Positions 1 through 64,000 of a stretch of 64,000 bases of DNA are shown here, piece after piece. Each line of letters begins with the position of its first letter. The first letter of the stretch is position 1. The position numbers and the translations under genes were made by a program. Origin of the DNA: an uncultured Candidatus Peregrinibacteria bacterium (GTDB taxonomy: Bacteria > Patescibacteriota > Gracilibacteria > Peribacterales > Peribacteraceae); the NCBI GenBank assembly GCA_903854335.1, contig CAINVY010000010.1:69060-133059 (forward strand), written 5' to 3'. Below the pieces are notes generated by a model, which was not told the DNA's origin, ran no database searches, and saw only the letters and a list, made by a program, of their open reading frames with translations.

Positions 1-129
1 ATTCTCTCTGACATCGGTCCCCGCGCACTGCGAGTGCTCGGAGCTCCGATGTCAGATAAGACAACTGTCTCACCCGGTATCGGAAATCAACCCGGACCTT
101 GCGGTCCACATCAAATAGAAAAACACACC

Positions 130-1401
130 ATGTATTACAATCAAAGCGCCATCAAGGCGGGATTACTGCCCACGAAGTTCTATGCCATCGCCGTCGGTGC
201 GGGCCCACGGGCCTTCATCATCAACAGCGCGTGGATTCCAAACTTGCTGAGCACCAACCTCTTCCGAATCGGTGCTGCCGTCGTGCAGCCCGGGAACGAA
301 GATGATCGTCTGTGGGCTTGTGGAAACTTTGGCCTCCCCGAGGACAATGTCTCCTACAGCATCAAAGACCAGATCAGCCTGGCCACCCAACGCGTTCACA
401 TCAATGAAGTCGTGGTGTGCATCTGCACCCCGACCGGCCTCCATGCCGACCACATCTGCGAAGCTCTGGAGGCGGGGGCAAAGCACATCATCAGTGACAA
501 GCCCCTCGTCACGTCGATCGCGGAACTCCGCCGGATCCAAGCAGCGATGGAAAAGGCTGGCGACGCGCAAGTGTACGTCACCTTCAACCACCGCTACAAC
601 GGCCCCGTGTTCCAAATGCGAACCATCGCTGCGGAAGCTCCGGATAATGTGGAGTGCATCGACGCCGCGTTTCTCCAGGACTGGTTGACACACAAGCAGT
701 CCGGCCAACAGGCCGACTGGCGCGTGGCTGATCCACGGTGCGGGCTCCTCGACATCGGCAGCCACGCTGCCGATCTTGCGAGCTTCATCGCTGGGTCGGG
801 GATCGAGCTGGTCTCGGGTGCGTGCATGAATCGCAAGGGCCCCTTCGCGAGAGTGCGGGGGTTCAGCGACCATGGAACCACCGATGTCATCTTCGAAAAT
901 GGCATCGGCGGGACTATCGAGTATGACCAGGCCCGTCCGGGTCATGCCGACGACATCTACGCCGTGATGACCATGACGGATGGTGTTCGCTACATGTGGC
1001 GGATGGCGTGGGGCGCAGAAACGCTCTGGGTCAGCAACGTGCGCGACGCGAACGAAGACCGTCAGAGTGATTGGACGCCACACCTCCGCGGGCACTCGCC
1101 TGTATTCGATTCGGAAGTGAATGACTCCTTCGGTGATACGCCAGGCGGTCATGTCCAAGGGTGGCCGCAGTATTGGAAAGCGCTCTTCGAAGCCATCGCC
1201 GTCAACATCTGGAATCGCATGCAGCATTCTATCTGTGCCCATCTTCCAGAGTGCAAGTATCTGCCAGTGCCGACCATCAACGACGCGGGCCAAAACATCA
1301 CCCAGTTCATCGAGGCGAATGTCCTCAGTGCCGAACGGAACGGAGATGAAGTGGCCCTTGGCGAAGTGAATCTGGTCGAAACTAAGACCGGTGTCGAGTG
1401 A
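130..1401 (+). CDS. Gfo/Idh/MocA-family NAD(P)-dependent oxidoreductase
   Basis: ORF 34..1401. Rossmann-like FYAIAVGAGPRAF. Family-typical VCICTPTGLHADHICEALEAGAKHIISDKPL and DWRVADPRCGLLDIGSHAADL. ATG at 130 chosen; alternatives are GTG 34 and ATG 49. Confidence 0.8.
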   Translation: MYYNQSAIKAGLLPTKFYAIAVGAGPRAFIINSAWIPNLLSTNLFRIGAAVVQPGNEDDRLWACGNFGLPEDNVSYSIKDQISLATQRVHINEVVVCICTPTGLHADHICEALEAGAKHIISDKPLVTSIAELRRIQAAMEKAGDAQVYVTFNHRYNGPVFQMRTIAAEAPDNVECIDAAFLQDWLTHKQSGQQADWRVADPRCGLLDIGSHAADLASFIAGSGIELVSGACMNRKGPFARVRGFSDHGTTDVIFENGIGGTIEYDQARPGHADDIYAVMTMTDGVRYMWRMAWGAETLWVSNVRDANEDRQSDWTPHLRGHSPVFDSEVNDSFGDTPGGHVQGWPQYWKALFEAIAVNIWNRMQHSICAHLPECKYLPVPTINDAGQNITQFIEANVLSAERNGDEVALGEVNLVETKTGVE

Positions 1402-1428
1402 TCCATGAATCCATCGAAGTGAAAGAGA

Positions 1429-1460
1429 CCCCCGAGTCGGCAACGGCTCGGGGGTTTCGA
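1429..1460. terminator. GC-rich hairpin between convergent genes (possible bidirectional intrinsic terminator)
   Basis: cccccgag (1429-1436) pairs with ctcggggg (1447-1454): 8-bp stem, 10-nt loop. Followed by tttcgaa and preceded by gaaagaga, so it reads similarly on both strands. Confidence 0.5.
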
Positions 1461-1484
1461 ATACTTCAAAACAACGAAAGACGC

Positions 1485-1712
1485 TTACTTCTTCACCACG
1501 GGCTTGGCCACAGCCTTCTTCGACGAAGACGATTTTGTTGATGCGGTCTTCTTCGTGGTGGTGGGCGTCGTCGGCTTTTTCTTCACGACGGTATGCGTCG
1601 TCTTCGTGGCAGGACGCAAAAGAGAGATCTTCTTGCTCGAGTAGGCGAGCGCCAGAGCGATGCCAAGAAGAACGATGATCACAGCGAGAACGACTTTTGC
1701 GGACTTGGACAT
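1485..1712 (-). CDS. small membrane-anchored protein with Lys/Thr/Ser-rich tail (hypothetical)
   Basis: ATG at 1712. MSKSAKVVLAVIIVLLGIALALAY forms one TM helix, followed by the basic low-complexity tail KKKPTTPTTTKKTASTKSSSSKK. No family recognised. Confidence 0.45.
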   Translation of the reverse strand: MSKSAKVVLAVIIVLLGIALALAYSSKKISLLRPATKTTHTVVKKKPTTPTTTKKTASTKSSSSKKAVAKPVVKK

Positions 1713-1953
1713 AAGGAAAGGGGGAGGGAAAATGCTTCGAGGAAGCGACACCCTAGTATAGGCAGCGATGCGAGAGTGGGAAACCGAAAGCAGTTGTACC
1801 GTTTCGCAAATAGTACCTGATCATTTCTCACGCAAACTTCGGGAATGGCACCTGCGTGAAAACTTTCGGAGTTGTTATAGAGATTTAGTGGCTTACGAAT
1901 GTAAAGTGAATACCGCTGGCGAAGTCTTTCGGGTTGCCTTAAGATCAGCACCT

Positions 1954-2328
1954 ATGAAACCTCCCCGCAAAAGCCCCGCCGCTTCTCCCACGGAACGCAT
2001 CATCGAAAAACTCTCGAAGCGATGGACGCTCCTGATTCTTCACACCTTCACGGAGAAGCGCACGCTTCGCTTCTCGTCGCTCCTGGAAGCTCTCCCGAAG
2101 ATCAATTCCCGCATTCTGTCGCAACGGCTCTCCGAGCTGGAAAAGGAAGCGTTGATCTCGCGAACCGTGAGCGGAAAGAAGCCCATCACCATCGTCTACA
2201 CCATCACGGAAAAAGGCATGGATCTGCGCCGCGTCTTCGATGGCTTCGCCATCTGGGGAAAGAAGTGGGACAAGAAATCGGCAGCTCCTGCCAAGAACAC
2301 GTTCTTCCGCACGCTCATCGGCGGCTGA
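1954..2328 (+). CDS. HxlR-type winged-helix transcriptional regulator
   Basis: KRWTLLILHTFTEKRTLRFSSLLEALPKINSRILSQRLSELEKEALISR...YTITEKG is typical of the HxlR family. ATG at 1954 inside ORF 1768..2328. Confidence 0.85.
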   Translation: MKPPRKSPAASPTERIIEKLSKRWTLLILHTFTEKRTLRFSSLLEALPKINSRILSQRLSELEKEALISRTVSGKKPITIVYTITEKGMDLRRVFDGFAIWGKKWDKKSAAPAKNTFFRTLIGG

Positions 2329-2340
2329 GGATTGTCGCTC

Positions 2341-3867
2341 CTATGCGAATCCCGGGAAGAAATCCGTGGTGATGCGATGGCGGGGAACATCCATGTTTCG
2401 AAGTGTGCGCTGCGTGCCGATGACCATGTCATGCGTTCCGGAGAGATAGTAATGGCACTCCTCGCATTCCTGAACCCATCGCCGGATCATGTTCTCGTCA
2501 ACGCGTCCCGTCTCCCCTTTCCAGTCCGAAGGAATCGCGGAGGGATCCGTGAGCGTGTAGATGACGTCCGTCCCGATGCGTTTTCTCGCCGTATCAAACA
2601 CATCACGATACGCAATGTCTTCCGTACGCTTGTTTGAATAGAAGAGCGTGACCGGGCGCCGATCGTTTCGATCGAGCATATTCTTGATCATGCTGCGAAA
2701 TGGCGTGACGCCTATCCCGCCCGCAATGAAGACGAGCCTCTCTCCCGTGTTCTTTGGAAGAGTAAACTCTCCTGCGAGCTGCGATGCGATAATGCTGTCA
2801 CCGGGTTCGAGGGCGAGGAGTCGCTGCTTGAACGTGCTCGATTTCTCATAGAAACGCACGCCCATCGCGATGCCATCTTCCGTCGGCGATGAAGAGATCG
2901 TGAAGCTGCGACGGTTGCCGCGCGCATCAGGACGATCGTGCCCGAGCGTCCACTCCAGGTATTGCCCGGGCAGAAACGCGAGCGTCTCGGACGATTGAAA
3001 CCAGAAATCGTAGATCCCCGAGGCGACGCGTAATTTTTTCCGGAGAATCAGCAGGAGCTTCTGCTTCGGACTCACGATGTAGACATACACATTCCCAAGA
3101 AGTAGCGCAAGTTCCGGCGTGAAATAGAAAGTACCGATGTGTATCCACGGCGCGAAGAGGATGCCGACAATTACGCCGTAAAGAACACGAAGCGTTCTCT
3201 TGGAAGGCATCGTGAGCGGCTCCGTCAACATGACGGTGGCGAAGAAGAGGACAGGCGTTACCGTGAGCACATTCCATACGATCCCGCCAAGCGCGGCTAC
3301 GTCCGTGATACGTGTGCCGATGATCGCGACGACTGCCGTCACGATGAACGCCCAGAAGAGATCGAAACGCTGGGTTTTGCGAACGATGAGGAGTCCTCCG
3401 GCAAGAACGAACGGCATCATGGGAAACGTCCCGATCCACCAGCTCGCGGACTGATTCAGCGTGAGGGCCGTGAGGGCGACGCCGAACGCCGCGGGGTTGA
3501 AAATGTGTTTGCGACCGATGGCGAAGATGTACTTCGACGCCATCGCCCAGATCGATGCCCAGCATGCAATCTCCAAATACGTGCCGTCGCCCATCGACTG
3601 TGGCGGCGTGATGAGGAAGACAAGAATGAGCGCTGTAATGATGAACGATTCGACATTCGTCGGCGCTTTGAAGGAAAGAGAGAAGAAGACATTCGCCGCC
3701 CAACAGAGCATCGTGATGCATGCGAGAGAGAAGAGGAGCATCAGCGGCTGGACCGGCAACACGCCCATAGCACTGAGAATCAGCGCGACGAAGAAGAGGG
3801 CGATCAGTTCGTAGAGAACGACCCGATACATCGTGTAACGATTGAGGAGGGCATCGATGAAATTCAT
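2341..3867 (-). CDS. membrane oxidoreductase: NqrB/RnfD-like polytopic domain fused to ferredoxin-NADP-reductase-like FAD/NAD(P)-binding domain
   Basis: N-terminal multi-TM region with GRKHIFNPAAFGV and MLTEPLTMP (NqrB/RnfD-like signatures). C-terminal RRSFTISSSP (RxYS-type FAD site) and FIAGGIGVTPF (NAD(P) site). The start forms an ATGA overlap with the apbE stop. Confidence 0.8.
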   Translation of the reverse strand: MNFIDALLNRYTMYRVVLYELIALFFVALILSAMGVLPVQPLMLLFSLACITMLCWAANVFFSLSFKAPTNVESFIITALILVFLITPPQSMGDGTYLEIACWASIWAMASKYIFAIGRKHIFNPAAFGVALTALTLNQSASWWIGTFPMMPFVLAGGLLIVRKTQRFDLFWAFIVTAVVAIIGTRITDVAALGGIVWNVLTVTPVLFFATVMLTEPLTMPSKRTLRVLYGVIVGILFAPWIHIGTFYFTPELALLLGNVYVYIVSPKQKLLLILRKKLRVASGIYDFWFQSSETLAFLPGQYLEWTLGHDRPDARGNRRSFTISSSPTEDGIAMGVRFYEKSSTFKQRLLALEPGDSIIASQLAGEFTLPKNTGERLVFIAGGIGVTPFRSMIKNMLDRNDRRPVTLFYSNKRTEDIAYRDVFDTARKRIGTDVIYTLTDPSAIPSDWKGETGRVDENMIRRWVQECEECHYYLSGTHDMVIGTQRTLRNMDVPRHRITTDFFPGFA

Positions 3868-4610
3868 GGCAAATGAACGTAAGAAGGAAAGTGTGTCGTC
3901 ATAGTAGCGATACCATGTCGGTCGATCATATACCCCTCGAACCCGTCGAGCCCCTCGATGAATTCGATCCCCGCTCGTTCCATCGCGAACGCGGCGGTGG
4001 CGAAACGATCCGCATCAAAGACGCTTGGCCCGATCACCGTGAGACTCACGATCTCCGTAATCGGCTTGTCAGGATCGAACGGATTGTAGATGTGCTGCCC
4101 GCGAATGTACGTTCCCGATGTGGCGATGCCTTGGTCTTTCAACGTGATAATCTTGACGATCTTCCCCAGAGAAAACGGATCGCGAATGCCCACCCTCCAC
4201 GGCCCATCGGGGCTTTCGCCTCGCACCTGAATATCGCCTCCCGCCTCCACGTAGAAATCGCGGAAGCCCGCATCCGAGAGGAGGCGCGCGGCGTCCTGGA
4301 TAGCCAGACCTTTCACGAGGCCGGAAGGATTGCGTCGACCGTCCGTCGTGTGAATGTCGAAGTATCCATTTGTGATAAGGCGCGTCTCTTCGCAGAGCTT
4401 GAGAATGGCTTTCAGATCGGCACTGCACTCTTCCTCAGTAATCAGTCCGCTATTGAGACGGGAGACTTCGCTCGTTTCCTTGAAAGGACTGAACTGTTCG
4501 TCGATGCGTCGGAAATATGAAAATACGTTCTCCAGGTCGCCTTCCCGAGCAGATGCATCCGCGATCTCGACCGTAATCGGCATGCCCATGATGGGACGCG
4601 TCTGCTTCAT
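3864..4610 (-). CDS. apbE: FAD:protein FMN transferase (ApbE family)
   Basis: MGMPITVEI..., FSPFKETSEVSRLN, NPSGLVKGLAIQ, VEAGGDIQVRG, GIATSGTYIRGQHIYNPFD and DADRFATAAF all match ApbE conserved blocks. No signal peptide or lipobox is visible. Confidence 0.9.
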   Translation of the reverse strand: MKQTRPIMGMPITVEIADASAREGDLENVFSYFRRIDEQFSPFKETSEVSRLNSGLITEEECSADLKAILKLCEETRLITNGYFDIHTTDGRRNPSGLVKGLAIQDAARLLSDAGFRDFYVEAGGDIQVRGESPDGPWRVGIRDPFSLGKIVKIITLKDQGIATSGTYIRGQHIYNPFDPDKPITEIVSLTVIGPSVFDADRFATAAFAMERAGIEFIEGLDGFEGYMIDRHGIATMTTHFPSYVHLP

Positions 4611-4615
4611 AGCTA

Positions 4616-5092
4616 CTACTGCGCCTGCGATAGGGCAGAATCCAGGGACACATTGAACGCCCCCGTCGTTTCGGTCGCACCGGAAACCACATCCACAGGA
4701 GCATGCTGCGAAGCGATGGCCTCACTGCGAAGCGACGACATCGCTCTGGTATTGATACGATTCGATGTCGCGCGATCGCTCGGATACTGGAGGAATTGAA
4801 CATCGCTCAGCTGTCCGCCGCTCACCGTGACCTGCACCTGCACGGATCCGTAGTACGCATCCGCACTCGCTCCCGTGTACACGCCATCGCGATACAATCC
4901 CTGTTTCTTCTTCGCTTTCGGTTTGAAAACGGTCGATGTCGGGACAGGAGGCTCGGACGATGTCACGGGAGAAGTAACATCGGGTTGAGGCGCAGCAACA
5001 ACAGGAACGACATCGGGCGCGAGCAACCGTCGGTAGCCCACGTAGACGATGAATATCAAAATAAGGAAAAACGAGGAGAGGTGTTTCTTCAT
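4616..5092 (-). CDS. membrane-anchored FMN-binding (FMN_bind) domain protein, predicted ApbE substrate
   Basis: N-terminal TM FFLILIFIVYVGY, a Pro/Thr-rich linker, then YRDGVYTGASADAYYGSVQVQVTVSGG...DVVSGATETT. This contains the Dxx[ST]GA[TS] flavinylation motif. Confidence 0.85.
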   Translation of the reverse strand: MKKHLSSFFLILIFIVYVGYRRLLAPDVVPVVAAPQPDVTSPVTSSEPPVPTSTVFKPKAKKKQGLYRDGVYTGASADAYYGSVQVQVTVSGGQLSDVQFLQYPSDRATSNRINTRAMSSLRSEAIASQHAPVDVVSGATETTGAFNVSLDSALSQAQ

Positions 5093-5244
5093 ACGGTTCT
5101 ATTATAGAAGAAGAATATTAAGACGATGTTAATAGGATACTGACGGAATGAAGGGATGACAAAAAATGCCAGGACATTGACTCATGCCCGTGAAGCGTTT
5201 GGATTCTTAATCTGTCCTTAAGGCTTTTCCTCTATTCTGTGCAC

Positions 5245-5604
5245 ATGAAATCCATCCATCCCCTCTCGTTTCTCCTCGGAATCCTCTCGGGATTCATCGT
5301 CCTCATCCTGCTCGTAGGCGGACTACACCTCCTCGGGTTCGGCCAATCTTCCGGCGGAGCGAACAGTCCCAACCTTGCTCGCATGGCACAGAGATTCGGC
5401 ATCACACAATCGGAGCTGCAGAGTGAGCTGAGCGGCGGCAAGACGATCCAACAGATCGCGCAGGAACATGGCGTGCAATTCGGCGGCCGACGCAATGGAT
5501 CATCTGCGGGAACGGGTGCGATACGCAGCGGAAGTGGCGCTCCGGTTTCTTCTCCTTCCAGCGGTGCAAAAGCCGTTCCAAAGTCTTCAAGCCCTTCATC
5601 CTGA
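5245..5604 (+). CDS. small membrane protein with Gly/Ser-rich C-terminus (hypothetical)
   Basis: ATG 5245 (the track start at 5239 is GTG). One TM, LSFLLGILSGFIVLILLVGGL, followed by a G/S-rich tail. Sits immediately upstream of the MacAB-like operon. Confidence 0.45.
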   Translation: MKSIHPLSFLLGILSGFIVLILLVGGLHLLGFGQSSGGANSPNLARMAQRFGITQSELQSELSGGKTIQQIAQEHGVQFGGRRNGSSAGTGAIRSGSGAPVSSPSSGAKAVPKSSSPSS

Positions 5605-5609
5605 GGATA

Positions 5610-5638
5610 TTGTAGATCGACTAGAATTGTGATATAAT
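5610..5638 (+). promoter_or_regulatory. sigma70-like promoter (extended -10) for the adaptor/ABC operon
   Basis: TTGTAG (5610-5615), a 17-nt spacer, then TGATATAAT with TATAAT at 5633-5638. It lies 45 nt upstream of ATG 5684. Confidence 0.4.
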
Positions 5639-5683
5639 ACAATAATTTGATGATGAAAGTTCCTCCTCCTTAAATATCTGCTC

Positions 5684-7696
5684 ATGGAAATGTCATCTCT
5701 TCCCTCCTCCGCCCAACCCCGACGTCTGACGCTCCGTGATCGCATCACGGCACTCCGGGCGAGGATCGACTGGCGCAGTTACTTCTACGGCCTTGGCGCG
5801 ATGATCATCATCGGAGGCGGATACCTCTACTTCACGAGCGGCAGCGGTCAAACGACCGCGACGAGTTCCGGCATCGCAACCGTCAGCAAGCAAACGATCG
5901 TCACATCCATCAGCGCGGCGGGAACCGTGACATTCTCGAGCGAACAGACGCTGAAGTTCAACCAGAGAGGAAAAGTGACCAAAGTGAACGTCCAGCAGGG
6001 AGACAAGGTGAAGGAGGGTGACATCATCGCGGAGCTCGACGAATCTTCCGTGCTCGCGGATATCCGACAGGCGGAACTTTCCATCGGAGCCAGCGCATTG
6101 CAGATGGAGCAACAGCAGGCGCTGAAAGATCAAACGATCACGGATGCACAGAATGCGGCACAGCAGGCAGAGCAAGCAGCGCAGCAAGCACAGAGCAATC
6201 TGGAAATCTCCAAGCAGAAACTCCCATCGGATCTCGCGGCAGCGAAACAAGCTGTCCAGGAGAAACAGGCGGCACTCGATCAGGCGAAGCTGGATCAAGT
6301 GCAGAATCTGGCCAACACGGTACAGAGTGAGCTCGGCAGTTCGGACGGACTCCTCGATTCCTTCTACGATATCCTCACCCTGCATCAGGGATCGCGTCCG
6401 CAGCAGAGCACGTTCGGCGTGAACATCGACCAGCACCTCTTCAACAACGTCACGAACGAACAACAGGTCCAAACGGATTTTCTCAACGCGGAGAATGCCA
6501 GCAATCAGATGCACAATCAGTACGGGGCGACGCTCGCGACGCAGACAAATCTGGTCGTGTTGAACCAAGCGCTCTCAGACACGAACACGCTTTCACAGAG
6601 TCTCTACACGCTCGGCGAAGATGTGTATGTCATGCTCCAAGGAGCAACCACGGATTACTCGACCTTCACGGCCTCTCAGCTGACGAGTCTTCGCTCAACC
6701 GTGAACAGTAACCGCTCCACGGCGAAGCAGAATCTCACCCCGAGTGTGACATTGAGTCAGAAGAGCGATGCCGTAACGAACGCGCAGCACGCGCTCGAGC
6801 AAGCACAGAATGATCTCGCCCTCCTCCAGACACAGAACCCCGTGAGCCTGCAGCAGCAGCAGGACGCACTGAAGAAAGCACAAGATGCCGCGCAGTCCCA
6901 GCAGGAAACCTACAATCAGACCTCGAAGAACACGGATATCGGCATCTCTTTGAAACAGAACGACGTGTCGCAGAAGGTTGCCGCACTCGATAAATTGCGC
7001 GTGACGCTTCAGGACTATCAGCTGACGGCCCCCTTCGACGGCGTCATCACGCACATCGATTATAAAGTCGGAGACAATCTCCTCGACACTGGCGATACGG
7101 AAAATGTCGTACTTCAGAACCCCGACTACATCGTCGTCACGATTCCGCTCGATCAGGTGGACGTCGTCCATGTGAAAACGGGCTTAGCCGCGACCATCGC
7201 ATTCGATGCGGTGCCGGGGCAGGAATTCCAGGGTTCGATCGACTCGATCGATCCGGTTCCCGTTTCGCAGTCGGGCGTCGTCTCCTACAACGTCCAAATT
7301 AAGCTCCCGACACCGAAAGACCTCAATATCCTCTCCGGCATGACCGCAACCGTTTCGATTGAAACGGGGAGGAAGGAGAATGTCCTCGCCGTTCCGAACC
7401 TCTCGCTCAAGACGACCGGCAACACCATTACGGTGCAGAAATCCACCGGGGAATCCGTCGTCGTCACGACCGGCCTCACCGACGGTCAGTACACCGAGAT
7501 CCTTTCGGGCCTCAGCGAAGGCGACAAGATCGCTTCCGTGAACATCCCGCGCACCGCATCGAGCAGCAGCGGAGGAAACAGCGCGCTCAATCTCCTCAGG
7601 CTCGGCGGAGGTGGCGGGGGTGGCTTTGGCGGACCTCCGACAGGAGGAACTGCAAGAACCGGCGGAGCAGGTGCTACCGGAGCCAGAGGCGGTTAA
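5684..7696 (+). CDS. HlyD-family periplasmic adaptor (MacA-like) with long coiled coil and Gly-rich tail
   Basis: N-terminal TM. Lipoyl-like halves GKVTKVNVQQGDKVKEGDIIAELD and YQLTAPFDGVITHIDYKVGDNL flank a long Q/A-rich coiled coil. C-terminal GGGGGGGFGGPPTGG tail. Confidence 0.8.
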   Translation: MEMSSLPSSAQPRRLTLRDRITALRARIDWRSYFYGLGAMIIIGGGYLYFTSGSGQTTATSSGIATVSKQTIVTSISAAGTVTFSSEQTLKFNQRGKVTKVNVQQGDKVKEGDIIAELDESSVLADIRQAELSIGASALQMEQQQALKDQTITDAQNAAQQAEQAAQQAQSNLEISKQKLPSDLAAAKQAVQEKQAALDQAKLDQVQNLANTVQSELGSSDGLLDSFYDILTLHQGSRPQQSTFGVNIDQHLFNNVTNEQQVQTDFLNAENASNQMHNQYGATLATQTNLVVLNQALSDTNTLSQSLYTLGEDVYVMLQGATTDYSTFTASQLTSLRSTVNSNRSTAKQNLTPSVTLSQKSDAVTNAQHALEQAQNDLALLQTQNPVSLQQQQDALKKAQDAAQSQQETYNQTSKNTDIGISLKQNDVSQKVAALDKLRVTLQDYQLTAPFDGVITHIDYKVGDNLLDTGDTENVVLQNPDYIVVTIPLDQVDVVHVKTGLAATIAFDAVPGQEFQGSIDSIDPVPVSQSGVVSYNVQIKLPTPKDLNILSGMTATVSIETGRKENVLAVPNLSLKTTGNTITVQKSTGESVVVTTGLTDGQYTEILSGLSEGDKIASVNIPRTASSSSGGNSALNLLRLGGGGGGGFGGPPTGGTARTGGAGATGARGG

Positions 7697-7708
7697 TTCC
7701 CTCCACGT

Positions 7709-8461
7709 ATGATCAACCTGCGCGACATCACGAAGGCCTATCCGCTCGGCAAAGAACAGCTCGTCGTGCTGAAAGGTGTTTCGCTGACGATTAACGAAGG
7801 AGAGTTCGTGGCGATCATGGGACCGTCGGGATCGGGCAAGTCCACGCTCATGAACATCATCGGCCTCCTCGACACACCTTCGGGAGGTTCGTATCTTCTG
7901 GAGAACAGGGAAGTCGCGAATCTCACGGAGAATCAACAGGCAGACGTACGAAGTAAGCGCATCGGGTTTGTTTTCCAGCAATTCAATCTCCTCCCGCGCA
8001 TGGATGCCCTGCGGCAGGTGATGCAACCGCTCCTCTACCAGCGTGTCACGCGCGAGGAGGCGGAAGCGCGAGCTCGGGAATCCCTCCACATCGTGGGACT
8101 CACCGAACGTCTCTCGCACAATCCCAATGAACTCTCCGGTGGACAGCAGCAGCGCGTTGCGGTCGCGCGCGCCCTCGTCACCAAACCCGCCATCATCCTC
8201 GCCGACGAGCCGACCGGCGCTCTTGATACAAAGACGGGACATGAGTTGATGGATATTTTTGCGAAGCTCTCGGAGAGTGGAAAAACCATCGTCATGGTCA
8301 CGCACGAACCGCGGGTCGCGAGCTTCGCTCATCGCACCATTCGCATCGAAGACGGATTGATCCAACCGGATGTCTCCGCGTCTCCCTCGCAGAAACTCGA
8401 CCAAGCCCAGCTTCAGCGCCGCTATGCCTCCGAGAGTCGGAGTTCTTCCTCTCGCTCATGA
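7709..8461 (+). CDS. ABC transporter ATP-binding protein, MacB/LolD type
   Basis: Walker [10 protein letters not shown], signature [15 protein letters not shown], Walker [16 protein letters not shown] overlap with the permease gene. Confidence 0.95.
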
Positions 8462-9690
8462 ACATCTTTGAAAATATCAGAAATGCGCTCGGCGCAATCG
8501 GCTCCAACAAGATGCGATCGGCACTCACGATGCTCGGCATCATCATTGGCGTCGCCTCGGTCGTGCTTCTCGTTGCCATCGGCCAAGGAGCGCAGCGATC
8601 CGTAACCTCGCGCATCCAGAGTCTCGGCACAAACCTCCTCTCCATCTCACCCGGAGGCGCGAGCCAAACGAATGTACGCTTCGGCGGAGGGGGCGGAGGC
8701 GGCGCGAGCACCACGCTGAAGGCCACTGACACGGATGCCATCGAACAGTATGCAGGAACGCTCTTGAGCGGCATCGAACCGGAATTGCGCGGCCGCCAGC
8801 AGGCCATCTACGGAAATCAGAACACGAACACGAGCATCGTCGGAACCGTGCCCGCGTACGTGACGGTCCGAAACGCACCTCTGGCCGTCGGCACCTTCAT
8901 CACGCAGCAGAATCTCACCAACGTGGATCGCGTCGCGGTGCTGGGCGCGACGGTCGTCACCGACCTCTTCCCGACCAATCCCACTCCCATCGGAGAATCC
9001 ATCCACATCGGCAACGATATCTACACCGTCATTGGCATCATGCAATCCAAAGGAGGAACGGGGCTCGGGAATGCCGACGACATGATCCTGATTCCGCTCA
9101 CGACGATGCAGCAACGCATCACGGGGAAGAACGTGCTGACGTCGATCAGCGTCTCGGTGAAGAACCAAACCGATATGGTCTACGCGCAGAATCTCATCAC
9201 CGCCGTGCTCATGAACGCGCATAGAATAACGAATGCGAAGAATGCGGACTTCCAAGTCCTCAACCAAGCCGACGCCGTCTCCACGCTCAACAGCGTCACG
9301 GATGTCTTCACGCTCCTCCTCGGAGGCATTGCTGCAATCTCGCTCCTCGTCGGCGGCATCGGCGTCATGAACATCATGCTCGTGTCGGTCACGGAACGGA
9401 CGAGAGAGATCGGCATCCGCAAAGCCATCGGCGCAAAGAAACGCGACATCCTGCTTCAATTCATGATCGAATCGACGGTCTTGAGCGTCATGGGCGGACT
9501 CATCGGCATTCTCATCAGCGTCATCGGCTCCTGGCTGCTGAAGACGTACGCAAGTCTCGACGCTACCATCGCCATCTCCTCCGTCATCCTCGCCTTCGGC
9601 TTTTCGGTGGGCGTCGGGATCTTCTTCGGCATGCTCCCCGCATTCAAAGCGGCGGGCCTGCGACCGATCGAAGCACTCAGATATGAGTAA
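8458..9690 (+). CDS. ABC transporter permease, MacB/FtsX type
   Basis: N-terminal TM, a large periplasmic domain, and a C-terminal FtsX-like block ISLLVGGIGVMNIMLVSVTERTREIGIRKAIGAKKRDIL. Confidence 0.9.
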   Translation: MNIFENIRNALGAIGSNKMRSALTMLGIIIGVASVVLLVAIGQGAQRSVTSRIQSLGTNLLSISPGGASQTNVRFGGGGGGGASTTLKATDTDAIEQYAGTLLSGIEPELRGRQQAIYGNQNTNTSIVGTVPAYVTVRNAPLAVGTFITQQNLTNVDRVAVLGATVVTDLFPTNPTPIGESIHIGNDIYTVIGIMQSKGGTGLGNADDMILIPLTTMQQRITGKNVLTSISVSVKNQTDMVYAQNLITAVLMNAHRITNAKNADFQVLNQADAVSTLNSVTDVFTLLLGGIAAISLLVGGIGVMNIMLVSVTERTREIGIRKAIGAKKRDILLQFMIESTVLSVMGGLIGILISVIGSWLLKTYASLDATIAISSVILAFGFSVGVGIFFGMLPAFKAAGLRPIEALRYE

Positions 9691-9695
9691 TACAG

Positions 9696-9792
9696 CGTGA
9701 GAGACAAACCTACGGTTTTTCTCTCACGAACTCACTTTTCCCTTAGCAGTGCGGCTTCATCGCGGGACCCACGAGACCCGCGCTTCGCCGCG
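9696..9792 (+). repeat. 97-nt hairpin-rich repeat, copy 1 (starts 6 nt after the permease stop codon)
   Basis: The reverse complement matches 28992..29088 at 86 of 97 positions (manual ungapped alignment). Contains gagagacaaacc-tac-ggtttttctctc and a GC-rich second hairpin. Confidence 0.85.
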
Positions 9793-9892
9793 ATGAGTTA
9801 TGTGAACTCTTGGCACCAACTCAATTATTCAATACGTGCAGAGCGACGATAACGTTGGCTACGGAACACGCACTCGCCTAGAATGACGGGCG

Positions 9893-11971
9893 ATGTCTCT
9901 TCTCCATCCCACATCCGTCGCCGTCATCGGTGCATCGGGAGATGAACGAAAAGTGGGACATTTGATTTTAAGAAATCTTCTGACGCAGGGATTTTGCGGA
10001 AACGTATTTCCCGTCAATCCCAAGGGAGGGGAAATCCTCGGACACGCGGCATACAAGTCCATCGGGGATATCACGGAACACGTGGATCTCGCGATCATCG
10101 TCACGCCGGCCGAGACGGTCGCTCCCCTCGCTGAGGAATGCGGAAAGAAAGGGGTTCCATCACTTGTCGTCATCAGTGCGGGTTTCCGCGAGAGCGGGGA
10201 AGAAGGAAAGGTACGGGAGGAAAAACTTCAGGAGATCGTGAAGCACTACGACATGGATCTCGTCGGTCCCAACTGCCTCGGACTCATGCGACCGTCGATC
10301 GGAATGAACGCCTCGTTCGGCAGTCATCTGCCGCCCGCCGGATCCGTCGCGCTCCTCAGCCAGTCCGGCGCACTCGGACAGGCATTCATGGATCGAGCGG
10401 GGAGCATCGGACTCAAAATCTCGCTGTTCGTCAGCATGGGAAATAAAGCGACAATGGACGAGAGCGACTTCCTGGAGCTTTGCGAACGCGATGAAGAAAC
10501 GAAAGTGATCGGCCTCTACCTGGAAAACATCCGCGATGGCCGTCACTTCCTCGCGCTCGCACGACGCATCAACCGCACCAAGCCCATCATCCTGCTCAAA
10601 GCGGGAACGACGGAACGGGGACGTCGCGCCGTCTCCTCACACACGGGCGCACTCGCGGGCTCCGATGCGGCCGTCCAGGCGATCTGTGGCCAGAGCGGCA
10701 TCAGACGAGCCCTTACCGCGGAAGAATTCCTCGACATGCTGCGCACGCTCTCGCTGCAACCCGCCCTCCTCTCGTCCTCCATCGGCATCATCACGAACGC
10801 GGGCGGCCCCGGCGTCCTCGCCGCCGACGCGGCGGAGAGAGAAGGCATCTCCCTCGTCTCACTCTCTCCCGAAAACGAAGAGCATCTCAAGAGCATCCTT
10901 CCGCCCACGGCGAGCATCCGCAATCCCATCGATGTCATCGGAGACGCCCTCGCCGATCGTTTCGAACACGCGATCCAAGCAGTTGCCAAAGATGAGAATA
11001 TGGATGGCGCGCTCGTGATCGTAACGCCGCAAGTGATGACACCGACGAAGGAAATCGCCGAAACCATCATCGCCGCAAAGAAGAATCACCCTCTCTTCCC
11101 CATCGTCACGTCATTCATGGGAAAGGAAGGCGTGCGCGATGCGATCACGCTCCTCCATCAGCACGGCATCCCAAATTTCTCCTGCCCGGAAATCGCAGTG
11201 CACATGCTCTCGATGCTTCGTTCGCCCATCGATGCTCCCACGGAAGATGAAGATGTCCCGTTCAATGCGAAACGAGCCGAGAAAGCGCGCCAAATCCTCA
11301 CCGAGGCCGGTCCCGGCCTCCTGAGCGAAGATCGCACCGCAGCACTTTTCTCCCTCTACGCTCTCCCGCTGCCCAAGGGACGCGTGGCCAAGACCAAGGA
11401 AGAAGCGGTGGTGATCGCTCGGGACATCGGCTTCCCGGTGGCGGCAAAGATCAGCTCCACAGATATCGTGCACAAGACGGATGTCGGCGGGGTGCGCGTC
11501 GATCTCCAGACGGAAGACGACGTCCAGAAAGCGTTCGATGCCATCTGGACCAGTGTTGCGTCGAAAGCACCGAACGCTAAAAGAGATGGCATCCTGATCC
11601 AACAATTCCTTCCTCCCGGGAATGAATTCATCGTAGGAACACTGAAAGACCCGGGAGTGGGGCAGCTGGTGATGGCGGGACTGGGTGGCATCTACACCGA
11701 GCTCTTCGCCGATGCCTCCTTCCGACTCGCGCCCGTGTCGCTCTCCGTCGCCTACCCGATGCTCGGCAGTCTCAGAAGCTTCCAGATTCTCACGGGCATG
11801 CGCGGCAAAGCACCGCTCGATACCGCCGCACTCGCCGATCTCATCTGTACGACGTCGATTCTCGCCGTGGAGTGTCCCGCAATCGCCGAGATCGATATGA
11901 ATCCCGTGCTCGTGACGGAAAAGGGACTGACGATCCTCGATGCGAAGATCATCGTGAATGGGAAGAGATAA
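9893..11971 (+). CDS. ADP-forming acetyl-CoA synthetase / acyl-CoA synthetase (NDP-forming), fused alpha-beta
   Basis: CoA-binding N-terminus SVAVIGASGDERKVGH, a succinyl-CoA-ligase-like middle (LVGPNCLGL, SQSGALG, ITNAGGPGVLAAD) and a C-terminal ATP-grasp domain. Confidence 0.9.
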   Translation: MSLLHPTSVAVIGASGDERKVGHLILRNLLTQGFCGNVFPVNPKGGEILGHAAYKSIGDITEHVDLAIIVTPAETVAPLAEECGKKGVPSLVVISAGFRESGEEGKVREEKLQEIVKHYDMDLVGPNCLGLMRPSIGMNASFGSHLPPAGSVALLSQSGALGQAFMDRAGSIGLKISLFVSMGNKATMDESDFLELCERDEETKVIGLYLENIRDGRHFLALARRINRTKPIILLKAGTTERGRRAVSSHTGALAGSDAAVQAICGQSGIRRALTAEEFLDMLRTLSLQPALLSSSIGIITNAGGPGVLAADAAEREGISLVSLSPENEEHLKSILPPTASIRNPIDVIGDALADRFEHAIQAVAKDENMDGALVIVTPQVMTPTKEIAETIIAAKKNHPLFPIVTSFMGKEGVRDAITLLHQHGIPNFSCPEIAVHMLSMLRSPIDAPTEDEDVPFNAKRAEKARQILTEAGPGLLSEDRTAALFSLYALPLPKGRVAKTKEEAVVIARDIGFPVAAKISSTDIVHKTDVGGVRVDLQTEDDVQKAFDAIWTSVASKAPNAKRDGILIQQFLPPGNEFIVGTLKDPGVGQLVMAGLGGIYTELFADASFRLAPVSLSVAYPMLGSLRSFQILTGMRGKAPLDTAALADLICTTSILAVECPAIAEIDMNPVLVTEKGLTILDAKIIVNGKR

Positions 11972-11996
11972 TATCTCCTTTCTTTCTCGAAGTTCT

Positions 11997-12416
11997 TCTC
12001 TTTCTTTGTCAGGCGCGACAAAGAAAGAGAGAAAGAAAACGCCTGCCTGCCGGCAGGCAGGCTGGCGCGCCGAAGCTCATCATCTGGCTCTGCGCCTTTG
12101 CTCCGGCTGCTCCAAGGTTTCGCAGCCGTCGCGTCGGCGGAATGCCACGGCGTTTCGAACGCCGTGGCACAGAGCCTCGCCTCCACTTTCAAAAACTCGT
12201 TCTCGTGTGATAAGCAACGGCGCGCGGACTGAAAGGTTGTATATATTGCTTCACAGAAAAAACACACACCCACAAAGCCGGAGCGCGCAACACGGGGTGG
12301 AATAGTTTTTCAGAGGAATCATTTTACGAAGCATTGTTGCGCGAGCCTGCCTGCCGGCAGGCAGGCACTTTCTTTTCGCCTTTCTTTCTTGCCCTGAGTA
12401 AAGAAAGGCGATATGT
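11997..12416. repeat. composite palindromic repeat locus (mosaic of hairpin modules shared with three other intergenic loci)
   Basis: Perfect 14-bp-stem hairpin at 11997-12030. Identical 22-bp perfect palindromes gcctgcctgccggcaggcaggc at 12041-12062 and 12345-12366. Module 12063-12135 is an inverted homolog of 30519-30592. Hairpin gccacggcgtt-tcg-aacgccgtggc at 12144-12169. Hairpin cgcctttcttt...aaagaaaggcg at 12377-12410. Confidence 0.85.
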
Positions 12417-12461
12417 GTCGCCTTGAGAAAGAAGGACAAAATTCTGCTACGCTAGTCTCCT

Positions 12462-12980
12462 ATGCAAGACACTGCCCTGAGTCTTCCGCAAACGAAGGAT
12501 TGGTCGCGCGTATTCCTTTTCGCTTGTTTCGCTGCAATCACGCTCGCTCCTCTCACGATGATCCATGCGCAGTGGCTCACCGGCCCTCTCGTGAACGCCA
12601 TGCTCCTGCTCACCTGCGTGCTGGTCGGCCCCCTTCAAGCGGTCATCCTCGGACTCTTCCCCAGCCCCACGGCGCTCGTGAGCGGATTGCTCCCCCTGCC
12701 GCTCGCGCCGATGCTGCCGTTCATCATGATTTCCAACGCACTCTACGTCATCGTATTTTCCCGCTTGCAAAAGCGAAATATGATCGTGGGCATCGTGACG
12801 GGTTCGCTCGCGAAATATCTCTTCCTCCTGCTCTCCTCCCGCTTCCTCGCCACCACGCTCCTGCCGCCAAGCTCCCTGCACCTGGCATCCGGGATGATGG
12901 GAAGTATGCAGGGAATCACCGCGCTTGTGGGCGGGGCGATCGCTCTCGCCATCCTCTCTTTCACTCGTCTCCGTGCCTGA
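12462..12980 (+). CDS. polytopic membrane protein (ECF-transporter S-component-like; function uncertain)
   Basis: About 5 predicted TM helices. QWLTGPLVNAMLLLTCVLVGP resembles vitamin-transporter S components (recalled from memory, not verified). The stop overlaps the likely GTG start of the next gene. Confidence 0.5.
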   Translation: MQDTALSLPQTKDWSRVFLFACFAAITLAPLTMIHAQWLTGPLVNAMLLLTCVLVGPLQAVILGLFPSPTALVSGLLPLPLAPMLPFIMISNALYVIVFSRLQKRNMIVGIVTGSLAKYLFLLLSSRFLATTLLPPSSLHLASGMMGSMQGITALVGGAIALAILSFTRLRA

Positions 12981-13974
12981 CATCATTGTGCGCCTGAAAG
13001 AGGCGAACATCATCGGGCGGGGCGGGGCGGAATTCCCGGCTCATCAGAAGTGGGCGGCAGTGCGCGATGCGACGGCAAAGGCGAAGTACGTCATCTGCAA
13101 CGCCTCCGAACGCGAGCCGGCCGTCTTCAAGGATTTCCACATTCTAAGCCATGAACCCGAGAAAGTATTCGCGGGACTCACCCTCGCGATGACCACCGTC
13201 GGCGCAACGGAGGGCATCTTCAATCTCAATGCGGAATACGCGCAGAAGCTAAAAGAAACCTTCTCGACGCTCATCGCCAAAGCGAAGGGAGAAGGATGTG
13301 CCATCCGCATTTTCGAAGAATTTCCCTCGTACATCGGCGGCGAAGAGACGGCGCTGCTCAACGCCATCGAAGGACGACGCTGCGAGCCGCGACTGCGCCC
13401 GCCCTTTCCCACCGAGCAAGGCCTCTACGGCTGTCCGACGCTCATCCACAACGTGGAGACGCTCTACGACATCGCGTGCGTATCCGATGGCACCTTCGAG
13501 GGCAAACGGTTCTACTCGATCTCAGGCGCCGTCGAACACACGGGCGTGTTTCACCTGCCTTCCTCGCTCACCGCGCTCCAGGTTCTCACGGAGACCGGTA
13601 ACCTGCCCGAGGGCGATTTCTTTGCGCAACTCGGAGGAGGCGGGAGCGGTGCAGTCTTCAATCGCACGCAATTGGAAACAGAGAGAGTGCGTGGAGCCGG
13701 CGCAATCATCGTGCATCGATGCGACGAAGACGCGAGAGGACTCGTGCTCTCGTGGCTGGAATTCTTCCAGAGAGAGAGCTGCGGCAAGTGCACGCCATGC
13801 CGCGAAGGCACCTACCAGCTCGTCCGTCTGATGGAGGATAGTGACGCAATTCCCTGGGAGCGCATGACGCCGATCTTCGACGTGCTCGAGAAGACATCCT
13901 TCTGCGCGCTGGGTCGGTCGGTTCCCCTACCCGTGCAGAGCTACTATCGAAACGTATTTCAACGACAATCATGA
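12973..13974 (+). CDS. NuoF/HydB-like FMN- and NAD(H)-binding flavoprotein with [4Fe-4S] site
   Basis: GRGGAEFPAHQKW, YIGGEETALLNAIEG, PPFPTEQGLYGCPTLIHNVET, ESCGKCTPCREGT...FCALG. GTG 12973 chosen; it overlaps the upstream stop at 12978-12980. ATGA overlap with hydA. Confidence 0.85.
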   Translation: MPDIIVRLKEANIIGRGGAEFPAHQKWAAVRDATAKAKYVICNASEREPAVFKDFHILSHEPEKVFAGLTLAMTTVGATEGIFNLNAEYAQKLKETFSTLIAKAKGEGCAIRIFEEFPSYIGGEETALLNAIEGRRCEPRLRPPFPTEQGLYGCPTLIHNVETLYDIACVSDGTFEGKRFYSISGAVEHTGVFHLPSSLTALQVLTETGNLPEGDFFAQLGGGGSGAVFNRTQLETERVRGAGAIIVHRCDEDARGLVLSWLEFFQRESCGKCTPCREGTYQLVRLMEDSDAIPWERMTPIFDVLEKTSFCALGRSVPLPVQSYYRNVFQRQS

Positions 13975-15740
13975 AAGCGATCCCGCTCGACACCGGCAGA
14001 GAGGTGACTGTCTTCCTCAATGGAAAGTCCTGCAACGCACAGGAAGGAGAGAGCATTCTGACCGTCGCGCTGCGGGAGGGATTCGATATTCCGCACTACT
14101 GCACACACGAAGACCTGCCCATCGACGCGAACTGCCGGACCTGCCTGGTAGAAATCGAAGGGAAGAATACCGTCGTCACCTCCTGCAGTCTGCGCGCTAC
14201 CGAAGGACTGCGCGTCCTCCTGGACACACCACAGGTCATTAAACTTCGCACGCAGAATATGGAGCTCCTCTTCGGCGACTACCAGAGTAATTCTCCGCGC
14301 ATCCGCCACGGGTACTACAGCCGCACGCTCGAGGAGATGAAGCGATTCGGCATCACGGGAGAGCAGTACAAGCGCGACGATCCCCGTCGCCCGATTCACA
14401 AACTTGGCTCGGCCGCCGAGTTCGATCCCGCGCTCTGCATCGCGTGCAACAAATGCGTAGAGGCCTGCCAGATGATCGGCATTTGCCACCTGCGCCTCGA
14501 GGGCCGGGGCTCCAAGACGCGCGTCGACTTCAACCCCGATCCCGCAAACGACTGCATCTACTGCGGACAGTGCACCGCGCACTGCCCCGTGGAAGCGATC
14601 CGCGAGCAAAGCCATCTCGAACAGGTCGTCGAAGCACTGAGAGATGAGGACAAAATCGTCATCGTGCAATCCGCTCCCTCGATCCGCACGAGCATCGGGG
14701 AAGGTTTCGGCGTCGAGCCGGGCACGGATCTCACCGGAGAACTCGTCACGGCCTGCCGCATGCTCGGCTTCGATAGAGTGTTCGACGTGAACATGGGCGC
14801 GGACATCACCACGATGGTGGAAGCGGAGGAACTCATCAAGAGGCTGCGGCACAAGTGGGACTTCCAGGAAGGAAAACGCAAGGATCCTCCCGTGAAGGGG
14901 CCGATGTTCACCTCGTGCTGCCCCGGCTGGGTGAAGTTCGTGGAATTCTACAAGAGCGATTTCATCCCGAATCTCACCGTCGCGCGCTCACCACAGATCC
15001 ATTCGGGAGGCGCGTACAAAACATGGTGGGCGGAGAAGGAAGGGATCGATCCGAAGAAGATCGTCGTCGTTTCCATCATGCCGTGCACGTCGAAGAAGTA
15101 CGAAACCACCTTCGAACACCTCAAGATTGACGGGATGAAGCCCGTGGATTTCGTCCTCACGACCCGCGAACTCATCTCGCTGCTCAAAACACGGAAGATC
15201 GATCTGCCCCGCCTCGAGAAAGGCGAGGTAGACCGCGAGGGCATGTACTCGGGAGCGGGCGCCATCTACGGCGCATCCGGCGGCGTGATGGAGTCCGCGC
15301 TGCGCACTGCGTACCGCATGCTTACGGGAGAGGATTCTCCTTCCATCGAGTTCACGTCGGTACGAGGATTCGACGGCTTCAAGCGCGCGAAGATTCAAAT
15401 CGGAACGAGAACGGTCTCCGTCGCCGTCGTCGCGATGCCGAAGAATTTCTGGCCGGTCTTCCGCGAGATCGCCAAGGATCAAAATGCCTACGACTACGTG
15501 GAATGTATGGCCTGTCCGGGAGGCTGCATCGGAGGAGGAGGGCAACCGATCCCCAACACCTTCGCTCTTGTGAAGAAGCGCATCCAGGGACTCTACGGGA
15601 TCGACAAGAACATGACCTTCCGTCGCGCCCACGACAATCCCGTTGTACGCGACTACTTCACCTACCTCGACACACTTCCCGCCGAGAGGCGTGATGCGCT
15701 GCTGCGCCGTGGCTTCCAGAAGAAAGCCAAAGGGGAATAG
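13971..15740 (+). CDS. hydA: [FeFe]-hydrogenase catalytic subunit with N-terminal ferredoxin-like domains
   Basis: H-cluster motifs FTSCCPGW, MPCTSKKYE and ECMACPGGCIGGGGQP. N-terminal 2Fe-2S (CTHEDLPIDANCRTCLVEI). Two CxxCxxCxxxCP motifs (CIACNKCVEAC, CIYCGQCTAHCP). Confidence 0.95.
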   Translation: MKAIPLDTGREVTVFLNGKSCNAQEGESILTVALREGFDIPHYCTHEDLPIDANCRTCLVEIEGKNTVVTSCSLRATEGLRVLLDTPQVIKLRTQNMELLFGDYQSNSPRIRHGYYSRTLEEMKRFGITGEQYKRDDPRRPIHKLGSAAEFDPALCIACNKCVEACQMIGICHLRLEGRGSKTRVDFNPDPANDCIYCGQCTAHCPVEAIREQSHLEQVVEALRDEDKIVIVQSAPSIRTSIGEGFGVEPGTDLTGELVTACRMLGFDRVFDVNMGADITTMVEAEELIKRLRHKWDFQEGKRKDPPVKGPMFTSCCPGWVKFVEFYKSDFIPNLTVARSPQIHSGGAYKTWWAEKEGIDPKKIVVVSIMPCTSKKYETTFEHLKIDGMKPVDFVLTTRELISLLKTRKIDLPRLEKGEVDREGMYSGAGAIYGASGGVMESALRTAYRMLTGEDSPSIEFTSVRGFDGFKRAKIQIGTRTVSVAVVAMPKNFWPVFREIAKDQNAYDYVECMACPGGCIGGGGQPIPNTFALVKKRIQGLYGIDKNMTFRRAHDNPVVRDYFTYLDTLPAERRDALLRRGFQKKAKGE

Positions 15741-15819
15741 ATTGGAAATACATTGACAAACATACAAATAATGTCTATAAGTACACCTGTCTCGTCCGGT
15801 ATTCTTTCCTCTTAATATC

Positions 15820-16758
15820 ATGCGCTCTCCCCTCTCTCGCACACCGACTCTCTCTGCGATCATCACTTCGCTCGTCGCAACGATGCTGCTTGCGAGTGTG
15901 CCTATGGGAAGAGCCAACGCCCAGAGCGCGACCATGCTCGTGACATCAAATGAAAACCCGTCCGCTTACGGCGACGTGCTCACCTTCACGGCATTCGTCA
16001 ACGCCTACTACCTCGGAGGAACGGTGACGTTCTACGACGGCTCCCAAAGCCTCGCGACCGTACCGGTACAGGGGAATGGCTCCGCTACATTCAGCCTCTC
16101 GCAGCTTAGCATCGGCAACCATACGATCACGGCGACCTACAACGGGGACGGCATGAACCCGACCATGAGATCCAACGCGTTTCAGCAGAACGTGGGGATC
16201 GGAAATTCCTACTACAACAATGCGAATTACTACAACAACTGGAGTTATAGTAACGGCAGTTACTACAACAATGGTTACAACAATACGTACTATAACACCC
16301 CAACGAGCGTCACCATCACTTCCAATCGCAATCCCGCTTCGGACGGAGATCTCGTGACGTTCACGGGACGCGTCATCGGCCAGTACCCGTCGGGCACGGT
16401 GACCTTCTACGATAACGGAGCGAGCATCGGCACCGCCGGCCTGACGAGCGACGGACGGGCCACATTCACCACTTCACTCTCCGTCGGCGCTCATGGCATC
16501 GTCGCCCGGTACAACGGAGACGCGAGGAACTCCAGCAGCTCATCCTCCATTTTCAATCAGACGATCAATCCGCGAACGTATTACTACAATAACTACAATT
16601 ATTACGGCTCCTACAATTATCAAAGACCGATCCCCGTCTTCCAGCTCCCTCCGTACCCGCAGCCGACCTACTCCCAGCCATGGAGACAGCCGTACTATCA
16701 GCAGAACTACCCGCATTACCAGTATTTCCAACACCAGCGTCCTCAGTGGTGGAGGTAA
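15820..16758 (+). CDS. secreted protein with two Ig-like repeats separated by Asn/Tyr-rich low-complexity segments
   Basis: Signal-like N-terminus. Two repeats: NPSAYGDVLTFTAFV...GTVTFYDGSQSL...ATYNGD and NPASDGDLVTFTGRV...GTVTFYDNGASI...ARYNGD. Low-complexity segments YYNNANYYNNWSYSNGSYYNNGYNNTYYN and YPQPTYSQPWRQPYYQQNYPHYQYFQHQ. Confidence 0.6.
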   Translation: MRSPLSRTPTLSAIITSLVATMLLASVPMGRANAQSATMLVTSNENPSAYGDVLTFTAFVNAYYLGGTVTFYDGSQSLATVPVQGNGSATFSLSQLSIGNHTITATYNGDGMNPTMRSNAFQQNVGIGNSYYNNANYYNNWSYSNGSYYNNGYNNTYYNTPTSVTITSNRNPASDGDLVTFTGRVIGQYPSGTVTFYDNGASIGTAGLTSDGRATFTTSLSVGAHGIVARYNGDARNSSSSSSIFNQTINPRTYYYNNYNYYGSYNYQRPIPVFQLPPYPQPTYSQPWRQPYYQQNYPHYQYFQHQRPQWWR

Positions 16759-16914
16759 GCTCGACCGTCGCATCATCGCTGCGAAATCCCATGCCCCTCA
16801 AGAATATCGAGGGGCATTGCAAATCCCCCTCCATTGAGTTAATCATTTCTTAATGGACTCTCCCCTATAGAGGACCGCCACACATTCCGCTTTCCCATCT
16901 CCTGTCACAGCTCA

Positions 16915-18081
16915 ATGCTCGAAGTCTTACCGCAACCAGAACGGCAATCCGAAGTCCTCAACCGCGTGCTAAAGCGCATAAAGGCGCTGCATGCGGATTC
17001 CACAGTTGAGCAGAGTGATCATGAGCGCATCATGGAAGGAATGAGCAGCCAGATCATCGGAGAGACGACGCGCAGAGCACACCGCGCACTCATCAGACAG
17101 GAAGCAAGACGGTTGGCAGAGGGGAAGGAAAAAGAACAATGGGACGATGCTAGACTGGCGCGAGAAATCGCCGCCATGAAACAAGATGTGACTGCGGAAA
17201 TGTTCCGGGAACACTGGTTCGAATCCACGCTGTCCACACACGATGCCCCCATCCACGCTGCGACGTACGGATCATCGATGTTTCGTTACGATTTACGCAC
17301 ACTCATGGCGGAAGATCCCTCTCCCGATCGTCTCAAGGAATTCGGTTGGATTATGTTCGATGTGAACGGACTGCGTTCCTTCAAAGATTGCACATCACAT
17401 GAACACACGACGCGATTCCTCCGGGGAATCGTGCGAATTCTGGTTGATCCAAACGGTCCCACGCGCAGTCGCCTTCAGGAGGACGGCATCGACGTGATTC
17501 CCATGGCTACGGGAGGAGATGAATTCGTCCTGTACCTCCGCGGCAAGACGCCGCTTGATACTGCACACATCGACGGCACCATCGCCTCCTTCCAACGGGA
17601 AGTTTCTACGAACGAAAGTCTGAGGACATCCCTCGATTACGACGACGAGCGCGTGCTCGTGAGATACGGTATGCCATCAAGGCAACAACGACAGGACTTC
17701 GCGCTCTTACCACACAGAGAGCGAGGAGAAAAGCTCGCCAAGATTCGCGCCACGCTCCCCGAGAACTTCATTCCTTCTATGGCGGGCGGCGGGGCACTGC
17801 TTGAGGAAGGAATTTTGCATGCTGTGGAGACAGATGAACACGATCTTCTAGGAGAAGAAAACTTCCTTTCCATCAGAGAAAAAATTATTCAAAGCACACT
17901 CGACCTTGCGGAAAGTCGACAGAAAAGAAACAAGGAAGCTGATCTCGCCAGGTTGCGGGAAACCCATCCGAGGCAGCATGCCTTTCGCCTCCGCAACCAT
18001 GAGAATCGCGCGCTCCAATCTGAACTGACATCCGCACGTGCCCGCATCCGAGAACTTCTTGAGGGGATAAAAACCCATTGA
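16915..18081 (+). CDS. divergent GGDEF-like (nucleotidyl cyclase palm) domain protein with helical N- and C-terminal regions
   Basis: WIMFDVNGLRSFKD...IPMATGGDEFVLYLRG parallels the canonical D-x-D-x-FK...GGDEF layout. No TM, sensor or EAL/HD-GYP domain was recognised. Confidence 0.5.
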   Translation: MLEVLPQPERQSEVLNRVLKRIKALHADSTVEQSDHERIMEGMSSQIIGETTRRAHRALIRQEARRLAEGKEKEQWDDARLAREIAAMKQDVTAEMFREHWFESTLSTHDAPIHAATYGSSMFRYDLRTLMAEDPSPDRLKEFGWIMFDVNGLRSFKDCTSHEHTTRFLRGIVRILVDPNGPTRSRLQEDGIDVIPMATGGDEFVLYLRGKTPLDTAHIDGTIASFQREVSTNESLRTSLDYDDERVLVRYGMPSRQQRQDFALLPHRERGEKLAKIRATLPENFIPSMAGGGALLEEGILHAVETDEHDLLGEENFLSIREKIIQSTLDLAESRQKRNKEADLARLRETHPRQHAFRLRNHENRALQSELTSARARIRELLEGIKTH

Positions 18082-18161
18082 AGTATTACGGAGTCTCGAT
18101 GCTCAAGCCCTCATACGAAAAGACCGCCCCCGGGCGGCCCTCTCGTTCGTCTTGTCTGTTC

Positions 18162-18818
18162 TCAGTGCGAGGATGTCGAGCTACTCGAGCCGAAACGTTT
18201 CTGCCATCGCATTTGCTGCCGGTACATCAATCCTCCGGAACCCGTCTTGAAAGGATTCTTGAGGCCACCGCCAAAGGGGTGGAATCCGCCCATCATCCCG
18301 CGTCCGCCCATCATCGAGCCGGAACCCGCATCGGGCTTTCCTCCCGAACTGCGCATCATACCCTCACCACCCATCATCGGGCCGATGCCGAGCCCAAATC
18401 CGTCGAGACCTTTCCATCCATGGACATTGCCGCACGCTGTTGTCACAGCACTCATCGCCGACTGCATATCCGCTGCCGACGTCTGCCACGCCGTCTTCGA
18501 TGCCGCCACGAAATCATCATTGGCCTTCTTCACCGCCGCTTGACGCTGCGTATCATCCGCAACCGCTGCCGCAGCCTTGAGAGCGATACTTCGTGCCTGC
18601 AACGCGGACTTCTGAGCCGCTGAGAAAACATCGAAATGCGCCAAATACGTATCCTCAAGCCCGGACATGGCGAGGACGCACGCCTGAGTGAGCGCGGGAC
18701 GTGCCGATGAAGTCGACGATGATCCATCTGCCTGTGCGCTCGTAATCTCCGTAAGAAGAGGAACGGCCAAGGTGAGAGCCACTGCTCCGGCAATCGCTCC
18801 GATGAAAAATTTCTTCAT
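18162..18818 (-). CDS. secreted protein with Met/Gly-rich C-terminal region (hypothetical)
   Basis: Signal peptide MKKFFIGAIAGAVALTLAVPLLTEITSAQA. Helical middle region. C-terminal GPMMGGEGMMRSSGG...GSMMGGRGMMGGFHPFGGG. Confidence 0.5.
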   Translation of the reverse strand: MKKFFIGAIAGAVALTLAVPLLTEITSAQADGSSSTSSARPALTQACVLAMSGLEDTYLAHFDVFSAAQKSALQARSIALKAAAAVADDTQRQAAVKKANDDFVAASKTAWQTSAADMQSAMSAVTTACGNVHGWKGLDGFGLGIGPMMGGEGMMRSSGGKPDAGSGSMMGGRGMMGGFHPFGGGLKNPFKTGSGGLMYRQQMRWQKRFGSSSSTSSH

Positions 18819-18914
18819 AGGTGAGAGGGGAAAAAGTACACGACTATTTTCCCACGGTAACCCTTAAGAACGCGTTAAGGGGATTAACGTCTTCCAGAAA
18901 GGAAAACTCGCTCC

Positions 18915-19316
18915 TCACTCCGTCGTCTCACCCTCGAATTCTTCCTCATTCGTCTCGGCGTCGTGCTTGGTCGCTCGGACGATGCCATCCTTGTGGTGCG
19001 CCGGAGAGTAGATCGTATACATCTTCAAGTCGTCGGTGGCAGAGGTGTTGATGACATTGTGCTGCGCCCCCGCCGGTACCACGATCGCAGATCCATCACG
19101 CACCGCGTACTCGTTTCCGTCGATGATGCACTTCCCCTCGCCCTTCTCAAAGCGAAAGAATTGATCGTTGTCCGGATGGACCTCCATACCGATTTCTTCC
19201 AGGGGCTTGAGGCTCATCAGCACGAGTTGACAATGATGTGCCGTGTAGAGCACCTTGCGGAAGTTTTCATTGCTGATCGTTTCTTGCTCGATGTTGGCAT
19301 GGAATCCTTTTTTCAT
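18915..19316 (-). CDS. cupin-domain protein
   Basis: GMEVHPDNDQFFRFEKGEGK...AIVVPAGAQHNV fits the two cupin motifs. ATG at 19316 (MKKGFHANIEQ). Confidence 0.75.
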   Translation of the reverse strand: MKKGFHANIEQETISNENFRKVLYTAHHCQLVLMSLKPLEEIGMEVHPDNDQFFRFEKGEGKCIIDGNEYAVRDGSAIVVPAGAQHNVINTSATDDLKMYTIYSPAHHKDGIVRATKHDAETNEEEFEGETTE

Positions 19317-19422
19317 AGTAGCACGATTGTAACGCGAGTTACTCGCGCAGTACAGAATTATCTTGTACAATTCACTTGTGATTCCCTCCTCTGCACTTCA
19401 TCTGATTTCCGCGGCTCATCTC

Positions 19423-19620
19423 ATGCAGCTCACGGGGCTCATCGTCGTCCTGGCACTCTTCGATGCCGCGATGAAGGGATGGGGAATGTGGCGCGCCGCG
19501 CGCATGGGGAAAAACATGTGGTTCATCGCACTTCTGATCGTGAACTCACTCGGCATCCTGCCCATCATCTTCCTGCTCGTGACGAAGAAGGAGTATGCGA
19601 AGATCGAGAAGAGGCGCTAG
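19423..19620 (+). CDS. small two-TM membrane protein (hypothetical)
   Basis: MQLTGLIVVLALFDAAMKGWGMWRAARMGKNMWFIALLIVNSLGILPIIFLLV. Start ATG 19423 chosen within ORF 19363..19620. Confidence 0.45.
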   Translation: MQLTGLIVVLALFDAAMKGWGMWRAARMGKNMWFIALLIVNSLGILPIIFLLVTKKEYAKIEKRR

Positions 19621-19630
19621 AAAAGCAGAT

Positions 19631-19659
19631 TTGCAATGGCGGCTCGATTCTGATATAAT
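19631..19659 (+). promoter_or_regulatory. sigma70-like promoter (extended -10)
   Basis: TTGCAA (19631-19636), a 17-nt spacer, then TGATATAAT with TATAAT at 19654-19659. It lies 32 nt upstream of ATG 19692. Confidence 0.45.
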
Positions 19660-19691
19660 ACTTGTTGTAATTTTATTACACAAAAATAATA

Positions 19692-20435
19692 ATGCGCACC
19701 TTCATGATTGCCGAACGTCGTCTCTGTTTCTTCAATGGAACTGCCGAAGTTTCTGGAAGCGGAGAAAAGCCGCAGGAAACATTTGAGAATTTGCAGACTT
19801 CCGTAAAGCAACTCCTGGAAAAATACGGCGATGTATCTCAAGAAATGCAGAAAAAATATTCAAAAAACACCACAAGAACTCTGGATCGGATCAAGCAGTA
19901 CAGGGAGATCGAAGCGACGTTGCTCGCAAAGCTCAAGGCAGATCCGACGCAGCGCACAGCTATAACCTCTGAACTACAGCAAGTGATTGCCGAACTTCAT
20001 GATTCCCTCACGCACAATACGTACATACGAGAGCTCTATCCTCATCGCAATCGTTTCGATACCGATGAAGAGCATGCGGAGGTCTTGCGCCTCGGAGCTG
20101 AACACCTGAAAGATATCAAAGAACAACGAGCCCAAGAGCAGAGAAATCGAAAAACGATGGAAGGGCAATCGCGAGAGGCTGAGCAAAAGTGGCTATCGAA
20201 TGAATTTGATACGGAGGTTTCCTATCTGCTTATTCTTTCACAGCAAGGTGCTGACTACACTATTTCAAAATCGGTTGATCGCCTCATGAGCAATCTGGCT
20301 CTCCTCAAAATAGTGAAGCAAGACAAATTGGGGGAGTTCATCAAGGGTATTGATTGGCAAATACAGAATAATTCCAACCTCACCCCCGCAACGAAAGAGA
20401 AGCTGCAATCATTGAGAAAAGAGTTGGCACCTTAA
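19692..20435 (+). CDS. hypothetical coiled-coil protein (A+T-richer gene)
   Basis: 247-aa ORF, K/E/Q-rich and helical. No family recognised. Composition is visibly more A+T-rich than the flanking core genes. Confidence 0.5.
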   Translation: MRTFMIAERRLCFFNGTAEVSGSGEKPQETFENLQTSVKQLLEKYGDVSQEMQKKYSKNTTRTLDRIKQYREIEATLLAKLKADPTQRTAITSELQQVIAELHDSLTHNTYIRELYPHRNRFDTDEEHAEVLRLGAEHLKDIKEQRAQEQRNRKTMEGQSREAEQKWLSNEFDTEVSYLLILSQQGADYTISKSVDRLMSNLALLKIVKQDKLGEFIKGIDWQIQNNSNLTPATKEKLQSLRKELAP

Positions 20436-20733
20436 ATCAATTTGTCAGACAGTAGTTTGGATGGCAGAACGAACGGGTCTGACAACATAATACATGAGTC
20501 CCAGACAAGGTTTTTGAGGGGGTCATTTTGAGTACCCGAAGGCCAACGGGTCGGTCGGTCAAATGAGACATTTGAGACAGTACAATAGGGGGGTGTCTCA
20601 TGCTGGACAAACTCAGTATTTTGGCTTAAGAAAGCCAATATATTGCACCAGTTGACTCACAATACGCATTGTTTTCCGCCATCCTATATTCACCCATTTC
20701 CGAATCCTGAATCACACGAGGCGAGGGGGGCGC

Positions 20734-21762
20734 TCACTTTGCCATCGTCCCCATCACGTTCGCGAGGATTTGCGCCATCTCTGCTCGCGTGAGGGAGGCG
20801 GCTCCGTGGAAAGATCCTTGCGGCATGTTGATCCATCCTGCGAGGATGGCCATGCGCACAGAGTTCGCGTGGGAGACCGAGGCGGGAATGGCATTCCAAA
20901 CTGCGGTGTACTCCACCTGAGACTTCGACTTCAAGATCTGCTGCAATCGGTCTGCGTACGCATTAGCGAGAGCCTGGAGGAACTGCCCCTTCGTCACGAC
21001 CGACCCGTCCGAAGGAAGAGCATCGTCGATGGAGGAGAGATCAATACCCAGTGCAGTGAATGCCGCCTTTGCATCTGCAGTCGAGACTGTCCCGGCCGGA
21101 TCGAAACCACCATCGGCTCCGAGCGTCATCCACCCCTTGCTCACAGCTTCCGAGGCAGCCTGCGCATACCAGCTACCAGCGGAAACGCCCGGGAACGGTT
21201 GCGATGCGGAATGGAAGGGAAGCGTGGGAACGGAAGAAGCCCCCGACTGCGCAAGGCGTTGCTGCCTACGCAGGAGCGCACGTTGCTCTGCTGGTGAAAG
21301 CGAAGAGGGAGCCCCTGTCGGCTGGAGAGCCCCGGGAGCACTGGTCGGAGCGAGGTTCTGTTGCTGCCCCTTTACCACCGGAGTTCCCCCGATGTCCGTT
21401 CCATTTCTGTTCGTCCCGCCAGTCGTACCTCTGCTGCCGCCAGTACTGGGCGCAGAAGGGGTCGAAGATGAGGAAGTCGAGGGCCTTGCGCTTAGCGGTA
21501 TCCAGTCCGTCGAGACCTTGTACGAGAGAGAACACGAGCCTCCGCCATTGCTGCAATTGAAGGAGATCCACCCAACCTTGTCCCCCCATGCGTAACCGGA
21601 GAAGTTCCCCGAGGAATCAATCGTCACGGCGACGCTCAGGCGCGAGGACGACAAGCTCACACCCGAGCAGGAAGCCGGGATCACGGAGGCCTTACGCCTC
21701 GCGTCCCTCACATCCGAGGACGACGTCTCTTCTACTTCTCTTCCCTCACCAGACAATGGCAA
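20734..21762 (-). pseudogene. 5'-truncated surface-protein gene (SLH-like C-terminal region)
   Basis: The ORF opens at a TTG, directly at the start of the terminase-like gene, and has no signal peptide. It carries extracytoplasmic features: a GYAWGDKVGWISFN motif, a Ser/Thr/Gly-rich linker, and SLH-like WYAQAASEAVSKGWM and SLTRAEMAQILANVMG. Confidence 0.55.
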
Positions 21763-23369
21763 CGCCTAGGTTCAGTTCTTTCGTGCGCACAATGTGCGAG
21801 CGGATGCTCCATGATCGTCCTTTTCGCAAACAGGTCGTTCGCAAGAGCCACTACTGGTTCTTCCACTTCTACTTCCATCACTACGTCAAACACAAGACTG
21901 CCGCCTTCCAACGGCAGATGTTCCAGATGACGGAGAACGAACTTCTTAGACTCATAGCCATCACGGCGTTCCGTGGGTCAGGCAAGTCGACGATCATGAA
22001 CATGTCGTTCGTTCTCTGGGCGATCCTGGGTATCCGCAAAAAGAAGTTCGTCCTGATCGTCGGGCAGACCCAAGCCCAAGCGCGGCAGCACCTTCGAAAC
22101 ATCAAGGAGGAATTGGAACATAACAAGATTCTTCATCGAGATTTGGGGCCCTTCCGCGAAGTGGAAGACGAGTGGAGAAACAGTTCACTCGTGATACGAA
22201 ACTTCGGTGCCAAGATCATGGCCGTCAGTATCGACCAAGCGGTGCGGGGACTTCGTCATGGACAGTACCGACCGGACTTGATCATTTGTGATGACATCGA
22301 AGACCTCGATTCCGTCCGCTCCCTTGAGGGGCGGGACAAAACGTACCGCTGGGTGAAGGGCGAACTCCTCCCCGCTGGAGACACGGACACCACAGCCGTC
22401 TTCATTGGAAATCTGCTCCACGAGGATTGCCTCTTGAAGCGATTGCAGCAGGAGATTGAAAGTGGAGCGATGGAAGGCATGTATCGGGAATATCCACTCG
22501 TGAGTCCAGACGGAACGTGCTTGTGGTCGGGCAAGTATCCGACTCCGGAAGCGATTGATGCCGAACGCAAGAGAATCGGCAGTGCTTCCGCATGGCACCG
22601 GGAGTATTTGCTCACGATCCTCCCCGACCACGAGCGCCTCATCCATCCCAGCTGGATCCGGTACTACGACTGTCTACCGACTGATACCGAGGATGAACCG
22701 CTTCGCCTCGCTGCCACGGGAATCGACCTCGCGATCTCTCAGAAGGACAGCGCCGACAAGACGGCAATGGTCTCGATGAAGCTCTACGGGTTTGGGGGCG
22801 ACATGCGGCTCTACATCCTCGCCAATCCCGTCAACGAGCAGCTGACCTACCTTCAGACACTCGAGAGGGCGAAGGACGTGTCTCGCGCCGTCGGCGGAGG
22901 CGAGCGGACAAAGCTCTACATCGAGGAGGTCGGCTACCAGTCGGCATTGATTGAGCAATTGAAATTCGACGGCTTTCATGTCGAAGGCGTACCCCCGAAA
23001 GGCCAGGACAAGCGTGCGCGACTTGCCCTCGTCACGCACCTCATCCAGTCCGGCAAGGTGCTCTTCCCTCGTGCAGGCTGCGAGGCGCTCATCACGCAGC
23101 TCACGGGCTTCGGAAGTGAGCGCTATGACGACCTCGCCGATGCCTTTGCAGTCCTGCTCCTGCCGTGCCTCGAGTGGCAGGGCGGATCGCATGCATGGGT
23201 CTGGGAGCTCAATGACAAGCTCACGAAGGAGGAGCAGCTCAAGGAAGAGCGCAAGCGCAGCGGCTTCTTCTATCCCGATCACAGCGACGACAGAGACGGT
23301 GGTTCCTGGTGGGGACAGAGTGCGCTCGGCCCCCTTCACGGCACCAACATTCTCAATGAGCGGTTCTAA
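21756..23369 (+). CDS. terminase large subunit-like ATPase-nuclease, paralog 1
   Basis: Walker A AFRGSGKST. Walker B-like DLIICDDIED. C-terminal RNase-H-like acidic motifs ATGIDLAIS, YIEEVGYQ and YDDLADAF. ATG 21756 chosen by alignment with paralog 2. Confidence 0.7.
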   Translation: MATPRFSSFVRTMCERMLHDRPFRKQVVRKSHYWFFHFYFHHYVKHKTAAFQRQMFQMTENELLRLIAITAFRGSGKSTIMNMSFVLWAILGIRKKKFVLIVGQTQAQARQHLRNIKEELEHNKILHRDLGPFREVEDEWRNSSLVIRNFGAKIMAVSIDQAVRGLRHGQYRPDLIICDDIEDLDSVRSLEGRDKTYRWVKGELLPAGDTDTTAVFIGNLLHEDCLLKRLQQEIESGAMEGMYREYPLVSPDGTCLWSGKYPTPEAIDAERKRIGSASAWHREYLLTILPDHERLIHPSWIRYYDCLPTDTEDEPLRLAATGIDLAISQKDSADKTAMVSMKLYGFGGDMRLYILANPVNEQLTYLQTLERAKDVSRAVGGGERTKLYIEEVGYQSALIEQLKFDGFHVEGVPPKGQDKRARLALVTHLIQSGKVLFPRAGCEALITQLTGFGSERYDDLADAFAVLLLPCLEWQGGSHAWVWELNDKLTKEEQLKEERKRSGFFYPDHSDDRDGGSWWGQSALGPLHGTNILNERF

Positions 23370-23398
23370 TTTTTACTTCTTTCTTTCCCCTTTTTTGT

Positions 23399-24892
23399 AT
23401 GACCACCGATCACCTCACCCCAGACATCAAGAAGCGCATCCTGACCGATCAAATCTTCCGGCGTGCGCTCACGCGGGAGAACCATTACTGTTTTTTCCAC
23501 GTTTACTTCGGACATTACGTGACGTCACCCACGGCTGCATTCCAAAAAGAAATCTTCGGATTCACCGAAGATGAATCCCAGAAGCTCACGGCGATCACAG
23601 CCTTCCGAGGCTCTGCGAAGTCCACCATCATCTCGCTCTCATTCCCTCTCTGGGCAATCCTCGGCAAACCCGGCGTGAAGTTTGTGTTGATCCTTGGACA
23701 GACGCAGTCGCAAGCTCGCCAGCACCTGAAGAACCTGAAGGATGAGATCGAACGAAACGCCCTCCTCCGCAAAGACCTCGGACCGTTTGAGGAGCGCGAG
23801 GATGAGTGGAACTCCTCGTCCATTGTGCTGCCTCTGCTCGGCGCACGTATCACGGCAGCATCGACTGAAATGAGTGTGCGAGGCATTCGACATGGACCGT
23901 ACCGCCCCCAGCTCATCATCTGCGACGACATCGAAGACCTGCAGTCGGTGAAAACGAGAGAAGGGAGAGACAAGACCTACCAGTGGCTCATGGGCGAAGT
24001 GATCCCAGCGGGAGGGCAGAAGACGCGGACGTTTCTCATCGGAAACCTCCTGCACGAAGATTGCTTGCTTAAGAAATTTGAGCGGCACATCCAAGACGGC
24101 TCCATGAGTGGAGTTTACCGAGAGTATCCGCTACTCGATGCTCACGGGAAGGCGCTGTGGCCCGGGAAGTACCCGACCGAGGCATCCATCCTCGAAGAGA
24201 AATCACGCATCGGGAGTGAGGCGGCATGGCATAGGGAATTCTTGCTGCGCATTCTCGCAGACACCGAGTGCGTCATTCATCCCGGATGGATTCAGTACTA
24301 CGAGCAATTCCCGGCTGAACAGAATGGTTGCCATTTCCACTGTACGGGGACGGGCATCGACCTTGCCATCTCCCTGAATGACAGCGCGGACTTCACCGCG
24401 ATGGTGTCGGCGAAGCTCTACTTCATCGATGGGAAAATCCGCATCTTCATCCTGCCCAATCCCATCAACGAGCGCCTCACGGCGCTCGATACCCTCGAGC
24501 GTGCCAAGCAGGTGGCCGACATGACGGGCGGCGGCGACAAGTCCATTCTCTACATCGAGGACGTCGGCTATCAGTCCTCCTTGGTGGAGCATCTGAAGGA
24601 GAACGGCAATGAAGCCGAGGCAGTGAAGGTGAAGGGGCAGGATAAGAGGGGTAGGCTCGCGCTCACCTCGCATGCCGTCCAATCCGGCCAAGTGCTCTTT
24701 CCGAGGGAAGGGGCAGAAAACTTGATCGCCCAGCTCGTGCATTTCGGCGTTGAGAAGCATGACGACTTGGCTGATGCCTTCTCACTGCTTATTCTCAAGG
24801 CGCTTGAGGAGCGACAAACGAGCGTCGGATTCTGCATGATCGGATTCGATGGCTCCGTGCACGGATGGGACAGTGTGCGTGGCAAATACTAG
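23399..24892 (+). CDS. terminase large subunit-like ATPase-nuclease, paralog 2
   Basis: Collinear with paralog 1; roughly half the residues are identical by eye. AFRGSAKST, QLIICDDIED, GTGIDLAIS, YIEDVGYQ, HDDLADAF. Confidence 0.7.
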   Translation: MTTDHLTPDIKKRILTDQIFRRALTRENHYCFFHVYFGHYVTSPTAAFQKEIFGFTEDESQKLTAITAFRGSAKSTIISLSFPLWAILGKPGVKFVLILGQTQSQARQHLKNLKDEIERNALLRKDLGPFEEREDEWNSSSIVLPLLGARITAASTEMSVRGIRHGPYRPQLIICDDIEDLQSVKTREGRDKTYQWLMGEVIPAGGQKTRTFLIGNLLHEDCLLKKFERHIQDGSMSGVYREYPLLDAHGKALWPGKYPTEASILEEKSRIGSEAAWHREFLLRILADTECVIHPGWIQYYEQFPAEQNGCHFHCTGTGIDLAISLNDSADFTAMVSAKLYFIDGKIRIFILPNPINERLTALDTLERAKQVADMTGGGDKSILYIEDVGYQSSLVEHLKENGNEAEAVKVKGQDKRGRLALTSHAVQSGQVLFPREGAENLIAQLVHFGVEKHDDLADAFSLLILKALEERQTSVGFCMIGFDGSVHGWDSVRGKY

Positions 24893-24936
24893 ATTGGAAG
24901 GAGTTTTAAGGGCAATGAAAGGAGGATTCAAACATC

Positions 24937-24966
24937 AAAGCCGCTTCCTGACGGAAAGCGGCTTTT
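24937..24966 (+). terminator. intrinsic terminator after the terminase-like pair
   Basis: aaagccgc (24937-24944) pairs with gcggcttt (24958-24965), with a 13-nt loop. The stem runs into a tttt tract. Confidence 0.6.
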
Positions 24967-25062
24967 GAGCGATATTTCGATGCTCAAAGCGGGCTTTTGC
25001 GCTGGATACCAAGGGGATATTGCGGCATTGCTGTGAGTACCTATTTCCTTCCCACATTTCCT

Positions 25063-26430
25063 ATGGAAATCGCCTCCCTCAACAAGAGACGTGCTCAAAA
25101 AACACCAACGATCGAGACGGTTCACATCGATCTCACGCCCCCCTTCGACAAGTCGACAGGGGCAGTGCGCTACTGCTTGTATGCAAGGAAATCGAGCGAG
25201 GATGACGAGCGACAGGCGCTCAGTATCGATTCCCAAGTGAAGGCAATGTTGGAACTCGCCAAAAAGGAAGGGCTCGAGATTGCGGAGGTACGAAGAGAAA
25301 GCCACTCAGCGAAAGCAACGAGCGGGCGTCCGGTGTTCAACCAACTCGTCATTGATATCCGGAGTGGAATGTTCAACGGATTGCTGACGTGGGCTGCAGA
25401 CAGAATTTCTCGAAACGCCGGAGACCTTGGAAGCGTGATCGATCTCATGGATCAAGGTCACTTAACTGAGATCCGTTGCCACAGTCAGCGGTTTACCAAT
25501 AACCCCAATGAGAAATTTCTACTCATGATTCTTTGCAGCCAGGCGAAGCTCGAGAACGATAATCGAGGGATCAATACGAAGCGGGGCATGAAGACGAGGG
25601 CCGAGATGGGACATCGCCCCTGTATCCCTGCCTTAGGTTATGCTCTGGAGAAGCGACCGGAGGACAAGAAAAACAGAGTCATCCCTGATCCAATCCGAGG
25701 AGCATTCGTGAGACAGGCCTTTGAGAAGGTGGCCTATCAGCATACATCGGGGCGGCAACTCCATCGATGGATGCAGGAGGTGGGATTCACAACGAAGCTA
25801 GGGAGGGTCATTACACTGAGCATGATTTACAGGATGCTGAGAAACTCTTTCTATACGGGGAAGTTCGAGTACCCGGTCGGGAGCGGGAATTGGTATCAGG
25901 GCACCTACGAACCGCTCGTCCCTCAGCATCTCTTTGAAGAGGTCGGAAAGGTACTCGATATGGCACCGAAGAAGAAATGGGGCACGAAGGAATTCGCCTT
26001 CACAAAGATGATGATCTGCGGACAATGCGGATCCGGGATCACCGCCGAGGAGAAGCACAAGCGGATGAAAGACGGAAGCATACGGAAGTACGTGTACTAC
26101 CGCTGCAGTCACGCGAAGGATCTCACCTGCAAAGAAGGATCGATACGGGAAGACGCATTACTGGAGCGACTGCTAGAAATCATCGACGAGGTGGACCTGG
26201 ATAAGCTGGGGATGAAACAGCGCCTCCAAGAGGAGGTGGCACGCTACGAGAAATTCACGACAGGAGTCTTGGGGCAGACAGTCGGAGCGAAGATGCCAAA
26301 GGTCGATATCAAGACCTACGCGAAGTACATCCTGCAACAGGGAAAGATGGAGGAAAAACGCGAGCTGCTCTCCTGCCTAAAAAGCAAACTGGTGCTGAGG
26401 GATGGAATCCTGGAACTTACAAAGTCCTGA
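25063..26430 (+). CDS. large serine recombinase (integrase)
   Basis: Resolvase catalytic domain YARKSSEDDERQALSIDSQ and LLTWAADRISRN. A recombinase domain. Zinc ribbon CGQCGSGITAE...YYRCSH. Coiled-coil C-terminus. ATG 25063; the track start at 24997 is TTG. Confidence 0.85.
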   Translation: MEIASLNKRRAQKTPTIETVHIDLTPPFDKSTGAVRYCLYARKSSEDDERQALSIDSQVKAMLELAKKEGLEIAEVRRESHSAKATSGRPVFNQLVIDIRSGMFNGLLTWAADRISRNAGDLGSVIDLMDQGHLTEIRCHSQRFTNNPNEKFLLMILCSQAKLENDNRGINTKRGMKTRAEMGHRPCIPALGYALEKRPEDKKNRVIPDPIRGAFVRQAFEKVAYQHTSGRQLHRWMQEVGFTTKLGRVITLSMIYRMLRNSFYTGKFEYPVGSGNWYQGTYEPLVPQHLFEEVGKVLDMAPKKKWGTKEFAFTKMMICGQCGSGITAEEKHKRMKDGSIRKYVYYRCSHAKDLTCKEGSIREDALLERLLEIIDEVDLDKLGMKQRLQEEVARYEKFTTGVLGQTVGAKMPKVDIKTYAKYILQQGKMEEKRELLSCLKSKLVLRDGILELTKS

Positions 26431-26438
26431 TGCAGGAT

Positions 26439-27656
26439 CTACTGGCCCATACTTCGATAGACGCTCACCCAATCCGTACTGATCTCCCGCTGTGCCTCGG
26501 AAAGCGTCATGGAGCCGCTGCAGAGCTGTTGATGGAGATAATTTTCGACTTTGTCTTTCTCGTGAAAACCGGGAGAAGGTTCGGCGGCCTCGGGAAAGAG
26601 ATTCGCAATATCATTTGATCCGCCGAGTTCCAGACTGATGAAGTGATCGACTTCATACTCACCCGTGCTATGCGTCTGGATACCATATTCTGTATAGACT
26701 TGATTCTTCGTCGACTCGGAGACGGAACGCACACCGCTTGAATAGCCGGGAGTGCAGACCTCATCAGCAGTCACGCTGAATACCGCTCCCGGCGTGCAGG
26801 CATGATCGGGGTAGGAGCCGTTCACCAGACACCCGGACGTCTTCGTCCGGGGATCTGGCTGGAAGGAAAGATCATTCGAGGAAGAAAGAGGATTTCCATT
26901 GAGTGCGTTATACAACCACTGCGTGACCTTGCCGCGCGAGATCATCTCACCTGCATTGAACTCATCTGCGGTCACGATTTGCTGCTGCTCGGCGGTGCAG
27001 AGATACATGCCGTACCACTGGCTCTGGTCGCACTCGGATCCGGCGGAGACCTTGTCCGCCGCTACGAGGCTCACGACGATCATCTTCAATGCCTCTGCGT
27101 CATTGAGATTGTTCTCCGGATGAAACTGCCCGTCCGGGTACCCTTTCACCCATTGCTGGCTTGCCGCGTAGCAGACGTAAGACGTAAACCATCCCTCTGT
27201 GACGTCCGGAAAGCACCCGGCGGCTGTTGTCGGATCCATCTTGAGACCACCCTTCACGAGGATCTTCATCAACTCCGCGCGGTTGATGGAACTGTCGGGA
27301 CGAAAGGTTCCATCGCTATATCCTTGGATGATGCCCGTGTCCTTCGCCCAGCTGATTGCAGTGGCGTACGGGGAGGACGCGGCGACGTCGCTGAACGTCG
27401 TACTCGGGGTCGGCTCTACGGGCGACGGGGCCTCGCTTGATGAAGCAGAGGAAGCCTTCGGCACCTCGCAGGTGCAGCTGGGACTTTGGCTACCATCATT
27501 GCAAAGGAAGTAGCCGGTGTTCGGATTACAGCGGTCTACGCCGCCATGACGGGAACAGCAGCCAGCTTGTGCGTACGCGGACGATGCGAAGAGGAAGAAA
27601 AAGAAGCTGCTCCCGAAAACAATGAGCAGCCTCGAAAATGGGATCGGATGATCCAT
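26439..27656 (-). CDS. secreted SLH-domain protein with C-terminal HNH-type nuclease domain
   Basis: Signal peptide ending SSAYAQA. Cys-rich GCCSRHGGVDRCN...CNDGS. SLH-like repeats FSDVAASSPYATAISWAKDTGIIQGYSDGTFRP and FPDV...WVKGYPDGQFHP. C-terminal EVDHFISLELGGSNDIANLFPE. Confidence 0.7.
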   Translation of the reverse strand: MDHPIPFSRLLIVFGSSFFFFLFASSAYAQAGCCSRHGGVDRCNPNTGYFLCNDGSQSPSCTCEVPKASSASSSEAPSPVEPTPSTTFSDVAASSPYATAISWAKDTGIIQGYSDGTFRPDSSINRAELMKILVKGGLKMDPTTAAGCFPDVTEGWFTSYVCYAASQQWVKGYPDGQFHPENNLNDAEALKMIVVSLVAADKVSAGSECDQSQWYGMYLCTAEQQQIVTADEFNAGEMISRGKVTQWLYNALNGNPLSSSNDLSFQPDPRTKTSGCLVNGSYPDHACTPGAVFSVTADEVCTPGYSSGVRSVSESTKNQVYTEYGIQTHSTGEYEVDHFISLELGGSNDIANLFPEAAEPSPGFHEKDKVENYLHQQLCSGSMTLSEAQREISTDWVSVYRSMGQ

Positions 27657-27973
27657 AAGGAGGAAGGGAAGGTGGATAAGACCGACCCCGAGCATCCCAA
27701 AAGGGACAACCCCGGAGGCAGGCTACCCACATTCCCATGCCTGTCGGCACGTTCAGTGGCTGCGCAGGGTTGCCCCTTACGACACTGAAGTGCTAAAAAT
27801 GACAGGATTATGGGAATACTGAGAACATGGGTAGCGAGCCCAATTTAGCGTAGGCAGAGGCGAATGTGTAGTCGTCTTTGCGAATTCACCATCGACAAAA
27901 TGCAACTCTCTTTCGGTGAGGAAGCGTCTCGAAAATCGAAGGGAAATGAACTCGAAATTCTCATGTGGCAATC

Positions 27974-28648
27974 ATGTATCATTTCAATCCAATGCCGAGG
28001 AAACACAGCGGTGGCACTCTACGACCGAAAGTTATCATCTTCGATGTCGACGGCCTCCTGTTCAACACCGATGAATTGATGTTCATCGAACTGCAACGAG
28101 CACTTTCGGAGTCGGGTGTTTCCATTGATGAATCGTTTTTCGCGAATCATGACTATGATGATTGTGTCTATGCATTGGGCTTATCAAAAGAACGGCTCGA
28201 TGCGGTTCTGCAGAAAATTCGTACACGATACTACAGCGATGAAATTCTCCCGCATGTTCGCATGAGACATGGTGTTTCAGAAACACTGAAGTGTCTCTCT
28301 TCATCCTTCCCGATGGCGATAGGTTCGGGGGAAGCAGAAGAGCAAATTGTCCGCTATCTCCGCCATTTTTCCATTGAAGATTATTTCTCCTTCATCGGAC
28401 ACGGGAAGACGGTGCCTAGAAGAAAGGACAATCCTGAATACTTCTTCACGATTGCGAAGCATTTCGGAGTATCGCCGGAAGAATGTCTCCATGTGGGTGA
28501 TTCTCTTTACGACCAGCAAGCATTGAAAGCAGGTGTGCCCGTTGTCATCATTCCTACAAAATTTTCGCGGCACTGCGCATTTGATCCACGATGCCAAATA
28601 CTTGAATCCATCGAAGAGCTGCCGAGCATACTATTGCCCAACAGATAG
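27974..28648 (+). CDS. HAD-superfamily hydrolase (subfamily IA-like)
   Basis: Motif I VIIFDVDGLLFNTD and motif IV-like VGDSLYDQQALKAG. Visibly A+T-richer than its neighbours. ATG 27974; the track start at 27965 is GTG. Confidence 0.75.
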   Translation: MYHFNPMPRKHSGGTLRPKVIIFDVDGLLFNTDELMFIELQRALSESGVSIDESFFANHDYDDCVYALGLSKERLDAVLQKIRTRYYSDEILPHVRMRHGVSETLKCLSSSFPMAIGSGEAEEQIVRYLRHFSIEDYFSFIGHGKTVPRRKDNPEYFFTIAKHFGVSPEECLHVGDSLYDQQALKAGVPVVIIPTKFSRHCAFDPRCQILESIEELPSILLPNR

Positions 28649-28802
28649 ACTTACCATCCGCATCCTGCGGGCTGCAATGAGCGCCTCACAGGGGGCATGC
28701 GGATCTCCGAGAAACTCCCGCCCGTGTGGGGAGCGCAAAACTGTCCATAGTGAACATTGAGTTTTTGGCTAACCCTAGCGGTCTTTTGACCATAGCCAGT
28801 AG

Positions 28803-28877
28803 TGGCAGCCCCACGGGGAATTGAACCCCGGTTTTCAGGATGAGAACCTGATGTCCTAGCCACTAGACGATGGGGCC
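28803..28877 (-). tRNA. tRNA-Glu: tRNA-Glu (anticodon CUC), CCA encoded
   Basis: The reverse complement GGCCCCATCGTCTAGTGGCTAGGACATCAGGTTCTCATCCTGAAAACCGGGGTTCAATTCCCCGTGGGGCTGCCA folds as a 75-nt cloverleaf. Acceptor 7 bp, D stem 4 bp, anticodon stem TCAGG/CCTGA with loop TTCTCAT, T arm CGGGG-TTCAATT-CCCCG. Confidence 0.9.
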
Positions 28878-28991
28878 GAAGATCTTGAAAGAGCGCGCGC
28901 GAGCACGGGAAAGTATACGGAAATTCGCACGGGCAACAAATGCAATTCTCATCCAAAGCCATTCCCCAAACAACAACAGCAATAAACAATC

Positions 28992-29088
28992 CGCGGCGAA
29001 GCGCGGGTCTCGTGGGCCCCGCGCTGAAGCCGCACCTCATAGGGAAAAGAGAGCCCATGAGAGAAAAACCGTAGGTTTGTCTCTCATG
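28992..29088 (-). repeat. 97-nt hairpin-rich repeat, copy 2 (starts 2 nt after the rlmH stop codon)
   Basis: Inverted copy of 9696..9792 (86/97 identical). It has the same orientation relative to its upstream gene as copy 1. Confidence 0.85.
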
Positions 29089-29089
29089 C

Positions 29090-29554
29090 TTAATGGTGAT
29101 ACCCGCTCCCCTTCATGATCTGCAGCGCCCGATAGAGCTGCTCGAAGAAGACGACGCGACAGAGTTCGTGGGGAAACGTCATGTCCGAGAGACGAATCGT
29201 TTTCTTCGCAGCCTTCTTCACGGTGTCATCCACCCCATACGCACCGCCGATCACGAATTCCGCCGTCTCACCCCTGTCGAAAAGCTGCTCGAGAAATTTC
29301 GCAAATTCCTGCGACGTCATCGACGTGCCAAGCTCATCGAATAGGATCGTATCTCCCTTGTGCTTCGCCATAGCGGAGAGAAGGTGAAGCGACTCCTCCT
29401 TGCTTTGCCGCGCGGCATCCTTCTCCCTGCTCGCATCGAGCTCGTGCACATCCAAAGAAATGAGCGGCTTCAGACGCTCGACGTACTGACGGCACCCATC
29501 CGCAATCCACGGAGAGGAAAGACGACCGACGCAGAGCAATGTGACACGGCGCAT
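29090..29554 (-). CDS. rlmH: 23S rRNA (pseudouridine1915-N3)-methyltransferase RlmH
   Basis: 154 aa SPOUT-family protein: VTLLCVGRL...YVERL, FDELGTSMTSQEFAKFL, FVIGGAYGV, LSDMTFPHELCRVVFFEQLYRA. Confidence 0.9.
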   Translation of the reverse strand: MRRVTLLCVGRLSSPWIADGCRQYVERLKPLISLDVHELDASREKDAARQSKEESLHLLSAMAKHKGDTILFDELGTSMTSQEFAKFLEQLFDRGETAEFVIGGAYGVDDTVKKAAKKTIRLSDMTFPHELCRVVFFEQLYRALQIMKGSGYHH

Positions 29555-29601
29555 GCACGCATCTTACCCTCATCCCGCATCCGCGATCTCGCAAATTTTT
29601 G

Positions 29602-30198
29602 CTATTTCTCCAACCTGATGCTGCGCGCCATCTCTTCGAACGCGCTGAGGAATTCCTTCTTCTCGAGACCGAATTGGATCACGTGCGAGGCGTCCGCATA
29701 GCAGTAGACAATGGGAAGCGACTCCTTGATCTCCACACCGGGGAGCTGACGCTGCTGCCATGTTGTCTCGTAGCAAGTGCCTCCAGCGGTCGAAGAAACA
29801 GGCTTGATCGACTGAAGCGCGATAAAACTTTCGATCATTTTCGTCCCGATGACCTTCACGTACTCGGAGAAGAGCGTGCCCTTGCTATCGAACGATGAAC
29901 GCACGATAGGCGTATCGGCTGACGGGTAATCGAGCAAGGAAATCATCATGACTTCGTTCGCCGGATCCGATGGCGTTGAGACAGGCCGAAAGCCCGCACC
30001 GTCTTTGGTCGTCGGATATTCGCGCACGGCCAAGGAAGAAGAGTAATCGATCGAAAACTTTCCCGTATCGTTTCGATAGGTCTCCCCCGCCTTTGAAGAC
30101 GATGCGGAAGCGCAAGATACGAGGAGGATACCGAGTGGCAGGAGAACGAGGAGAAGAAGCACGAGCGTATGCGACTCCTTATGTTTTCGAAGAATCAC
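29602..30198 (-). CDS. lipoprotein (hypothetical)
   Basis: Lipobox LGILLVSC after a hydrophobic N-terminus. GTG start. No family recognised. Confidence 0.5.
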   Translation of the reverse strand: MILRKHKESHTLVLLLLVLLPLGILLVSCASASSSKAGETYRNDTGKFSIDYSSSLAVREYPTTKDGAGFRPVSTPSDPANEVMMISLLDYPSADTPIVRSSFDSKGTLFSEYVKVIGTKMIESFIALQSIKPVSSTAGGTCYETTWQQRQLPGVEIKESLPIVYCYADASHVIQFGLEKKEFLSAFEEMARSIRLEK

Positions 30199-30289
30199 GG
30201 AAGAAAAGAGAAAGACGGGCTTCAGGATAGCACTATTGTCCAGAATGGAATGTCATTCTTTCTCAAAGCGGAAAATATATTTCTTTCGT

Positions 30290-30725
30290 GGGGGGTGAGG
30301 GAACCTTGTTCGGTTCCCTACACCCCCCACACCCCCGTTACCCTCCTAACGGTAACAATCTTTGGAACTATCAGAGTTGGAAGTGGGATATCCAGTGGGA
30401 ACCATGGAATTTTGTTGTTTGTTGCGCTGCGGCGCGAAACAAAAAACAAACACCCATCGGTCGGAGCCGCGCGCCAGGGGGGTGGTGGGGGAGGCCCTGT
30501 GTCGCGCAAGCGACACGTCGCCGACAAGCGGCAGCGAAACCTTGGAGCTGCCGCGAGGAAGGCGCAGAGCCGAGCGGAGGAGCGTTGGCGCGCGGAGCGC
30601 TTTCTTCGTCCTTCTTTCTCGCCTTGAGAAAGAAGGACAAACGATATTCTTGCCCTGACAAAGAAACAGAAGCCCCTGAGAAAAAAGGACAATCATTATT
30701 TTTGCCCTCAGAAAGAAGATCAAAA
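30290..30725. repeat. composite hairpin/repeat locus (mosaic related to 11997-12416, 49957-50212 and 56486-56628)
   Basis: Long hairpin 30290-30328 (ggggggtgagggaacc / ggttccctacacccccc). Module 30519-30592 is an inverted homolog of 12063-12135. Perfect 12-bp-stem hairpin gtccttctttct-cgccttg-agaaagaaggac at 30608-30638. ttgccctga(c/g)...aaagaa motifs are shared with the other loci. Confidence 0.8.
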
Positions 30726-30777
30726 AAAACGAGTTTGCCTCCCCTCGAATAGAAGTCGATATACAAACCTCACCAAG

Positions 30778-32226
30778 TTATTTTCTCTGCAACAGCGCCA
30801 CCGTCTCTATATGCGACGTGTGCGGGAAGAGATCTACCGGCTGCACGGTGCGCAGCTCGTACCCCGCCTTCAGGAATTCGCCAAGATCGCGCGCGAAGGT
30901 CGCCGTGTTGCACGAAACGTAGACGACTTTCGAAGCCTTGTGATCGATGATCGCCTCCCGCGCCGCGGGATGGAGGCCCGGCCGGGGAGGATCGACGACG
31001 ATGGTATCGAATGCGTACTTGCCTCCGGCCTTCAGCTGCTGATGAAGCACCTGCTCCGCCTTCCCCTTGTAGAAACTGATATTGCCGATGCGATTCTTGC
31101 CCGCGCTGCGCAGCGCATCTTCGATGGCGGAGGGATTGCTCTCGACACCGACAACCTTCTGGCAGAAGCGCGCCAGGTACTGGCCGATCGTGCCCATACC
31201 GCAGTAGGCATCGAGCACAGTATCGCGCATCGTGAGGTCCGCGGCTTCCGCAATCGCACGGTAGAGCTTTTCCGCTCCAAACGTATTCGTCTGGAAGAAA
31301 GAGAACGGCGAGATCTCAAAGGAAAGATCGAAAAGCCGCTCGGTGATCGTCGGCTTTCCGTAGAGACAATGCACCTTCGGAAACTCCGGTTTGTCATTAG
31401 CCCCCATGTGTTCCACAACGAGCAGCGACGCCAGGTGCGATCGCCCGCCGAAGAATCGAATAAACGTTTGGAAGAGAGGCTCGAGTTCTTTTTTGCGCGC
31501 CTGCACAAGGAAACAAATCATCTGTTCACCGGTGTGCACGCCGCGCCGAAGCAAGAGCGTGCGCAACATGCCTTTCTGCGTCTTGGGATTGAACACCGGA
31601 AGCTTCGTCTCCTGCATGAACGTACGCACTTGTCCGAGGAGCATCCCGACCTGTTCATCGTAGAGGTGGCACTCGGTCACGGGCGTCACCGTCGACCACT
31701 GGCCGGGCTTGTGAAAACCGATCGTCGGATTTTCATCGATGAAGACGCGCTTTCCTCCCTTGTCCTCCGAGCGCATCTCCTCGTACCCGAAACTGAACTC
31801 CATCTTGTTGCGATAGTGAAACACCTGCGGACTCGGAATGATATTGAGGACGCGCCCGGGAAGATTCTTCCTATCCGCCTCGTCGATAGGCGTGAGGTGG
31901 GACAGCGTCTCACGCACGATGTCTTCCTTATAAGAGATCTGTTTGTCGTAGGGAAGGTTCTGCCACACGCATCCGCCGCAGTCGTGGAAGTGCGGACAAC
32001 GAGGGAGGACTTCGTCCTTGGCCTTGCGCACAACCGAACGAACCTTGGCCTCCGCGAAGGAATCCTTGCGCTTGGTAATCACAATTTCGACCACCTGGCC
32101 GGGAATGGCATCGGTGACGAAGATCGGGAGGCCGTCGATGTGCGTGAGGCCCGCACCGCCGAACGTCACTTTCTCAATAGTGACGCTATGCGACTGTCCT
32201 GGCACAACCTGTGAGGGTATTGACAT
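30778..32226 (-). CDS. 23S rRNA (uracil-5)-methyltransferase, RlmD/RumA family (TRAM + SAM-MTase)
   Basis: N-terminal TRAM-like domain. Fe-S Cys cluster CPHFHDCGGCVWQNL. SAM-binding LDAYCGMGTIG. C-terminal VYVSCNTATFARD. Confidence 0.85.
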   Translation of the reverse strand: MSIPSQVVPGQSHSVTIEKVTFGGAGLTHIDGLPIFVTDAIPGQVVEIVITKRKDSFAEAKVRSVVRKAKDEVLPRCPHFHDCGGCVWQNLPYDKQISYKEDIVRETLSHLTPIDEADRKNLPGRVLNIIPSPQVFHYRNKMEFSFGYEEMRSEDKGGKRVFIDENPTIGFHKPGQWSTVTPVTECHLYDEQVGMLLGQVRTFMQETKLPVFNPKTQKGMLRTLLLRRGVHTGEQMICFLVQARKKELEPLFQTFIRFFGGRSHLASLLVVEHMGANDKPEFPKVHCLYGKPTITERLFDLSFEISPFSFFQTNTFGAEKLYRAIAEAADLTMRDTVLDAYCGMGTIGQYLARFCQKVVGVESNPSAIEDALRSAGKNRIGNISFYKGKAEQVLHQQLKAGGKYAFDTIVVDPPRPGLHPAAREAIIDHKASKVVYVSCNTATFARDLGEFLKAGYELRTVQPVDLFPHTSHIETVALLQRK

Positions 32227-32266
32227 CTAATAATAAATAGTATATAAATTATTACTTTCTTTCCTC

Positions 32267-33070
32267 ATGAATACGAAATCCTTCCTCTCCGGCGCCATCT
32301 GTGCATTCCTTTCTATGACGCTCCTCCTACCGGTGAGCGTAGCACAGGGCCCCTATTCCGCAAGCGGAAGTATCGTTTCTATCATACGAAACGCAACGGA
32401 TCCTCCCCTCTCTACGTTGGTCGCGAGAGAGAATGACATCCAGCCTAATCAGCGCATGATGATCGAACAGATTTTGTCGCTCCTCCCCGCCGGTTGCGAG
32501 GGAAACATCCGAAACTTCTACGTTCGCTACGACAATCCCACCGACCGCGGCCTGGCGGGCAAGGACACGGTGATCGTGAGCGGGAACGTCCCCGATAACG
32601 AATTCCGCGCGCTCCTCGTCCACGAAATCCTCGGACACGTCACTGATCTCGGCTGCCTCCAGGGAACATCCAAAAATGGTCGCAGTGTATTCACGGACGG
32701 GAAAGAGCCGATCTGGAACAACGATCCGAGCACCCTCTTCTATGGAATCTCCTGGTCCTCTTCCACGCAGCGAAAATCCGATGCGAGATCCCAGGACTTC
32801 GTCTCCGGGTACGCCTACACCGCCGACCCCTTCGAAGATATGGCCGAGAGCACGACCTTCTTCCTGCTCCACCGCGACGCATTCCAGAAGATGACGAAAA
32901 CAAATCCCATCCTGGCGCAGAAATTTCAATGGATTCAAACCTACGTCTTTCCTACGACGCCTTCCTACGCCCGCAGCACCTACGTCTGGCATGCGGATTC
33001 CATTCCCTGGGACACAACGAAACTTTCGTACAAGTGGATCGCTCCAGCGAAGGTCGCACTGGCCCGGTGA
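32267..33070 (+). CDS. secreted protein with HExxH motif (putative zinc metallopeptidase-like)
   Basis: Signal-like N-terminus. LLVHEILGHVTD plus a downstream acidic DPFEDMAES. Family not recognised. Confidence 0.4.
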   Translation: MNTKSFLSGAICAFLSMTLLLPVSVAQGPYSASGSIVSIIRNATDPPLSTLVARENDIQPNQRMMIEQILSLLPAGCEGNIRNFYVRYDNPTDRGLAGKDTVIVSGNVPDNEFRALLVHEILGHVTDLGCLQGTSKNGRSVFTDGKEPIWNNDPSTLFYGISWSSSTQRKSDARSQDFVSGYAYTADPFEDMAESTTFFLLHRDAFQKMTKTNPILAQKFQWIQTYVFPTTPSYARSTYVWHADSIPWDTTKLSYKWIAPAKVALAR

Positions 33071-33091
33071 AATACGTGATATTCTACGATC

Positions 33092-33883
33092 ATGGCACGC
33101 CATCGACTCCTCATCGTTCTGTGGCTCTGCAGTGATGCACTGCTCTTCATCGTGAGCTTCATCCTCGCGTACTTCGTACGTGTCGGATGGATCTTCTCCA
33201 CAAATTTTCCCTTCGCCGCATTTCTGGCTGTGGTGATAGGCACCACCCCGCTCTGGCTCCTGATTCTCATGTTTCAACGAACGTTTCGGCTGACGGACAC
33301 GCAGGCTGACACGAAACATTTCCTCTCCCTCCTCTGGTCGAACATCGTCGGCGTCGCGCTCTTCGCTCTCGCGTACTTCTTCGTCTATGACCTCTTCTTC
33401 AGCCGACTCCTGCTCGTCGAAGCATTTCTCTTTTCCACCGTCATCCTCTGGTTTTGGCACATGTTCTTCACGGCCCTTGCCCGCCGCTCCCTCTGGAGAG
33501 ATCCACCGGCCTTCCCGACCTTGATCATCGGCGCAACGAGAGAAGCTGCCAAACTCATCGAAACGCTGCAAAGGAAGAAGAACCCGCTTAGACCCGTGGC
33601 GATTCTCGATGGAAGGGGGACGACGCTCAAGGCGCTGCACGGCGTCCCGATTATCGGAAAGCTCGACAAGCTGGAGGAAACGCTCGACCGCCACCACATC
33701 TCTCACCTCATTCAGTGCAGCGACATCGAACAGTCCCTCAATCTCCTCTCTGTTTGTCGCAATCGCTCTCTGACCTATCTCCTTCTTCCATCGGTTCTCG
33801 GCATCGTGGAGAGAGACGAGCAAGTGGAATCGCTCGAAAACGTCGCCGTTATGGTCGTGAGACCGCAAGGTTTGCCGACCTAA
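33092..33883 (+). CDS. N-terminal (membrane + CoA-binding-like) portion of a polyprenyl glycosylphosphotransferase; catalytic domain absent
   Basis: Four TM helices, then TLIIGATREAAKLIETL...PVAILDGRG...GVPIIGKLDKLEE, as in WcaJ/WbaP-type priming transferases. The ORF stops before the sugar-transferase domain, and the next gene starts 10 nt later. Confidence 0.55.
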   Translation: MARHRLLIVLWLCSDALLFIVSFILAYFVRVGWIFSTNFPFAAFLAVVIGTTPLWLLILMFQRTFRLTDTQADTKHFLSLLWSNIVGVALFALAYFFVYDLFFSRLLLVEAFLFSTVILWFWHMFFTALARRSLWRDPPAFPTLIIGATREAAKLIETLQRKKNPLRPVAILDGRGTTLKALHGVPIIGKLDKLEETLDRHHISHLIQCSDIEQSLNLLSVCRNRSLTYLLLPSVLGIVERDEQVESLENVAVMVVRPQGLPT

Positions 33884-33892
33884 CCTTCTCTT

Positions 33893-34849
33893 ATGCAAAC
33901 ATTCATCCTTGCCGGAGGCTTCGCGACGCGGCTGTGGCCGCTCACCGAGAAACGCGCGAAGCCGCTGCTCCCGCTCGCGGGACGACCGATCGTCGAGCAC
34001 TTGATCACGGCACTCCCCACGGAGTTTCCGGTGACGATCAGTACCAACGCCGCGTTCGCGCAGGGGTTTCAATCCTGGATCGCACAACTGCAGCGGCCCG
34101 TTTCCCTCGTCGTGGAGGAGAGCAAATCGGATCGGCAGAAGACGGGGGCACTCGGCGCACTCGCGGAATGGATCACAAAGGAACAGATCACCGAAGACAT
34201 TCTCCTCCTCACCGGAGACAACTATCTCGGATTTTCGATGAAGGACTTCCTCTCCGCCTACCGCACGGGCATCCCGCTCCTCGCGGCGCATGATTTGAAG
34301 AATCTCTCGAAAGCATCCCTATTTGGAACCGTGATCACCGATCCGGCGGACGCAGCGCTCGTGAAAGGATTTGAGGAGAAGCCGATCAATCCGCAGACGA
34401 CGCTCGTCTCCACAGGATGCTCCGTCATCCCGAAAGAAACGATTCCCGTCCTGCTGCAGTTCGCGGCGTCGCATCCCGACAACATCGGCGGCATCTTCGA
34501 GGAATTTCTGCGGAAGGGTATCCCCGTGCGCTGCTTCACCTTCACCGAACCCTGGCTCGATATCGGCTCCTTCGATTCCTACCTCGCCGCGCATCGCCTC
34601 CTCGTGGGAGAGAAGACTCTCGTAGCCGACGGATCCCACGTCATCGACTCCGTCTGCCAGGGCAGTGTCGCTATCGGGAAGGGAAGTAGGATCGAGAAGA
34701 GCGAGATCAGCGACTGCATTATCTTCGACGACTGCGAAATCACGGACTGCAATCTGAGCGACTGCGTCATCGATAATCATTGCCGCCTCACGGGTGTCGA
34801 CCTGACGGGGAAAATGCTGCGGGAGGGCACGGTTCTGCGCTTGACGTAG
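33893..34849 (+). CDS. sugar-phosphate nucleotidyltransferase with C-terminal left-handed beta-helix
   Basis: FILAGGFATRLWPLTEKRAKPLLPLAGRPIVEH signature. Hexapeptide-repeat-like C-terminus IEKSEISDCIIFDDCEITDCNLSDCVID. Confidence 0.8.
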   Translation: MQTFILAGGFATRLWPLTEKRAKPLLPLAGRPIVEHLITALPTEFPVTISTNAAFAQGFQSWIAQLQRPVSLVVEESKSDRQKTGALGALAEWITKEQITEDILLLTGDNYLGFSMKDFLSAYRTGIPLLAAHDLKNLSKASLFGTVITDPADAALVKGFEEKPINPQTTLVSTGCSVIPKETIPVLLQFAASHPDNIGGIFEEFLRKGIPVRCFTFTEPWLDIGSFDSYLAAHRLLVGEKTLVADGSHVIDSVCQGSVAIGKGSRIEKSEISDCIIFDDCEITDCNLSDCVIDNHCRLTGVDLTGKMLREGTVLRLT

Positions 34850-34897
34850 ATCGAACATGCGTTTGCACTGCTCCCAGTTTGCCCCTAGACTCGGCGG

Positions 34898-35563
34898 GTG
34901 AAACGCTTCGTCTTCGTTTTCGGCACGCTGCTCCTCCTCACGGGATGTGTAAAAAGCGGAAGCGTCTCGTACCAACTCCGTTTTTCTGACCCCGCTCTGA
35001 AAAACGAGCTCTCGCCCGCCGCACTGCGCGCCGTGCAAGGACGGCTCTACGCCCTCAAGCAGGATGCAGGCGCCAAGAGTGCCGTGCTGGACAGCTCCGG
35101 TTCCATCATCAGTATCATCCTCAAATCGGATGTGGCTGACGAGCTCACCAAACAACTCACCGCCCCTCTGAATTTCAGCGTGATGACACAAGTTCCGGCC
35201 GCTCAGGCGGAAATAACGGTGGAGAAGCTCGGCGCACTCAAGGGAAGCGGCATCACGGAGAAGGATGTCTCGAAGACCGTGGTCAATCCGACGAGCAAGG
35301 ATGGCACGAGTTCCGCCACCATCTCCTTCACGCCCCAGGGCGCAGCCCTGCTGAAAAAAGTGTGTGCCGACAATCTGGGAAAGGTCATCGCTCTCACCGT
35401 ACGCCATCATCTCGTATCGACCTTCACCGTCGGCAGTAGTGACTGCAAGCATGGCTCCGTCACGGTCTCCGGCGCCCCCAATGCCGCGATGGCCCAGGCC
35501 TTCACAGATGACATGAACGTTGGCACTCATGTAACGTTCATCCCTCTCACTTCCTCGCAGTAA
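34898..35563 (+). CDS. lipoprotein resembling the SecD periplasmic P1 region (hypothetical)
   Basis: GTG start. Lipobox LLLLTGC. NLGKVIALTVRHHLVSTFTV...GSVTVSGAPNAAMAQAFTDDMNVG parallels the SecD block GKRIAIFVGGQLVSAPVV...GTAVITGSTNFDEAKKLAQDLNTG in the next gene. Confidence 0.45.
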   Translation: MKRFVFVFGTLLLLTGCVKSGSVSYQLRFSDPALKNELSPAALRAVQGRLYALKQDAGAKSAVLDSSGSIISIILKSDVADELTKQLTAPLNFSVMTQVPAAQAEITVEKLGALKGSGITEKDVSKTVVNPTSKDGTSSATISFTPQGAALLKKVCADNLGKVIALTVRHHLVSTFTVGSSDCKHGSVTVSGAPNAAMAQAFTDDMNVGTHVTFIPLTSSQ

Positions 35564-35583
35564 CGCTGACCAACCCCCCCCCT

Positions 35584-38043
35584 ATGCCGAAGAAACGCCT
35601 CTTTCTGTGGCCTGTCGTCACCGTCGTAATCGCGGCCTGCATCCTCCTCATTGCCCTCCCGCAAGGATGGAAATCCTGGGCACCGAGTTTCCTCCGCGCC
35701 CCTTCCCTCCATCTCGGACTCGATTTGGTCGGAGGAACGCAATTGGATTTCCGCATTTCCGAGGACGAGATCAGCGCGCAAGTGCTCCAACTTACGCAGG
35801 AAATCGCGGATGCACAGAGCAAGAAAGCTCCCGCGGATCAGATCGCGCGTTTGCAATCGGAGAAACTCAGCATTGAGCAACAGCACCAAAACTTGGTGGA
35901 AGCGATTCGCACGGTCCTTGAGCGACGCATCAACGCTCTCGGCGTAAGCGAAGCCACCATCACACCCTCGTACGTCGGCAATGAGAAGCATCTCCTCGTA
36001 GAATGCCCCGGCGTGGTGGATACGCAGCAATGCATCAACGTCGTGGGGAAGACGATCCAATTGGAATTCAAGGAAGAATTCACCCAACCAACCGCAGACT
36101 TCAAGAAGAGCGTACAAGCCAAAGCCGATGCGACGCTCAGCAACATCACGCATAACGGTTCCAGCCTCCAGAAAGAAGGAGAGAATCTCGGCTCACAGCT
36201 CGGCGTTTCCTACCAAGCATCCCACGCCTTCTTCCAGGATCAGCTCCCCGCGACACTGAAGGATCTCTGGGGAAAAAGTCCGAGCTCGCAGATCTTCGAG
36301 CGACAGGGCACCGTGCCCTCCTCGCAACAAGACAGCTCGGGAAAGGTGACGACACAGAATATCCCGGGGATTTTCCTCGTGCAGGTCCTTTCCACTCCCA
36401 CCGCAACGGGCCGCGTCATCAACCAAGCCCCTCTTGCCTTCTCGATCCTTGCCAAGACGGAGCCGCATACGAGCTATGCCGAGCATTCCTCCGTCCCCTT
36501 GGACAAGAAGGTTCCGCTCGAAATCACCGGCACACTCCAGGGCATGACTGCCGGTCAACTGAAGTCCGCTTCCACCACCGACGGATCGTCACACATCCTC
36601 TTCCTCTCGAAACTGGATAAGGGACAGGAGGAGGTGGATGTCAGTCACATCCTCGTGGCCTACAAGGGTGCAGATAACGCCGACAGCTCCGTGGCACGTA
36701 CGAAAGCTGAGGCACTTACAAAAGCGAAGCAACTGAAAGCACAGATCGACGCGGGCGCAAACTTCGATACGGTGGCGAAAAAGGAGACGGATGGAAAGGA
36801 CTCGCGCGCGTCCGGAGGCCGCCTCGGTCTCATTACCCGCGGCACGATGCCCGCCGCCTTTGATGCCACCGCGTTCTCGGAAAAACCCAATACGGTCAGC
36901 GACCCCGTCGAAACGCCGTTCGGGTATCACCTCATCCGCGTCAACGGTCCGATCACATCCGCCCCCGACTCTGCGAGCTATGACGATCTGACGGTATCAG
37001 GAACAGGCGCCTCAGCGCGCGCCGCTGCCCTCCTCACCCGTCTGCAGAACGGAGACGTGAAGTCGAACGAGCAGGCCGTGTCGCTGCGCTTCATCTTCTT
37101 CTCTCTGCAACCCAGCGGCTGGAAGGACACGACGCTCGACGGCAAGCACTTCCGCACCGCGTCGGTTGCCGTGGATCCCGTGACGAACGTCCCCGTGGTC
37201 CAGATCATGTTCGATACCGAAGGGGCACAGCTCTTCCAGGAACTCACCAAGAACAATGTGGGCAAGCGCATCGCGATCTTCGTCGGAGGACAGCTCGTCT
37301 CCGCACCGGTCGTCCAGCAGGAGATCGCCGGCGGCACCGCCGTGATCACGGGGAGCACGAACTTCGACGAAGCGAAGAAGCTCGCTCAGGATCTGAATAC
37401 CGGAGCGATCCCCGCCCCCATCCACCTCGTCGGCCAGTACACGATTGAAGCCACACTCGGCGCCGCAGCCCTGCGCACGTCCCTCCAGGCCGCGCTCATC
37501 GGCACGCTGATCCTCATGCTCTACATGATCCTCATGTACCGCATGCTCGGCGTCATGGCCGACCTCGCCCTCGGCATGTACGCGATCATGCTCTTCGCTC
37601 TCCTCAAGCTCCCGCTTCTGCTCTTCATGCACGACTACATTGTCCTCACACTCGCGGGCATGGCAGGCATCATCCTCTCGATCGGCATGGCCGTGGACGC
37701 GAATGTTCTCGTCTTCGAGCGTATGAAGGAAGAACTGCGTAAAGGCAAACTCGTGAAGACCGCAGTGGAAGCAAGCTTCAAGCATGCATGGCCCGCCATC
37801 CGAGATTCCAACGTCTCGACGCTCATCACCTGCTGCATCCTCTTCATCATCGGTTCGTCGATCGTTCGCGGCTTCGCCATCACGCTCGGCATGGGAATCT
37901 TCCTCTCGCTGTTCACGGCCGTGACCGTCACGCGTTGGTTGCTGCGCCACCTCGCCGCCACGAGCATCGCCGATCACATCCAACTCTTCGTGGGCGGCAT
38001 CTCCCGCTCTGAGAATACGGAGTTTACGGAGTCGGACGTATGA
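35584..38043 (+). CDS. secD: protein translocase subunit SecD with an embedded parvulin-type PPIase domain
   Basis: SecD blocks LGLDLVGGTQL, RRINALGVSEATI, VGKTIQLEFK, GKRIAIFVGGQLVSAPVV and 6 C-terminal TMs (SIGMAVDANVLVFERMKEE). Residues about 351-455 (nt about 36634-36948), VDVSHILVAYKG...GGRLGLITRGTMPAAFDATAF...PFGYHLIRVNG, match PpiC/parvulin. Confidence 0.85.
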   Translation: MPKKRLFLWPVVTVVIAACILLIALPQGWKSWAPSFLRAPSLHLGLDLVGGTQLDFRISEDEISAQVLQLTQEIADAQSKKAPADQIARLQSEKLSIEQQHQNLVEAIRTVLERRINALGVSEATITPSYVGNEKHLLVECPGVVDTQQCINVVGKTIQLEFKEEFTQPTADFKKSVQAKADATLSNITHNGSSLQKEGENLGSQLGVSYQASHAFFQDQLPATLKDLWGKSPSSQIFERQGTVPSSQQDSSGKVTTQNIPGIFLVQVLSTPTATGRVINQAPLAFSILAKTEPHTSYAEHSSVPLDKKVPLEITGTLQGMTAGQLKSASTTDGSSHILFLSKLDKGQEEVDVSHILVAYKGADNADSSVARTKAEALTKAKQLKAQIDAGANFDTVAKKETDGKDSRASGGRLGLITRGTMPAAFDATAFSEKPNTVSDPVETPFGYHLIRVNGPITSAPDSASYDDLTVSGTGASARAAALLTRLQNGDVKSNEQAVSLRFIFFSLQPSGWKDTTLDGKHFRTASVAVDPVTNVPVVQIMFDTEGAQLFQELTKNNVGKRIAIFVGGQLVSAPVVQQEIAGGTAVITGSTNFDEAKKLAQDLNTGAIPAPIHLVGQYTIEATLGAAALRTSLQAALIGTLILMLYMILMYRMLGVMADLALGMYAIMLFALLKLPLLLFMHDYIVLTLAGMAGIILSIGMAVDANVLVFERMKEELRKGKLVKTAVEASFKHAWPAIRDSNVSTLITCCILFIIGSSIVRGFAITLGMGIFLSLFTAVTVTRWLLRHLAATSIADHIQLFVGGISRSENTEFTESDV

Positions 38044-38393
38044 GCGACCGACTCTGCGTATCCGATCTGGAGATTTGGACTCGCATCGGGGTCAACACAG
38101 AGGAACGACAAGTCGAGCAGCGCCTCCTCGTCTCGTTTTCCCTGGAATGCGATCTCTCAAGCGTTGCAGAGCATGATGCTATCTCCGAGGACTTCGACTA
38201 CGCGGCGCTGGCGGTGAGCATTCGCGATCTTGGCTTGCAGGAGCGAAAAACGATCGAACGCTTTGCGCAGGACATCGCCTCCCTCCTGCTTCGCCGATCG
38301 ACTGCGAAGAGCGTCGATGTCACGGTGAAGAAGTTCCCGCCCCTCGGAGTGAAAGAGGTGAGTGCAACGATCGTGCGTCTCAAAAATCACTGA
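38040..38393 (+). CDS. folB: dihydroneopterin aldolase
   Basis: 117 aa. DLEIWTRIGVNTEERQVEQRLLVSFSL...DYAALAVSIRDL is typical FolB. ATGA overlap with the secD stop. Confidence 0.8.
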   Translation: MSDRLCVSDLEIWTRIGVNTEERQVEQRLLVSFSLECDLSSVAEHDAISEDFDYAALAVSIRDLGLQERKTIERFAQDIASLLLRRSTAKSVDVTVKKFPPLGVKEVSATIVRLKNH

Positions 38394-38448
38394 TCACAGT
38401 TCACTTTCCACTGTTCGCTGATCACCGTTCACTCTTTTTTACTCCCTC

Positions 38449-38943
38449 ATGTCTCGCGTCTTCATCGCTCTCGGCTCCAATATCGAACCTGAAACAAATC
38501 TCCTCTCCGCTGCGGCTTCTCTGCGCGCATTCTGGCCGGACACCCGCTTCTCCCGCGTGTATCGCAGTGCTCCGATGGGACATGAAGAACAGGCATTCTT
38601 CCTCAATGCCGTGGGGATGATGGAAACCACTGAACCTCCCGAGGAAATAATCAAAAAACTCCAATCCATCGAACAAAATTTGAAGAAAGAAACCCCCTTC
38701 CGCTTCGGCCCACGCACCATCGACCTCGATCTCCTCCTTTTCGACAACCTCACTTTGCATGATCCTGCCTTCACGCTCCCCCATCCTCGCATGCACGAGC
38801 GACGCTTCGTGCTCGCCCCACTCCTCGATCTCATCTCTCCGGAGGATCGTCACCCCTCGCTCCACCAAACCTGGTCGAAACTCCTCGATGCGACGCAGGA
38901 ACAAACGTGCGAACTCTTTCCCCTTCACCTCGAAGTCCGATAG
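38449..38943 (+). CDS. folK: 2-amino-4-hydroxy-6-hydroxymethyldihydropteridine diphosphokinase
   Basis: VFIALGSNI, FLNAVGMMET, RFGPRTIDLDLLLF, LPHPRMHERRFVLAPL. Confidence 0.9.
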   Translation: MSRVFIALGSNIEPETNLLSAAASLRAFWPDTRFSRVYRSAPMGHEEQAFFLNAVGMMETTEPPEEIIKKLQSIEQNLKKETPFRFGPRTIDLDLLLFDNLTLHDPAFTLPHPRMHERRFVLAPLLDLISPEDRHPSLHQTWSKLLDATQEQTCELFPLHLEVR

Positions 38944-38970
38944 GATACGCAAGCTTCATTCCATCCGCCC

Positions 38971-39576
38971 ATGAAACGCCTCATCGCACTCCTCCCGCTT
39001 TTGGCCATCTGTTTCCTTCTGGCATCGCCAAAGTCGTACGCTGCCACGCTCCCCGTGCCGGGCGTGAGCCTTCAAGACCACATCTTCGGTCGAAGAACCG
39101 CTCCCGTGACACTGATCGTCTACTCGGATTTCGAGTGTCCGTTCTGCAAGAGCTTCCATGACACGCTGAAAGACGTCTTCAAGGCCGAAGGGAAGAAGGT
39201 AAACATCGTCTACCGTCATTTCCCGCTTCCATTCCACGAGAATGCTCTTCCCGCAGCGGAGGCCTCCGAATGTGTCGCAAAGACATTTGGCAACGGCGGA
39301 TTCTGGACATTTGTCGATGCCGTATTCGCAGACGGAGCAGCGCAGTATGCCGTGGCTGCGAAGTCAGTCGGCATGTCTGATGCCTCTCTCGCCTCCTGCA
39401 TGAAAGACCCCGCCATCGTGAAAAAAGTCCAAGATCAAGGAAGCGGCGTGGAAGCTACCGTGACCGGCACGCCCACGACCATCGTTCTTAATCGCAAAAC
39501 GGGGGCTCTACAAACGATTACCGGTGCGGTGTCCGCGCAAGAGGTGGAAACAGCCATCGCTGCGGTATCGAAATAA
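38971..39576 (+). CDS. DsbA-family thiol:disulfide oxidoreductase (secreted)
   Basis: Signal peptide. Thioredoxin-fold active site FECPFCKSF. C-terminal GTPTTIVLN (cis-Pro loop region). Confidence 0.8.
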   Translation: MKRLIALLPLLAICFLLASPKSYAATLPVPGVSLQDHIFGRRTAPVTLIVYSDFECPFCKSFHDTLKDVFKAEGKKVNIVYRHFPLPFHENALPAAEASECVAKTFGNGGFWTFVDAVFADGAAQYAVAAKSVGMSDASLASCMKDPAIVKKVQDQGSGVEATVTGTPTTIVLNRKTGALQTITGAVSAQEVETAIAAVSK

Positions 39577-39620
39577 GAACGAATTGCAAAAATAAAGCGA
39601 GGGACGTAAGGTCTTTCCCC

Positions 39621-40169
39621 ATGGAAGACCTCATCAAAAAGCTCCTGCTGGAGCTTGGAGAGAATCCCAAGCGGCCGGGCCTGCGCGGCACGCCGAGACG
39701 CTACAGCGAGGCGATGAAGTTCTTCGTCTCCGGCTACGGGGAGAATATCGAGAAGATCGTGAACGGCGCCCTCTTCCCCGCCGACACCGAAGGCATGGTG
39801 ATCATCAAAGATATCGAGACGTACTCCCTCTGCGAGCACCACCTGCTCCCGTTCTTTGGACGCGTCCACGTCGGATACATTCCGGACAAGCACGTGATCG
39901 GACTCAGCAAGATCCCCCGCATCATCGACATGTTCGCTCGCCGCCTCCAGGTCCAAGAACGCATGGGGCAGGAGATCTGCGATGCGCTCTACGAGATCCT
40001 GCAGCCGAAGGGGATCGGCATCGTCACGGAGATGAGCCACCTCTGCATGATGATGCGCGGAGTGGAGAAGCAACGAAATATCGCCGTCACGAGCCACGTA
40101 AAAGGCAGTTTCAAGCGGGATGCGCGCACGAGACAGGAATTTCTCGACCTCATCCGCATGAAATCCTAA
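39621..40169 (+). CDS. folE: GTP cyclohydrolase I
   Basis: GENPKRPGLRGTPRRYSEAM, SLCEHHLLPFFGRVHVGYIP, GLSKIPRIIDMFARRLQVQERM, HLCMMMRGV. Confidence 0.95.
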   Translation: MEDLIKKLLLELGENPKRPGLRGTPRRYSEAMKFFVSGYGENIEKIVNGALFPADTEGMVIIKDIETYSLCEHHLLPFFGRVHVGYIPDKHVIGLSKIPRIIDMFARRLQVQERMGQEICDALYEILQPKGIGIVTEMSHLCMMMRGVEKQRNIAVTSHVKGSFKRDARTRQEFLDLIRMKS

Positions 40170-40843
40170 GCGGCCTGAGCGGTTATCTCGGATGCAAATC
40201 GACGCAACTCCCCTTTCCTCGACAGCTCCTCCACTCGATTCTTCGATCCGAAACGGCAAACCTTCGCATAGAGGGCCTGATAGCCCAGCGAGAGCTTTCG
40301 TATGCTCCCGGGCGCCACCTTCTCCTGTGCGGCAATCGCACCCGCCTCGATGAAATCATGAGCCATGATTTTCTCGCCAGTACCAAGCGTCACTTCCTCC
40401 GCATCCGGCTCGGACTGTTCCGTATGAAATTGTTCATGCGCGGCCAACCCTTTTGCCATCTCGACATCAACGACGCCTTCCTCGCCTTCCAACGATCGTG
40501 CATCGAAGGAATCGGAGCCCGTTGCTCCCAATCGAGCCTGCCCCGCAACGCCTTCGGGTAGCCGAAGATTGAGTGCATTTGTTTTTCCGACCGTTTCCTC
40601 GATGTCGCGGCTCGCACGCTCAAGATGAGTAGCAGCAACGGATAAATCTCCTTCAGAAGAACCTTGCGGCTCCAATCCATCGAGTACGTCCCGCGCGCTC
40701 TCATGAGTTTCCGTCTGCATGTCATGAAGACGAAGCGAGCGTGCCCTGACGAGAAGGGCTTCGGAGAGATCGTGAGCACGCAGACCTTCGAGGCGGCGAG
40801 CCTCCTCTTGGTAGATCTGCCGCGCGAGAGTTGGAGCAGACAT
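40166..40843 (-). CDS. hypothetical acidic protein
   Basis: 225-aa ORF with an ATG start. Sits between folE and folA and converges on folE with a 4-nt overlap. Contains AAHEQFH, but no family was recognised. Confidence 0.4.
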   Translation of the reverse strand: MSAPTLARQIYQEEARRLEGLRAHDLSEALLVRARSLRLHDMQTETHESARDVLDGLEPQGSSEGDLSVAATHLERASRDIEETVGKTNALNLRLPEGVAGQARLGATGSDSFDARSLEGEEGVVDVEMAKGLAAHEQFHTEQSEPDAEEVTLGTGEKIMAHDFIEAGAIAAQEKVAPGSIRKLSLGYQALYAKVCRFGSKNRVEELSRKGELRRFASEITAQAA

Positions 40844-40946
40844 TGTGCGCAGAGTGTGCGTCGAATGCTCCCGAAGAACAAGCAGAGAATGGACAAAATC
40901 TCCCGAAAATTAATTGCGCTGCGGTGAGAGGAAACGCCCGTGCCCC

Positions 40947-41447
40947 TTACACCGAGTTCTTCCTTCGTTCATAGAGGAAGAATGTGTAATCGTGCATGTG
41001 CCGGGCATCTGCGTCATGCCGCTCCATCGATACTTGTTCCCAGGTATCCGCATCAAGAGCAGGAAAGTACGTGTCGCCTTCGATCACGGCATGGACGCGC
41101 GTGAGATAGATGCGATCAGCGAGAGGGAGAACTTCTTCGAACAGTTGACCGCCACCGATAACGAACACCTCCTTGGCACCGGACGCTTCCGACGCCTTCA
41201 ACGCCTCCTCCAGAGAATGAACGGTGATGCATCCGTCCGTCGCTTCCCTGCTTCGCGTCACCACGATATTGGTACGATCGGGAAGCGCATGGCCGATGGA
41301 TGCGAACGTTTTTCGCCCCATGATGACGGGCTTGCCGATCGTGAGTTCTCGAAAGAATTTCAAATCATTTGGCAGTTTCCACGGCAATCCGCCCGCCACG
41401 CCGATGACGTTATTTTCGGCCGCTGCGACAACGAGAGAGATTTTCAT
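40947..41447 (-). CDS. folA: dihydrofolate reductase
   Basis: [46 protein letters not shown]...IVVTRS. ATGA overlap with the thyA stop. Confidence 0.95.
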
Positions 41448-42238
41448 ATGGCAATAGGAGCTTTAATCGCCGGAAGAGGATCATATCCCACGACTTCGAT
41501 ATCCTCGAAGGTGAAAGCATCGATGGATTGCACGGCGGGATTCAATTTCAAGGTCGGAAGCGGACGAGGCTCTCTGGTGAGTTGCTCCCTCGCCTGATCC
41601 AGATGATTGACGTACAAATGCGCGTCGCCAAGCGTGTGGACAAAGTCTCCGGGCTCAAGCCCCGTCACCTGCGCCACCATGTGGGTCAGAAGCGCGTAGG
41701 AGGCGATATTGAAGGGAACACCGAGGAAGACATCGCAACTGCGTTGGTAGAGCTGACAACTCAGGCGACCCTGCGAGACGTAGAATTGGAAGAAACAATG
41801 GCACGGCGCGAGCGCCATCTTCGGAATATCGGCGACATTCCATGCGCTCACGATGAGACGTCGGGAGTTCGGATTCGTCTTGATCTCCTCGATGACCGCT
41901 GCGATCTGATCGATCGGCTTGCCGTCCTTCCCCTCCCAACTGCGCCACTGCTTGCCGTAGATCGGCCCGAGATCGCCGTCGCCATTCGCCCACTCGTCCC
42001 AGATCGTGACGTTATTCTCCTTCAGATATCGGATGTTCGTCTCCCCTTTCAAAAACCAGAGGAGCTCGTGAAAAATGGATCGCGTGTGCAGCTTCTTCGT
42101 CGTGAGGAGGGGAAACCCGTCCGCAAGAGGAAACCGCATCTGGTAGCCAAACGTGCTCAGTGTTCCCGTCCCCGTTCGATCGCCTTTCGGGGCGCCTTTC
42201 TCGAGAATAGCGGAGACGAGGTCGAGGTACTGTCGCAT
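41444..42238 (-). CDS. thyA: thymidylate synthase (ThyA type)
   Basis: MRQYLDLV...[54 protein letters not shown]. Confidence 0.95.
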
Positions 42239-42303
42239 GGAAAAGAATCATAGGATCGCATCCAAGCATGTGCAATCGGCAATCTCGGCTCATCGCTGTC
42301 TCC

Positions 42304-43140
42304 TCAGTTCTGAGGAACGGCTTCCAGCTTCTTCCGCGCATATCCCAACGGGATGGAAACAGGAGAGATAACGCCGCGCGCCAACGTTCCAAGGATTCCC
42401 GACGGCTTGCTCTTCCACACACTTTCATGCCAGCGGCCAAGACCATAGACCGCACCTCCCACTCCACCGGCAAACGCCATCGAAGCCGCCGTGGAAGCCA
42501 CTGCAGCTGTAGCGAAGGCTGACGCCACCGCTGGAAGAGCGCCGACATTGAAAGAGGAATACGCCATCGCACCCACTGCCCCGAGAGCCGTACCGCTCAA
42601 TGCCCCAGTGGCAGGATGTCCCATCCTCTTCCCAATGTAATACCCTGCCAAGCCCGTCGCTGCGGGAACGCCCGCGCTCAACGCAAGAATGCTGGAAGAA
42701 GATGCGTATGGGAACGCCGAGAGTGCAATCGAAGTTGCAGAAGATCCCATTATTCCGGAAACGGCAGCCGTTCCGATTGCCGCATCCCAGGCCCCCTCCG
42801 ATAGAGATTCGTTCGGTTGCTCTCCGGGCAAGGATATTCTGGCATGCGTCGATCTGATAGGACCAACTGTCTGTGTGCTTTCGGGATGCGCAACGATACG
42901 TTCATTCCTCCGATGCGTTCGTTGCGGCTCCTCCGTGACTCCTCGTGGCTCCGCCTCACGCATCGCATCAGCACCTTCTTGAATATAGGAATCTAGTAAC
43001 TGGCGATTCATGCCACGCTGCGCCTGCAAAGAATGAGCGACTGCCTCCTGCGTTGAATCAGGAACCGCTTTCGCTTTCTCAGGACTTCTTTCTGGTTGTA
43101 TGTGTGTATTGATCATATTCATATTATACAACTTTTTCAT
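42304..43140 (-). CDS. hypothetical protein with Gly/Ala/Ser-rich (glycine-zipper-like) membrane region
   Basis: ATG 43140 (MKKLYNMNMINTH, A+T-rich 5' end). The C-terminal half is rich in small residues: GTAAVSGIMGSSATS...GALSGTALGAVGAMAY...AFAGGVGGAVYGLG. Confidence 0.45.
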   Translation of the reverse strand: MKKLYNMNMINTHIQPERSPEKAKAVPDSTQEAVAHSLQAQRGMNRQLLDSYIQEGADAMREAEPRGVTEEPQRTHRRNERIVAHPESTQTVGPIRSTHARISLPGEQPNESLSEGAWDAAIGTAAVSGIMGSSATSIALSAFPYASSSSILALSAGVPAATGLAGYYIGKRMGHPATGALSGTALGAVGAMAYSSFNVGALPAVASAFATAAVASTAASMAFAGGVGGAVYGLGRWHESVWKSKPSGILGTLARGVISPVSIPLGYARKKLEAVPQN

Positions 43141-43182
43141 ATTTCCATCAAGTTCCCTCTTTCCCCATGAGGAAGCCAATTA

Positions 43183-44700
43183 CTACTTGCACCGATTCGG
43201 TCGAAACGCCTGCGATGCCGAGAGAGCCGAATAGGCGGGCGCGTAGCTATTGCTCGCGTTCCAGAAGGTGAACCCGCACATGCCCGCATCGTAGACCGCA
43301 TGGATTTCGTCCGTGATTTGCGTGGGTGTCATGGAGTACGCCTGAAGCCAAGGGCGAATCTTCGACACCTGATCCGGCGGCAGAAGATTTTTATATCCCG
43401 TGAGCGTGCGGTACACGAGGTGATAAGCGCGGCTGCCCTCGTTCTTCGCGGGATCGTAGTACGACGGATCCGTAAAGGAGGAGGGGTAGGCCATCGGAGA
43501 AATGACGTCGATGAGGGGGGCGAAGCGAACGAAGTTCTGTCCGAGCGCATTGTCGTTAATCTGGAAATCCCAACCGAGGATGGCATACGTGCTCATGCCG
43601 AGCTTCGTCTGCGGACGCAACGCATCGATCTCACTTCGCGCCATGCGGACAAAGGATTCCAAACGCGACTCTTTCTGATCCGTCGCCAGACCGATCGAGG
43701 CCATGGAATACTCGGTAGGATAACGGATGTAATCCAAGTTCACCTCGTCGATGCCGGCGCGAAGCAGGTCATCGATGATCTCCCTGTTGTACTCGATCGT
43801 ATCCGGCATTCCCGGATCCACCCACGCGTCACCGACGCTCACACCCGTCGCCGGGTTGCGGATCTGCGTCGAGGGATCGGCATCCGCAAGAGGCGTGTCT
43901 TTCAGCGATACGAAGCGCCCGATCACATAGAGCCCCTTGGCATGAGCGGCGGCAATGACATCGGGAAGATTGTAGATGTTATGGATCGATCCGAACTTCT
44001 TCGCCATCGCGGAGGTGCTGTCGAAGTAGATGTCACCCCCCTTCACCTCAATGACCAGTGCATTGCCGCCTTGGGCGACGATGTCATCCATGGTTTGCTG
44101 GAGAAAATCTGGTCGCGCCACGCTCACCGCTCCGAGATACATACCCGTTTTCGTGTCGCTGCGAACTTGGGGAGCCGTTTCGATGAGAATCCTGCCCGTC
44201 CCCTGCTTCTCCAGTATCTTCAGGAATCCCTTTCCATGGCTCTGGAGAATTTCATCATGGATGTTCTTTGGAGAAGCATCGGTGCTCCCGCTTGCGCTTG
44301 CGCTCTTGGTTTCGACTGGTGCGATGTGACGTATGCGCGGAGTCGTCCGAGGGGAAGGAGTCTTCGTCGTCGATGTCGTCGCGTGCGGTCGCACGGCCTG
44401 CGGATACGAATCGATACTTCGCGCCAACGCAAACTCCCCAATCAGAAGGCCGAAGAGCGCAAACAACGGAAGGAATAACCAATAGGGATCGAATGCTCTG
44501 GGGGCAGGAGGCGCCAGCAACAAAACGGGCTCGCCTTCCGGAAGAGCCAAGACCAGTGGAGGAAGAATGTCTTCTATCATCAGATGCACGCTCGACTGTA
44601 CCTCAGAGATTGGATCGCAAACCATAGATGAAGTGGAAATGTGTTGTTGAGAATTCCCATTATTGTAGCAGAAAAACACCGACGACGCCACTTCCTTCAT
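43183..44700 (-). CDS. membrane-anchored putative glycoside hydrolase (TIM-barrel-like, uncharacterised family)
   Basis: ATG 44700 forms an ATGA overlap with the upstream stop. One TM (WLFLPLFALFGLLIGEFALA). GGNALVIEVKGGDIYFDS...GLYVIGRFVSLKD...AWVDPGMPDTIEYNREIIDDLLRAGIDEVNLDYIRYP resembles predicted glycosyl-hydrolase-like proteins. Confidence 0.5.
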   Translation of the reverse strand: MKEVASSVFFCYNNGNSQQHISTSSMVCDPISEVQSSVHLMIEDILPPLVLALPEGEPVLLLAPPAPRAFDPYWLFLPLFALFGLLIGEFALARSIDSYPQAVRPHATTSTTKTPSPRTTPRIRHIAPVETKSASASGSTDASPKNIHDEILQSHGKGFLKILEKQGTGRILIETAPQVRSDTKTGMYLGAVSVARPDFLQQTMDDIVAQGGNALVIEVKGGDIYFDSTSAMAKKFGSIHNIYNLPDVIAAAHAKGLYVIGRFVSLKDTPLADADPSTQIRNPATGVSVGDAWVDPGMPDTIEYNREIIDDLLRAGIDEVNLDYIRYPTEYSMASIGLATDQKESRLESFVRMARSEIDALRPQTKLGMSTYAILGWDFQINDNALGQNFVRFAPLIDVISPMAYPSSFTDPSYYDPAKNEGSRAYHLVYRTLTGYKNLLPPDQVSKIRPWLQAYSMTPTQITDEIHAVYDAGMCGFTFWNASNSYAPAYSALSASQAFRPNRCK

Positions 44701-45452
44701 GTCCGTTTCTTGAGACCGGCGTACCGCCATGCCATCTCGAAGATCTGACGCTGTGTTTCGGCCACTTCCTTGCTCTCAATAATGACAGCGAACATGTCCT
44801 TCGACGAGCCAAAGGAGCAGATAGCCACGTTGTCATCGTAGACATTGATCTCGTTTCGGAAATCGAAGTCCTTCTCGGGCACGAGCCGAATCTCACGAAG
44901 CTTCTCGCGGTCTTCCCCGTGCACCCATCGACCCGCCTCGTCATCGGGAGCGATGCCGCGGAGGGGAATCTTATGCTTCACGCGCTCCGCGACATATTCC
45001 TCATCGTACTTGGGCCAGAAGCGTCGTACGACGGCCGAGTTTGCAAAGTTGATGATCTCCGTCTTCGCCGTGAGTGTGTGCTCGTACACATGACGAACGC
45101 CTTCCCACCCCTCGAAGAATCGCACGTTGGGCTTGCGTTCCTTCGCCTTCCGAAGCGAACGAAGTTCCGGCACAGTCCTCTCGAGCGTATCGACATTCTT
45201 GCGCGCTTCGAGCGCCAGGTATTCCGGCTCCACAGGCGCGTAGAACTTGCCGCGCACTTTCTTCACAACTGTGAAATGTCCTTTGCGTACCATGCTCTCA
45301 AGCGTGTTGTAAGACGTGATGCGGTTGAGACGGGAAGCCTTGGCATACTCGGAGGCCGGTGCAGAACCGACGTGGAGACCGCACAGATAGAGCTGCGCTT
45401 CCTTGTCATCGAGGCCGATGCTGCGGAGGACGGACAGGAGGTCTTTCGCCAT
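44697..45452 (-). CDS. TrmB-family transcriptional regulator
   Basis: LLSVLRSIGLDDKEAQLYLCGLHVGSAPASEYAKASRLNRITSYNTLESMVRKG is a winged-helix of TrmB type, followed by a C-terminal effector-like domain. Confidence 0.75.
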   Translation of the reverse strand: MAKDLLSVLRSIGLDDKEAQLYLCGLHVGSAPASEYAKASRLNRITSYNTLESMVRKGHFTVVKKVRGKFYAPVEPEYLALEARKNVDTLERTVPELRSLRKAKERKPNVRFFEGWEGVRHVYEHTLTAKTEIINFANSAVVRRFWPKYDEEYVAERVKHKIPLRGIAPDDEAGRWVHGEDREKLREIRLVPEKDFDFRNEINVYDDNVAICSFGSSKDMFAVIIESKEVAETQRQIFEMAWRYAGLKKRT

Positions 45453-45473
45453 GACGAAGGCATCATATCAAGT

Positions 45474-45490
45474 TGTTATTATTTTTTACA
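45474..45490. promoter_or_regulatory. 17-bp palindromic operator candidate matching TGTNA-N7-TNACA
   Basis: TGTTA TTATTTT TTACA at 45474-45490, in the divergent intergenic region. It lies 21 nt from the trmB-like start and 183 nt from the glnA ATG. Confidence 0.35.
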
Positions 45491-45673
45491 ACAGAATATT
45501 TTCCGAGGGAAAAACGCCAAACACTGTTTTGGTCAGATGGGCCTTCGTGAAGATTAAAAGTCCAAAGACTGTTCAGCCGTCCTACAGGAGAACAATGGAA
45601 AAGTGCCAGGATTCGGTCCTTGCAAAGCGATTTTCGCGGAGTACAAACGACACATTCTTTCCTCCCCACATTC

Positions 45674-47167
45674 ATGAATCCCGTGAGTCCCGCCCCGCTC
45701 GATCTCCATGCCGAGTTGCTCAGACCAGTATTCGATGGACCGGATCTGTCGTTCACTCCGGCCCTCTCCTCTGCCGACGATGTCCTAAACTTCGCGAAAG
45801 CGATGCAAGCGACCATGGTGGATTTCACGTTCGTGGATGTCCCCGGGACACTCCAGCACACCAGCAAGCCCGTCCATGAGCTCGCGGATGTGCTGACGGG
45901 CGGTGCGGGCTTCGACGGAAGCAGTATCCGCGGCTTCAAGGAAATCCAGGAATCCGACATGCTGCTGCGCCCGGAACCGAAGACCGCCATCCTCGACGGT
46001 TTCGCATCCGAACCGACCGTCGCCCTGCTCTGTGACGTCACCGATCCTCTCTCGGGCAATCTCTACGATCACTCTCCGCGAACGATCGCCAAACGCGCCG
46101 TCGCCCACCTGGAGAAGAGTGGAATCGCCGATACTGCATACTTCGGTCCGGAGGCGGAGTTCTTCATCTTCGACTCGGTGAGCTACAAGCATGGCAGCAA
46201 CCATGCCTCCTACGTCGTCGATTCCGAAGAGGGCATCTGGAACTCGGGGACGGAGCGCAGCCTCGGCTACAAGATCCGTCATAAGGAGGGATACTTCCCG
46301 ACGTCACCGATGGACACGCAGCAGGATATCCGCGCGGACATGGTGCGCGAAATGGAGCGAGCAGGCATCAAGATTGAGACGCATCACCATGAGGTGGCAA
46401 CGGCAGGACAGGCGGAAATCGACATGGAACGCGATGAAATGCTGACCATGGCGGACAAGCTCATTCGCTACAAGTACATCGTCCGCAACGTCGCGCGCAG
46501 ACATGGGAAGACGGCGACCTTTATGCCAAAGCCGCTCTGGGGAGACAACGGATCGGGCATGCACGTGCACCAGAGCCTCTGGAAAGAAGGCAAGCCGCTC
46601 TTCGCCGGAAAAAGCTACGCCGGATTGAGCGACATGGCTCTGCACTACGTCGGGGGGCTCCTCAAGCACGCTCCGGCGCTCGCCGCGATCTGCAACCCGA
46701 CGACGAACAGCTACAAACGGCTCGTGCCGGGATTCGAAGCGCCGGTAAATCTCATCTACTCGGCTCGCAACCGCTCGGCGGCAATCCGCATCCCGATGTA
46801 CTCGCAAAATCCGAAAGCGAAACGCATCGAATTCCGGATGCCCGACCCCGTCTGCAATCCGTACCTCGCCTTCGCGGCACTCCTTTTGGCCGGCATGGAC
46901 GGCATAGAGAAGGGCATCTCACCGGGAAAGCACACGGACGGAAACCTGTACCACATGACTGCCGACGAACTCGCGGCGATCGCTCACGCTCCCGGATCTC
47001 TGGGCGAAGCATTGGATGCGCTCGAAAAGGATCATGATTTCCTCACGGCAAGCGGCGTCTTCTCCGAGGAGTTCATCGCTTCCTTCATCGAGGGAAAGCG
47101 CGCGGAAGTTGCGGAGGAGTCCATGCGTCCAACACCGTCGGAATTCTTTCGATACTTCGATTTGTAA
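45674..47167 (+). CDS. glnA: glutamine synthetase, type I
   Basis: DGSSIRGF, FGPEAEFFIFD, HHEVATAGQAEID, KPLWGDNGSGMHVHQSLW, NSYKRLVPGFEAPV, SARNRSAAIRIP. ATG 45674 within ORF 45620..47167. Confidence 0.95.
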   Translation: MNPVSPAPLDLHAELLRPVFDGPDLSFTPALSSADDVLNFAKAMQATMVDFTFVDVPGTLQHTSKPVHELADVLTGGAGFDGSSIRGFKEIQESDMLLRPEPKTAILDGFASEPTVALLCDVTDPLSGNLYDHSPRTIAKRAVAHLEKSGIADTAYFGPEAEFFIFDSVSYKHGSNHASYVVDSEEGIWNSGTERSLGYKIRHKEGYFPTSPMDTQQDIRADMVREMERAGIKIETHHHEVATAGQAEIDMERDEMLTMADKLIRYKYIVRNVARRHGKTATFMPKPLWGDNGSGMHVHQSLWKEGKPLFAGKSYAGLSDMALHYVGGLLKHAPALAAICNPTTNSYKRLVPGFEAPVNLIYSARNRSAAIRIPMYSQNPKAKRIEFRMPDPVCNPYLAFAALLLAGMDGIEKGISPGKHTDGNLYHMTADELAAIAHAPGSLGEALDALEKDHDFLTASGVFSEEFIASFIEGKRAEVAEESMRPTPSEFFRYFDL

Positions 47168-47197
47168 TCTACTTTACTTTTTCCACTCCTCTTCCCC

Positions 47198-48631
47198 ATG
47201 CCGCTCACGCTCGATCTCCTGAAATCGAACCTCGACACCGTCTGGGTGCTCTTCACCGGTTGCCTCGTATTCTTCATGTGCGCGGGCTTCGCTCTTCTCG
47301 AAACCGGCTTCAGCCGCGCGAAGAACGCCGTGAATGTGCTCGCGATGAACTACGCCGTAGTCGCGGTGTCGACACTTGCCTTCTGGGCGGCGGGATTCGG
47401 GTTGATGTTCGGCAACGGAACGCCATTCGTCGGATTGAACGGACTGTTCCCGACATTCGTCGGCGCGTCTCCGTTCTTCAAATCCCTTGAGTGGGCGAGC
47501 GTGCCGCTTGCGGCGAAGTTCTTCTTTGAGCTCGTCTTCGCCGACACCGCCATCACGATCGTCTCCGGCATCGTCGTTGAGCGCATGAAATTCTCCGCCT
47601 ACATGCTCTTCTCGATCCTCATGGTGCTCTTCCTCTATCCCGTAACGGGGCACTGGGCGTGGGGCGGAGGCTTCCTCTCGACCCTCGCCATCCCCTTCCA
47701 GGATTTCGCGGGATCGACGGTCGTCCACAGCGTCGGCGGATGGGCGGCGCTCACGGGTGCAATTCTGCTCGGAGCAAGAAAAGGAAAGTACGATGAACAG
47801 GGAAAGCCCGTCACGATCACCGGCCACAACATGTCACTCGCAACCCTCGGCACGCTCATCCTGTGGCTCGGCTGGTTCGGCTTCAATCCCGGAAGCACCC
47901 TGGCAGCGGATGGCGGGGCCATCGCGCACATCACGATGACGACCATGATCGCGGGATCGGCGGGGTTGGCATCGGCACTCATCCTCTCCCTTCTCCGCAC
48001 GAAGAAAACGGACATCGGCGCGATCCTCAACGGCACGCTCGCCGGACTCGTCGCCATCACGGCCGGATGCAACGCCGTCTCGCCGACCGGCGCCCTGCTC
48101 ATCGGTGTCATCGCCGGCGCGCTCTGCACGTTCTCCGGCCCGATCATCGAGCGTCTCCACGTCGACGATCCCGTCGGCGCGCTCTCCGTGCACTTGGTGA
48201 ACGGCATATGGGGAACGCTCGCCGTCGGCATCTTCGCAACAAAGGCGGGATCGGTGGGAACGCTCAATGGCCTCCTCTACGGAGGAGGCACGGGATTGCT
48301 GTGGAGCCAGCTGATCGGTGTCGCCGCCATCGGTGCCTTCACGGTCGTCGGCTCCTCGATCTGCTGGCTGATCGTGAAGGCGCTCGTGGGACTACGCGTG
48401 AGTGAGGCATCGGAAGTGCAAGGCGTGGATATCGGCGAACACGGAAACCTCGCCTACCCGCAAGAGACGCATCCTTCTTCGGTCGGCACCACCGTATCGA
48501 TTCCCGTTCCCGCCACACTCGTCCTCAATCCGATCCTCGTGCGAAGCGGAAGCAATCAGTGGCATTTCTCGGAGAGATCTCGATATCCCCGAAGGAGGGA
48601 AGAAGGACAATGGCGCTCGAACACGCATTGA
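47198..48631 (+). CDS. amt: ammonium transporter (Amt family)
   Basis: FMCAGFALLETGFSRAKN, DFAGSTVVHSVGGWAALTGAILLGAR, GWFGFNPGS, HLVNGIWGTLAVGIF. An Arg-rich C-terminal tail overlaps nth by 76 nt (convergent). Confidence 0.9.
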   Translation: MPLTLDLLKSNLDTVWVLFTGCLVFFMCAGFALLETGFSRAKNAVNVLAMNYAVVAVSTLAFWAAGFGLMFGNGTPFVGLNGLFPTFVGASPFFKSLEWASVPLAAKFFFELVFADTAITIVSGIVVERMKFSAYMLFSILMVLFLYPVTGHWAWGGGFLSTLAIPFQDFAGSTVVHSVGGWAALTGAILLGARKGKYDEQGKPVTITGHNMSLATLGTLILWLGWFGFNPGSTLAADGGAIAHITMTTMIAGSAGLASALILSLLRTKKTDIGAILNGTLAGLVAITAGCNAVSPTGALLIGVIAGALCTFSGPIIERLHVDDPVGALSVHLVNGIWGTLAVGIFATKAGSVGTLNGLLYGGGTGLLWSQLIGVAAIGAFTVVGSSICWLIVKALVGLRVSEASEVQGVDIGEHGNLAYPQETHPSSVGTTVSIPVPATLVLNPILVRSGSNQWHFSERSRYPRRREEGQWRSNTH

Positions 48632-49224
48632 TCGCACTTGCGATTCCTCGATGTGCAGACAGCGCGACCGTGACTGATGAGAAGCGCATTGATCCTTCCC
48701 CATTTCGCCCGCGGCACCTGCTCCTGCAGGTCGAGCGCGATCTTGTCCGCCGTAGACTTCTTCGTGAGCCCCAGCCGTAGGGCAAGCCGCTGCACGTGCG
48801 TATCCACCGCAACGCCCTCGTTCTTCCCGAAGGCTCCATAGAGCACGATCGCCGCCGTCTTGCGACCGACGCCCGGCAACGCCGTCAATTCCTCCATCGT
48901 CTGCGGCACTTCACCATCGAATTTTTCCACAAGAAGTTTACAGAGCGCTCGAATGTTCTTCGCCTTCATCCGGAAGGTACCGCAGGAATGAATTGCTTTC
49001 TCAAGATCGCGTTGAGATGTCTGCGCAAACGATTTCGCTGATCGATGCGCGGCGAAGAGAGAAGGCGTAACACGATTGACCTGCGCGTCGGTGCAACGCG
49101 CGGAGAGGACCGTGGCAATCAGCAGCTCGAGGGGTGTTGTGAATTGCAGAAAGGAGCGCGGCGGATCATAGAGTTCTTCGAGCATCCTGAGCACCTGCGC
49201 CGTGGGAACGCCTTTTCGTGGCAT
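48556..49224 (-). CDS. nth: endonuclease III
   Basis: ATG 49224 (MPRKGVPTAQ). LELLIATVLSARCTDAQVN. HhH-GPD LTALPGVGRKTAAIVL...VDTHVQR. Fe-S Cys cluster CTSRNRKCDQCVFERHC. The N-terminal 164 codons of the track ORF were rejected. Confidence 0.9.
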   Translation of the reverse strand: MPRKGVPTAQVLRMLEELYDPPRSFLQFTTPLELLIATVLSARCTDAQVNRVTPSLFAAHRSAKSFAQTSQRDLEKAIHSCGTFRMKAKNIRALCKLLVEKFDGEVPQTMEELTALPGVGRKTAAIVLYGAFGKNEGVAVDTHVQRLALRLGLTKKSTADKIALDLQEQVPRAKWGRINALLISHGRAVCTSRNRKCDQCVFERHCPSSLLRGYRDLSEKCH

Positions 49225-49308
49225 GGATGCAGTGTACGTCATCCTGACAGAGGGATGACAAGCAAACTCTCTCGCAGAGATCTCTTGCTGCGCTATAGTG
49301 TCCTCCCC

Positions 49309-49890
49309 ATGACGCCGATCCCACCTCTGACCGTTTTTGATTTGGAGACGACAGGTCTCGACCCAAACAAGGGACATCGCATCATCGAAATCGCCGGCGT
49401 GCGCGTGGAAAACGGGACCATCTTGGAAGAGGCGGGCTTCGCCATGTTCGTGAACCCCAATCGGGACATCCCCGCCGAAGCGAGACAAATCAATAAAATC
49501 AGCGATGAAGACGTGCGAGACGCGCCGACCATCGAAGCCGTTCTCCCCCAATTTCTCGCATTCACGCAGGGGACGATTCTCCTCGCGCACAACGCAGCGT
49601 TCGATTTGGGATTCCTGGAGACGGAGAAGGAATACTGCTGGGGATACCTCGATCTGCCGGAAGTGCTGTGCACCATGCGTCTCAGCCAAAATCTGTATCC
49701 GCGGGAATTCCGCCACAATCTTGACGTCCTCTCACGAAGATTCAGTCTGACAATGCCGAAACTGCGTCACCGCGCGCTCGCGGACGCCGTGCTCGCGGCA
49801 CAGGCGCTCCAGAAAATGCTGCAGGAAGGAAACATCGATTCCCTGGAGAAACTGCGTAAACTCGCAAGCATTCGACAGCTCGTCGCGTGA
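49309..49890 (+). CDS. DnaQ-like 3'-5' exonuclease (DEDD family)
   Basis: Exo I VFDLETTGL. Exo II LLAHNAAFDLGFL. Exo III HRALADAVLAAQAL. Alternative start ATG 49255. Confidence 0.85.
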   Translation: MTPIPPLTVFDLETTGLDPNKGHRIIEIAGVRVENGTILEEAGFAMFVNPNRDIPAEARQINKISDEDVRDAPTIEAVLPQFLAFTQGTILLAHNAAFDLGFLETEKEYCWGYLDLPEVLCTMRLSQNLYPREFRHNLDVLSRRFSLTMPKLRHRALADAVLAAQALQKMLQEGNIDSLEKLRKLASIRQLVA

Positions 49891-49956
49891 TGTAACACTG
49901 TTATTTCTCCGTCACAGAACAAAAAAACACATCAGCCGGAGCCGCGCTACGTGGAG

Positions 49957-50212
49957 CAACGTGTCATGGTGAGGTGCGAGCGGCTAAGCCTTCGTGGCTT
50001 TTTGCTGCGCAAAAAGCACCTCAGGCTGACACGGGATGGAACAAAAGGAGGAAGCGAGCCACGAACCATCACGTTGCGTCTCGTGTGTCGCCCTTCGCCA
50101 CGGCGTTCTCGAACGCCGTGGCTTCGTGACGATTTCGCTTCGCGAAATCCCTCAGGGTGACACCCTTACCTTCCTTCCGCCTTTCTTTACTTGCCCTGAG
50201 GAAGAAAGGCGG
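49957..50212 (+). repeat. structured repeat element, long copy (multi-helix core plus hairpin module)
   Basis: Core 50060-50165 is 99/106 identical to 56523-56628. The 5' arm caacgtgtcatggtgagg (49957-49974) is identical to 56486-56503. An 85-nt insert replaces a 19-nt hairpin. An 11-bp-stem hairpin at 50177-50212 is homologous to 12377-12410. Confidence 0.85.
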
Positions 50213-50314
50213 CAACCCTTGCCCTGACAGAAAGGAAATTTCGGACTGAGATTAAGGCACTTCTTTCCCTTTACAATCGTGACGAACAAAGAAAAACAAG
50301 TACAATAGCCTCCA

Positions 50315-50800
50315 ATGGCGGTTCTAAGGATTCTTACCGGCGACGACAACCCGATTCTCCGCGCTCGCGCGAAACCGGTGGAGCGGGTGACGAAGGATGT
50401 GCAGAAGTTGCTGCGTGACATGCGCGAGACGATGGATCATGCGAAGGGGGTCGGCCTCGCGGCTCCGCAGATCGGCGTCAGCTTTCGGATCTGCATCGCC
50501 ACGATCGACGGAAAACCAACACCGCTCATCAATCCGAAAATCCTCTCGAAGAGCAAGGAATCCGTCATCTGCGAGGAAGGGTGCTTGAGCCTTCCGGAAT
50601 CCTGGACGCCCGTCCCACGAGCGAAGGGGATCGCCATTTCCTATCTCGATGCGAAGGGAAAGAAGAAGGAACGCCAGCTGTCGGATTTCAACGCCCGTGT
50701 CGTGCAGCACGAGCTCGATCACCTCGACGGAAAACTCATCGTGGACTACGCCGAAAGCGTTCTGCGTGTCGCAAGAAAGAAGGATACGGTGACAATTTGA
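50315..50800 (+). CDS. def: peptide deformylase
   Basis: GVGLAAPQIG, EEGCLSLP, QHELDHLDG. Confidence 0.95.
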   Translation: MAVLRILTGDDNPILRARAKPVERVTKDVQKLLRDMRETMDHAKGVGLAAPQIGVSFRICIATIDGKPTPLINPKILSKSKESVICEEGCLSLPESWTPVPRAKGIAISYLDAKGKKKERQLSDFNARVVQHELDHLDGKLIVDYAESVLRVARKKDTVTI

Positions 50801-50839
50801 CGTTTGCTTCCCTCTGCCGACGCCCGCTACCCTCTCCCC

Positions 50840-52264
50840 ATGCCCAAACTGGAAGCGATTATTGGCCTGGAAGTCCACGCGCAGATGAACACGAAGACGA
50901 AGATGTTCTGCGGATGCGACAATGACGCGTTTCAGAAGGAGGCGAATACGACCGTGTGCCCGATTTGCATGGGTCATCCCGGCACCCTGCCTGTTCCCAA
51001 TGCAGAGGCGATCTTAAAGGCGATTTCCGCCTCTCTGGCGATCGGTTGCCACATCAATCCTCAGAGCCACTTCGACCGCAAGCACTACTTCTACCCCGAC
51101 CTCCCCGCGGGCTACCAAATCTCCCAGTACGACTTCCCGCTCGCATCGAAGGGGTGCGTGACATACCAGATGGAGGGCGAAGAGAAAACCTGCGACATCA
51201 CGCGCCTCCACATGGAGAATGACGCCGGCAAGCTCTCGCACGCCGGAGCCGTCACGCTCTGCGACTACAATCGCGCCGGGACGCCGCTCGTGGAAATCGT
51301 CACCGAACCGGATCTGCGAAGCGCGGAGGAGGCCGTAGCATTCGTCGAGGAACTTCGCCGCATCCTGATTGCCGTCGGTGCGAGCGACGCGGATATGTTC
51401 AAGGGCATGATGCGCTTCGATGCGTCGATCTCGCTTCGGGAAAAGGGATCGAAGACGCTCAATCCGCGCAGTGAGATCAAGAATTTGAATTCCTTCCGCG
51501 CCCTCGAACGCGCCCTCACCTTCGAAGAGCAGCGACTGCGCGATCTGTGGACGGAATCGGGTGGGCCGCTGAAAGGGAATATCACCGTCGGCTGGATGGA
51601 CGACGAAGGCCGCACGAGAATGCTGCGCGACAAGGAAAATGCCGACGACTACCGCTACTTCCCCGAGCCGGACATTCCCCCGATGTCCTTCTCCAAAGAA
51701 ATGGTCGAAAAGATTCGCGCGTCTCTGCCCGAGCTTCCGTCGAAATTAAAGGAGAAATATCTCGCGTTCGGGCTTTCCCCGGCGGAGGCACTCATGCTCG
51801 TGGAACAGGCGGCTCTGCGCGACCGATTCGACGCGCTGGCAAAGAAAGGAGACGCGAAGCGCGCCGCGAGCCTCGTGCTCACACAGCTTCAGGGCTTCCT
51901 CAAGGCGGAAGGGAAGGACATCGCGGATGCACCGTCGACGGAGCACCTGCTCGAGCTGACGGCCGCCGTGGATGAGGGAACAATCTCCGCGAACGCCGCC
52001 AAAGACGTGCTCGAGAAGATGGTGAAGACCGGGAAATCCGCGACGGAGATCATCGAAGCGGAGGGGATGAAACAAATTTCGGATACGGGCGCGCTCGATA
52101 CACTTGTCGATAAAGCTATCGCAGCAAATCCCAAAGCAATCGAATCCTACAAATCCGGAAAGATTGCGGCACTCGGCGCGATCGTCGGGTGGGTGATGAA
52201 AGAAACGAAGGGGCAGGCAAATCCGGCCATCGTCAATGAGATCTTGATGAAGAAGATTTCCTGA
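50840..52264 (+). CDS. gatB: Asp-tRNA(Asn)/Glu-tRNA(Gln) amidotransferase subunit B
   Basis: IGLEVHAQMNTKTKMFCGC, CPICMGHPGTLP, FDRKHYFYPDLPAGYQISQ, HMENDAGK, DYNRAGTPLVEIV. ATG 50840. Confidence 0.95.
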   Translation: MPKLEAIIGLEVHAQMNTKTKMFCGCDNDAFQKEANTTVCPICMGHPGTLPVPNAEAILKAISASLAIGCHINPQSHFDRKHYFYPDLPAGYQISQYDFPLASKGCVTYQMEGEEKTCDITRLHMENDAGKLSHAGAVTLCDYNRAGTPLVEIVTEPDLRSAEEAVAFVEELRRILIAVGASDADMFKGMMRFDASISLREKGSKTLNPRSEIKNLNSFRALERALTFEEQRLRDLWTESGGPLKGNITVGWMDDEGRTRMLRDKENADDYRYFPEPDIPPMSFSKEMVEKIRASLPELPSKLKEKYLAFGLSPAEALMLVEQAALRDRFDALAKKGDAKRAASLVLTQLQGFLKAEGKDIADAPSTEHLLELTAAVDEGTISANAAKDVLEKMVKTGKSATEIIEAEGMKQISDTGALDTLVDKAIAANPKAIESYKSGKIAALGAIVGWVMKETKGQANPAIVNEILMKKIS

Positions 52265-52268
52265 GGCG

Positions 52269-52835
52269 TCAGCTGTTCACACGTTCCATGTACGCCCCCG
52301 TCTCCGTATTCACCCGGATCTTCTCGCCTTCGTTGATGAAGAGCGGAACCGTCACGGCGAGGCCCGTATCCATCGTGGCCGGTTTTCCGCCGCCCGTAGC
52401 GGTATCTCCGCGTACGCCCGGGATGGTTTCCTTGACCGTCAGTACGACCGTCGACGGCAGCTTGATGCCGATCGGATTGCCGTCGTAGAGCAGCGCATCC
52501 ACCTCCAGCCCCTCACTCAGATACTGCTGCATATCCTCGAGCACGTCCGCCGTGAGCTCGAACTGATCGTAGTTCTCGAGATCCATAAACGTGTATCCCT
52601 GCGTGCCACCGCCATAGAGAAATTGCACGCGGCGAAAACCGACGTCCGCCTCCTCGATCTTCTCACTCCCCTGGAAATTGCGCGCGACGACTGCGCCCGT
52701 CTTGAGATTCTTCAACTTGCACTGCATGTTCGCCTTGCTCTGGCTCTTGCGTCCGAACTGCGAGGAAACGACAAGGTAGGGTTGTCCGTCGAGAGTGACG
52801 GCGCGGCCAGGTTTGAGATCGGTGATCGTGTACAT
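52269..52835 (-). CDS. efp: elongation factor P
   Basis: 188 aa. DLKPGRAVTLDGQPYLVV, KLKNLKTGA, TVKETIPGVRGDTATGGGKPATMDTG. Confidence 0.95.
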   Translation of the reverse strand: MYTITDLKPGRAVTLDGQPYLVVSSQFGRKSQSKANMQCKLKNLKTGAVVARNFQGSEKIEEADVGFRRVQFLYGGGTQGYTFMDLENYDQFELTADVLEDMQQYLSEGLEVDALLYDGNPIGIKLPSTVVLTVKETIPGVRGDTATGGGKPATMDTGLAVTVPLFINEGEKIRVNTETGAYMERVNS

Positions 52836-52949
52836 GGGCGAAAAGTGTGCAGGGGGAAAAGTATTACGTCAACAGATGATGAGGGATGAAGTGAGCAGTG
52901 GTTTATTATTGCCCACTGTTCATTGATACCTTATCAATTTTCACTTCAC

Positions 52950-54908
52950 TTACGTCGTGCCTCCCTTGTCCTTACGAATCCTCTGAAATTCCGTGCGGAC
53001 ATACTGCGCAAGCCCGTTGGGAGGCAGGATGTAATAGAGACGTCGAAGGATGCGTCCTTGGGCCGGATTACCGTCGAGCGCGCGACTCTCCGCAAGCAGC
53101 TGATCGTAGCGTGAACGCGGCATCTTGAAGAGGAAAATGCGGCTCTTGATAGCCTGCGCATAGGCATCCACCTCGGCATCCGTGAGTGGAACCGCCGCCG
53201 CACCGACAGGCGACGGAAGGTAACGCTCCAGACCGCTTGAGGCAAGAACGGTACCGGTCCCGCCGGACTGATCGCTCTTCTCGATGGCACGCGCCAGCAC
53301 AGTGAGGGACGCACGCGCTTCCTTGCGAATCTGCGACGTGAGGCCCGACGTGGAACTCTCGAGAAGTGCGATGGAGGTGGAAAGACCCTTGAAAGCGGCA
53401 ATCGAATCCGATGCGTGCCCCTCCTGCGCTTGAAGCGTGAGAGAGGAGAGTGTGTCCACCAGCATGGTCCCCGCCACGTCCTCCGGCTTCAGCTGACTGC
53501 CGGGAAGGGATGCCCCCGCCTCGAGGACTGTCCTCTTGAGAATGTAGGATGCGTCATCGGGAAGTGCGGCGGAGACGTCGGCGACATCAGATGTGATTTG
53601 TTGATTGAGAAGATCCTGCTGCGATCCTGACCCCGTGGTTTGCGCGACAGCAAGGAGGGTGTTTTTGTATTCCTGGAGCGCATTTTCTGCCACCTGCGTT
53701 CCGGTCCCACTGGTGAGGAGAGCGGCAGCTTCATTGAGACGCGAATCCGCTTGGTCGAGGAGCTTCTGCGTCCGGGCATCACTGCCAAAGGTCAGCATCA
53801 TGTCCATCGCCTCCGCCACGCGCTTCACAGGATAGAGCGGCGACGTGGGAAGAATCCCCGCGTTGTTCGCGAGACGCTCCTGCTGCAAAAACGCAACCTC
53901 GCGCCGATGAACCGCATCGCGTTTTAAATTATCAAACACCCACGGACTCTGTTGCGTGAGGATAGTGATCGCTCCCTGCGTCGGTGTTAGGCCGCTACGC
54001 ACGGTTAAACCATCCCCCGATACGAGCGCAATCTCACTCTTCCCCTGCGAGACATCCGCCATGCGATCCCAAACTTCGACAGCGACACGATCATTCTTCT
54101 GCTCAAGAGAAACGCTCGCCTCATGGACAGCGATGGCGGATCCGTCCGCATCGATCACCCATCCCTGTGCCGTGTCCGGCATCAGCCCCTGAATCCAAAG
54201 AATGCCGTTTTCGAAGGAGAATTCGGCGGGAAGCGACCTGGATTTGCCCTGTGCAATTTCCGGGAAATCCGGAACGGCCACCGTCGTATTAGCACCAAAA
54301 CGCAGGACGCCGTCGTCCCGAACGATGAGTGTAGCCAAGCTCGCGGCCCCTGTGCGAATGCGCGCGGCCCCCTTGAGCGTCATCTCTCCCGTCACCGGTT
54401 GCCAGAGACCATCACGCAACACCGAAACATCGCCTTGCTCCGGAACAAGAACCACGGAAGACGCGGCGCGGGTGTGCGAGGGAAGGACGAGCATCGGACT
54501 CGCTCGCATCACCAGGAGAAACACACCGAACGCCACCACATACCCGCCGATCCGCATGAAGGAAGACGCGGAGACCGGCTCTAGACGACGCATCAACTTT
54601 CGCTTGATAAAAAGCCGCAATTCTTCGGGGGCAGCGGCAAGACTGCGCAGACGTTCCCAGAGACGCACGTCGTGGAGAGGAGCGATGCGAGAGAGAATAT
54701 GTTTCCAGAGGAAAGGAGCGCGGGCTTTCGCAGCGGAAAGTTCCTTGCGAGCATTGAGCAGAGACTCTGGCACGGAGATCTGCCGAAGCATGCGTTTCTT
54801 GATGACCTCCTTCTGCCCCGCAGCGGGCATGACACCTCGTGCTGCGCCGGTGAGGGCACGGTTCAGTCGGTCTTCTTTGGCCGATTCACGAGAAGGGAAT
54901 AAAGGCAT
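52950..54908 (-). CDS. putative anti-sigma factor: cytoplasmic N-terminus, one TM, FecR-like domain and long helical extracytoplasmic region
   Basis: Lies 33 nt downstream of the ECF sigma gene. TM IGGYVVAFGVFLLVM. A beta-rich segment, VLVPEQGDVSVLRDGLWQPV...IVRDDGVLRFGANTTV, is followed by about 350 aa of helical Ala/Leu/Ser-rich sequence. Confidence 0.5.
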   Translation of the reverse strand: MPLFPSRESAKEDRLNRALTGAARGVMPAAGQKEVIKKRMLRQISVPESLLNARKELSAAKARAPFLWKHILSRIAPLHDVRLWERLRSLAAAPEELRLFIKRKLMRRLEPVSASSFMRIGGYVVAFGVFLLVMRASPMLVLPSHTRAASSVVLVPEQGDVSVLRDGLWQPVTGEMTLKGAARIRTGAASLATLIVRDDGVLRFGANTTVAVPDFPEIAQGKSRSLPAEFSFENGILWIQGLMPDTAQGWVIDADGSAIAVHEASVSLEQKNDRVAVEVWDRMADVSQGKSEIALVSGDGLTVRSGLTPTQGAITILTQQSPWVFDNLKRDAVHRREVAFLQQERLANNAGILPTSPLYPVKRVAEAMDMMLTFGSDARTQKLLDQADSRLNEAAALLTSGTGTQVAENALQEYKNTLLAVAQTTGSGSQQDLLNQQITSDVADVSAALPDDASYILKRTVLEAGASLPGSQLKPEDVAGTMLVDTLSSLTLQAQEGHASDSIAAFKGLSTSIALLESSTSGLTSQIRKEARASLTVLARAIEKSDQSGGTGTVLASSGLERYLPSPVGAAAVPLTDAEVDAYAQAIKSRIFLFKMPRSRYDQLLAESRALDGNPAQGRILRRLYYILPPNGLAQYVRTEFQRIRKDKGGTT

Positions 54909-54941
54909 CTCAATGAGAAAAACGAGGGAAGGGCCGATCCG

Positions 54942-55598
54942 TTACGGAGATTCGTGAAACTCGGGGGGGAGGAGGGTCGAAAGCTTGCGTAGGGCCCTAA
55001 ACTTCAGAATTCTGACTCCTCCCTCCGTTTTGTGCATCACACGGGCCACTTCCGCATGCGAAAGCTCGGCGATGTATGAGAGAAGGAGCACTTCGCGGTA
55101 GCGGCGCGGGAGCCGATCGAGCGCCGAGCGAACGGCCTTCAGGAGATCGGAGCTTCGCACATGCGAGTCGGCATGATTGAGCGTGTCGGGGTCAGGCAGC
55201 TCCTCGGAAACTTCCTCGAACGATCGCTGCGTGCGATAGGCATCGATGACCGTGTGACGTGCGATGCGAAACAACCATGCCCCAAACGGCACGCCCTTGC
55301 GCACCTTGTACAGATGAAGCTTCTCCCACGCCTTCACGAAAATATCCGATACGAGATCTTCCACAAGCTCCCTGGGAGCGCGAAAAGATGCGTACCGATA
55401 GATCGGCATGAAGAAGTGATCGTAGACGATGCCGAACGCCTCCGTATCCCCTTCCTGCGCGCGACGAATGAGCGTCTGCAACTGCTCCTCGCTCGTGACG
55501 AGCGGGAGAGCATCGGATGCGACGGATGTTTCCTTCACCTCCTCCGTCTCATCCTCGGCGCCGAAGAGAGGAATACTGATCGATCCCACGGGAAGCAC
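54942..55598 (-). CDS. ECF-type RNA polymerase sigma-70 family factor
   Basis: Region 2 FGIVYDHFFMPIYRYA...DLVSDIFVKAWEKL and FGAWLFRIARHTVIDAYR. Region 4 LPRRYREVLLLSYIAELSHAEVARVMHKTEGGVRILKFRALRKL. GTG start. Confidence 0.85.
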   Translation of the reverse strand: MLPVGSISIPLFGAEDETEEVKETSVASDALPLVTSEEQLQTLIRRAQEGDTEAFGIVYDHFFMPIYRYASFRAPRELVEDLVSDIFVKAWEKLHLYKVRKGVPFGAWLFRIARHTVIDAYRTQRSFEEVSEELPDPDTLNHADSHVRSSDLLKAVRSALDRLPRRYREVLLLSYIAELSHAEVARVMHKTEGGVRILKFRALRKLSTLLPPEFHESP

Positions 55599-55658
55599 AG
55601 CGTAGCCCTATTTCCCCCCATATGCAGCAATATTTCTCTGCCTATTTGCCACAGGAAA

Positions 55659-56273
55659 CTATATTTTGCCGAGTTCCCTGATATCCGATCCTTGGGAAAG
55701 CTGTTGAACTCTCTCCTTAACCTGTTGGATCCCTTGATAGTGCTCAGATGATGCAATGGGAAAGAACTGTTGTGCGCATGAGAGCACAGCATTGAGACGA
55801 GCGGCAACACTCATGTTCCTATCTCCATTCACTCGAAGATGAATCTGATACGCCTGCCCCATGCCCATCGATTGACGAACAATTTCATCCCCCAAGAGCT
55901 TGTGTTGTGGCTCTGCAATATTCAAACGCCTCGCAGTAATCAAAGCGACAACAGCCTCTCGCAAGAGACCCGCAGATTTGCGAATATCTTTACTGTGCAT
56001 ATCCTCAAACAACGTTGCGATTTTTTGATCCATATCTTCCGTCAGCGGCCCAATCCCTTTATCTCGTAACGAGAGCGCAGCAAAAAATTGTCGGCGAATG
56101 CCGGCAAGGGGACCTGAAATATCCGGTTCTTCCTTCTTTTCCTGTGCTAATCCACGACCCTCCTCCGCCCCTTCTGGCTCAGGACATGCCTCAGCGAATG
56201 CTCTCTCGACTGCGCCAAGCGCCATATGCATCTTCTTGACAAGAGCTTGTTCCGATGTTGTTGGAGTATTCAT
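55659..56273 (-). CDS. hypothetical protein (A+T-richer gene)
   Basis: 204-aa ORF with an ATG start. No family recognised. Composition is visibly A+T-richer than its neighbours. Confidence 0.4.
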   Translation of the reverse strand: MNTPTTSEQALVKKMHMALGAVERAFAEACPEPEGAEEGRGLAQEKKEEPDISGPLAGIRRQFFAALSLRDKGIGPLTEDMDQKIATLFEDMHSKDIRKSAGLLREAVVALITARRLNIAEPQHKLLGDEIVRQSMGMGQAYQIHLRVNGDRNMSVAARLNAVLSCAQQFFPIASSEHYQGIQQVKERVQQLSQGSDIRELGKI

Positions 56274-56485
56274 AGATTGAGAATCTACATAGAAGAACTA
56301 CTCGAGTCAAGTATTGCATGCATCACTTCCCAAGTGTCATACCCCCTTTTTGCATATACCAATTTCCACTCCCTTCCATCCCCATATGCAGCAAAATTTC
56401 GAGGAATATTCAAGTAATCGCCGCTGGTTTCGCTCAATAAAACAAACAATGAACAGCATACGGGTGGGATCCGCGCGCGGCGGAA

Positions 56486-56628
56486 CAACGTGTCATGGTG
56501 AGGAGCTCCGCGCACGGAGCGTCACGAACCATCACGTTGCGACTTGTGTGTCGCCCTTCGCCACGGCGTTCGAGAGCGCCGTGGCTTCGTGACGATTTCG
56601 CTTTGCGAAATCCCTCAGGGTGACACAC
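56486..56628 (+). repeat. structured repeat element, short copy
   Basis: Same element as 49957-50165. The helices are caacgtg.catggt / accat.cacgttg; gctccg-cgca-cggagc; outer gtgtgtcgccct / agggtgacacac enclosing gccacggcg...cgccgtggc; and gatttcgc-ttt-gcgaaatc. Confidence 0.85.
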
Positions 56629-56652
56629 TTAGTTACCTTCCTCGCCAATCCC

Positions 56653-58443
56653 TTACTCCCACTCAATCGTTCCCGGCGGCTTGCTCGTGAGATCGAGAAA
56701 AACCATATCAATACCTGGCAGCGCAAGGAGTCGCTCAGTGACGCGCCGTAGAACAAGCGGCGGCAGAGGCGCTGCGTTCGCGGTCATCGCTTCCTGCGAC
56801 TCCACGGGCCGAAGCACGATGGACTGTCCCCCTTCCTTCGTCCCGAACGGAAGCAGCACGACGGGGAACTGCCAGATGACGGCGTAGAGTTCCGCGCTCC
56901 TCAGTTCCTCGTCCACGATAGCGTCCGCCTCGCGCAGAAGATCGGCTCGTTCGCGCGTGAGGTATCCCGGCGTGAAGACGAGAGATGGCGGAGAAGCGTG
57001 TGACGAACAGAAGAGGACACGATTGAAAGCGCGAACCGCGTTGGGGATCGTCGTGGCCGAGGCGCGAAACGCGTCGGGGACTTCGGATGTCTTCTCGGCG
57101 AAGAGCGCAACCGCATGACGGTACGTCCTGCCATCTCCCTGCACGCCGACGGACTGCACGGGGAGCACGAGGTGAGGGAGGTCGAGCGTATCGATTTCTT
57201 TCGGGAGGCTCGGAGCCAGAGCACAGAGAATGCGCACGCCGAGGCCGGGCCCCGGGAAGGGATGCCGCCAGACAAAATCACTGGGTAACCCCAACTCCTC
57301 GCCGAGCGCTCTCACCTCATCCTTGTAGAGATCCTTGAGCGGTTCGATCACCAGCCCCTTCTCGATCATCGCCTGTATGGCAGCGACGCGGTTATGGTGT
57401 GTCTTGATGTGATCGGCGTGCTTCGTCCCCTTCGTCTCAATCGTGTCAGGATAAATCGTGCCCTGTCCCAGCATCCATCCATCCTCCACCCGCAGTTCCA
57501 TCCGCTCGCTCACGCGCTTCTGCACGTCGAGGAATGTCTGTCCGATGACTTTGCGTTTCTCCTCAGGATCGTAGATGCCCTCCAAATTTCTAAAAAATTC
57601 CTCCGACGCATCCTCGATGTGAAGATTGGAAATGCCCAAATGATCGAAGGCAACTCCAATATTTTTCACCTCGTCCTTGCGCATGAGACCGGTATCGACG
57701 AGCAATCCCTGCACGCGATCGACGCCGAGGACGGTGTTGAGAAGTGTGAACGCGACGGAGGAATCCACCCCGCCGGAGACGAGCATAAATACTTTCCTGT
57801 CCCCCACCTCCGTCTTGATCTGCTCACCGATCCTCTTTGAGAATCCTTCCATCGACCACGGAGCGGGCTTGCAGAGGCGCACGAAATTCCCGAGCATCGT
57901 CATGCCTTCGCTCGTGTGCGTCACCTCCAGATGGAACTGCACGCCGAAGATTTTTCTCAGGGGATCTTCCATCGCCGCGACGAAGCACGTTTCGGTTTTT
58001 CCGATGTGACGGAATCCCGGCGGCAGAACCGTCACCTCATCGCCGTGAGACATCCACACGCCGGAACTTTTGGACGTGGATTGGAAGAGAACGGAATCGG
58101 GTTCGAGAACATGGAAGACTGCGCTCCCGTACTCCTTCACCTTGCCCGGCTTCACGGTGCCACGAAGCGCATGCGCCAGCCACTGGTGACCGTAACAAAT
58201 GCCGAGAATCGGAACGCCGAGACCAAAGATCGCGCGGTCGGGCTGCGGACTTCCCTCCTCGTACACGCTCTGAGGACCACCGGAGAGAATGATGCCCGCC
58301 GCGCCCTTCAGCTCCTGCGCCTTCGTCTCCGCGATGCGAATTTCGGAAAACGCGCCAAGTCTTCGCACGCGATTGCCAATCAGGTGAGCGTACTGCCCGC
58401 CGCAATCGAGAACCACGATGGAGCCGGGACGAACGGAACTCAT
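56653..58443 (-). CDS. guaA: GMP synthase (glutamine-hydrolysing)
   Basis: ATG 58443 (MSSVRPGSIVVLDCGGQY). GATase ILGICYGHQWLA. ATP-PPase VSGGVDSSV. C-terminal KPPGTIEWE. The upstream 81 codons of the track ORF read through repeat sequence and were rejected. Confidence 0.95.
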   Translation of the reverse strand: MSSVRPGSIVVLDCGGQYAHLIGNRVRRLGAFSEIRIAETKAQELKGAAGIILSGGPQSVYEEGSPQPDRAIFGLGVPILGICYGHQWLAHALRGTVKPGKVKEYGSAVFHVLEPDSVLFQSTSKSSGVWMSHGDEVTVLPPGFRHIGKTETCFVAAMEDPLRKIFGVQFHLEVTHTSEGMTMLGNFVRLCKPAPWSMEGFSKRIGEQIKTEVGDRKVFMLVSGGVDSSVAFTLLNTVLGVDRVQGLLVDTGLMRKDEVKNIGVAFDHLGISNLHIEDASEEFFRNLEGIYDPEEKRKVIGQTFLDVQKRVSERMELRVEDGWMLGQGTIYPDTIETKGTKHADHIKTHHNRVAAIQAMIEKGLVIEPLKDLYKDEVRALGEELGLPSDFVWRHPFPGPGLGVRILCALAPSLPKEIDTLDLPHLVLPVQSVGVQGDGRTYRHAVALFAEKTSEVPDAFRASATTIPNAVRAFNRVLFCSSHASPPSLVFTPGYLTRERADLLREADAIVDEELRSAELYAVIWQFPVVLLPFGTKEGGQSIVLRPVESQEAMTANAAPLPPLVLRRVTERLLALPGIDMVFLDLTSKPPGTIEWE

Positions 58444-58475
58444 GGAAGCAGTGTAGCAGGCGGCGAAGGAAGAAA

Positions 58476-59975
58476 TCACCGCGCTTCCGCGTTCTTGTGG
58501 CACCCAAATACGGGCAATGCGGCGGCAACGAGTATCCATCCCGCGTAGGCCACGGCCGCATCCTCCCAGGCATGCAGGAAAAGCGCGGCAATGGAGATGC
58601 CGAGGAAGGAGAGGAAGACAGCGAAGATAAATGGATAATGGATAATGGATAATGGATAATTTCTCGACCCATTGTCCATTGTCCATTGTTCATTGTTCAT
58701 TCCCAGCCGCCGTAGAACCATCACCACCAACACCACGAATAGAACCATTCCCACGACTCCGAGTTCCACGCCGATCTGGAGGTACCAATTTTCCGGGAGG
58801 AAGGGGCAGCTGCAAACGTGATCCGTCGGCTGTACCTGCTTGGGGCCAACGAACACGCAGAGCGACGGCTGGCTCTTCGCCCAAGAGGGATCGTCCTGTG
58901 GTCGCAGGAAGACGCATGGCTCATTGAAGCGATTGCTGGCCGGTCCCGCCGTCCCCAGTCCCATCCCAAGCGGATGATGTGCCATGAGCGCTATGGCTTC
59001 GATCGGTCGCTCCAGGTGCCCGCGCGTCGAGGAAAGGCGGAAGACAACTTGTGGGAAAATCACCGCTGCAATCACGAAGACACCAACCACAGAGAGCCCC
59101 CCCCAAACAAAGAACCGCTTGAATTTCTTCGCCGAAAACCTCCGAGAGAACGCCACCGCAGTCATCACGGCGGCAGCCAACCACGCCGCGCGCGAGAAGG
59201 TGAGGAGGAGAGCGAGGAAAAGAAGAAGACAAAGAAGACAGGGAATACAACCCGCCCGAACGATCCGACGGTTCGGATCGGGCGGGCGAAGATAGCGAGA
59301 GCAAGAATCACCCTTTTCATCTCCCCGCTTCACGACAAACGAAGAGAGAAGCATGCCCAGAGGAATCAGCAACCAAATTCCGAGTTGATTCGGTCCGCTC
59401 ATCGTCCCCTGCACACGACGAATCATCGACTCGCCGATCTGCTGATACGGCGCGAGAGGGCCGTTCGGGACATAGAGCGAATGGAGCGACGAGTATCCAA
59501 GTGCGCGGAAGACCGAGAGCGGGAGAAAGAAGCTGACGAGCGCGATGAGCGCGATCACACCCGCAACGATCGGCACGCCCTTCATCAACCGCGCGCCGAA
59601 GGCGTCAGACCAAGACGCGCGCCGCAGCAAAAGGAACGCAACCAGCGGCAGGAAATCGTACCGGAATCCGAGGAGGAAGGGGCCGCGAGCTTCGTGCAGC
59701 ACGAAGCCAAGAACGACCGCCAGTAGAATCAGAATGCCAACAAGGATATCGAGAAGATCGACGGCGAATTTCTTCGAAGCACCGAGGATTTCCAAGATCG
59801 AGAGACCGAGAATCACGGCAAGGAGCACGTCCTTCCAGAGCGCGAGAATCACCGAGGGAGGAAGGTCCTGTCCGAAGAGTACTTTCGTTCCGAACGTCAC
59901 AAACAATGCGTGGAACGGCAGAAGAAGAATAAGCAGAGTCGTGAGCCATTCGCGGAGACGTTGGAGTGTAGACAT
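58476..59975 (-). CDS. O-antigen ligase/polymerase-like polytopic membrane protein (Wzy_C-type)
   Basis: More than 10 TM helices. LLLTFSRAAWLAAAVM is typical of the O-antigen ligase domain. Carries the in-frame heptamer-array insertion near its C-terminus. Confidence 0.7.
   Translation of the reverse strand: MSTLQRLREWLTTLLILLLPFHALFVTFGTKVLFGQDLPPSVILALWKDVLLAVILGLSILEILGASKKFAVDLLDILVGILILLAVVLGFVLHEARGPFLLGFRYDFLPLVAFLLLRRASWSDAFGARLMKGVPIVAGVIALIALVSFFLPLSVFRALGYSSLHSLYVPNGPLAPYQQIGESMIRRVQGTMSGPNQLGIWLLIPLGMLLSSFVVKRGDEKGDSCSRYLRPPDPNRRIVRAGCIPCLLCLLLFLALLLTFSRAAWLAAAVMTAVAFSRRFSAKKFKRFFVWGGLSVVGVFVIAAVIFPQVVFRLSSTRGHLERPIEAIALMAHHPLGMGLGTAGPASNRFNEPCVFLRPQDDPSWAKSQPSLCVFVGPKQVQPTDHVCSCPFLPENWYLQIGVELGVVGMVLFVVLVVMVLRRLGMNNEQWTMDNGSRNYPLSIIHYPFIFAVFLSFLGISIAALFLHAWEDAAVAYAGWILVAAALPVFGCHKNAEAR
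58631..58700. repeat. inverted pair of heptanucleotide tandem arrays inside a CDS
   Basis: (atggata)x4+at at 58631-58660, then the 8-nt spacer ttctcgac, then ccattgt x3 + tcattgt + tcat at 58669-58700. The arms are complementary if G-T pairs are allowed. In frame they encode GMNNEQWTMDNGSRNYPLSIIHYPFI. Confidence 0.9.
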
Positions 59976-59977
59976 AT

Positions 59978-61309
59978 TCAGAGGTGGAGGCGCTCTTCAT
60001 CGGCGCGGAAGATTTCTCCTTTCTTCAGAATGTTCTCGACGACATCGATCGATTTCTCACTCACCCCCTTCCCGTAGATTTTCGGCGCCTGGCGCATCTC
60101 ATCGTTGTTCCAAGCGTAGAGAATCGTCTGTTTCACGAGATCCGACGCTATGGGAGGCGCGATAATATTGCCGCCGTTCATGATCGACTCGCTTCGATCC
60201 GATCCGAAGCGAAGCGTCACACATGGAACGCCGAGCACATTCATCTCCTCCTGCATCGAACCCGAATCAGTCGCGCATACCGCGGCTTTCTGCATCGCCG
60301 CAATGACATCGCCGTACTTGGGCCACACTGGCGAGTAGAAGAAATTCTCATGCGACTTTGCGAGCGCTTCGATCTCTTCCTTCAGTCCCAGCCTCTTGAG
60401 CGCATCCTCCGTCTGGAAGAGGGAGATGAGGAGCACGCCTCGCCCCTCGAGAATCAATGCCTTCATCGCGCCGTAGAGCGCGAGGAAACGGCGGTCGGAA
60501 CCGCAGTTCTCCCTGCGATGAATGCAGAAACGTACGAAATCTCCATCCTTCAGCATCGGATACTGATCGAAGATCTTCGAATCCGCGGAGCGTTCCACCG
60601 CTTCCAGCGTCGCATCGACGACCGAATTCCCCACGACGGCGATGCGATCGGCGGAATATCCTTCCGCGCGAAGGAACTCTCGATCAAGTTCGACGGGCGC
60701 GAGATGCAATCCCGTCGCCGCTTCGCTACAGCGCGTGTTGAATTGCTCGGGATACGGCTCAAGACTTCCCCCCTCCCAGTTCTTGCGATCTTTCAGAAAC
60801 TCTCTCCATTCAGACACATCTTTCATTGTCCATTTTCCATTATCCATTTTCCATTCGCCATATGCGGGCGTCAGCGTCCTGATTCCCGCCTCCACATGCA
60901 CCGACGCGAATCCGTGAAAGAATCCGGCGTTGCTCGCGGCCATGGCGGTCGTCGTGTCTCCATGCACGTAGGGAATGACGATCTTCCCGCGTTGCTTCAT
61001 CTCCGCAAACACAAACCCGAGCCGTCCGATAATCTGGCTCACGACTTCATAGGGGGCGCCGCGGACATTCAAATTGAAATCCGGTTCCACACCGAACTCC
61101 TTCAGCATCCCGCCGCTCAGGTTTTCGCTGTAGTGCTGTCCCGTGTGCCCAAGGAGCACGAGGTGCTTGCGTTTCTTCAGCTCGCGATACATCGGAATCT
61201 GTTTGATGATATCCGGCTTCGTCGCGATGAGAATCACATGGACGTGCCGCTCCTCGCGCGCTTGCAGCTCATCGAAAAACTTCGGTGTGCGATACGTAAT
61301 CTCCTGCAT
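59978..61309 (-). CDS. wecB: UDP-N-acetylglucosamine 2-epimerase (WecB/MnaA family) with an insertion after the HVEAG(I/L)RT motif
   Basis: VILIATKPDIIKQIPMY, VHGDTTTAMAASNAGF, HVEAGIRT ...about 35 extra aa... EPYPEQFNTRC, DSGSMQEEMNVLGVPCVTLR. Confidence 0.85.
   Translation of the reverse strand: MQEITYRTPKFFDELQAREERHVHVILIATKPDIIKQIPMYRELKKRKHLVLLGHTGQHYSENLSGGMLKEFGVEPDFNLNVRGAPYEVVSQIIGRLGFVFAEMKQRGKIVIPYVHGDTTTAMAASNAGFFHGFASVHVEAGIRTLTPAYGEWKMDNGKWTMKDVSEWREFLKDRKNWEGGSLEPYPEQFNTRCSEAATGLHLAPVELDREFLRAEGYSADRIAVVGNSVVDATLEAVERSADSKIFDQYPMLKDGDFVRFCIHRRENCGSDRRFLALYGAMKALILEGRGVLLISLFQTEDALKRLGLKEEIEALAKSHENFFYSPVWPKYGDVIAAMQKAAVCATDSGSMQEEMNVLGVPCVTLRFGSDRSESIMNGGNIIAPPIASDLVKQTILYAWNNDEMRQAPKIYGKGVSEKSIDVVENILKKGEIFRADEERLHL
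60824..60858. repeat. heptanucleotide tandem array inside wecB
   Basis: cattgtc cattttc cattatc cattttc cattcgc (5 units). It encodes GEWKMDNGKWTMK within the wecB insertion and has the same CCATTNT-type unit as 58669-58700. Confidence 0.85.
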
Positions 61310-61375
61310 CGGCTCCAGAATAGCGTCGGACGTACGCGAAAGGAAATTGGTTACGATTGTTTCCTCCGACTCCCC

Positions 61376-62884
61376 TCAGCGCATTTCGACAGGAACCGGA
61401 AGACCGAGAATCTTCAAGCAGAGCGGCGCGATGTCCTTGATACCCGTGCATTGCTTCAACTGATCCGAAGAGGCGATGAGCGATGAATGCACAAAGGTCT
61501 GCACGGGGTTTGACGTGTGGCTGGGCGAAACGACGGTCGTCCCGGGAAGAAACTTCTCCTCCGCGTTGCCGTGATCCGACGTGACGATCCAGTCGTACCC
61601 GTTCGCTTCGAGCGCGGGGAGGAGGCGCGCGAGACTCAGATCGACCGCCTCGCAGGCGAGGATCTCTGCGCTAAGCACTCCGCCGTGCCCCACGAGATCG
61701 GGATTGGCGTAGTTGGCGACGATAAAGTCGTAGGTGTTCGTCCCCACCTTCCCGATGAGCGCATCCGTCAGTTCACTCGCGCTCATGGCCGGAGCCTCGG
61801 CGAAGTTGGGAACCTTCGGCGATTCGATTTTGATGACATCCTCACCGGGATACGTTTCATGTCGCTGCCCGTTGAAAAAGAAGGTGACATGCGCAATCTT
61901 GTCCGTCTCCGCGATCCGCAACTGCTTCAGCCCCGCCTTCGACACCACTTCTCCCAACGTGTTGGGCACGGGCGTCGCAGGATACGCGACGGAAAGGTGA
62001 TCCGAGTACGGCCCCATGCACACCACATCCTCGATGCGGATCGGTCGGGGGAATTCCTCAAACGTCTCATTATTCAGTGCCGAGACGATCTGTATCTGAC
62101 GATCGGACCGGAAATTGAGATCGACGAAGACGTCGCCAGGCCTCACGGGCTGAAACTCTTTGGTCTTCAGCGGACGGATGTAGTAATCGGTCTTCTGATC
62201 CTCGGGGGCAGAGTCGTACCACCGCTTCACGCCGTCGCAGAGATCCTCTACCTCCTCCCCCTCCCCCTCCGCGAGCAAACGATAGGAGAGCTGTGTGCGA
62301 TCCGCGTACTGCCTATCTCGATCCATCGCGTAGTACCGTCCAACAAGAGACGCAACCTTCGCAAAAGGCATCTCCTTCAACTTCTTACACAACACATCGT
62401 AGTCTTTGCTGAACTGCTGCTTGGGAACGTCGCGACCGTCGCCGACGAGATGGAGGATCACTTCTTCGACCCCTCGCTCCTTCGCCAGATCCATCATGGC
62501 GAAGAGGTGATCGATGTGGCCATGCACGCCACCGAAGGAAAAAATATTGAAGAGGTGAAGCGGAACTTTTTTTTCACGAGCGCGATCGCACGCGGAGACG
62601 AGCACGGGATTCTCGAAAAATTTCTTCGATCGTATGGCGAGATTAATTTCTTCCAGCGGCTGCCACACGATGCGACCGGCACCCATCACGAGGTGGCCCG
62701 GCTCGCTCGCGCCCTGCTGACCCTTCGGCAAACCCGCGGCGTTGCCCGAGGCGGCCATGATCACGTTCGGCACTTCCTTCTCCATCCGCTCGATCGTGGG
62801 CATTTTCGCAAGCAGACGCGCATTACCGGGGCCGGGCGGCGCAACGCCGAACCCGTCGATAATAATGAGGCAGAGCTTTTTCAC
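61376..62884 (-). CDS. gpmI: 2,3-bisphosphoglycerate-independent phosphoglycerate mutase
   Basis: LIIIDGFGV, NVIMAASGNAAGLP, GASEPGHLVMGAGR, SFGGVHGH, LVGDGRDV, TSDHGNAE. GTG 62884 (VKKLCLIIIDG) is preferred over the track start at 62974, which would overlap the divergent gene. Confidence 0.9.
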   Translation of the reverse strand: MKKLCLIIIDGFGVAPPGPGNARLLAKMPTIERMEKEVPNVIMAASGNAAGLPKGQQGASEPGHLVMGAGRIVWQPLEEINLAIRSKKFFENPVLVSACDRAREKKVPLHLFNIFSFGGVHGHIDHLFAMMDLAKERGVEEVILHLVGDGRDVPKQQFSKDYDVLCKKLKEMPFAKVASLVGRYYAMDRDRQYADRTQLSYRLLAEGEGEEVEDLCDGVKRWYDSAPEDQKTDYYIRPLKTKEFQPVRPGDVFVDLNFRSDRQIQIVSALNNETFEEFPRPIRIEDVVCMGPYSDHLSVAYPATPVPNTLGEVVSKAGLKQLRIAETDKIAHVTFFFNGQRHETYPGEDVIKIESPKVPNFAEAPAMSASELTDALIGKVGTNTYDFIVANYANPDLVGHGGVLSAEILACEAVDLSLARLLPALEANGYDWIVTSDHGNAEEKFLPGTTVVSPSHTSNPVQTFVHSSLIASSDQLKQCTGIKDIAPLCLKILGLPVPVEMR

Positions 62885-62935
62885 GTACTTCCACACTACC
62901 GCAGAGAGGCGATTTGCGCTATAATAGTCTGGAAC

Positions 62936-63250
62936 ATGAACATCAAATTCTTCACGAGACTGCGCTTCACGCACGCGTACTTCTGGGCGGTTCTCCTCAG
63001 CGCCTTGATCGTCGGACTGGCTGCGACGCTCGCGCGCGCGAGTTTCAATGTGACAGCGGCACTCACGGAGAAACCCGACATCGCGCTCTATCTCCTCCTG
63101 CCCGAAGAGCAGATCAGCTCAAGCACGATGCTCCGGCAGAAAGGGAACGAGAGAGACTACCTCGCGCAAACCAAGGACGGGCAGAAGCTCATCCGCCTCA
63201 AAAAAGGACCGAACAACTGGTTCGTAGAGTTGGATGAGCCATTAAAGTGA
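62936..63250 (+). CDS. small membrane-anchored hypothetical protein
   Basis: ATG 62936 lies 10 nt after TATAAT (62920-62925). TM YFWAVLLSALIVGLAATLA. This is the only credible part of the antisense track ORF 61517..63250. Confidence 0.45.
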   Translation: MNIKFFTRLRFTHAYFWAVLLSALIVGLAATLARASFNVTAALTEKPDIALYLLLPEEQISSSTMLRQKGNERDYLAQTKDGQKLIRLKKGPNNWFVELDEPLK

Positions 63251-63976
63251 GCGGGGGGCTTCCTTCCCGTGCCGAAGCACGAGGAGAGGAAAGACAACGA
63301 CCGCATTCCAGATGCGCCCGATCCTTTTCGGTTCGCGTATCACGCGCCATAGCCACTCCAAACCCATGGATCGTAGAAGCGAAGGCGCGCGCTTCTGCAC
63401 GCCCGCGATGAAATCGAACGCTCCGCCGATCCCCATCGCCACCCGCACGCTCGTGAAGGAAGAAAGATGTTTCGCGATCCACATCTCCTGACGCGGTGCG
63501 CCAAATGCGACGAAGAGAAGTGCTGGATCCGCCGCATTGATCCGCGCCACGATATCCGCGCTGTCGCTGTCATCCGGCGAGCCCGCGAACGTGCCTGCGA
63601 TCTTCAAGCGCGGATTTCTCGCTCTCAGTTCCTGCGCCGCACGCTCGGCGATGCCGGGTGCCGCACCGAGCAAAAACACGGGATACTCCGGTCCGAGATT
63701 CTTGCAGAGCAGCTGGAGTGTGTCCGTTCCCGTCACGCGATGCGCGAGCTTCTGACCCGTGAAGCGCGCCATGAGGAGAAGCCCCGCTCCGTCGGCGAAA
63801 TTGAGACTGCTGCGCTGGAGGACGGAACGGAATGCGGAATTCTTTGATGCTTCCACCAGCATTTCACTGTTCGGCGTCACGATTTGATGTTGGCGGTGTT
63901 GGGTGAGGAGACGATGAATGCTCGTGACTGCTTCGTCCATCGACAACGCGTCGATGGGAATACCCAGGAGCGTCAC
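63242..63976 (-). CDS. WecG/TagA/CpsF-family glycosyltransferase
   Basis: LLGIPIDALSMDEAV, IVTPNSEMLV, NFADGAGLL, FLLGAAPG, LLFVAFGAPRQEMWI, MGIGGAFDFIAG, GLEWLWRVIREP. GTG start at 63976. Confidence 0.85.
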   Translation of the reverse strand: MTLLGIPIDALSMDEAVTSIHRLLTQHRQHQIVTPNSEMLVEASKNSAFRSVLQRSSLNFADGAGLLLMARFTGQKLAHRVTGTDTLQLLCKNLGPEYPVFLLGAAPGIAERAAQELRARNPRLKIAGTFAGSPDDSDSADIVARINAADPALLFVAFGAPRQEMWIAKHLSSFTSVRVAMGIGGAFDFIAGVQKRAPSLLRSMGLEWLWRVIREPKRIGRIWNAVVVFPLLVLRHGKEAPRSL

Positions 63977-64000
63977 TTTCGCCGGTGCATCGAAATTTGC

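Follow-up and report, generated by a model that had tools for sequence, protein, structure and literature searches.

Three overlapping genes form a hydrogenase operon

We analysed a 64,000-nucleotide stretch of DNA (the window) from an uncultured Candidatus Peregrinibacteria bacterium, whose 1.17-Mb genome is assembled in 13 contigs and is 96.59% complete. On its plus strand, three overlapping open reading frames (ORFs) form one operon encoding a membrane protein, a NuoF-like flavoprotein consisting of the core only and an [FeFe] hydrogenase, HydA (Table 1). The chaining of these genes by overlaps, proposed by the sequence-only reading, was found at exactly the coordinates claimed: the GTG at 12973, in frame with the flavoprotein ORF that ends at 13974, overlaps the membrane protein gene, whose TGA stop lies at 12978-12980, and an ATGA at 13971-13974 joins the flavoprotein gene to hydA. 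We preferred GTG 12973 to an upstream TTG at 12925 because the starts of the 25 flavoprotein orthologues (ATG in 21 of them) mostly fall within one residue of this position.

Upstream of the cassette lies a gene for an ADP-forming acetyl-CoA synthetase, which is likewise its neighbour in the two cassette-bearing congeners. When ORFs from 21 loci were clustered, the recurring genes were those of the membrane protein, the flavoprotein and HydA, with the acetyl-CoA synthetase present in 5 loci, and these clusters contained no further conserved neighbour that could be a candidate for an alternative maturation. A POR_N match was located 3.9 kb outside the window. Comparison with a congener that does not carry the cassette, made for the insertion site, revealed no downstream genes in common. 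The sequencing runs listed for this sequence are four DNA runs from one lake-water study, with no RNA run among them.

Table 1. Features of the hydrogenase operon and its upstream neighbour (positions in the window)
Feature	Position	Strand	Evidence or remark
ADP-forming acetyl-CoA synthetase	9893..11971	+	Pfam ATP-grasp_5, Succ_CoA_lig, CoA_binding; directly upstream of the cassette
hymD / hyd6TM-like gene	12462..12980	+	172-aa membrane protein; six helices and ECF S-component fold predicted by model
Minimal NuoF-like (HydB-like) flavoprotein, 333 aa	12973..13974	+	Pfam PF01512, PF10589; GTG start overlaps hymD stop
FMN/NADH-site motifs GRGGAEFPAHQKW and CNASEREPAVFKD	13015..13134	+	Motif table, 25 orthologues
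Four-Cys site, N3-type 4Fe-4S cluster (ESCGKCTPCREG ... SFCALG)	13774..13914	+	PF10589; four Cys in 25/25 orthologues
hydA, 589-aa group A [FeFe] hydrogenase	13971..15740	+	PF02906 5e-75; TIGR02512 417.9 bits, cut-off 405.95
N-terminal 2Fe-2S site C44, C55, C58, C72	14100..14186	+	PF13510; Cys invariant in 25/25 full-length orthologues
FS4C (His-ligated 4Fe-4S) domain remnant, ligands replaced by Y104, S108, I111, S117	14262..14390	+	Alignment to 8a6t_A
Two ferredoxin-type 4Fe-4S sites (CxxCxxCxxxC), C156-C166 and C195-C205	14436..14585	+	Pfam Fer4 families; eight Cys in 33/33 sequences
H-cluster domain	14652..15539	+	PF02906 over residues 228-523
TSCCP	14910-14924	+	HydA residues 314-318
MPC	15078-15086	+	HydA residues 370-372
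ECMACPGGC	15501-15527	+	HydA residues 511-519

HydA keeps the H-cluster site and has lost an accessory cluster

HydA exceeds the TIGR02512 cut-off and carries the three H-cluster motifs, features that identify it, by sequence, as a true group A [FeFe] hydrogenase. The model for NADH-dependent group A6 enzymes, NF040763, matched it end to end, though its 560.6 bits fall short of the cut-off, 765. Its closest solved relatives are the HydA1 subunits of bifurcating enzymes, 8a6t_A (1.2e-117) and 7q4v_A, and profile searches showed that its N-terminal half is NuoG/HoxU-like. The H-cluster motifs, N-terminal 2Fe-2S site and two ferredoxin motifs expected from the first inspection were all located. 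The H-cluster cysteines are kept in 33 of 33 HydA sequences, and K375, E378, S340 and M513, which comprise the CN-binding lysine and proton-path residues, are invariant in all 25 orthologues, down to 40% identity. Among three maturase-less congeners hydA has dN/dS values of 0.10-0.17, which are rough because dS is above 1. These patterns point to clear constraint on the catalytic pocket.

As had also been observed, the stretch between the 2Fe-2S domain and the first ferredoxin motif is free of cysteine: the one histidine and three cysteines that bind the His-ligated cluster are those replaced in the remnant domain (Table 1), and Pfam gave no PF10588 match in HydA, so that the enzyme does not have the M3 (clostridial) architecture. 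At these four positions the three genomes of the source genus read YSIS, two of another genus YACS and 22 other full-length sequences HCCC; the loss is peculiar to the source genus and one other, and the cassette as a whole does not share it.

The flavoprotein comprises only the NuoF core

The flavoprotein belongs to the NuoF/51-kDa family, with an FMN-binding domain (Complex1_51K, PF01512; 9.7e-34, 116.9 bits) and an N3 4Fe-4S domain (NADH_4Fe-4S, PF10589; 1.3e-17, 63.9 bits) as the only Pfam domains found, while its score with the NuoF equivalog TIGR01959, 212.2 bits, lies below the cut-off of 558.65. Alignments place it on residues 154-516 of a HydB-type chain of 597 aa, 154-518 of a 599-aa HydB and 52-416 of Nqo1; it thus corresponds to the NuoF core alone, without the HydB parts that serve HydC and ferredoxin. 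All 25 orthologues are 325-340 residues long. Pfam and the motif table upheld the earlier remark that the FMN/NADH and 4Fe-4S motifs are kept but that CNASEREPAVFKD stands where canonical subunits have an acidic/Gly-rich block. GRGGA, GGEETAL and NVET are kept in the orthologues, 24 of which read NASE instead of NADE (the remaining one NGSE); NASE is a clade-wide signature of the flavoprotein.

HydC and the maturases are absent from the genome and from most HydA-bearing CPR genomes

Profile searches bore out the reported absence of NuoE-like and HydEFG-like genes from the 64 kb and extended it to the whole genome, where no homologue scored above cut-off inside or outside the window. NuoE/HydC (PF01257), HydE, HydG, the BATS domain and HydF_tetramer each gave 0 matches in the source genome, HydF gave generic GTPase matches only (at most 76 bits against a cut-off of 325), and the single Radical_SAM match, at 19.4 bits, stayed under the Pfam cut-off. 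The genome therefore contains neither the NuoE-like subunit of a group A3 HydABC enzyme nor any of the three proteins of a HydEFG-dependent system.

Of the 401 genomes examined in this class, 36 carry HydA, and none of HydG, HydE and HydF exceeded its cut-off in 29 of the 35 HydA-bearing relatives, including four that are 100% complete (three in one contig each, one in two contigs); one HydA-bearing relative has a sub-threshold HydG/ThiH-like match of 224 bits. PF01257 matches occur in 6 relatives as ORFs of 82-137 aa that cover the second half of the model only, none of them beside HydA. In other classes HydG and HydF, on which these counts rest with HydE left out, are both missing from 15 of 16 HydA-bearing genomes (94-100% complete). 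Overall, 45 of the 52 HydA-bearing CPR genomes sampled, several of them closed, carry no maturases, and on these profile searches maturase-less HydA is general among the sampled CPR genomes. The cassette is the standard hydrogenase unit of CPR (Patescibacteria) bacteria. On a quick tree, HydA sequences from maturase-bearing genomes are interspersed with maturase-less ones as close relatives. In the literature searched, we found no description of a maturase-less [FeFe] hydrogenase in CPR bacteria.

The membrane protein is a HymD/Hyd6TM homologue that tracks HydA

The membrane protein is a member of the HymD/Hyd6TM family, which earlier work had noted beside group A hydrogenases without characterising it, and its link to hydrogenases is accordingly not new. 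In the ESM Atlas its nearest clusters bear the name '[Fe] hydrogenase HymD subunit', with a score of 0.97, and the labels of its 106 homologues, many with PF12822, include 'iron hydrogenase' and 'ECF transporter S component'. The name HymD was reportedly first given to a subunit encoded in an iron-hydrogenase operon; hymABCD of Eubacterium acidaminophilum is one such operon in Bacillota. Instead of the roughly five transmembrane segments initially counted, the AlphaFold2 model (pLDDT 90.8) predicts six helices, one of them kinked. The top Foldseek ranks of this model were RibU, ThiT and other S components (probability 0.94-1.00, TM 0.48-0.62, E-values of only 0.008-0.6), with RibU and ThiT as best matches (TM 0.56-0.62, probability 1.00) and a TM of up to 0.67 against a PanT complex chain. 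The suggested resemblance to vitamin-type ECF S components thus held for the predicted fold and for the many homologues with PF12822, but not for the protein's own PF12822 score, which at 13.8 bits is below the cut-off of 30.7. EcfT (PF02361) had 0 matches in the source genome, an Rfam search of the window gave nothing above chance upstream of hymD, and no riboswitch lies directly upstream of the HymD homologue in 12 loci titled Bacillota or relatives. Two Bacillota-type loci contain a TPP and a purine riboswitch about 4-5 kb from the HymD homologue. Q37, N45, N92, K118 and Q150, all polar and inside helices, are invariant in 42 sequences. A complex prediction for HydA and HymD scored 0.00, which counts neither for nor against contact.

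Of the 31 genomes in which HymD matched strongly, 28 contain HydA, and HymD adjoins HydA both with and without the flavoprotein gene; in five genomes it sits directly beside a short HydA and the flavoprotein gene is absent. Because of these pairs the flavin supply proposed for the membrane protein is unlikely, and we rejected it. A strictly inverse distribution of HymD and maturases was rejected as well: HymD is missing from 3 of 30 maturase-less HydA genomes in the class (in two of these hydA lies at the edge of a contig) and from 9 of 15 outside it, so it is not essential for maturase-less HydA, and it is present in 2 of 7 maturase-bearing HydA genomes, so the two are not mutually exclusive. 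The class by itself had seemed to point to such a pattern, with HymD in 27 of its 30 maturase-less HydA genomes and in 2 of the 6 that have maturases, but these relatives are not independent observations. In Clostridium lundense the hymD homologue comes after hydE-hydG-hydF, not hydA, and of the 21 loci titled Bacillota or relatives (including Coprothermobacter), 20 showed no hydrogenase gene within 6 kb of the homologue, the sole exception being a sensory-type gene. We regard HymD as a solitary membrane protein of the ECF-S type whose association is with HydA itself.

Comparison with known systems

In archaea, Greening et al. (Cell 2024, PMC11216029) describe Hyd6TM, encoded in group A [FeFe] hydrogenase clusters, as a membrane protein of some 180 aa and 5-6 helices whose gene adjoins hydA in genome-reduced hosts mostly without HydEFG. 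The sequences of their Table S2, compared by eye, share QLLxGxxVN, LPSxxA..G, MxPFIWxGN and MGxxQLxTA with the CPR protein. That paper presents Hyd6TM as archaeal, mostly next to a minimal M1-type HydA and without domain annotation, whereas the CPR HymD is bacterial, is encoded upstream of a flavoprotein gene and has a predicted ECF S-component fold. A hymD gene is also reported for Heliobacterium modesticaldum (PMC2887804). Bacillota HymD belongs to the same family by ESM Atlas cluster names and homologue labels; its hosts have NuoE-like and full-size NuoF-like subunits and presumably maturases as well, and in most of the 21 Bacillota-type loci its gene lies apart from any hydrogenase. With the ECF S components RibU and ThiT, HymD shares the modelled six-helix fold, but its genome has no EcfT, its PF12822 match is below cut-off and the 12 loci have no upstream riboswitch.

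To the bifurcating group A3 HydABC enzymes (7q4v/8a5e, 8a6t, 7p5h) the cassette is related through HydA, which is most similar to theirs, and through the flavoprotein, homologous to the HydB core. It differs in having no HydC, in a flavoprotein of 333 residues against about 600 in HydB, without the thioredoxin-like 2Fe-2S and C-terminal 2x[4Fe-4S] domains, and, in the source genus, in the loss of the His-ligated cluster. DPANN and Asgard archaea, Giardia and Entamoeba are likewise reported to have hydrogenases whose H-cluster motifs are intact although HydEFG are missing, and an alternative route has been proposed; the maturase-less CPR cassette parallels the published case of DPANN archaea.

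A HydC-less, NAD(P)H-linked hydrogenase is the probable reading

The simplest reading, already put forward from the first inspection and in line with a genome without PF01257 and a flavoprotein of NuoF-core size, is a two-subunit NAD(P)H-linked hydrogenase without NuoE/HydC. From the sequences we consider it probable that the enzyme is a non-bifurcating, fermentative hydrogenase that obtains its [2Fe] subcluster by a non-canonical route. Electrons would follow a linear path from NAD(P)H through FMN, the N3-type cluster, the HydA 2Fe-2S site and the two 4Fe-4S clusters to the H-cluster, the partner being a NuoF-type flavoprotein that retains only its FMN/NAD(P)H site and a single 4Fe-4S cluster. 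NuoE/HydC and the extra HydB domains used in flavin-based bifurcation are absent, and the source genus has lost the side branch formed by the His-ligated cluster. Fermentation reductant would be disposed of as H2, next to the ATP-yielding acetyl-CoA synthetase, with possible direct input from ferredoxin reduced by the 2-oxoacid:ferredoxin oxidoreductase of the genome. Under standard conditions, making H2 from NADH runs uphill (-320 mV versus -414 mV), and it works only at low H2; the enzyme may therefore operate in H2 uptake or be driven by ferredoxin, and confurcation by an unknown mechanism is conceivable. Since HydE, HydF and HydG are absent, the [2Fe] subcluster would not come from them, and would be supplied by an unknown pathway or an extracellular source.

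The similarity of HydA to the HydA1 subunits of bifurcating enzymes could also mean an ordinary trimeric HydABC of group A3, with HydC and HydEFG merely missing from an assembly of 13 contigs; the HydDB rules assign A3 to any group A HydA with a NuoF neighbour, and a Peregrinibacteria enzyme was filed so. We find this very improbable: the nearly complete genome has no PF01257, HydE, HydG or HydF-specific match, the same genes are missing from 100%-complete relatives of one or two contigs, the uniformly short flavoproteins do not have the terminal HydB domains, and the PF01257 matches of relatives are partial and apart from HydA. Rule-based 'A3, bifurcating' calls for such CPR enzymes are probably wrong. 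It is also unlikely that HydA has no [2Fe] subcluster and makes no H2, working with the flavoprotein as an iron-sulfur/flavin wire, for instance a ferredoxin:NAD(P)+ oxidoreductase, or as a sensor. Such a function would fit the absence of maturases and radical-SAM enzymes, a NuoG/HoxU-like N-terminal half that could carry electrons alone and the accessory cluster already lost in the source genus, but the TSCCP cysteine pair and the four invariant pocket residues serve only the diiron site or proton relay, the H-cluster cysteines are kept in all 33 sequences, maturase-bearing and maturase-less HydA are close relatives on the quick tree, and archaeal enzymes from maturase-less genomes are reported to be active after addition of synthetic cofactor.

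For HymD, the role that we tentatively place first is to bind or hand on a small molecule without which the active site could not be assembled or maintained. That it is instead a passive anchor or dock, holding the soluble hydrogenase at the membrane and supplying neither cofactor nor substrate, is conceivable but rather doubtful. Its tight translational coupling to the enzyme genes, the naming of HymD as a subunit in cluster and family names and the lack of an EcfT or riboswitch pointing to transport agree with an anchor; five invariant polar residues inside helices would be unusual for one, the modelled fold is that of ligand-binding S components, the Clostridium lundense gene follows maturase genes and most Bacillota-locus homologues lie away from any hydrogenase. 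A more specific version of the small-molecule role, in which HymD/Hyd6TM alone, as a protein of S-component type, would import or act as receptor for a preformed precursor of the diiron H-cluster, or for one of its dedicated building blocks, released by neighbour or host cells, is in our view a long shot. If true, CPR and DPANN hydrogenases would be cofactor-auxotrophic, and the operon would serve both to take up a scavenged organometallic cofactor and to use it.

How a CO/CN-ligated diiron site arises without HydE, HydF and HydG is a question raised for archaea and some protists. To this the CPR locus adds that lack of maturases is the norm among the sampled HydA-bearing CPR genomes, and the source genome adds a maturase-less HydA even where no radical-SAM match exceeds the Pfam cut-off, with a pocket that is still clearly constrained. 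HymD/Hyd6TM is a concrete candidate, with its modelled ligand-binding transporter fold, its tracking of HydA and not of the flavoprotein, and its place in a maturase operon in one Clostridium. The three-gene unit is compact and bears on NAD(P)H-H2 coupling by a HydC-less mini-diaphorase and on the effect that HymD may have on activation of the hydrogenase.

Organization of the hydrogenase operon

The genes for the membrane protein HymD, a NuoF-like flavoprotein and the [FeFe]-hydrogenase HydA had been described, from the sequence alone, as three ORFs chained by overlaps, and both the ORF listing and the raw sequence upheld this arrangement and placed all three on the plus strand. The GTG start of the flavoprotein gene sits five bases ahead of the hymD TGA, and an ATGA overlap joins the same gene to hydA. 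Among 25 flavoprotein orthologues, most start no more than one residue from position 12973, with ATG as the start codon in 21 of them, and one-base overlaps among all three cassette genes were observed in several relatives. The genome of origin (1.175 Mb in 13 contigs, completeness 96.59%, contamination 0.07%) is represented here by a window whose gene content is typical for CPR bacteria (Patescibacteria) and whose closest homologues bear the labels Candidatus Peribacteraceae, Peregrinibacteria or Patescibacteria. The cassette is a genuine operon, ordinary in appearance, for an enzyme class that is already known. Elsewhere in the window, the three-gene group that includes ApbE resembles a small flavoprotein module of membrane or extracytoplasmic type, and the stretch ending in a recombinase may be a mobile element.

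Cassette genes (from the ORF listing and raw sequence) and other features, in window positions
Feature	Position	Strand	Content
hymD	12462-12980	+	172 aa
NuoF-like flavoprotein gene	12973-13974	+	333 aa from GTG
hydA	13971-15740	+	589 aa
Palindrome, first copy	12041-12062		22 bases, GCCTGCCTGCCGGCAGGCAGGC
Palindrome, second copy	12345-12366		Exact copy of the first
Three neighbouring genes	2341-5092	-	508-aa NAD_binding_1 protein, ApbE flavin transferase, FMN_bind protein
Recombinase stretch	21029-26430		Three large ORFs without Pfam match, then 477-aa large serine recombinase
SecD/SecF-type gene	35584-38043	+	819 aa; PPIC-type peptidyl-prolyl isomerase domain within the periplasmic part

HydA and the flavoprotein

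HydA matched Fe_hyd_lg_C (5e-75), Fer2_4, Fer4 families and Fe_hyd_SSU in Pfam and passed the NCBIfam model TIGR02512 for group A [FeFe] hydrogenases (417.9 against a cut-off of 405.95). The top-scoring NCBIfam model, "NADH-dependent, group A6", matched end to end at 560.6, below its cut-off of 765, and the closest solved chains were the HydA1 subunits of two bifurcating enzymes, 8a6t and 7q4v, followed by CpI. The three H-cluster motifs, the 2Fe-2S cysteines and the two ferredoxin-type sites previously attributed to this protein were all found. The sequence-only reading was also correct that Cys ligands are missing between the 2Fe-2S and ferredoxin sites: when HydA is aligned to 8a6t_A, residues Y104, S108, I111 and S117 take the places of the H, C, C and C ligands of the His-ligated cluster, and the domain retains its length despite this replacement. 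In a set of 33 HydA sequences drawn from related genomes, the ligands were lost only in the window's genus (YSIS, 3 genomes) and in one other (YACS, 2 genomes), HCCC being retained in 22 others and the whole region being absent from six short forms. With the site lost in only two genera of this set, the loss is, as judged from the alignments, a lineage-specific trait and no property of the cassette. The H-cluster cysteines were retained in all 33 sequences, and K375, E378, S340, M513 and the Cys pair were invariant in 25 of 25.

Pfam recognised just two domains in the flavoprotein, one for FMN and one for the N3 4Fe-4S cluster, and the protein aligned to residues 154-516 of a HydB-type chain (597 aa), 154-518 of HydB (599 aa) and 52-416 of Thermus Nqo1. 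Since these alignments to solved chains cover the core only, the protein lacks the N-terminal segment of NuoF, which touches NuoE in complex I structures, as well as the additional iron-sulfur domains found in HydB. Each of the 25 recovered orthologues has a length of 325-340 aa, and a database search returned at least 120 clusters of about 317-390 aa with identity of at least 48%; the flavoprotein therefore belongs to a populous family and is not a truncation. The protein retains GRGGA, GGEETAL, NVET and the four-Cys site, and in 24 of 25 orthologues "CNASE" replaces the usual "CNADE" as a signature of the clade.

Absence of NuoE and of the maturases

The lack of NuoE/HydC and of HydE, HydF and HydG, first noted in the window, proved to hold for the whole genome in family profile searches, in which each model gave matches in control genomes. 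PF01257 (NuoE), HydG, HydE, BATS and HydF_tetramer had no match in the genome, and the HydF model recovered generic GTPases only (76 bits at most). The single Radical_SAM match (C3:55672-56079) scored 19.4 bits, under the Pfam cut-off. This radical-SAM content is unusually poor even by the standard of reduced genomes.

This absence recurs among relatives. Of 401 genomes sampled from the class, 36 were matched by the HydA query; in the window's family only 2 of 64 genomes carry HydA, both of them congeners, and a third congener is without it. The same six of 35 HydA-bearing relatives passed the HydG, HydE and HydF cut-offs, while the other 29, including 100%-complete genomes in one or two contigs, had none above cut-off (one, G013, gave a sub-threshold HydG/ThiH-like match of 224 bits). 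PF01257 passed in 6 of the 35, each time in an ORF of 82-137 aa that matched the second half of the model only, and none of these ORFs lies beside HydA. A second sample of 401 genomes across the phylum (completeness of at least 90%) added 16 HydA-bearing genomes from other classes, 15 of which lacked HydG and HydF; in the remaining one HydG scored 544 bits and a HydF-like gene 318.8 bits, just below cut-off. Maturases are thus absent from 45 of 52 HydA-bearing CPR genomes, the 16 from other classes being judged on HydG and HydF.

Across the three maturase-less congeners, HydA had a dN/dS of 0.10-0.17 and the flavoprotein one of 0.10-0.16, values which are rough because dS was 1.1-2.7. In a quick maximum-likelihood HydA tree with SH-aLRT support only, the sequences from maturase-bearing genomes fell in at least three places among maturase-less ones, and one maturase-less genome was the sister of a maturase-bearing one.

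A close parallel is provided by DPANN archaea, for which Greening et al. (PMC11216029) report full maturases in 5 of 130 HydA-bearing genomes and proposes an alternative maturation pathway. For CPR bacteria, the literature searched gave no account of the maturase lack, the mini-flavoprotein or HymD; subscription journals were mostly outside this search, so this negative is no proof of absence. The Peribacteria genome paper mentions only "one subunit of a Fe-hydrogenase".

HymD is tied to hydrogenases

The HymD protein itself had no Pfam or NCBIfam match; many of its 106 homologues carry PF12822, and in the ESM Atlas it lies closest to clusters bearing the name "[Fe] hydrogenase HymD subunit" (0.97; structural TM 0.91). 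An AlphaFold2 model from a 42-sequence alignment, in which Q37, N45, N92, K118 and Q150 are invariant, comprised six helices (pLDDT 90.8), and ECF S components, RibU and ThiT among them, headed the Foldseek ranking (probability 1.00, TM 0.56-0.62, E 0.008-0.1). EcfT is absent from the genome. The hymABCD genes are reportedly the subject of an original paper. The name hymD also occurs in a Heliobacterium paper (PMC2887804), and the Hyd6TM sequences published in Greening et al. (PMC11216029) have motifs in common with HymD, compared by eye only.

With a single-protein query, HymD was found in 29 of the 36 HydA-bearing genomes of the class, nearly always adjoining HydA, and the flavoprotein in 28. 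In seven genomes HydA is short (about 450 aa) and the flavoprotein is missing; five of these have HymD directly upstream of HydA. Strong HymD profile matches (at least 143 bits) occurred in 31 of 401 genomes, 28 of them with HydA; the remaining three have their match no more than about 3 kb from where a contig begins. In ten genomes that lack HydA the profile matched only weakly (39-94 bits). Outside the class, HymD was present in 6 of 16 HydA-bearing genomes. Given these co-occurrence and adjacency counts, HymD is a frequent yet dispensable companion of HydA.

Across 80 HymD loci (one genome per species), HydA lay inside the fetched stretch in 47 of 59 non-Bacillota loci, and no group A HydA was near HymD in the 21 titled Bacillota or relatives. 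In one of these 21, from Clostridium lundense (L150:2184-6438), hydE, hydG, hydF (NCBIfam scores 356.7, 693.3 and 589.7 bits) and a HymD-family gene follow one another on the same strand, separated by short gaps. In another, from Coprothermobacter platensis (L131:5923-8900), the HymD-family gene adjoins a sensory-type hydrogenase cluster that encodes a histidine-kinase-like ATPase, an Fe_hyd_lg_C protein whose C-terminal part is an FeS domain, and a DRTGG protein. HymD is linked with the hydrogenase or with its maturation rather than with the flavoprotein.

A distant HymD-like gene (61-94 bits with the profile) is present in HydA-free genomes, including a congener, at G390:C4:82346-82852 and in genera g15 and g29 of the window's family, and may represent a paralogous S-component-like family. 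Weak HymD-like matches in three genomes of family f11 of the class (G351, G379 and G383) contain 3-5 in-frame TGA codons, which would fit class lineages that read TGA as an amino acid.

Metabolic context and proposed function

An ADP-forming acetyl-CoA synthetase gene lies directly upstream of the cassette, as it does in both congeners that have the cassette, and was the only recurrent neighbour across 21 loci; a pyruvate/2-oxoacid:ferredoxin oxidoreductase domain is encoded 3.9 kb past the window. Both copies of the palindrome fall in the 490 bases that separate the acetyl-CoA synthetase gene from hymD, each bordered by runs that are rich in purines or pyrimidines and inverted in orientation; the copies score as terminator-like hairpins on opposite strands, with none expected by chance.

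The most economical model suggested by these sequences would be a fermentative, non-bifurcating hydrogenase fed by NAD(P)H, in which electrons would pass from NAD(P)H through the mini-flavoprotein to the hydrogenase, possibly with additional direct input from ferredoxin. Bifurcation would not be expected because the parts that serve it in solved HydABC are missing. The cassette is a still uncharacterised variant that lacks HydC and maturases, is linked to HymD and occurs widely among CPR bacteria.

Follow-up and report, generated by a model that had tools for sequence, protein, structure and literature searches.

The window, i.e. the whole 64-kb stretch of DNA analysed here, harbors a compact cassette of phage-type genes on the plus strand, which is framed by two host SLH-domain genes on the minus strand. 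The features of the locus are:

20734-21600, minus strand: host SLH-domain surface-protein gene, left border of the cassette (ORF list)
21596-21769, plus strand: 3' remnant of a TerS-like small-terminase gene, last ~50 codons (tblastn, alignment and local TerS profile)
21756-23369, plus strand: TerL-A, large terminase of 537 aa with ATPase and RNase-H-like nuclease domains
23399-24892, plus strand: TerL-B, paralogous large terminase of 497 aa, 57% identical to TerL-A
24937-24966, plus strand: stable hairpin in the gap between the TerL-B and recombinase genes, with TTTT on its 3' side
25063-26430, plus strand: large serine recombinase, 455 aa from ATG 25063 (Pfam and PHROG)
26439-27695, minus strand: convergent host SLH-domain gene, right border, with its stop 8 nt from the recombinase stop

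Terminases, recombinase and their surroundings

The two terminase reading frames, which are 29 nt apart, were found exactly where the sequence-only reading had placed them. As described there, they encode collinear paralogs (57% identity over 479 aa in BLASTP), and all of the motifs quoted for them are present, namely AFRGSGKST / AFRGSAKST, LIICDDIED, TGIDLAIS, YIEEVGYQ / YIEDVGYQ and DDLADAF. Profile searches, which had been proposed as a check, assign both proteins to the PHROG family phrog_38, 'terminase large subunit' (1.8e-72 and 6.7e-67). The Pfam domain Terminase_6C is matched by TerL-B with 24.9 bits, above the cut-off, and by TerL-A with 22.1 bits, just below the cut-off of 22.6. In Foldseek, an AF2 model of TerL-B (pLDDT 78) matches the terminases of PhiV-1 (T7-like), D6E and T4 (gp17), and it also matches the nuclease domains of G20c, RB49, P74-26 and Sf6. 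The closest match is the PhiV-1 terminase (8dgc) by structure and T7 gp19 (4bij) by sequence. The N-terminal part of both paralogs is predicted to form an ASCE ATPase with Walker A Lys, Walker B Asp and catalytic Glu; the residues K74, D176, D177 and E179 (TerL-B numbering) are found in both and are conserved in at least 95% of cassette TerLs and at least 92% of phage TerLs. The C-terminal RNase-H-like nuclease retains its acidic residues D321, E387 and D455/D456/D459, which are invariant.

The long C-terminal tail of TerL-A contains FYPDHSDDR and finishes with the peptide NILNERF, whereas the tail of TerL-B is unlike it; altogether, 38 differences between the paralogs are fixed. Unlike phage TerLs, cassette TerLs have long tails at the C terminus that close with a conserved peptide, and they may thus dock on something besides a standard portal. 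In two-domain fold and catalytic residues the cassette TerLs resemble the T7-like / phrog_38 terminases of tailed phages; in contrast to these they are long-tailed, have no adjoining portal gene and are duplicated in Peribacteria.

The third gene encodes a large serine recombinase, as proposed earlier, with a Resolvase catalytic domain carrying the nucleophilic Ser (PF00239, 3.2e-21), a Recombinase domain (PF07508, 4e-10) and a zinc ribbon (Zn_ribbon_recom PF13408, 1.7e-9). Its PHROG match is the integrase family phrog_95 (2.8e-58), and the motif LYARKSSEDDERQALSIDSQ is present in its sequence. Translation probably starts at ATG 25063 and not at 24997, where the open frame begins, judging from gene calls on other contigs. 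The protein shares the catalytic pattern Y-x-R-x-S ... S-I-D-S-Q, the recombinase domain and the zinc ribbon with large serine recombinases of the SPbeta SprA/YokA, TP901-1 and SpoIVCA type; however, its match to the SprA and TP901-1 structures is weak and distant (E ~1e-7, catalytic domain only). In relatives a 71-aa gene without family match often lies 3' of the recombinase; it is missing from the window.

The hairpin at 24937-24966, formerly described as a clean hairpin with a T-tract ending the two-gene unit, is real (-19.8 kcal/mol, z -3.2), but just four T follow and a terminator scan made no call, so that it is possibly a weak terminator. The reported lack of virion genes was borne out, since local profiles for portal, protease and capsid of related phages match nothing in the six-frame translation of the window. 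Ten unannotated ORFs of the window gave no matches against PHROGs, and the rest of its genes are, by eye, host housekeeping in appearance.

Deletion of the 5' part

A full-length small terminase is missing from the window, in line with the sequence-only reading, but positions 21596-21769, overlooked in that reading, encode the last ~50 residues of a TerS-like protein. This remnant is 57-60% identical to TerS of the related loci L008, L001 and L013 (tblastn, E 1e-9 to 1e-10) and is matched by a local TerS profile (E 3.7e-7). It overlaps the start of TerL-A in the same way as in intact elements, and upstream of it an in-frame stop and unrelated sequence are found. Homology with related elements ends at ~21600-21623. 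The adjacent SLH gene has apparently lost its 5' end, its signal peptide/N-terminal region being absent by eye, and it has no PHROG match; the sole reason why its open frame extends as far as 21762 is that it crosses the TerS remnant in antisense direction. Neither a methyltransferase gene nor c8, a conserved unannotated gene immediately upstream of the methyltransferases in Peribacteria copies, occurs anywhere in the 64-kb window. The full gene set is present in L007, the closest relative.

Of the element, only the sequence from the final ~50 TerS codons onward escaped the deletion, which also claimed the 5' end of the host gene next to it. Contrary to what had been assumed, the three genes do not make up a complete unit but form the 3' portion of a larger conserved element, and the region 21596-26430 is very probably a 5'-truncated member of a family with the order methyltransferase-TerS-TerL-recombinase. 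With TerS, methyltransferases and the upstream promoter region lost, the copy in the window can probably no longer package itself.

All data derive from metagenome assemblies; the left junction of this copy is known from one contig only, and the right junction between recombinase and SLH gene is also present on independent contigs. A search for the empty site turned up only short contigs bearing the identical junction. No border repeats around the cassette were found in a repeat search; for serine integrases, long repeats are not expected to remain.

A family of capsid-less integrative elements in Patescibacteria

Related loci are widespread (~240, mostly in the ultra-small Patescibacteria/CPR) and define a family of conserved, small, phage-derived, capsid-less integrative elements, for which no publication was found in the literature and which is apparently undescribed so far. 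In the complete unit, a ParB-domain N6/N4 DNA methyltransferase (ParB_N and N6_N4_Mtase domains), often accompanied by a second methyltransferase, is followed by a TerS-like HTH protein (Pfam HTH_Tnp_1_2, 8.7e-8; TerS PHROGs, ~1e-8), by one TerL or, in Peribacteria, two, by cargo and by the large serine recombinase. Upstream of the methyltransferases there is often a divergent LexA/CI-type (LexA/S24) repressor with a small regulator. The upstream clusters c8, c24, c35, c40, c43, c62, c63 and c67 have no Pfam or PHROG matches. The cargo comprises zero to ten genes, including restriction-modification and other defence genes, membrane proteins and a diversity-generating retroelement, and is typical of mobile elements.

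The gene order recurs across many CPR classes. A methyltransferase lies immediately upstream in 71 of the 75 genome loci; for 64 of them the sequence continues downstream for 3 kb or more, and 56 of these 64 have a co-oriented recombinase there. None of the 75 contains virion genes. Eighty metagenome loci display the identical order, again without virion genes (0/80), and nearly all of 52 loci reached via a recombinase search contain MTase-TerS(-TerL) and none a virion gene. The survey of other genomes and metagenomes called for earlier shows that the recombinase co-occurs with the terminase cassette and virion genes do not. Routine presence of portal and capsid genes beside the pair in relatives, which would have spoken for a simple decayed prophage, is not observed (0 of ~240 cassette-type loci). 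While the genome that encodes a canonical TerL also provides its TerS partner and a portal/capsid module, the window has the TerS remnant only, and in its relatives TerS is present and portal/capsid never.

Flanking genes of the relatives are non-syntenic and the chromosomal sites differ; one MAG contains two copies of the element. No primase or replicase domain occurs among the conserved neighbours, and no circular or excised form among ~290 loci. The only terminal repeat, in L050, falls within paralogous RHS-like genes and probably represents an artefact.

Viral contigs with TerLs of up to 50% identity show the order MTase-TerS-TerL-portal-protease-HK97 capsid, the portal belonging to phrog_2662 (1e-130). 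TerL identity to these uncultured phages with portal and HK97 capsid is 33-50%, and the best GenBank phage match to a cassette TerL is only 27.5% identical. Catalytic residues are common to cassette and phage TerLs. Judged by these sequences, the element family is phage-derived.

In a tree calculated by neighbour-joining only, phage TerLs are placed outside the cassette clade, and TerL-A and TerL-B form orthologous groups, the former with orthologues in L007-L012 and L020. The duplication is old within Peribacteria. Single-copy elements have an A-type TerL (L013, L014) or one that is sister to the B clade (L018, L021, L091), and independent duplications are seen in L049 and L001. The recombinase tree and the TerL tree are discordant. 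As had been supposed, neither TerL is decayed: both are intact with all catalytic residues kept, and dN/dS, although dS is saturated for many pairs, amounts to 0.05-0.12 for TerL-A, 0.03-0.10 for the better conserved TerL-B and 0.03-0.1 for the recombinase. All three genes are under purifying selection. In L242 and L231 a phrog_2-type TerL, from an unrelated TerL family, occupies the usual TerL slot, and TerS-only variants with an empty slot exist. Together with dN/dS, these replacements and variants indicate that selection acts on terminase function.

Possible modes of action

The explanation that fits best is a phage-derived, helper-dependent (satellite-like) integrative element, of which the window holds a disabled copy; we give it about an even chance. 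For the family, this corresponds to the minimal integrative element or satellite of the sequence-only reading, but the three genes of the window are not the whole unit. Since the 5' part is deleted in the window, the tidy remnant proposed as another possibility is partly right too; however, what has been left behind derives from a capsid-less element rather than from a prophage. Several observations count against the satellite-like element: the missing replication module, the lack of circular or excised forms, the tails peculiar to cassette TerLs, the steady association with methyltransferases and the defence-island surroundings, which would suit a defence or addiction role as well, and a MAG in which the shared block extends beyond the recombinase.

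The satellite mechanism itself, for which an even chance is the upper limit, involves a hypothetical helper phage. The serine recombinase would integrate and excise the element, the helper would supply procapsids and the element's own TerS would recognise element DNA, which the element TerL would cut and pump into the helper capsids. Such a satellite would bring a whole terminase and not TerS alone. The methyltransferases may serve either to protect DNA that is transferred or to control the packaging cut. TerL-A and TerL-B would each be complete enzymes, most likely representing two docking/cutting specificities and not an obligate heteromer.

PICIs/SaPIs and marine VEIME/PICMI-type satellites are likewise small and integrated, combine an integrase and a repressor or regulator with defence cargo and with a TerS of their own that redirects packaging, and are devoid of tail and lysis genes. 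The family shows the PICI-like combination of integrase and packaging-redirection genes without capsid, tail or lysis genes; of this, the window retains integrase and TerLs, with TerS truncated. Unlike those satellites, the family has a full TerL, sometimes two, in addition to TerS, always has a ParB-methyltransferase, uses a large serine instead of a tyrosine integrase and lives in CPR bacteria, where its dependence on a helper is putative. It also differs in having no recognisable primase/replicase module; a PICI-like replication module of its own (primase/replicase plus origin) is not found. Satellites encoding their own large terminase with TerS, the cf-PICIs, have reportedly been described by Alqurainy et al. 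in 2023. They share the joint presence of TerL and TerS with the family but also have genes for portal, protease, capsid and head-tail connectors, which are absent from all loci of the family, and steal nothing but tails. Serine recombinases are used by some VEIMEs and by PLEs (PMC9618062). Tentatively, the family could be the first satellite system of CPR/Patescibacteria phages, with a new 'terminase-only' design that combines a TerS+TerL holoenzyme and methyltransferases and dispenses with capsid, tail and replication genes; the diverged TerL pair of Peribacteria could then dock on two different helper portals or contribute a second nuclease directed at helper DNA.

Alternatively, the loci may be defence or addiction islands, in which methyltransferases mark self DNA or pac-like sites, TerS/TerL serve as a sequence-directed ATP-dependent nuclease that cuts unmodified invaders, sabotages phage packaging or kills element-losing cells, and the recombinase merely moves the island. 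This is unlikely, albeit overlapping with the satellite model, because satellites interfere with helpers too. In its favour, practically all loci for which upstream sequence exists have a methyltransferase; restriction-modification, Shedu, Druantia or NurA/HerA genes are frequent as neighbours or cargo; replication genes and circular forms were not seen; the tails of cassette TerLs are not shared by phage TerLs; and L024 and L027 possess an extra second terminase-nuclease-like domain. However, TerL-A, TerL-B, TerS and the recombinase have no matches in PADLOC-DB 2.0, where only the methyltransferases are recognised, by generic type II MTase models. Moreover, real phages share the MTase-TerS-TerL order beside portal and capsid, where it is a packaging module, TerL may be swapped for another family or missing while methyltransferase and TerS are retained, and all ATPase motor residues are conserved, not the nuclease residues alone.

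It is quite improbable that the elements package in situ, in a lateral-transduction or GTA-like manner, i.e. without excision, the terminase initiating headful packaging at a chromosomal pac site and filling capsids from another source, thereby exporting adjacent host and cargo DNA. The failure to see excised forms and the position of cargo and defence genes directly downstream of TerL, in packaging direction, are compatible with this, and phages and PICIs are documented to move defence genes by lateral transduction (PMC12829572). The conserved, selected integrase points to excision and integration instead, the capsid source is hypothetical, and the present data fit the satellite model equally.

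Ordinary decayed prophages, each locus being a temperate phage minus morphogenesis and lysis genes, are less probable still. The genes are clearly phage-derived, the window's copy is demonstrably a deletion product, and many such contigs are catalogued as viral in IMG/VR. Decay should leave structural or lysis remnants, pseudogenes and variable content; however, portal/protease/capsid remnants are found in 0 of ~240 cassette-type loci, the core order is identical over many CPR classes, dN/dS is 0.03-0.12 with purifying selection on TerL-A, TerL-B and the recombinase of the window, phage TerLs stand apart from the single clade of cassette TerLs, and repeated joining of TerL and integrase is not expected from random decay.

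Least probable is a host-domesticated heteromeric TerL-A/TerL-B motor-nuclease, also raised in the sequence-only reading, that would serve the cell in DNA uptake, export or repair: CPR bacteria depend on DNA uptake, and the paralogs, with 38 fixed differences and distinct tails, have stayed adjacent across speciation events while under purifying selection, but elements with a single type of TerL are common, the TerL slot is replaceable or empty, the distribution is patchy with multiple copies possible and differing chromosomal sites, the pair is tied to integrase, cargo and, in many cases, a divergent LexA/CI-type repressor, and its partner genes are lost from the window's copy.

Gene content and truncation of the cassette in the window

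The cassette is composed of two tandem large terminase genes (TerL-A and TerL-B), a large serine recombinase gene and, at its 5' end, the remnant of a small terminase (TerS) gene.

Features of the cassette and its left border (window coordinates)
Left of the cassette, minus strand: SLH-domain host gene without N-terminal signal region
21596-21769: TerS-like remnant, the last ~50 residues of a TerS-like protein, overlapping the TerL-A start codon
21756-23369, co-oriented with TerL-B: TerL-A (open reading frame, phrog_38, Pfam terminase RNase-H-like domain)
23399-24892, co-oriented, 29 nt from TerL-A: TerL-B (open reading frame, phrog_38, Pfam, AlphaFold2 model)
24937-24966: stable hairpin (-19.8 kcal/mol, z -3.2), then just TTTT
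Start ATG at 25063 (according to gene calls on independent contigs): large serine recombinase (Pfam)

The sequence-only reading had described two co-oriented, collinear TerL-like frames followed by a large serine recombinase. The coordinates of this arrangement hold: TerL-A and TerL-B are collinear with 57% identity over 479 residues, and the recombinase displays all three hallmark domains. The proposed placement in the terminase family is confirmed by profile and structure searches. Matches to PHROGs phrog_38 'terminase large subunit' cover almost all of each paralog (E 1.8e-72 and 6.7e-67), and both also match the Pfam terminase RNase-H-like domain. The top structural matches of the TerL-B AlphaFold2 model (mean pLDDT 78) are large terminases only, namely PhiV-1 (T7-like; 8dgc at 1e-14), D6E and T4 gp17, and the model also matches the nuclease domains of G20c, RB49, P74-26 and Sf6; in a sequence comparison, T7 gp19 is the closest protein of solved structure. 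Of the 'clean hairpin with a T-tract' said to end the two-gene unit, the stable hairpin stands, but it is followed by only four T residues and was not called by the terminator scan.

Profiles built from related phages detect no portal, protease, HK97-type capsid or other head gene in the six-frame translation of the 64-kb window, and ten unannotated window ORFs yield no match to virion PHROGs, in agreement with the reported lack of portal and capsid genes. The other window genes appear by eye to be ordinary host genes. The further claim that a small terminase is missing has to be revised, since the same profile search detects the TerS-like fragment. In translation the fragment reads ...VTATLRREDDKLTPEQEAGITEALRLASLTSEDD... 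and can be aligned to the C-terminal ~50 residues of TerS-like proteins from relatives, which are 150-170 aa long (57-60% identity, E about 1e-10); its overlap with the TerL-A start is exactly that of intact elements. Upstream of the remnant lie an in-frame stop and unrelated sequence, and DNA homology to relatives starts at ~21623. The open frame of the left-flanking SLH gene is extended only by antisense reading through the TerS remnant. Remnant, stop and clipped SLH gene together identify the cassette as the 3' part of a larger unit cut by a deletion, which also clipped the neighbouring host gene.

The window copy is thus a truncated member of an element family and not the complete orphan trio it had been taken for. 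Among the matches listed, its closest relative is locus L007 (TerL-B 82% identical), which has every gene of the set, among them an intact TerS of 159 aa, whereas the window copy lacks an intact TerS, both methyltransferases and the upstream region of the operon. Owing to these losses it is probably not self-packaging, and it should be annotated as a disabled (truncated) copy.

Relaxed selection on the truncated copy was considered and rejected, since dN to common outgroups is equal for the window and L007 (window/L007: TerL-A 0.27/0.28 and 0.29/0.29; TerL-B 0.15/0.14 and 0.16/0.16). Compared with the intact copy in L007, none of the three window ORFs has accumulated additional amino-acid changes, so that either the deletion is recent or the genes are still constrained or serve a purpose, such as acting in trans with another copy. 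The window genes are under purifying selection, with dN/dS values (unsaturated dS only) of 0.05-0.12 for TerL-A, 0.03-0.10 for TerL-B and 0.03-0.10 for the recombinase; TerL-B is the more conserved copy.

Look-ups with TerL-B and the right-flank gene for an empty site or an untruncated allele gave only contigs of 1.7-4 kb with the same junctions, and the look-up of the left-flank 247-aa gene found no record. The exact locus is present in other assemblies only as such short contigs (L143-L146, L279, L280), breaking inside or beside the cassette, which suggests strain heterogeneity or repeats at this position. A repeat search for att sites around the cassette recovered only the TerL-A/B paralogy and chance matches. 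The sole tRNA of the window, tRNA-Glu(CTC) at 28803-28877 (minus strand), is situated 2.4 kb downstream of the recombinase. Between two minus-strand genes, a gene-free stretch of ~580 bp (30200-30780) has open frames in all six frames; Rfam yields no match in the cassette or in this gap, in the latter even at permissive thresholds.

A capsid-less element family of phage ancestry

Homologues of TerL-B number in the thousands and stem mostly from CPR metagenome-assembled genomes (MAGs); at least 561 relatives were confirmed in species-representative genomes and at least 530 in metagenome contigs. The names attached to the nearest homologues place the host in Peribacteraceae (Peregrinibacteria, CPR). 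The loci fetched, 79 in species-representative genomes, 57 in IMG/VR and 80 in metagenome contigs, with 52 more obtained by a recombinase search, were processed by ORF calling, clustering of neighbours and cluster annotation. Every locus stems from a metagenome assembly. Several MAGs, including those of L035, L047, L028, L058, L067 and L076, are titled Gammaproteobacteria, Bdellovibrionales or Pacearchaeota, labels which are doubtful because near-identical TerLs occur in Patescibacteria-labelled MAGs (for example L034 versus L035).

The recurrent gene order begins with a ParB_N-N6/N4 DNA methyltransferase of ~430 aa, in many cases followed by another methyltransferase of ~257 aa, and continues with an HTH protein of ~146 aa (Pfam HTH_Tnp_1_2, 8.7e-8; several TerS PHROGs at about 1e-8), TerL and a co-oriented large serine recombinase. 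A methyltransferase lies directly upstream in 71 of the 75 genome loci with a TerL ORF, and the recombinase is present in 56 of the 64 with enough downstream sequence, abutting TerL in 30 of these 56 and separated from it by one to ten cargo genes in the other 26. Cargo includes XRE-type regulators, type II, IIG and III restriction-modification systems, an SNF2+PLD protein, a KAP NTPase, an Ltp-type lipoprotein, small membrane proteins and a diversity-generating retroelement. The signature of the latter (RVT_1 + bAvd), along with the KAP NTPase and the lipoprotein, is seen between TerL and recombinase at L035:13418-15070 and in other cargo regions, and type IIG systems paired with SNF2/PLD genes also occur in this position. 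In many loci, a divergent LexA/S24-peptidase repressor is located just upstream of the operon.

Divergent repressors (LexA_DNA_bind + Peptidase_S24)
L068:6976-7626, minus strand
L075:7024-7683, minus strand
L019:5500-6147, minus strand
About 12 metagenome loci

This repressor could be borne by the element as an SOS-type switch, or could reflect preferred insertion beside host lexA.

Portal, protease and capsid genes are found in none of the genome, metagenome and recombinase-seeded loci. The sequence-only reading had named portal and capsid genes routinely lying beside the pair in relatives as one observation that would overturn it; no cassette-type locus carries portal or capsid. Such genes do occur in IMG/VR contigs encoding a TerL with 33-50% identity to TerL-B. 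These contigs share the methyltransferase-TerS-TerL order and are real phages: after TerL come, in turn, a portal/MuF fusion gene (phrog_2662, 1e-130) and genes for a prohead protease, an HK97-type capsid protein and other head components. In a neighbour-joining tree all cassette TerLs fall into one large clade with the phage TerLs outside, and every catalytic residue is common to both groups; among deposited phage genomes, no TerL exceeds 27.5% identity. Shared order, tree and residues establish the phage ancestry of the module, and the family looks like a phage packaging module that came together with an integrase and subsequently diversified across the CPR.

Terminase variation and mobility

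Orthologues from across Peribacteria (L007-L012, L020, several IMG/VR contigs, L147-L149) group into one clade for TerL-A and one for TerL-B; this duplication is ancient, both paralogs having been retained through speciation. The paralogs are distinguished by 38 fixed differences scattered along the protein and by unrelated C-terminal tails. A-type tails are long, with FYPDHS(D/G)DR and a terminal (D/N)IL-x-M-x-F peptide that also ends many single-copy cassette TerLs; phage TerL tails are short. Elements with a single A-type TerL (L013, L014) or a single TerL sister to the B clade (L018, L021, L091) exist, and judging from these gene contents each paralog seems able to work alone. Independent tandem duplications are found in L049 (Saccharimonadia) and L001; a second terminase module has been acquired repeatedly.

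TerL variants in related loci
L024:9947-12103 and L027:3367-5529 (Peribacteria elements): normal A-type TerL with an extra ~230-aa C-terminal domain, 718-720 aa
L242:1780-3060 and L231:8529-9854: unrelated TerL family (phrog_2, 8e-39) between the same TerS and recombinase

The extra domain of L024 matches a PHROGs 'terminase' family (phrog_24361, 3.6e-17); profile comparison with the cassette TerL alignment gave no match, and Pfam saw just one nuclease domain. The fused domain may therefore be terminase-nuclease-like, though of another family than the cassette TerL. Six loci (L237, L250, L255, L262, L232, L244) have no TerL between TerS and recombinase, which is the classical satellite arrangement. 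That TerL can be swapped or missing points to selection on a terminase that recognises the element rather than on any single nuclease. Long-retained tandem TerLs, exchange of TerL families at a single position and the fused additional nuclease domain are uncommon traits that provide a natural experiment on terminase specificity.

Flanking genes are non-syntenic between relatives, and one MAG (USDE_maxbin.105) harbors two diverged copies, L010 and L012, with ~18 kb in common at 73% identity. Moreover, window and L024 recombinases share 85% identity, whereas the L024 TerL reaches only 55-61%, indicating modular exchange. Together these observations point to a mobile element. The block common to L010 and L012 includes, downstream of the recombinase, a type III restriction-modification pair and a gene for a tRNA_anti-like OB-fold membrane protein; the element may thus extend beyond the recombinase.

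All fetched loci were screened for terminal direct repeats as a sign of circular or excised forms; the 80 metagenome loci yielded none, and the only hit was L050 (Falkowbacteria, 17,334 bp, 44-bp repeat), which carries methyltransferase-methyltransferase-TerS-TerL and two tandem serine recombinases. As a circular form L050 is doubtful and was set aside as a probable assembly artefact, the repeat lying inside two paralogous RHS-like genes.

The satellite reading, its rivals and implications

Of the three readings offered from sequence, the minimal integrative element or satellite is favoured, and for the complete element a helper-dependent satellite has close to an even chance of being correct. 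The serine recombinase would excise the element, its own TerS would recognise element DNA, and its own TerL would cut this DNA and translocate it into the procapsids of a helper phage; the methyltransferases might shield the DNA in the recipient host or regulate pac cleavage, which in phage P1 is controlled by methylation. The reading is weakened by the unusual TerL tails, by the absence of recognisable replication genes among the annotated element genes and by the failure to find an excised form among the screened loci.

A defence or addiction role of the methyltransferase-terminase pair, partly compatible with the satellite model, is a clearly less likely alternative, and PADLOC returned no match for TerL, TerS or recombinase among known defence systems. 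The lack of excised forms among the screened loci would fit in-situ packaging or lateral transduction, which nevertheless is considered improbable. Plain prophage decay is very unlikely given that no cassette-type locus retains a portal, protease or capsid gene; the remnant reading is true only of the window copy, as a remnant of a capsid-less element. Least probable of all, by a shade, is a host-domesticated TerL heteromer, since elements with a lone A-type or B-sister TerL exist.

By analogy, the nearest functional counterparts of the satellite envisaged here would be PICIs and the marine VEIME/PICMI satellites, which combine integrase, regulator, TerS and cargo; the element family, as seen in its genes, shares such parts. 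It differs in combining TerS with TerL (sometimes two TerLs) and a constant ParB-methyltransferase, with no capsid genes and no recognisable replicase, in CPR bacteria. Capsid-forming PICIs encode TerL together with a full head module, in contrast to the TerL without capsid genes found here. Serine recombinases are used by PLEs and some VEIMEs (PMC9618062). A full-text literature search found no published description of the family, and according to a 2025 preprint (10.1101/2025.02.15.638363), whether viruses of CPR bacteria also have satellites is unknown. With its widespread and easily recognised four-gene signature of ParB-methyltransferase, TerS, TerL and serine recombinase, the family would allow this question to be addressed with virome and long-read data that already exist.

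IMG/VR lists many capsid-less cassettes situated in CPR chromosome fragments as viral genomes (L086-L100, L227-L278), owing to the status of TerL as a hallmark gene. These are probably false-positive virus calls set off by TerL, and TerL-based counts of CPR 'prophages' are probably inflated. The family also supplies related large serine recombinases by the hundred, enzymes that attract interest for use in genome engineering.
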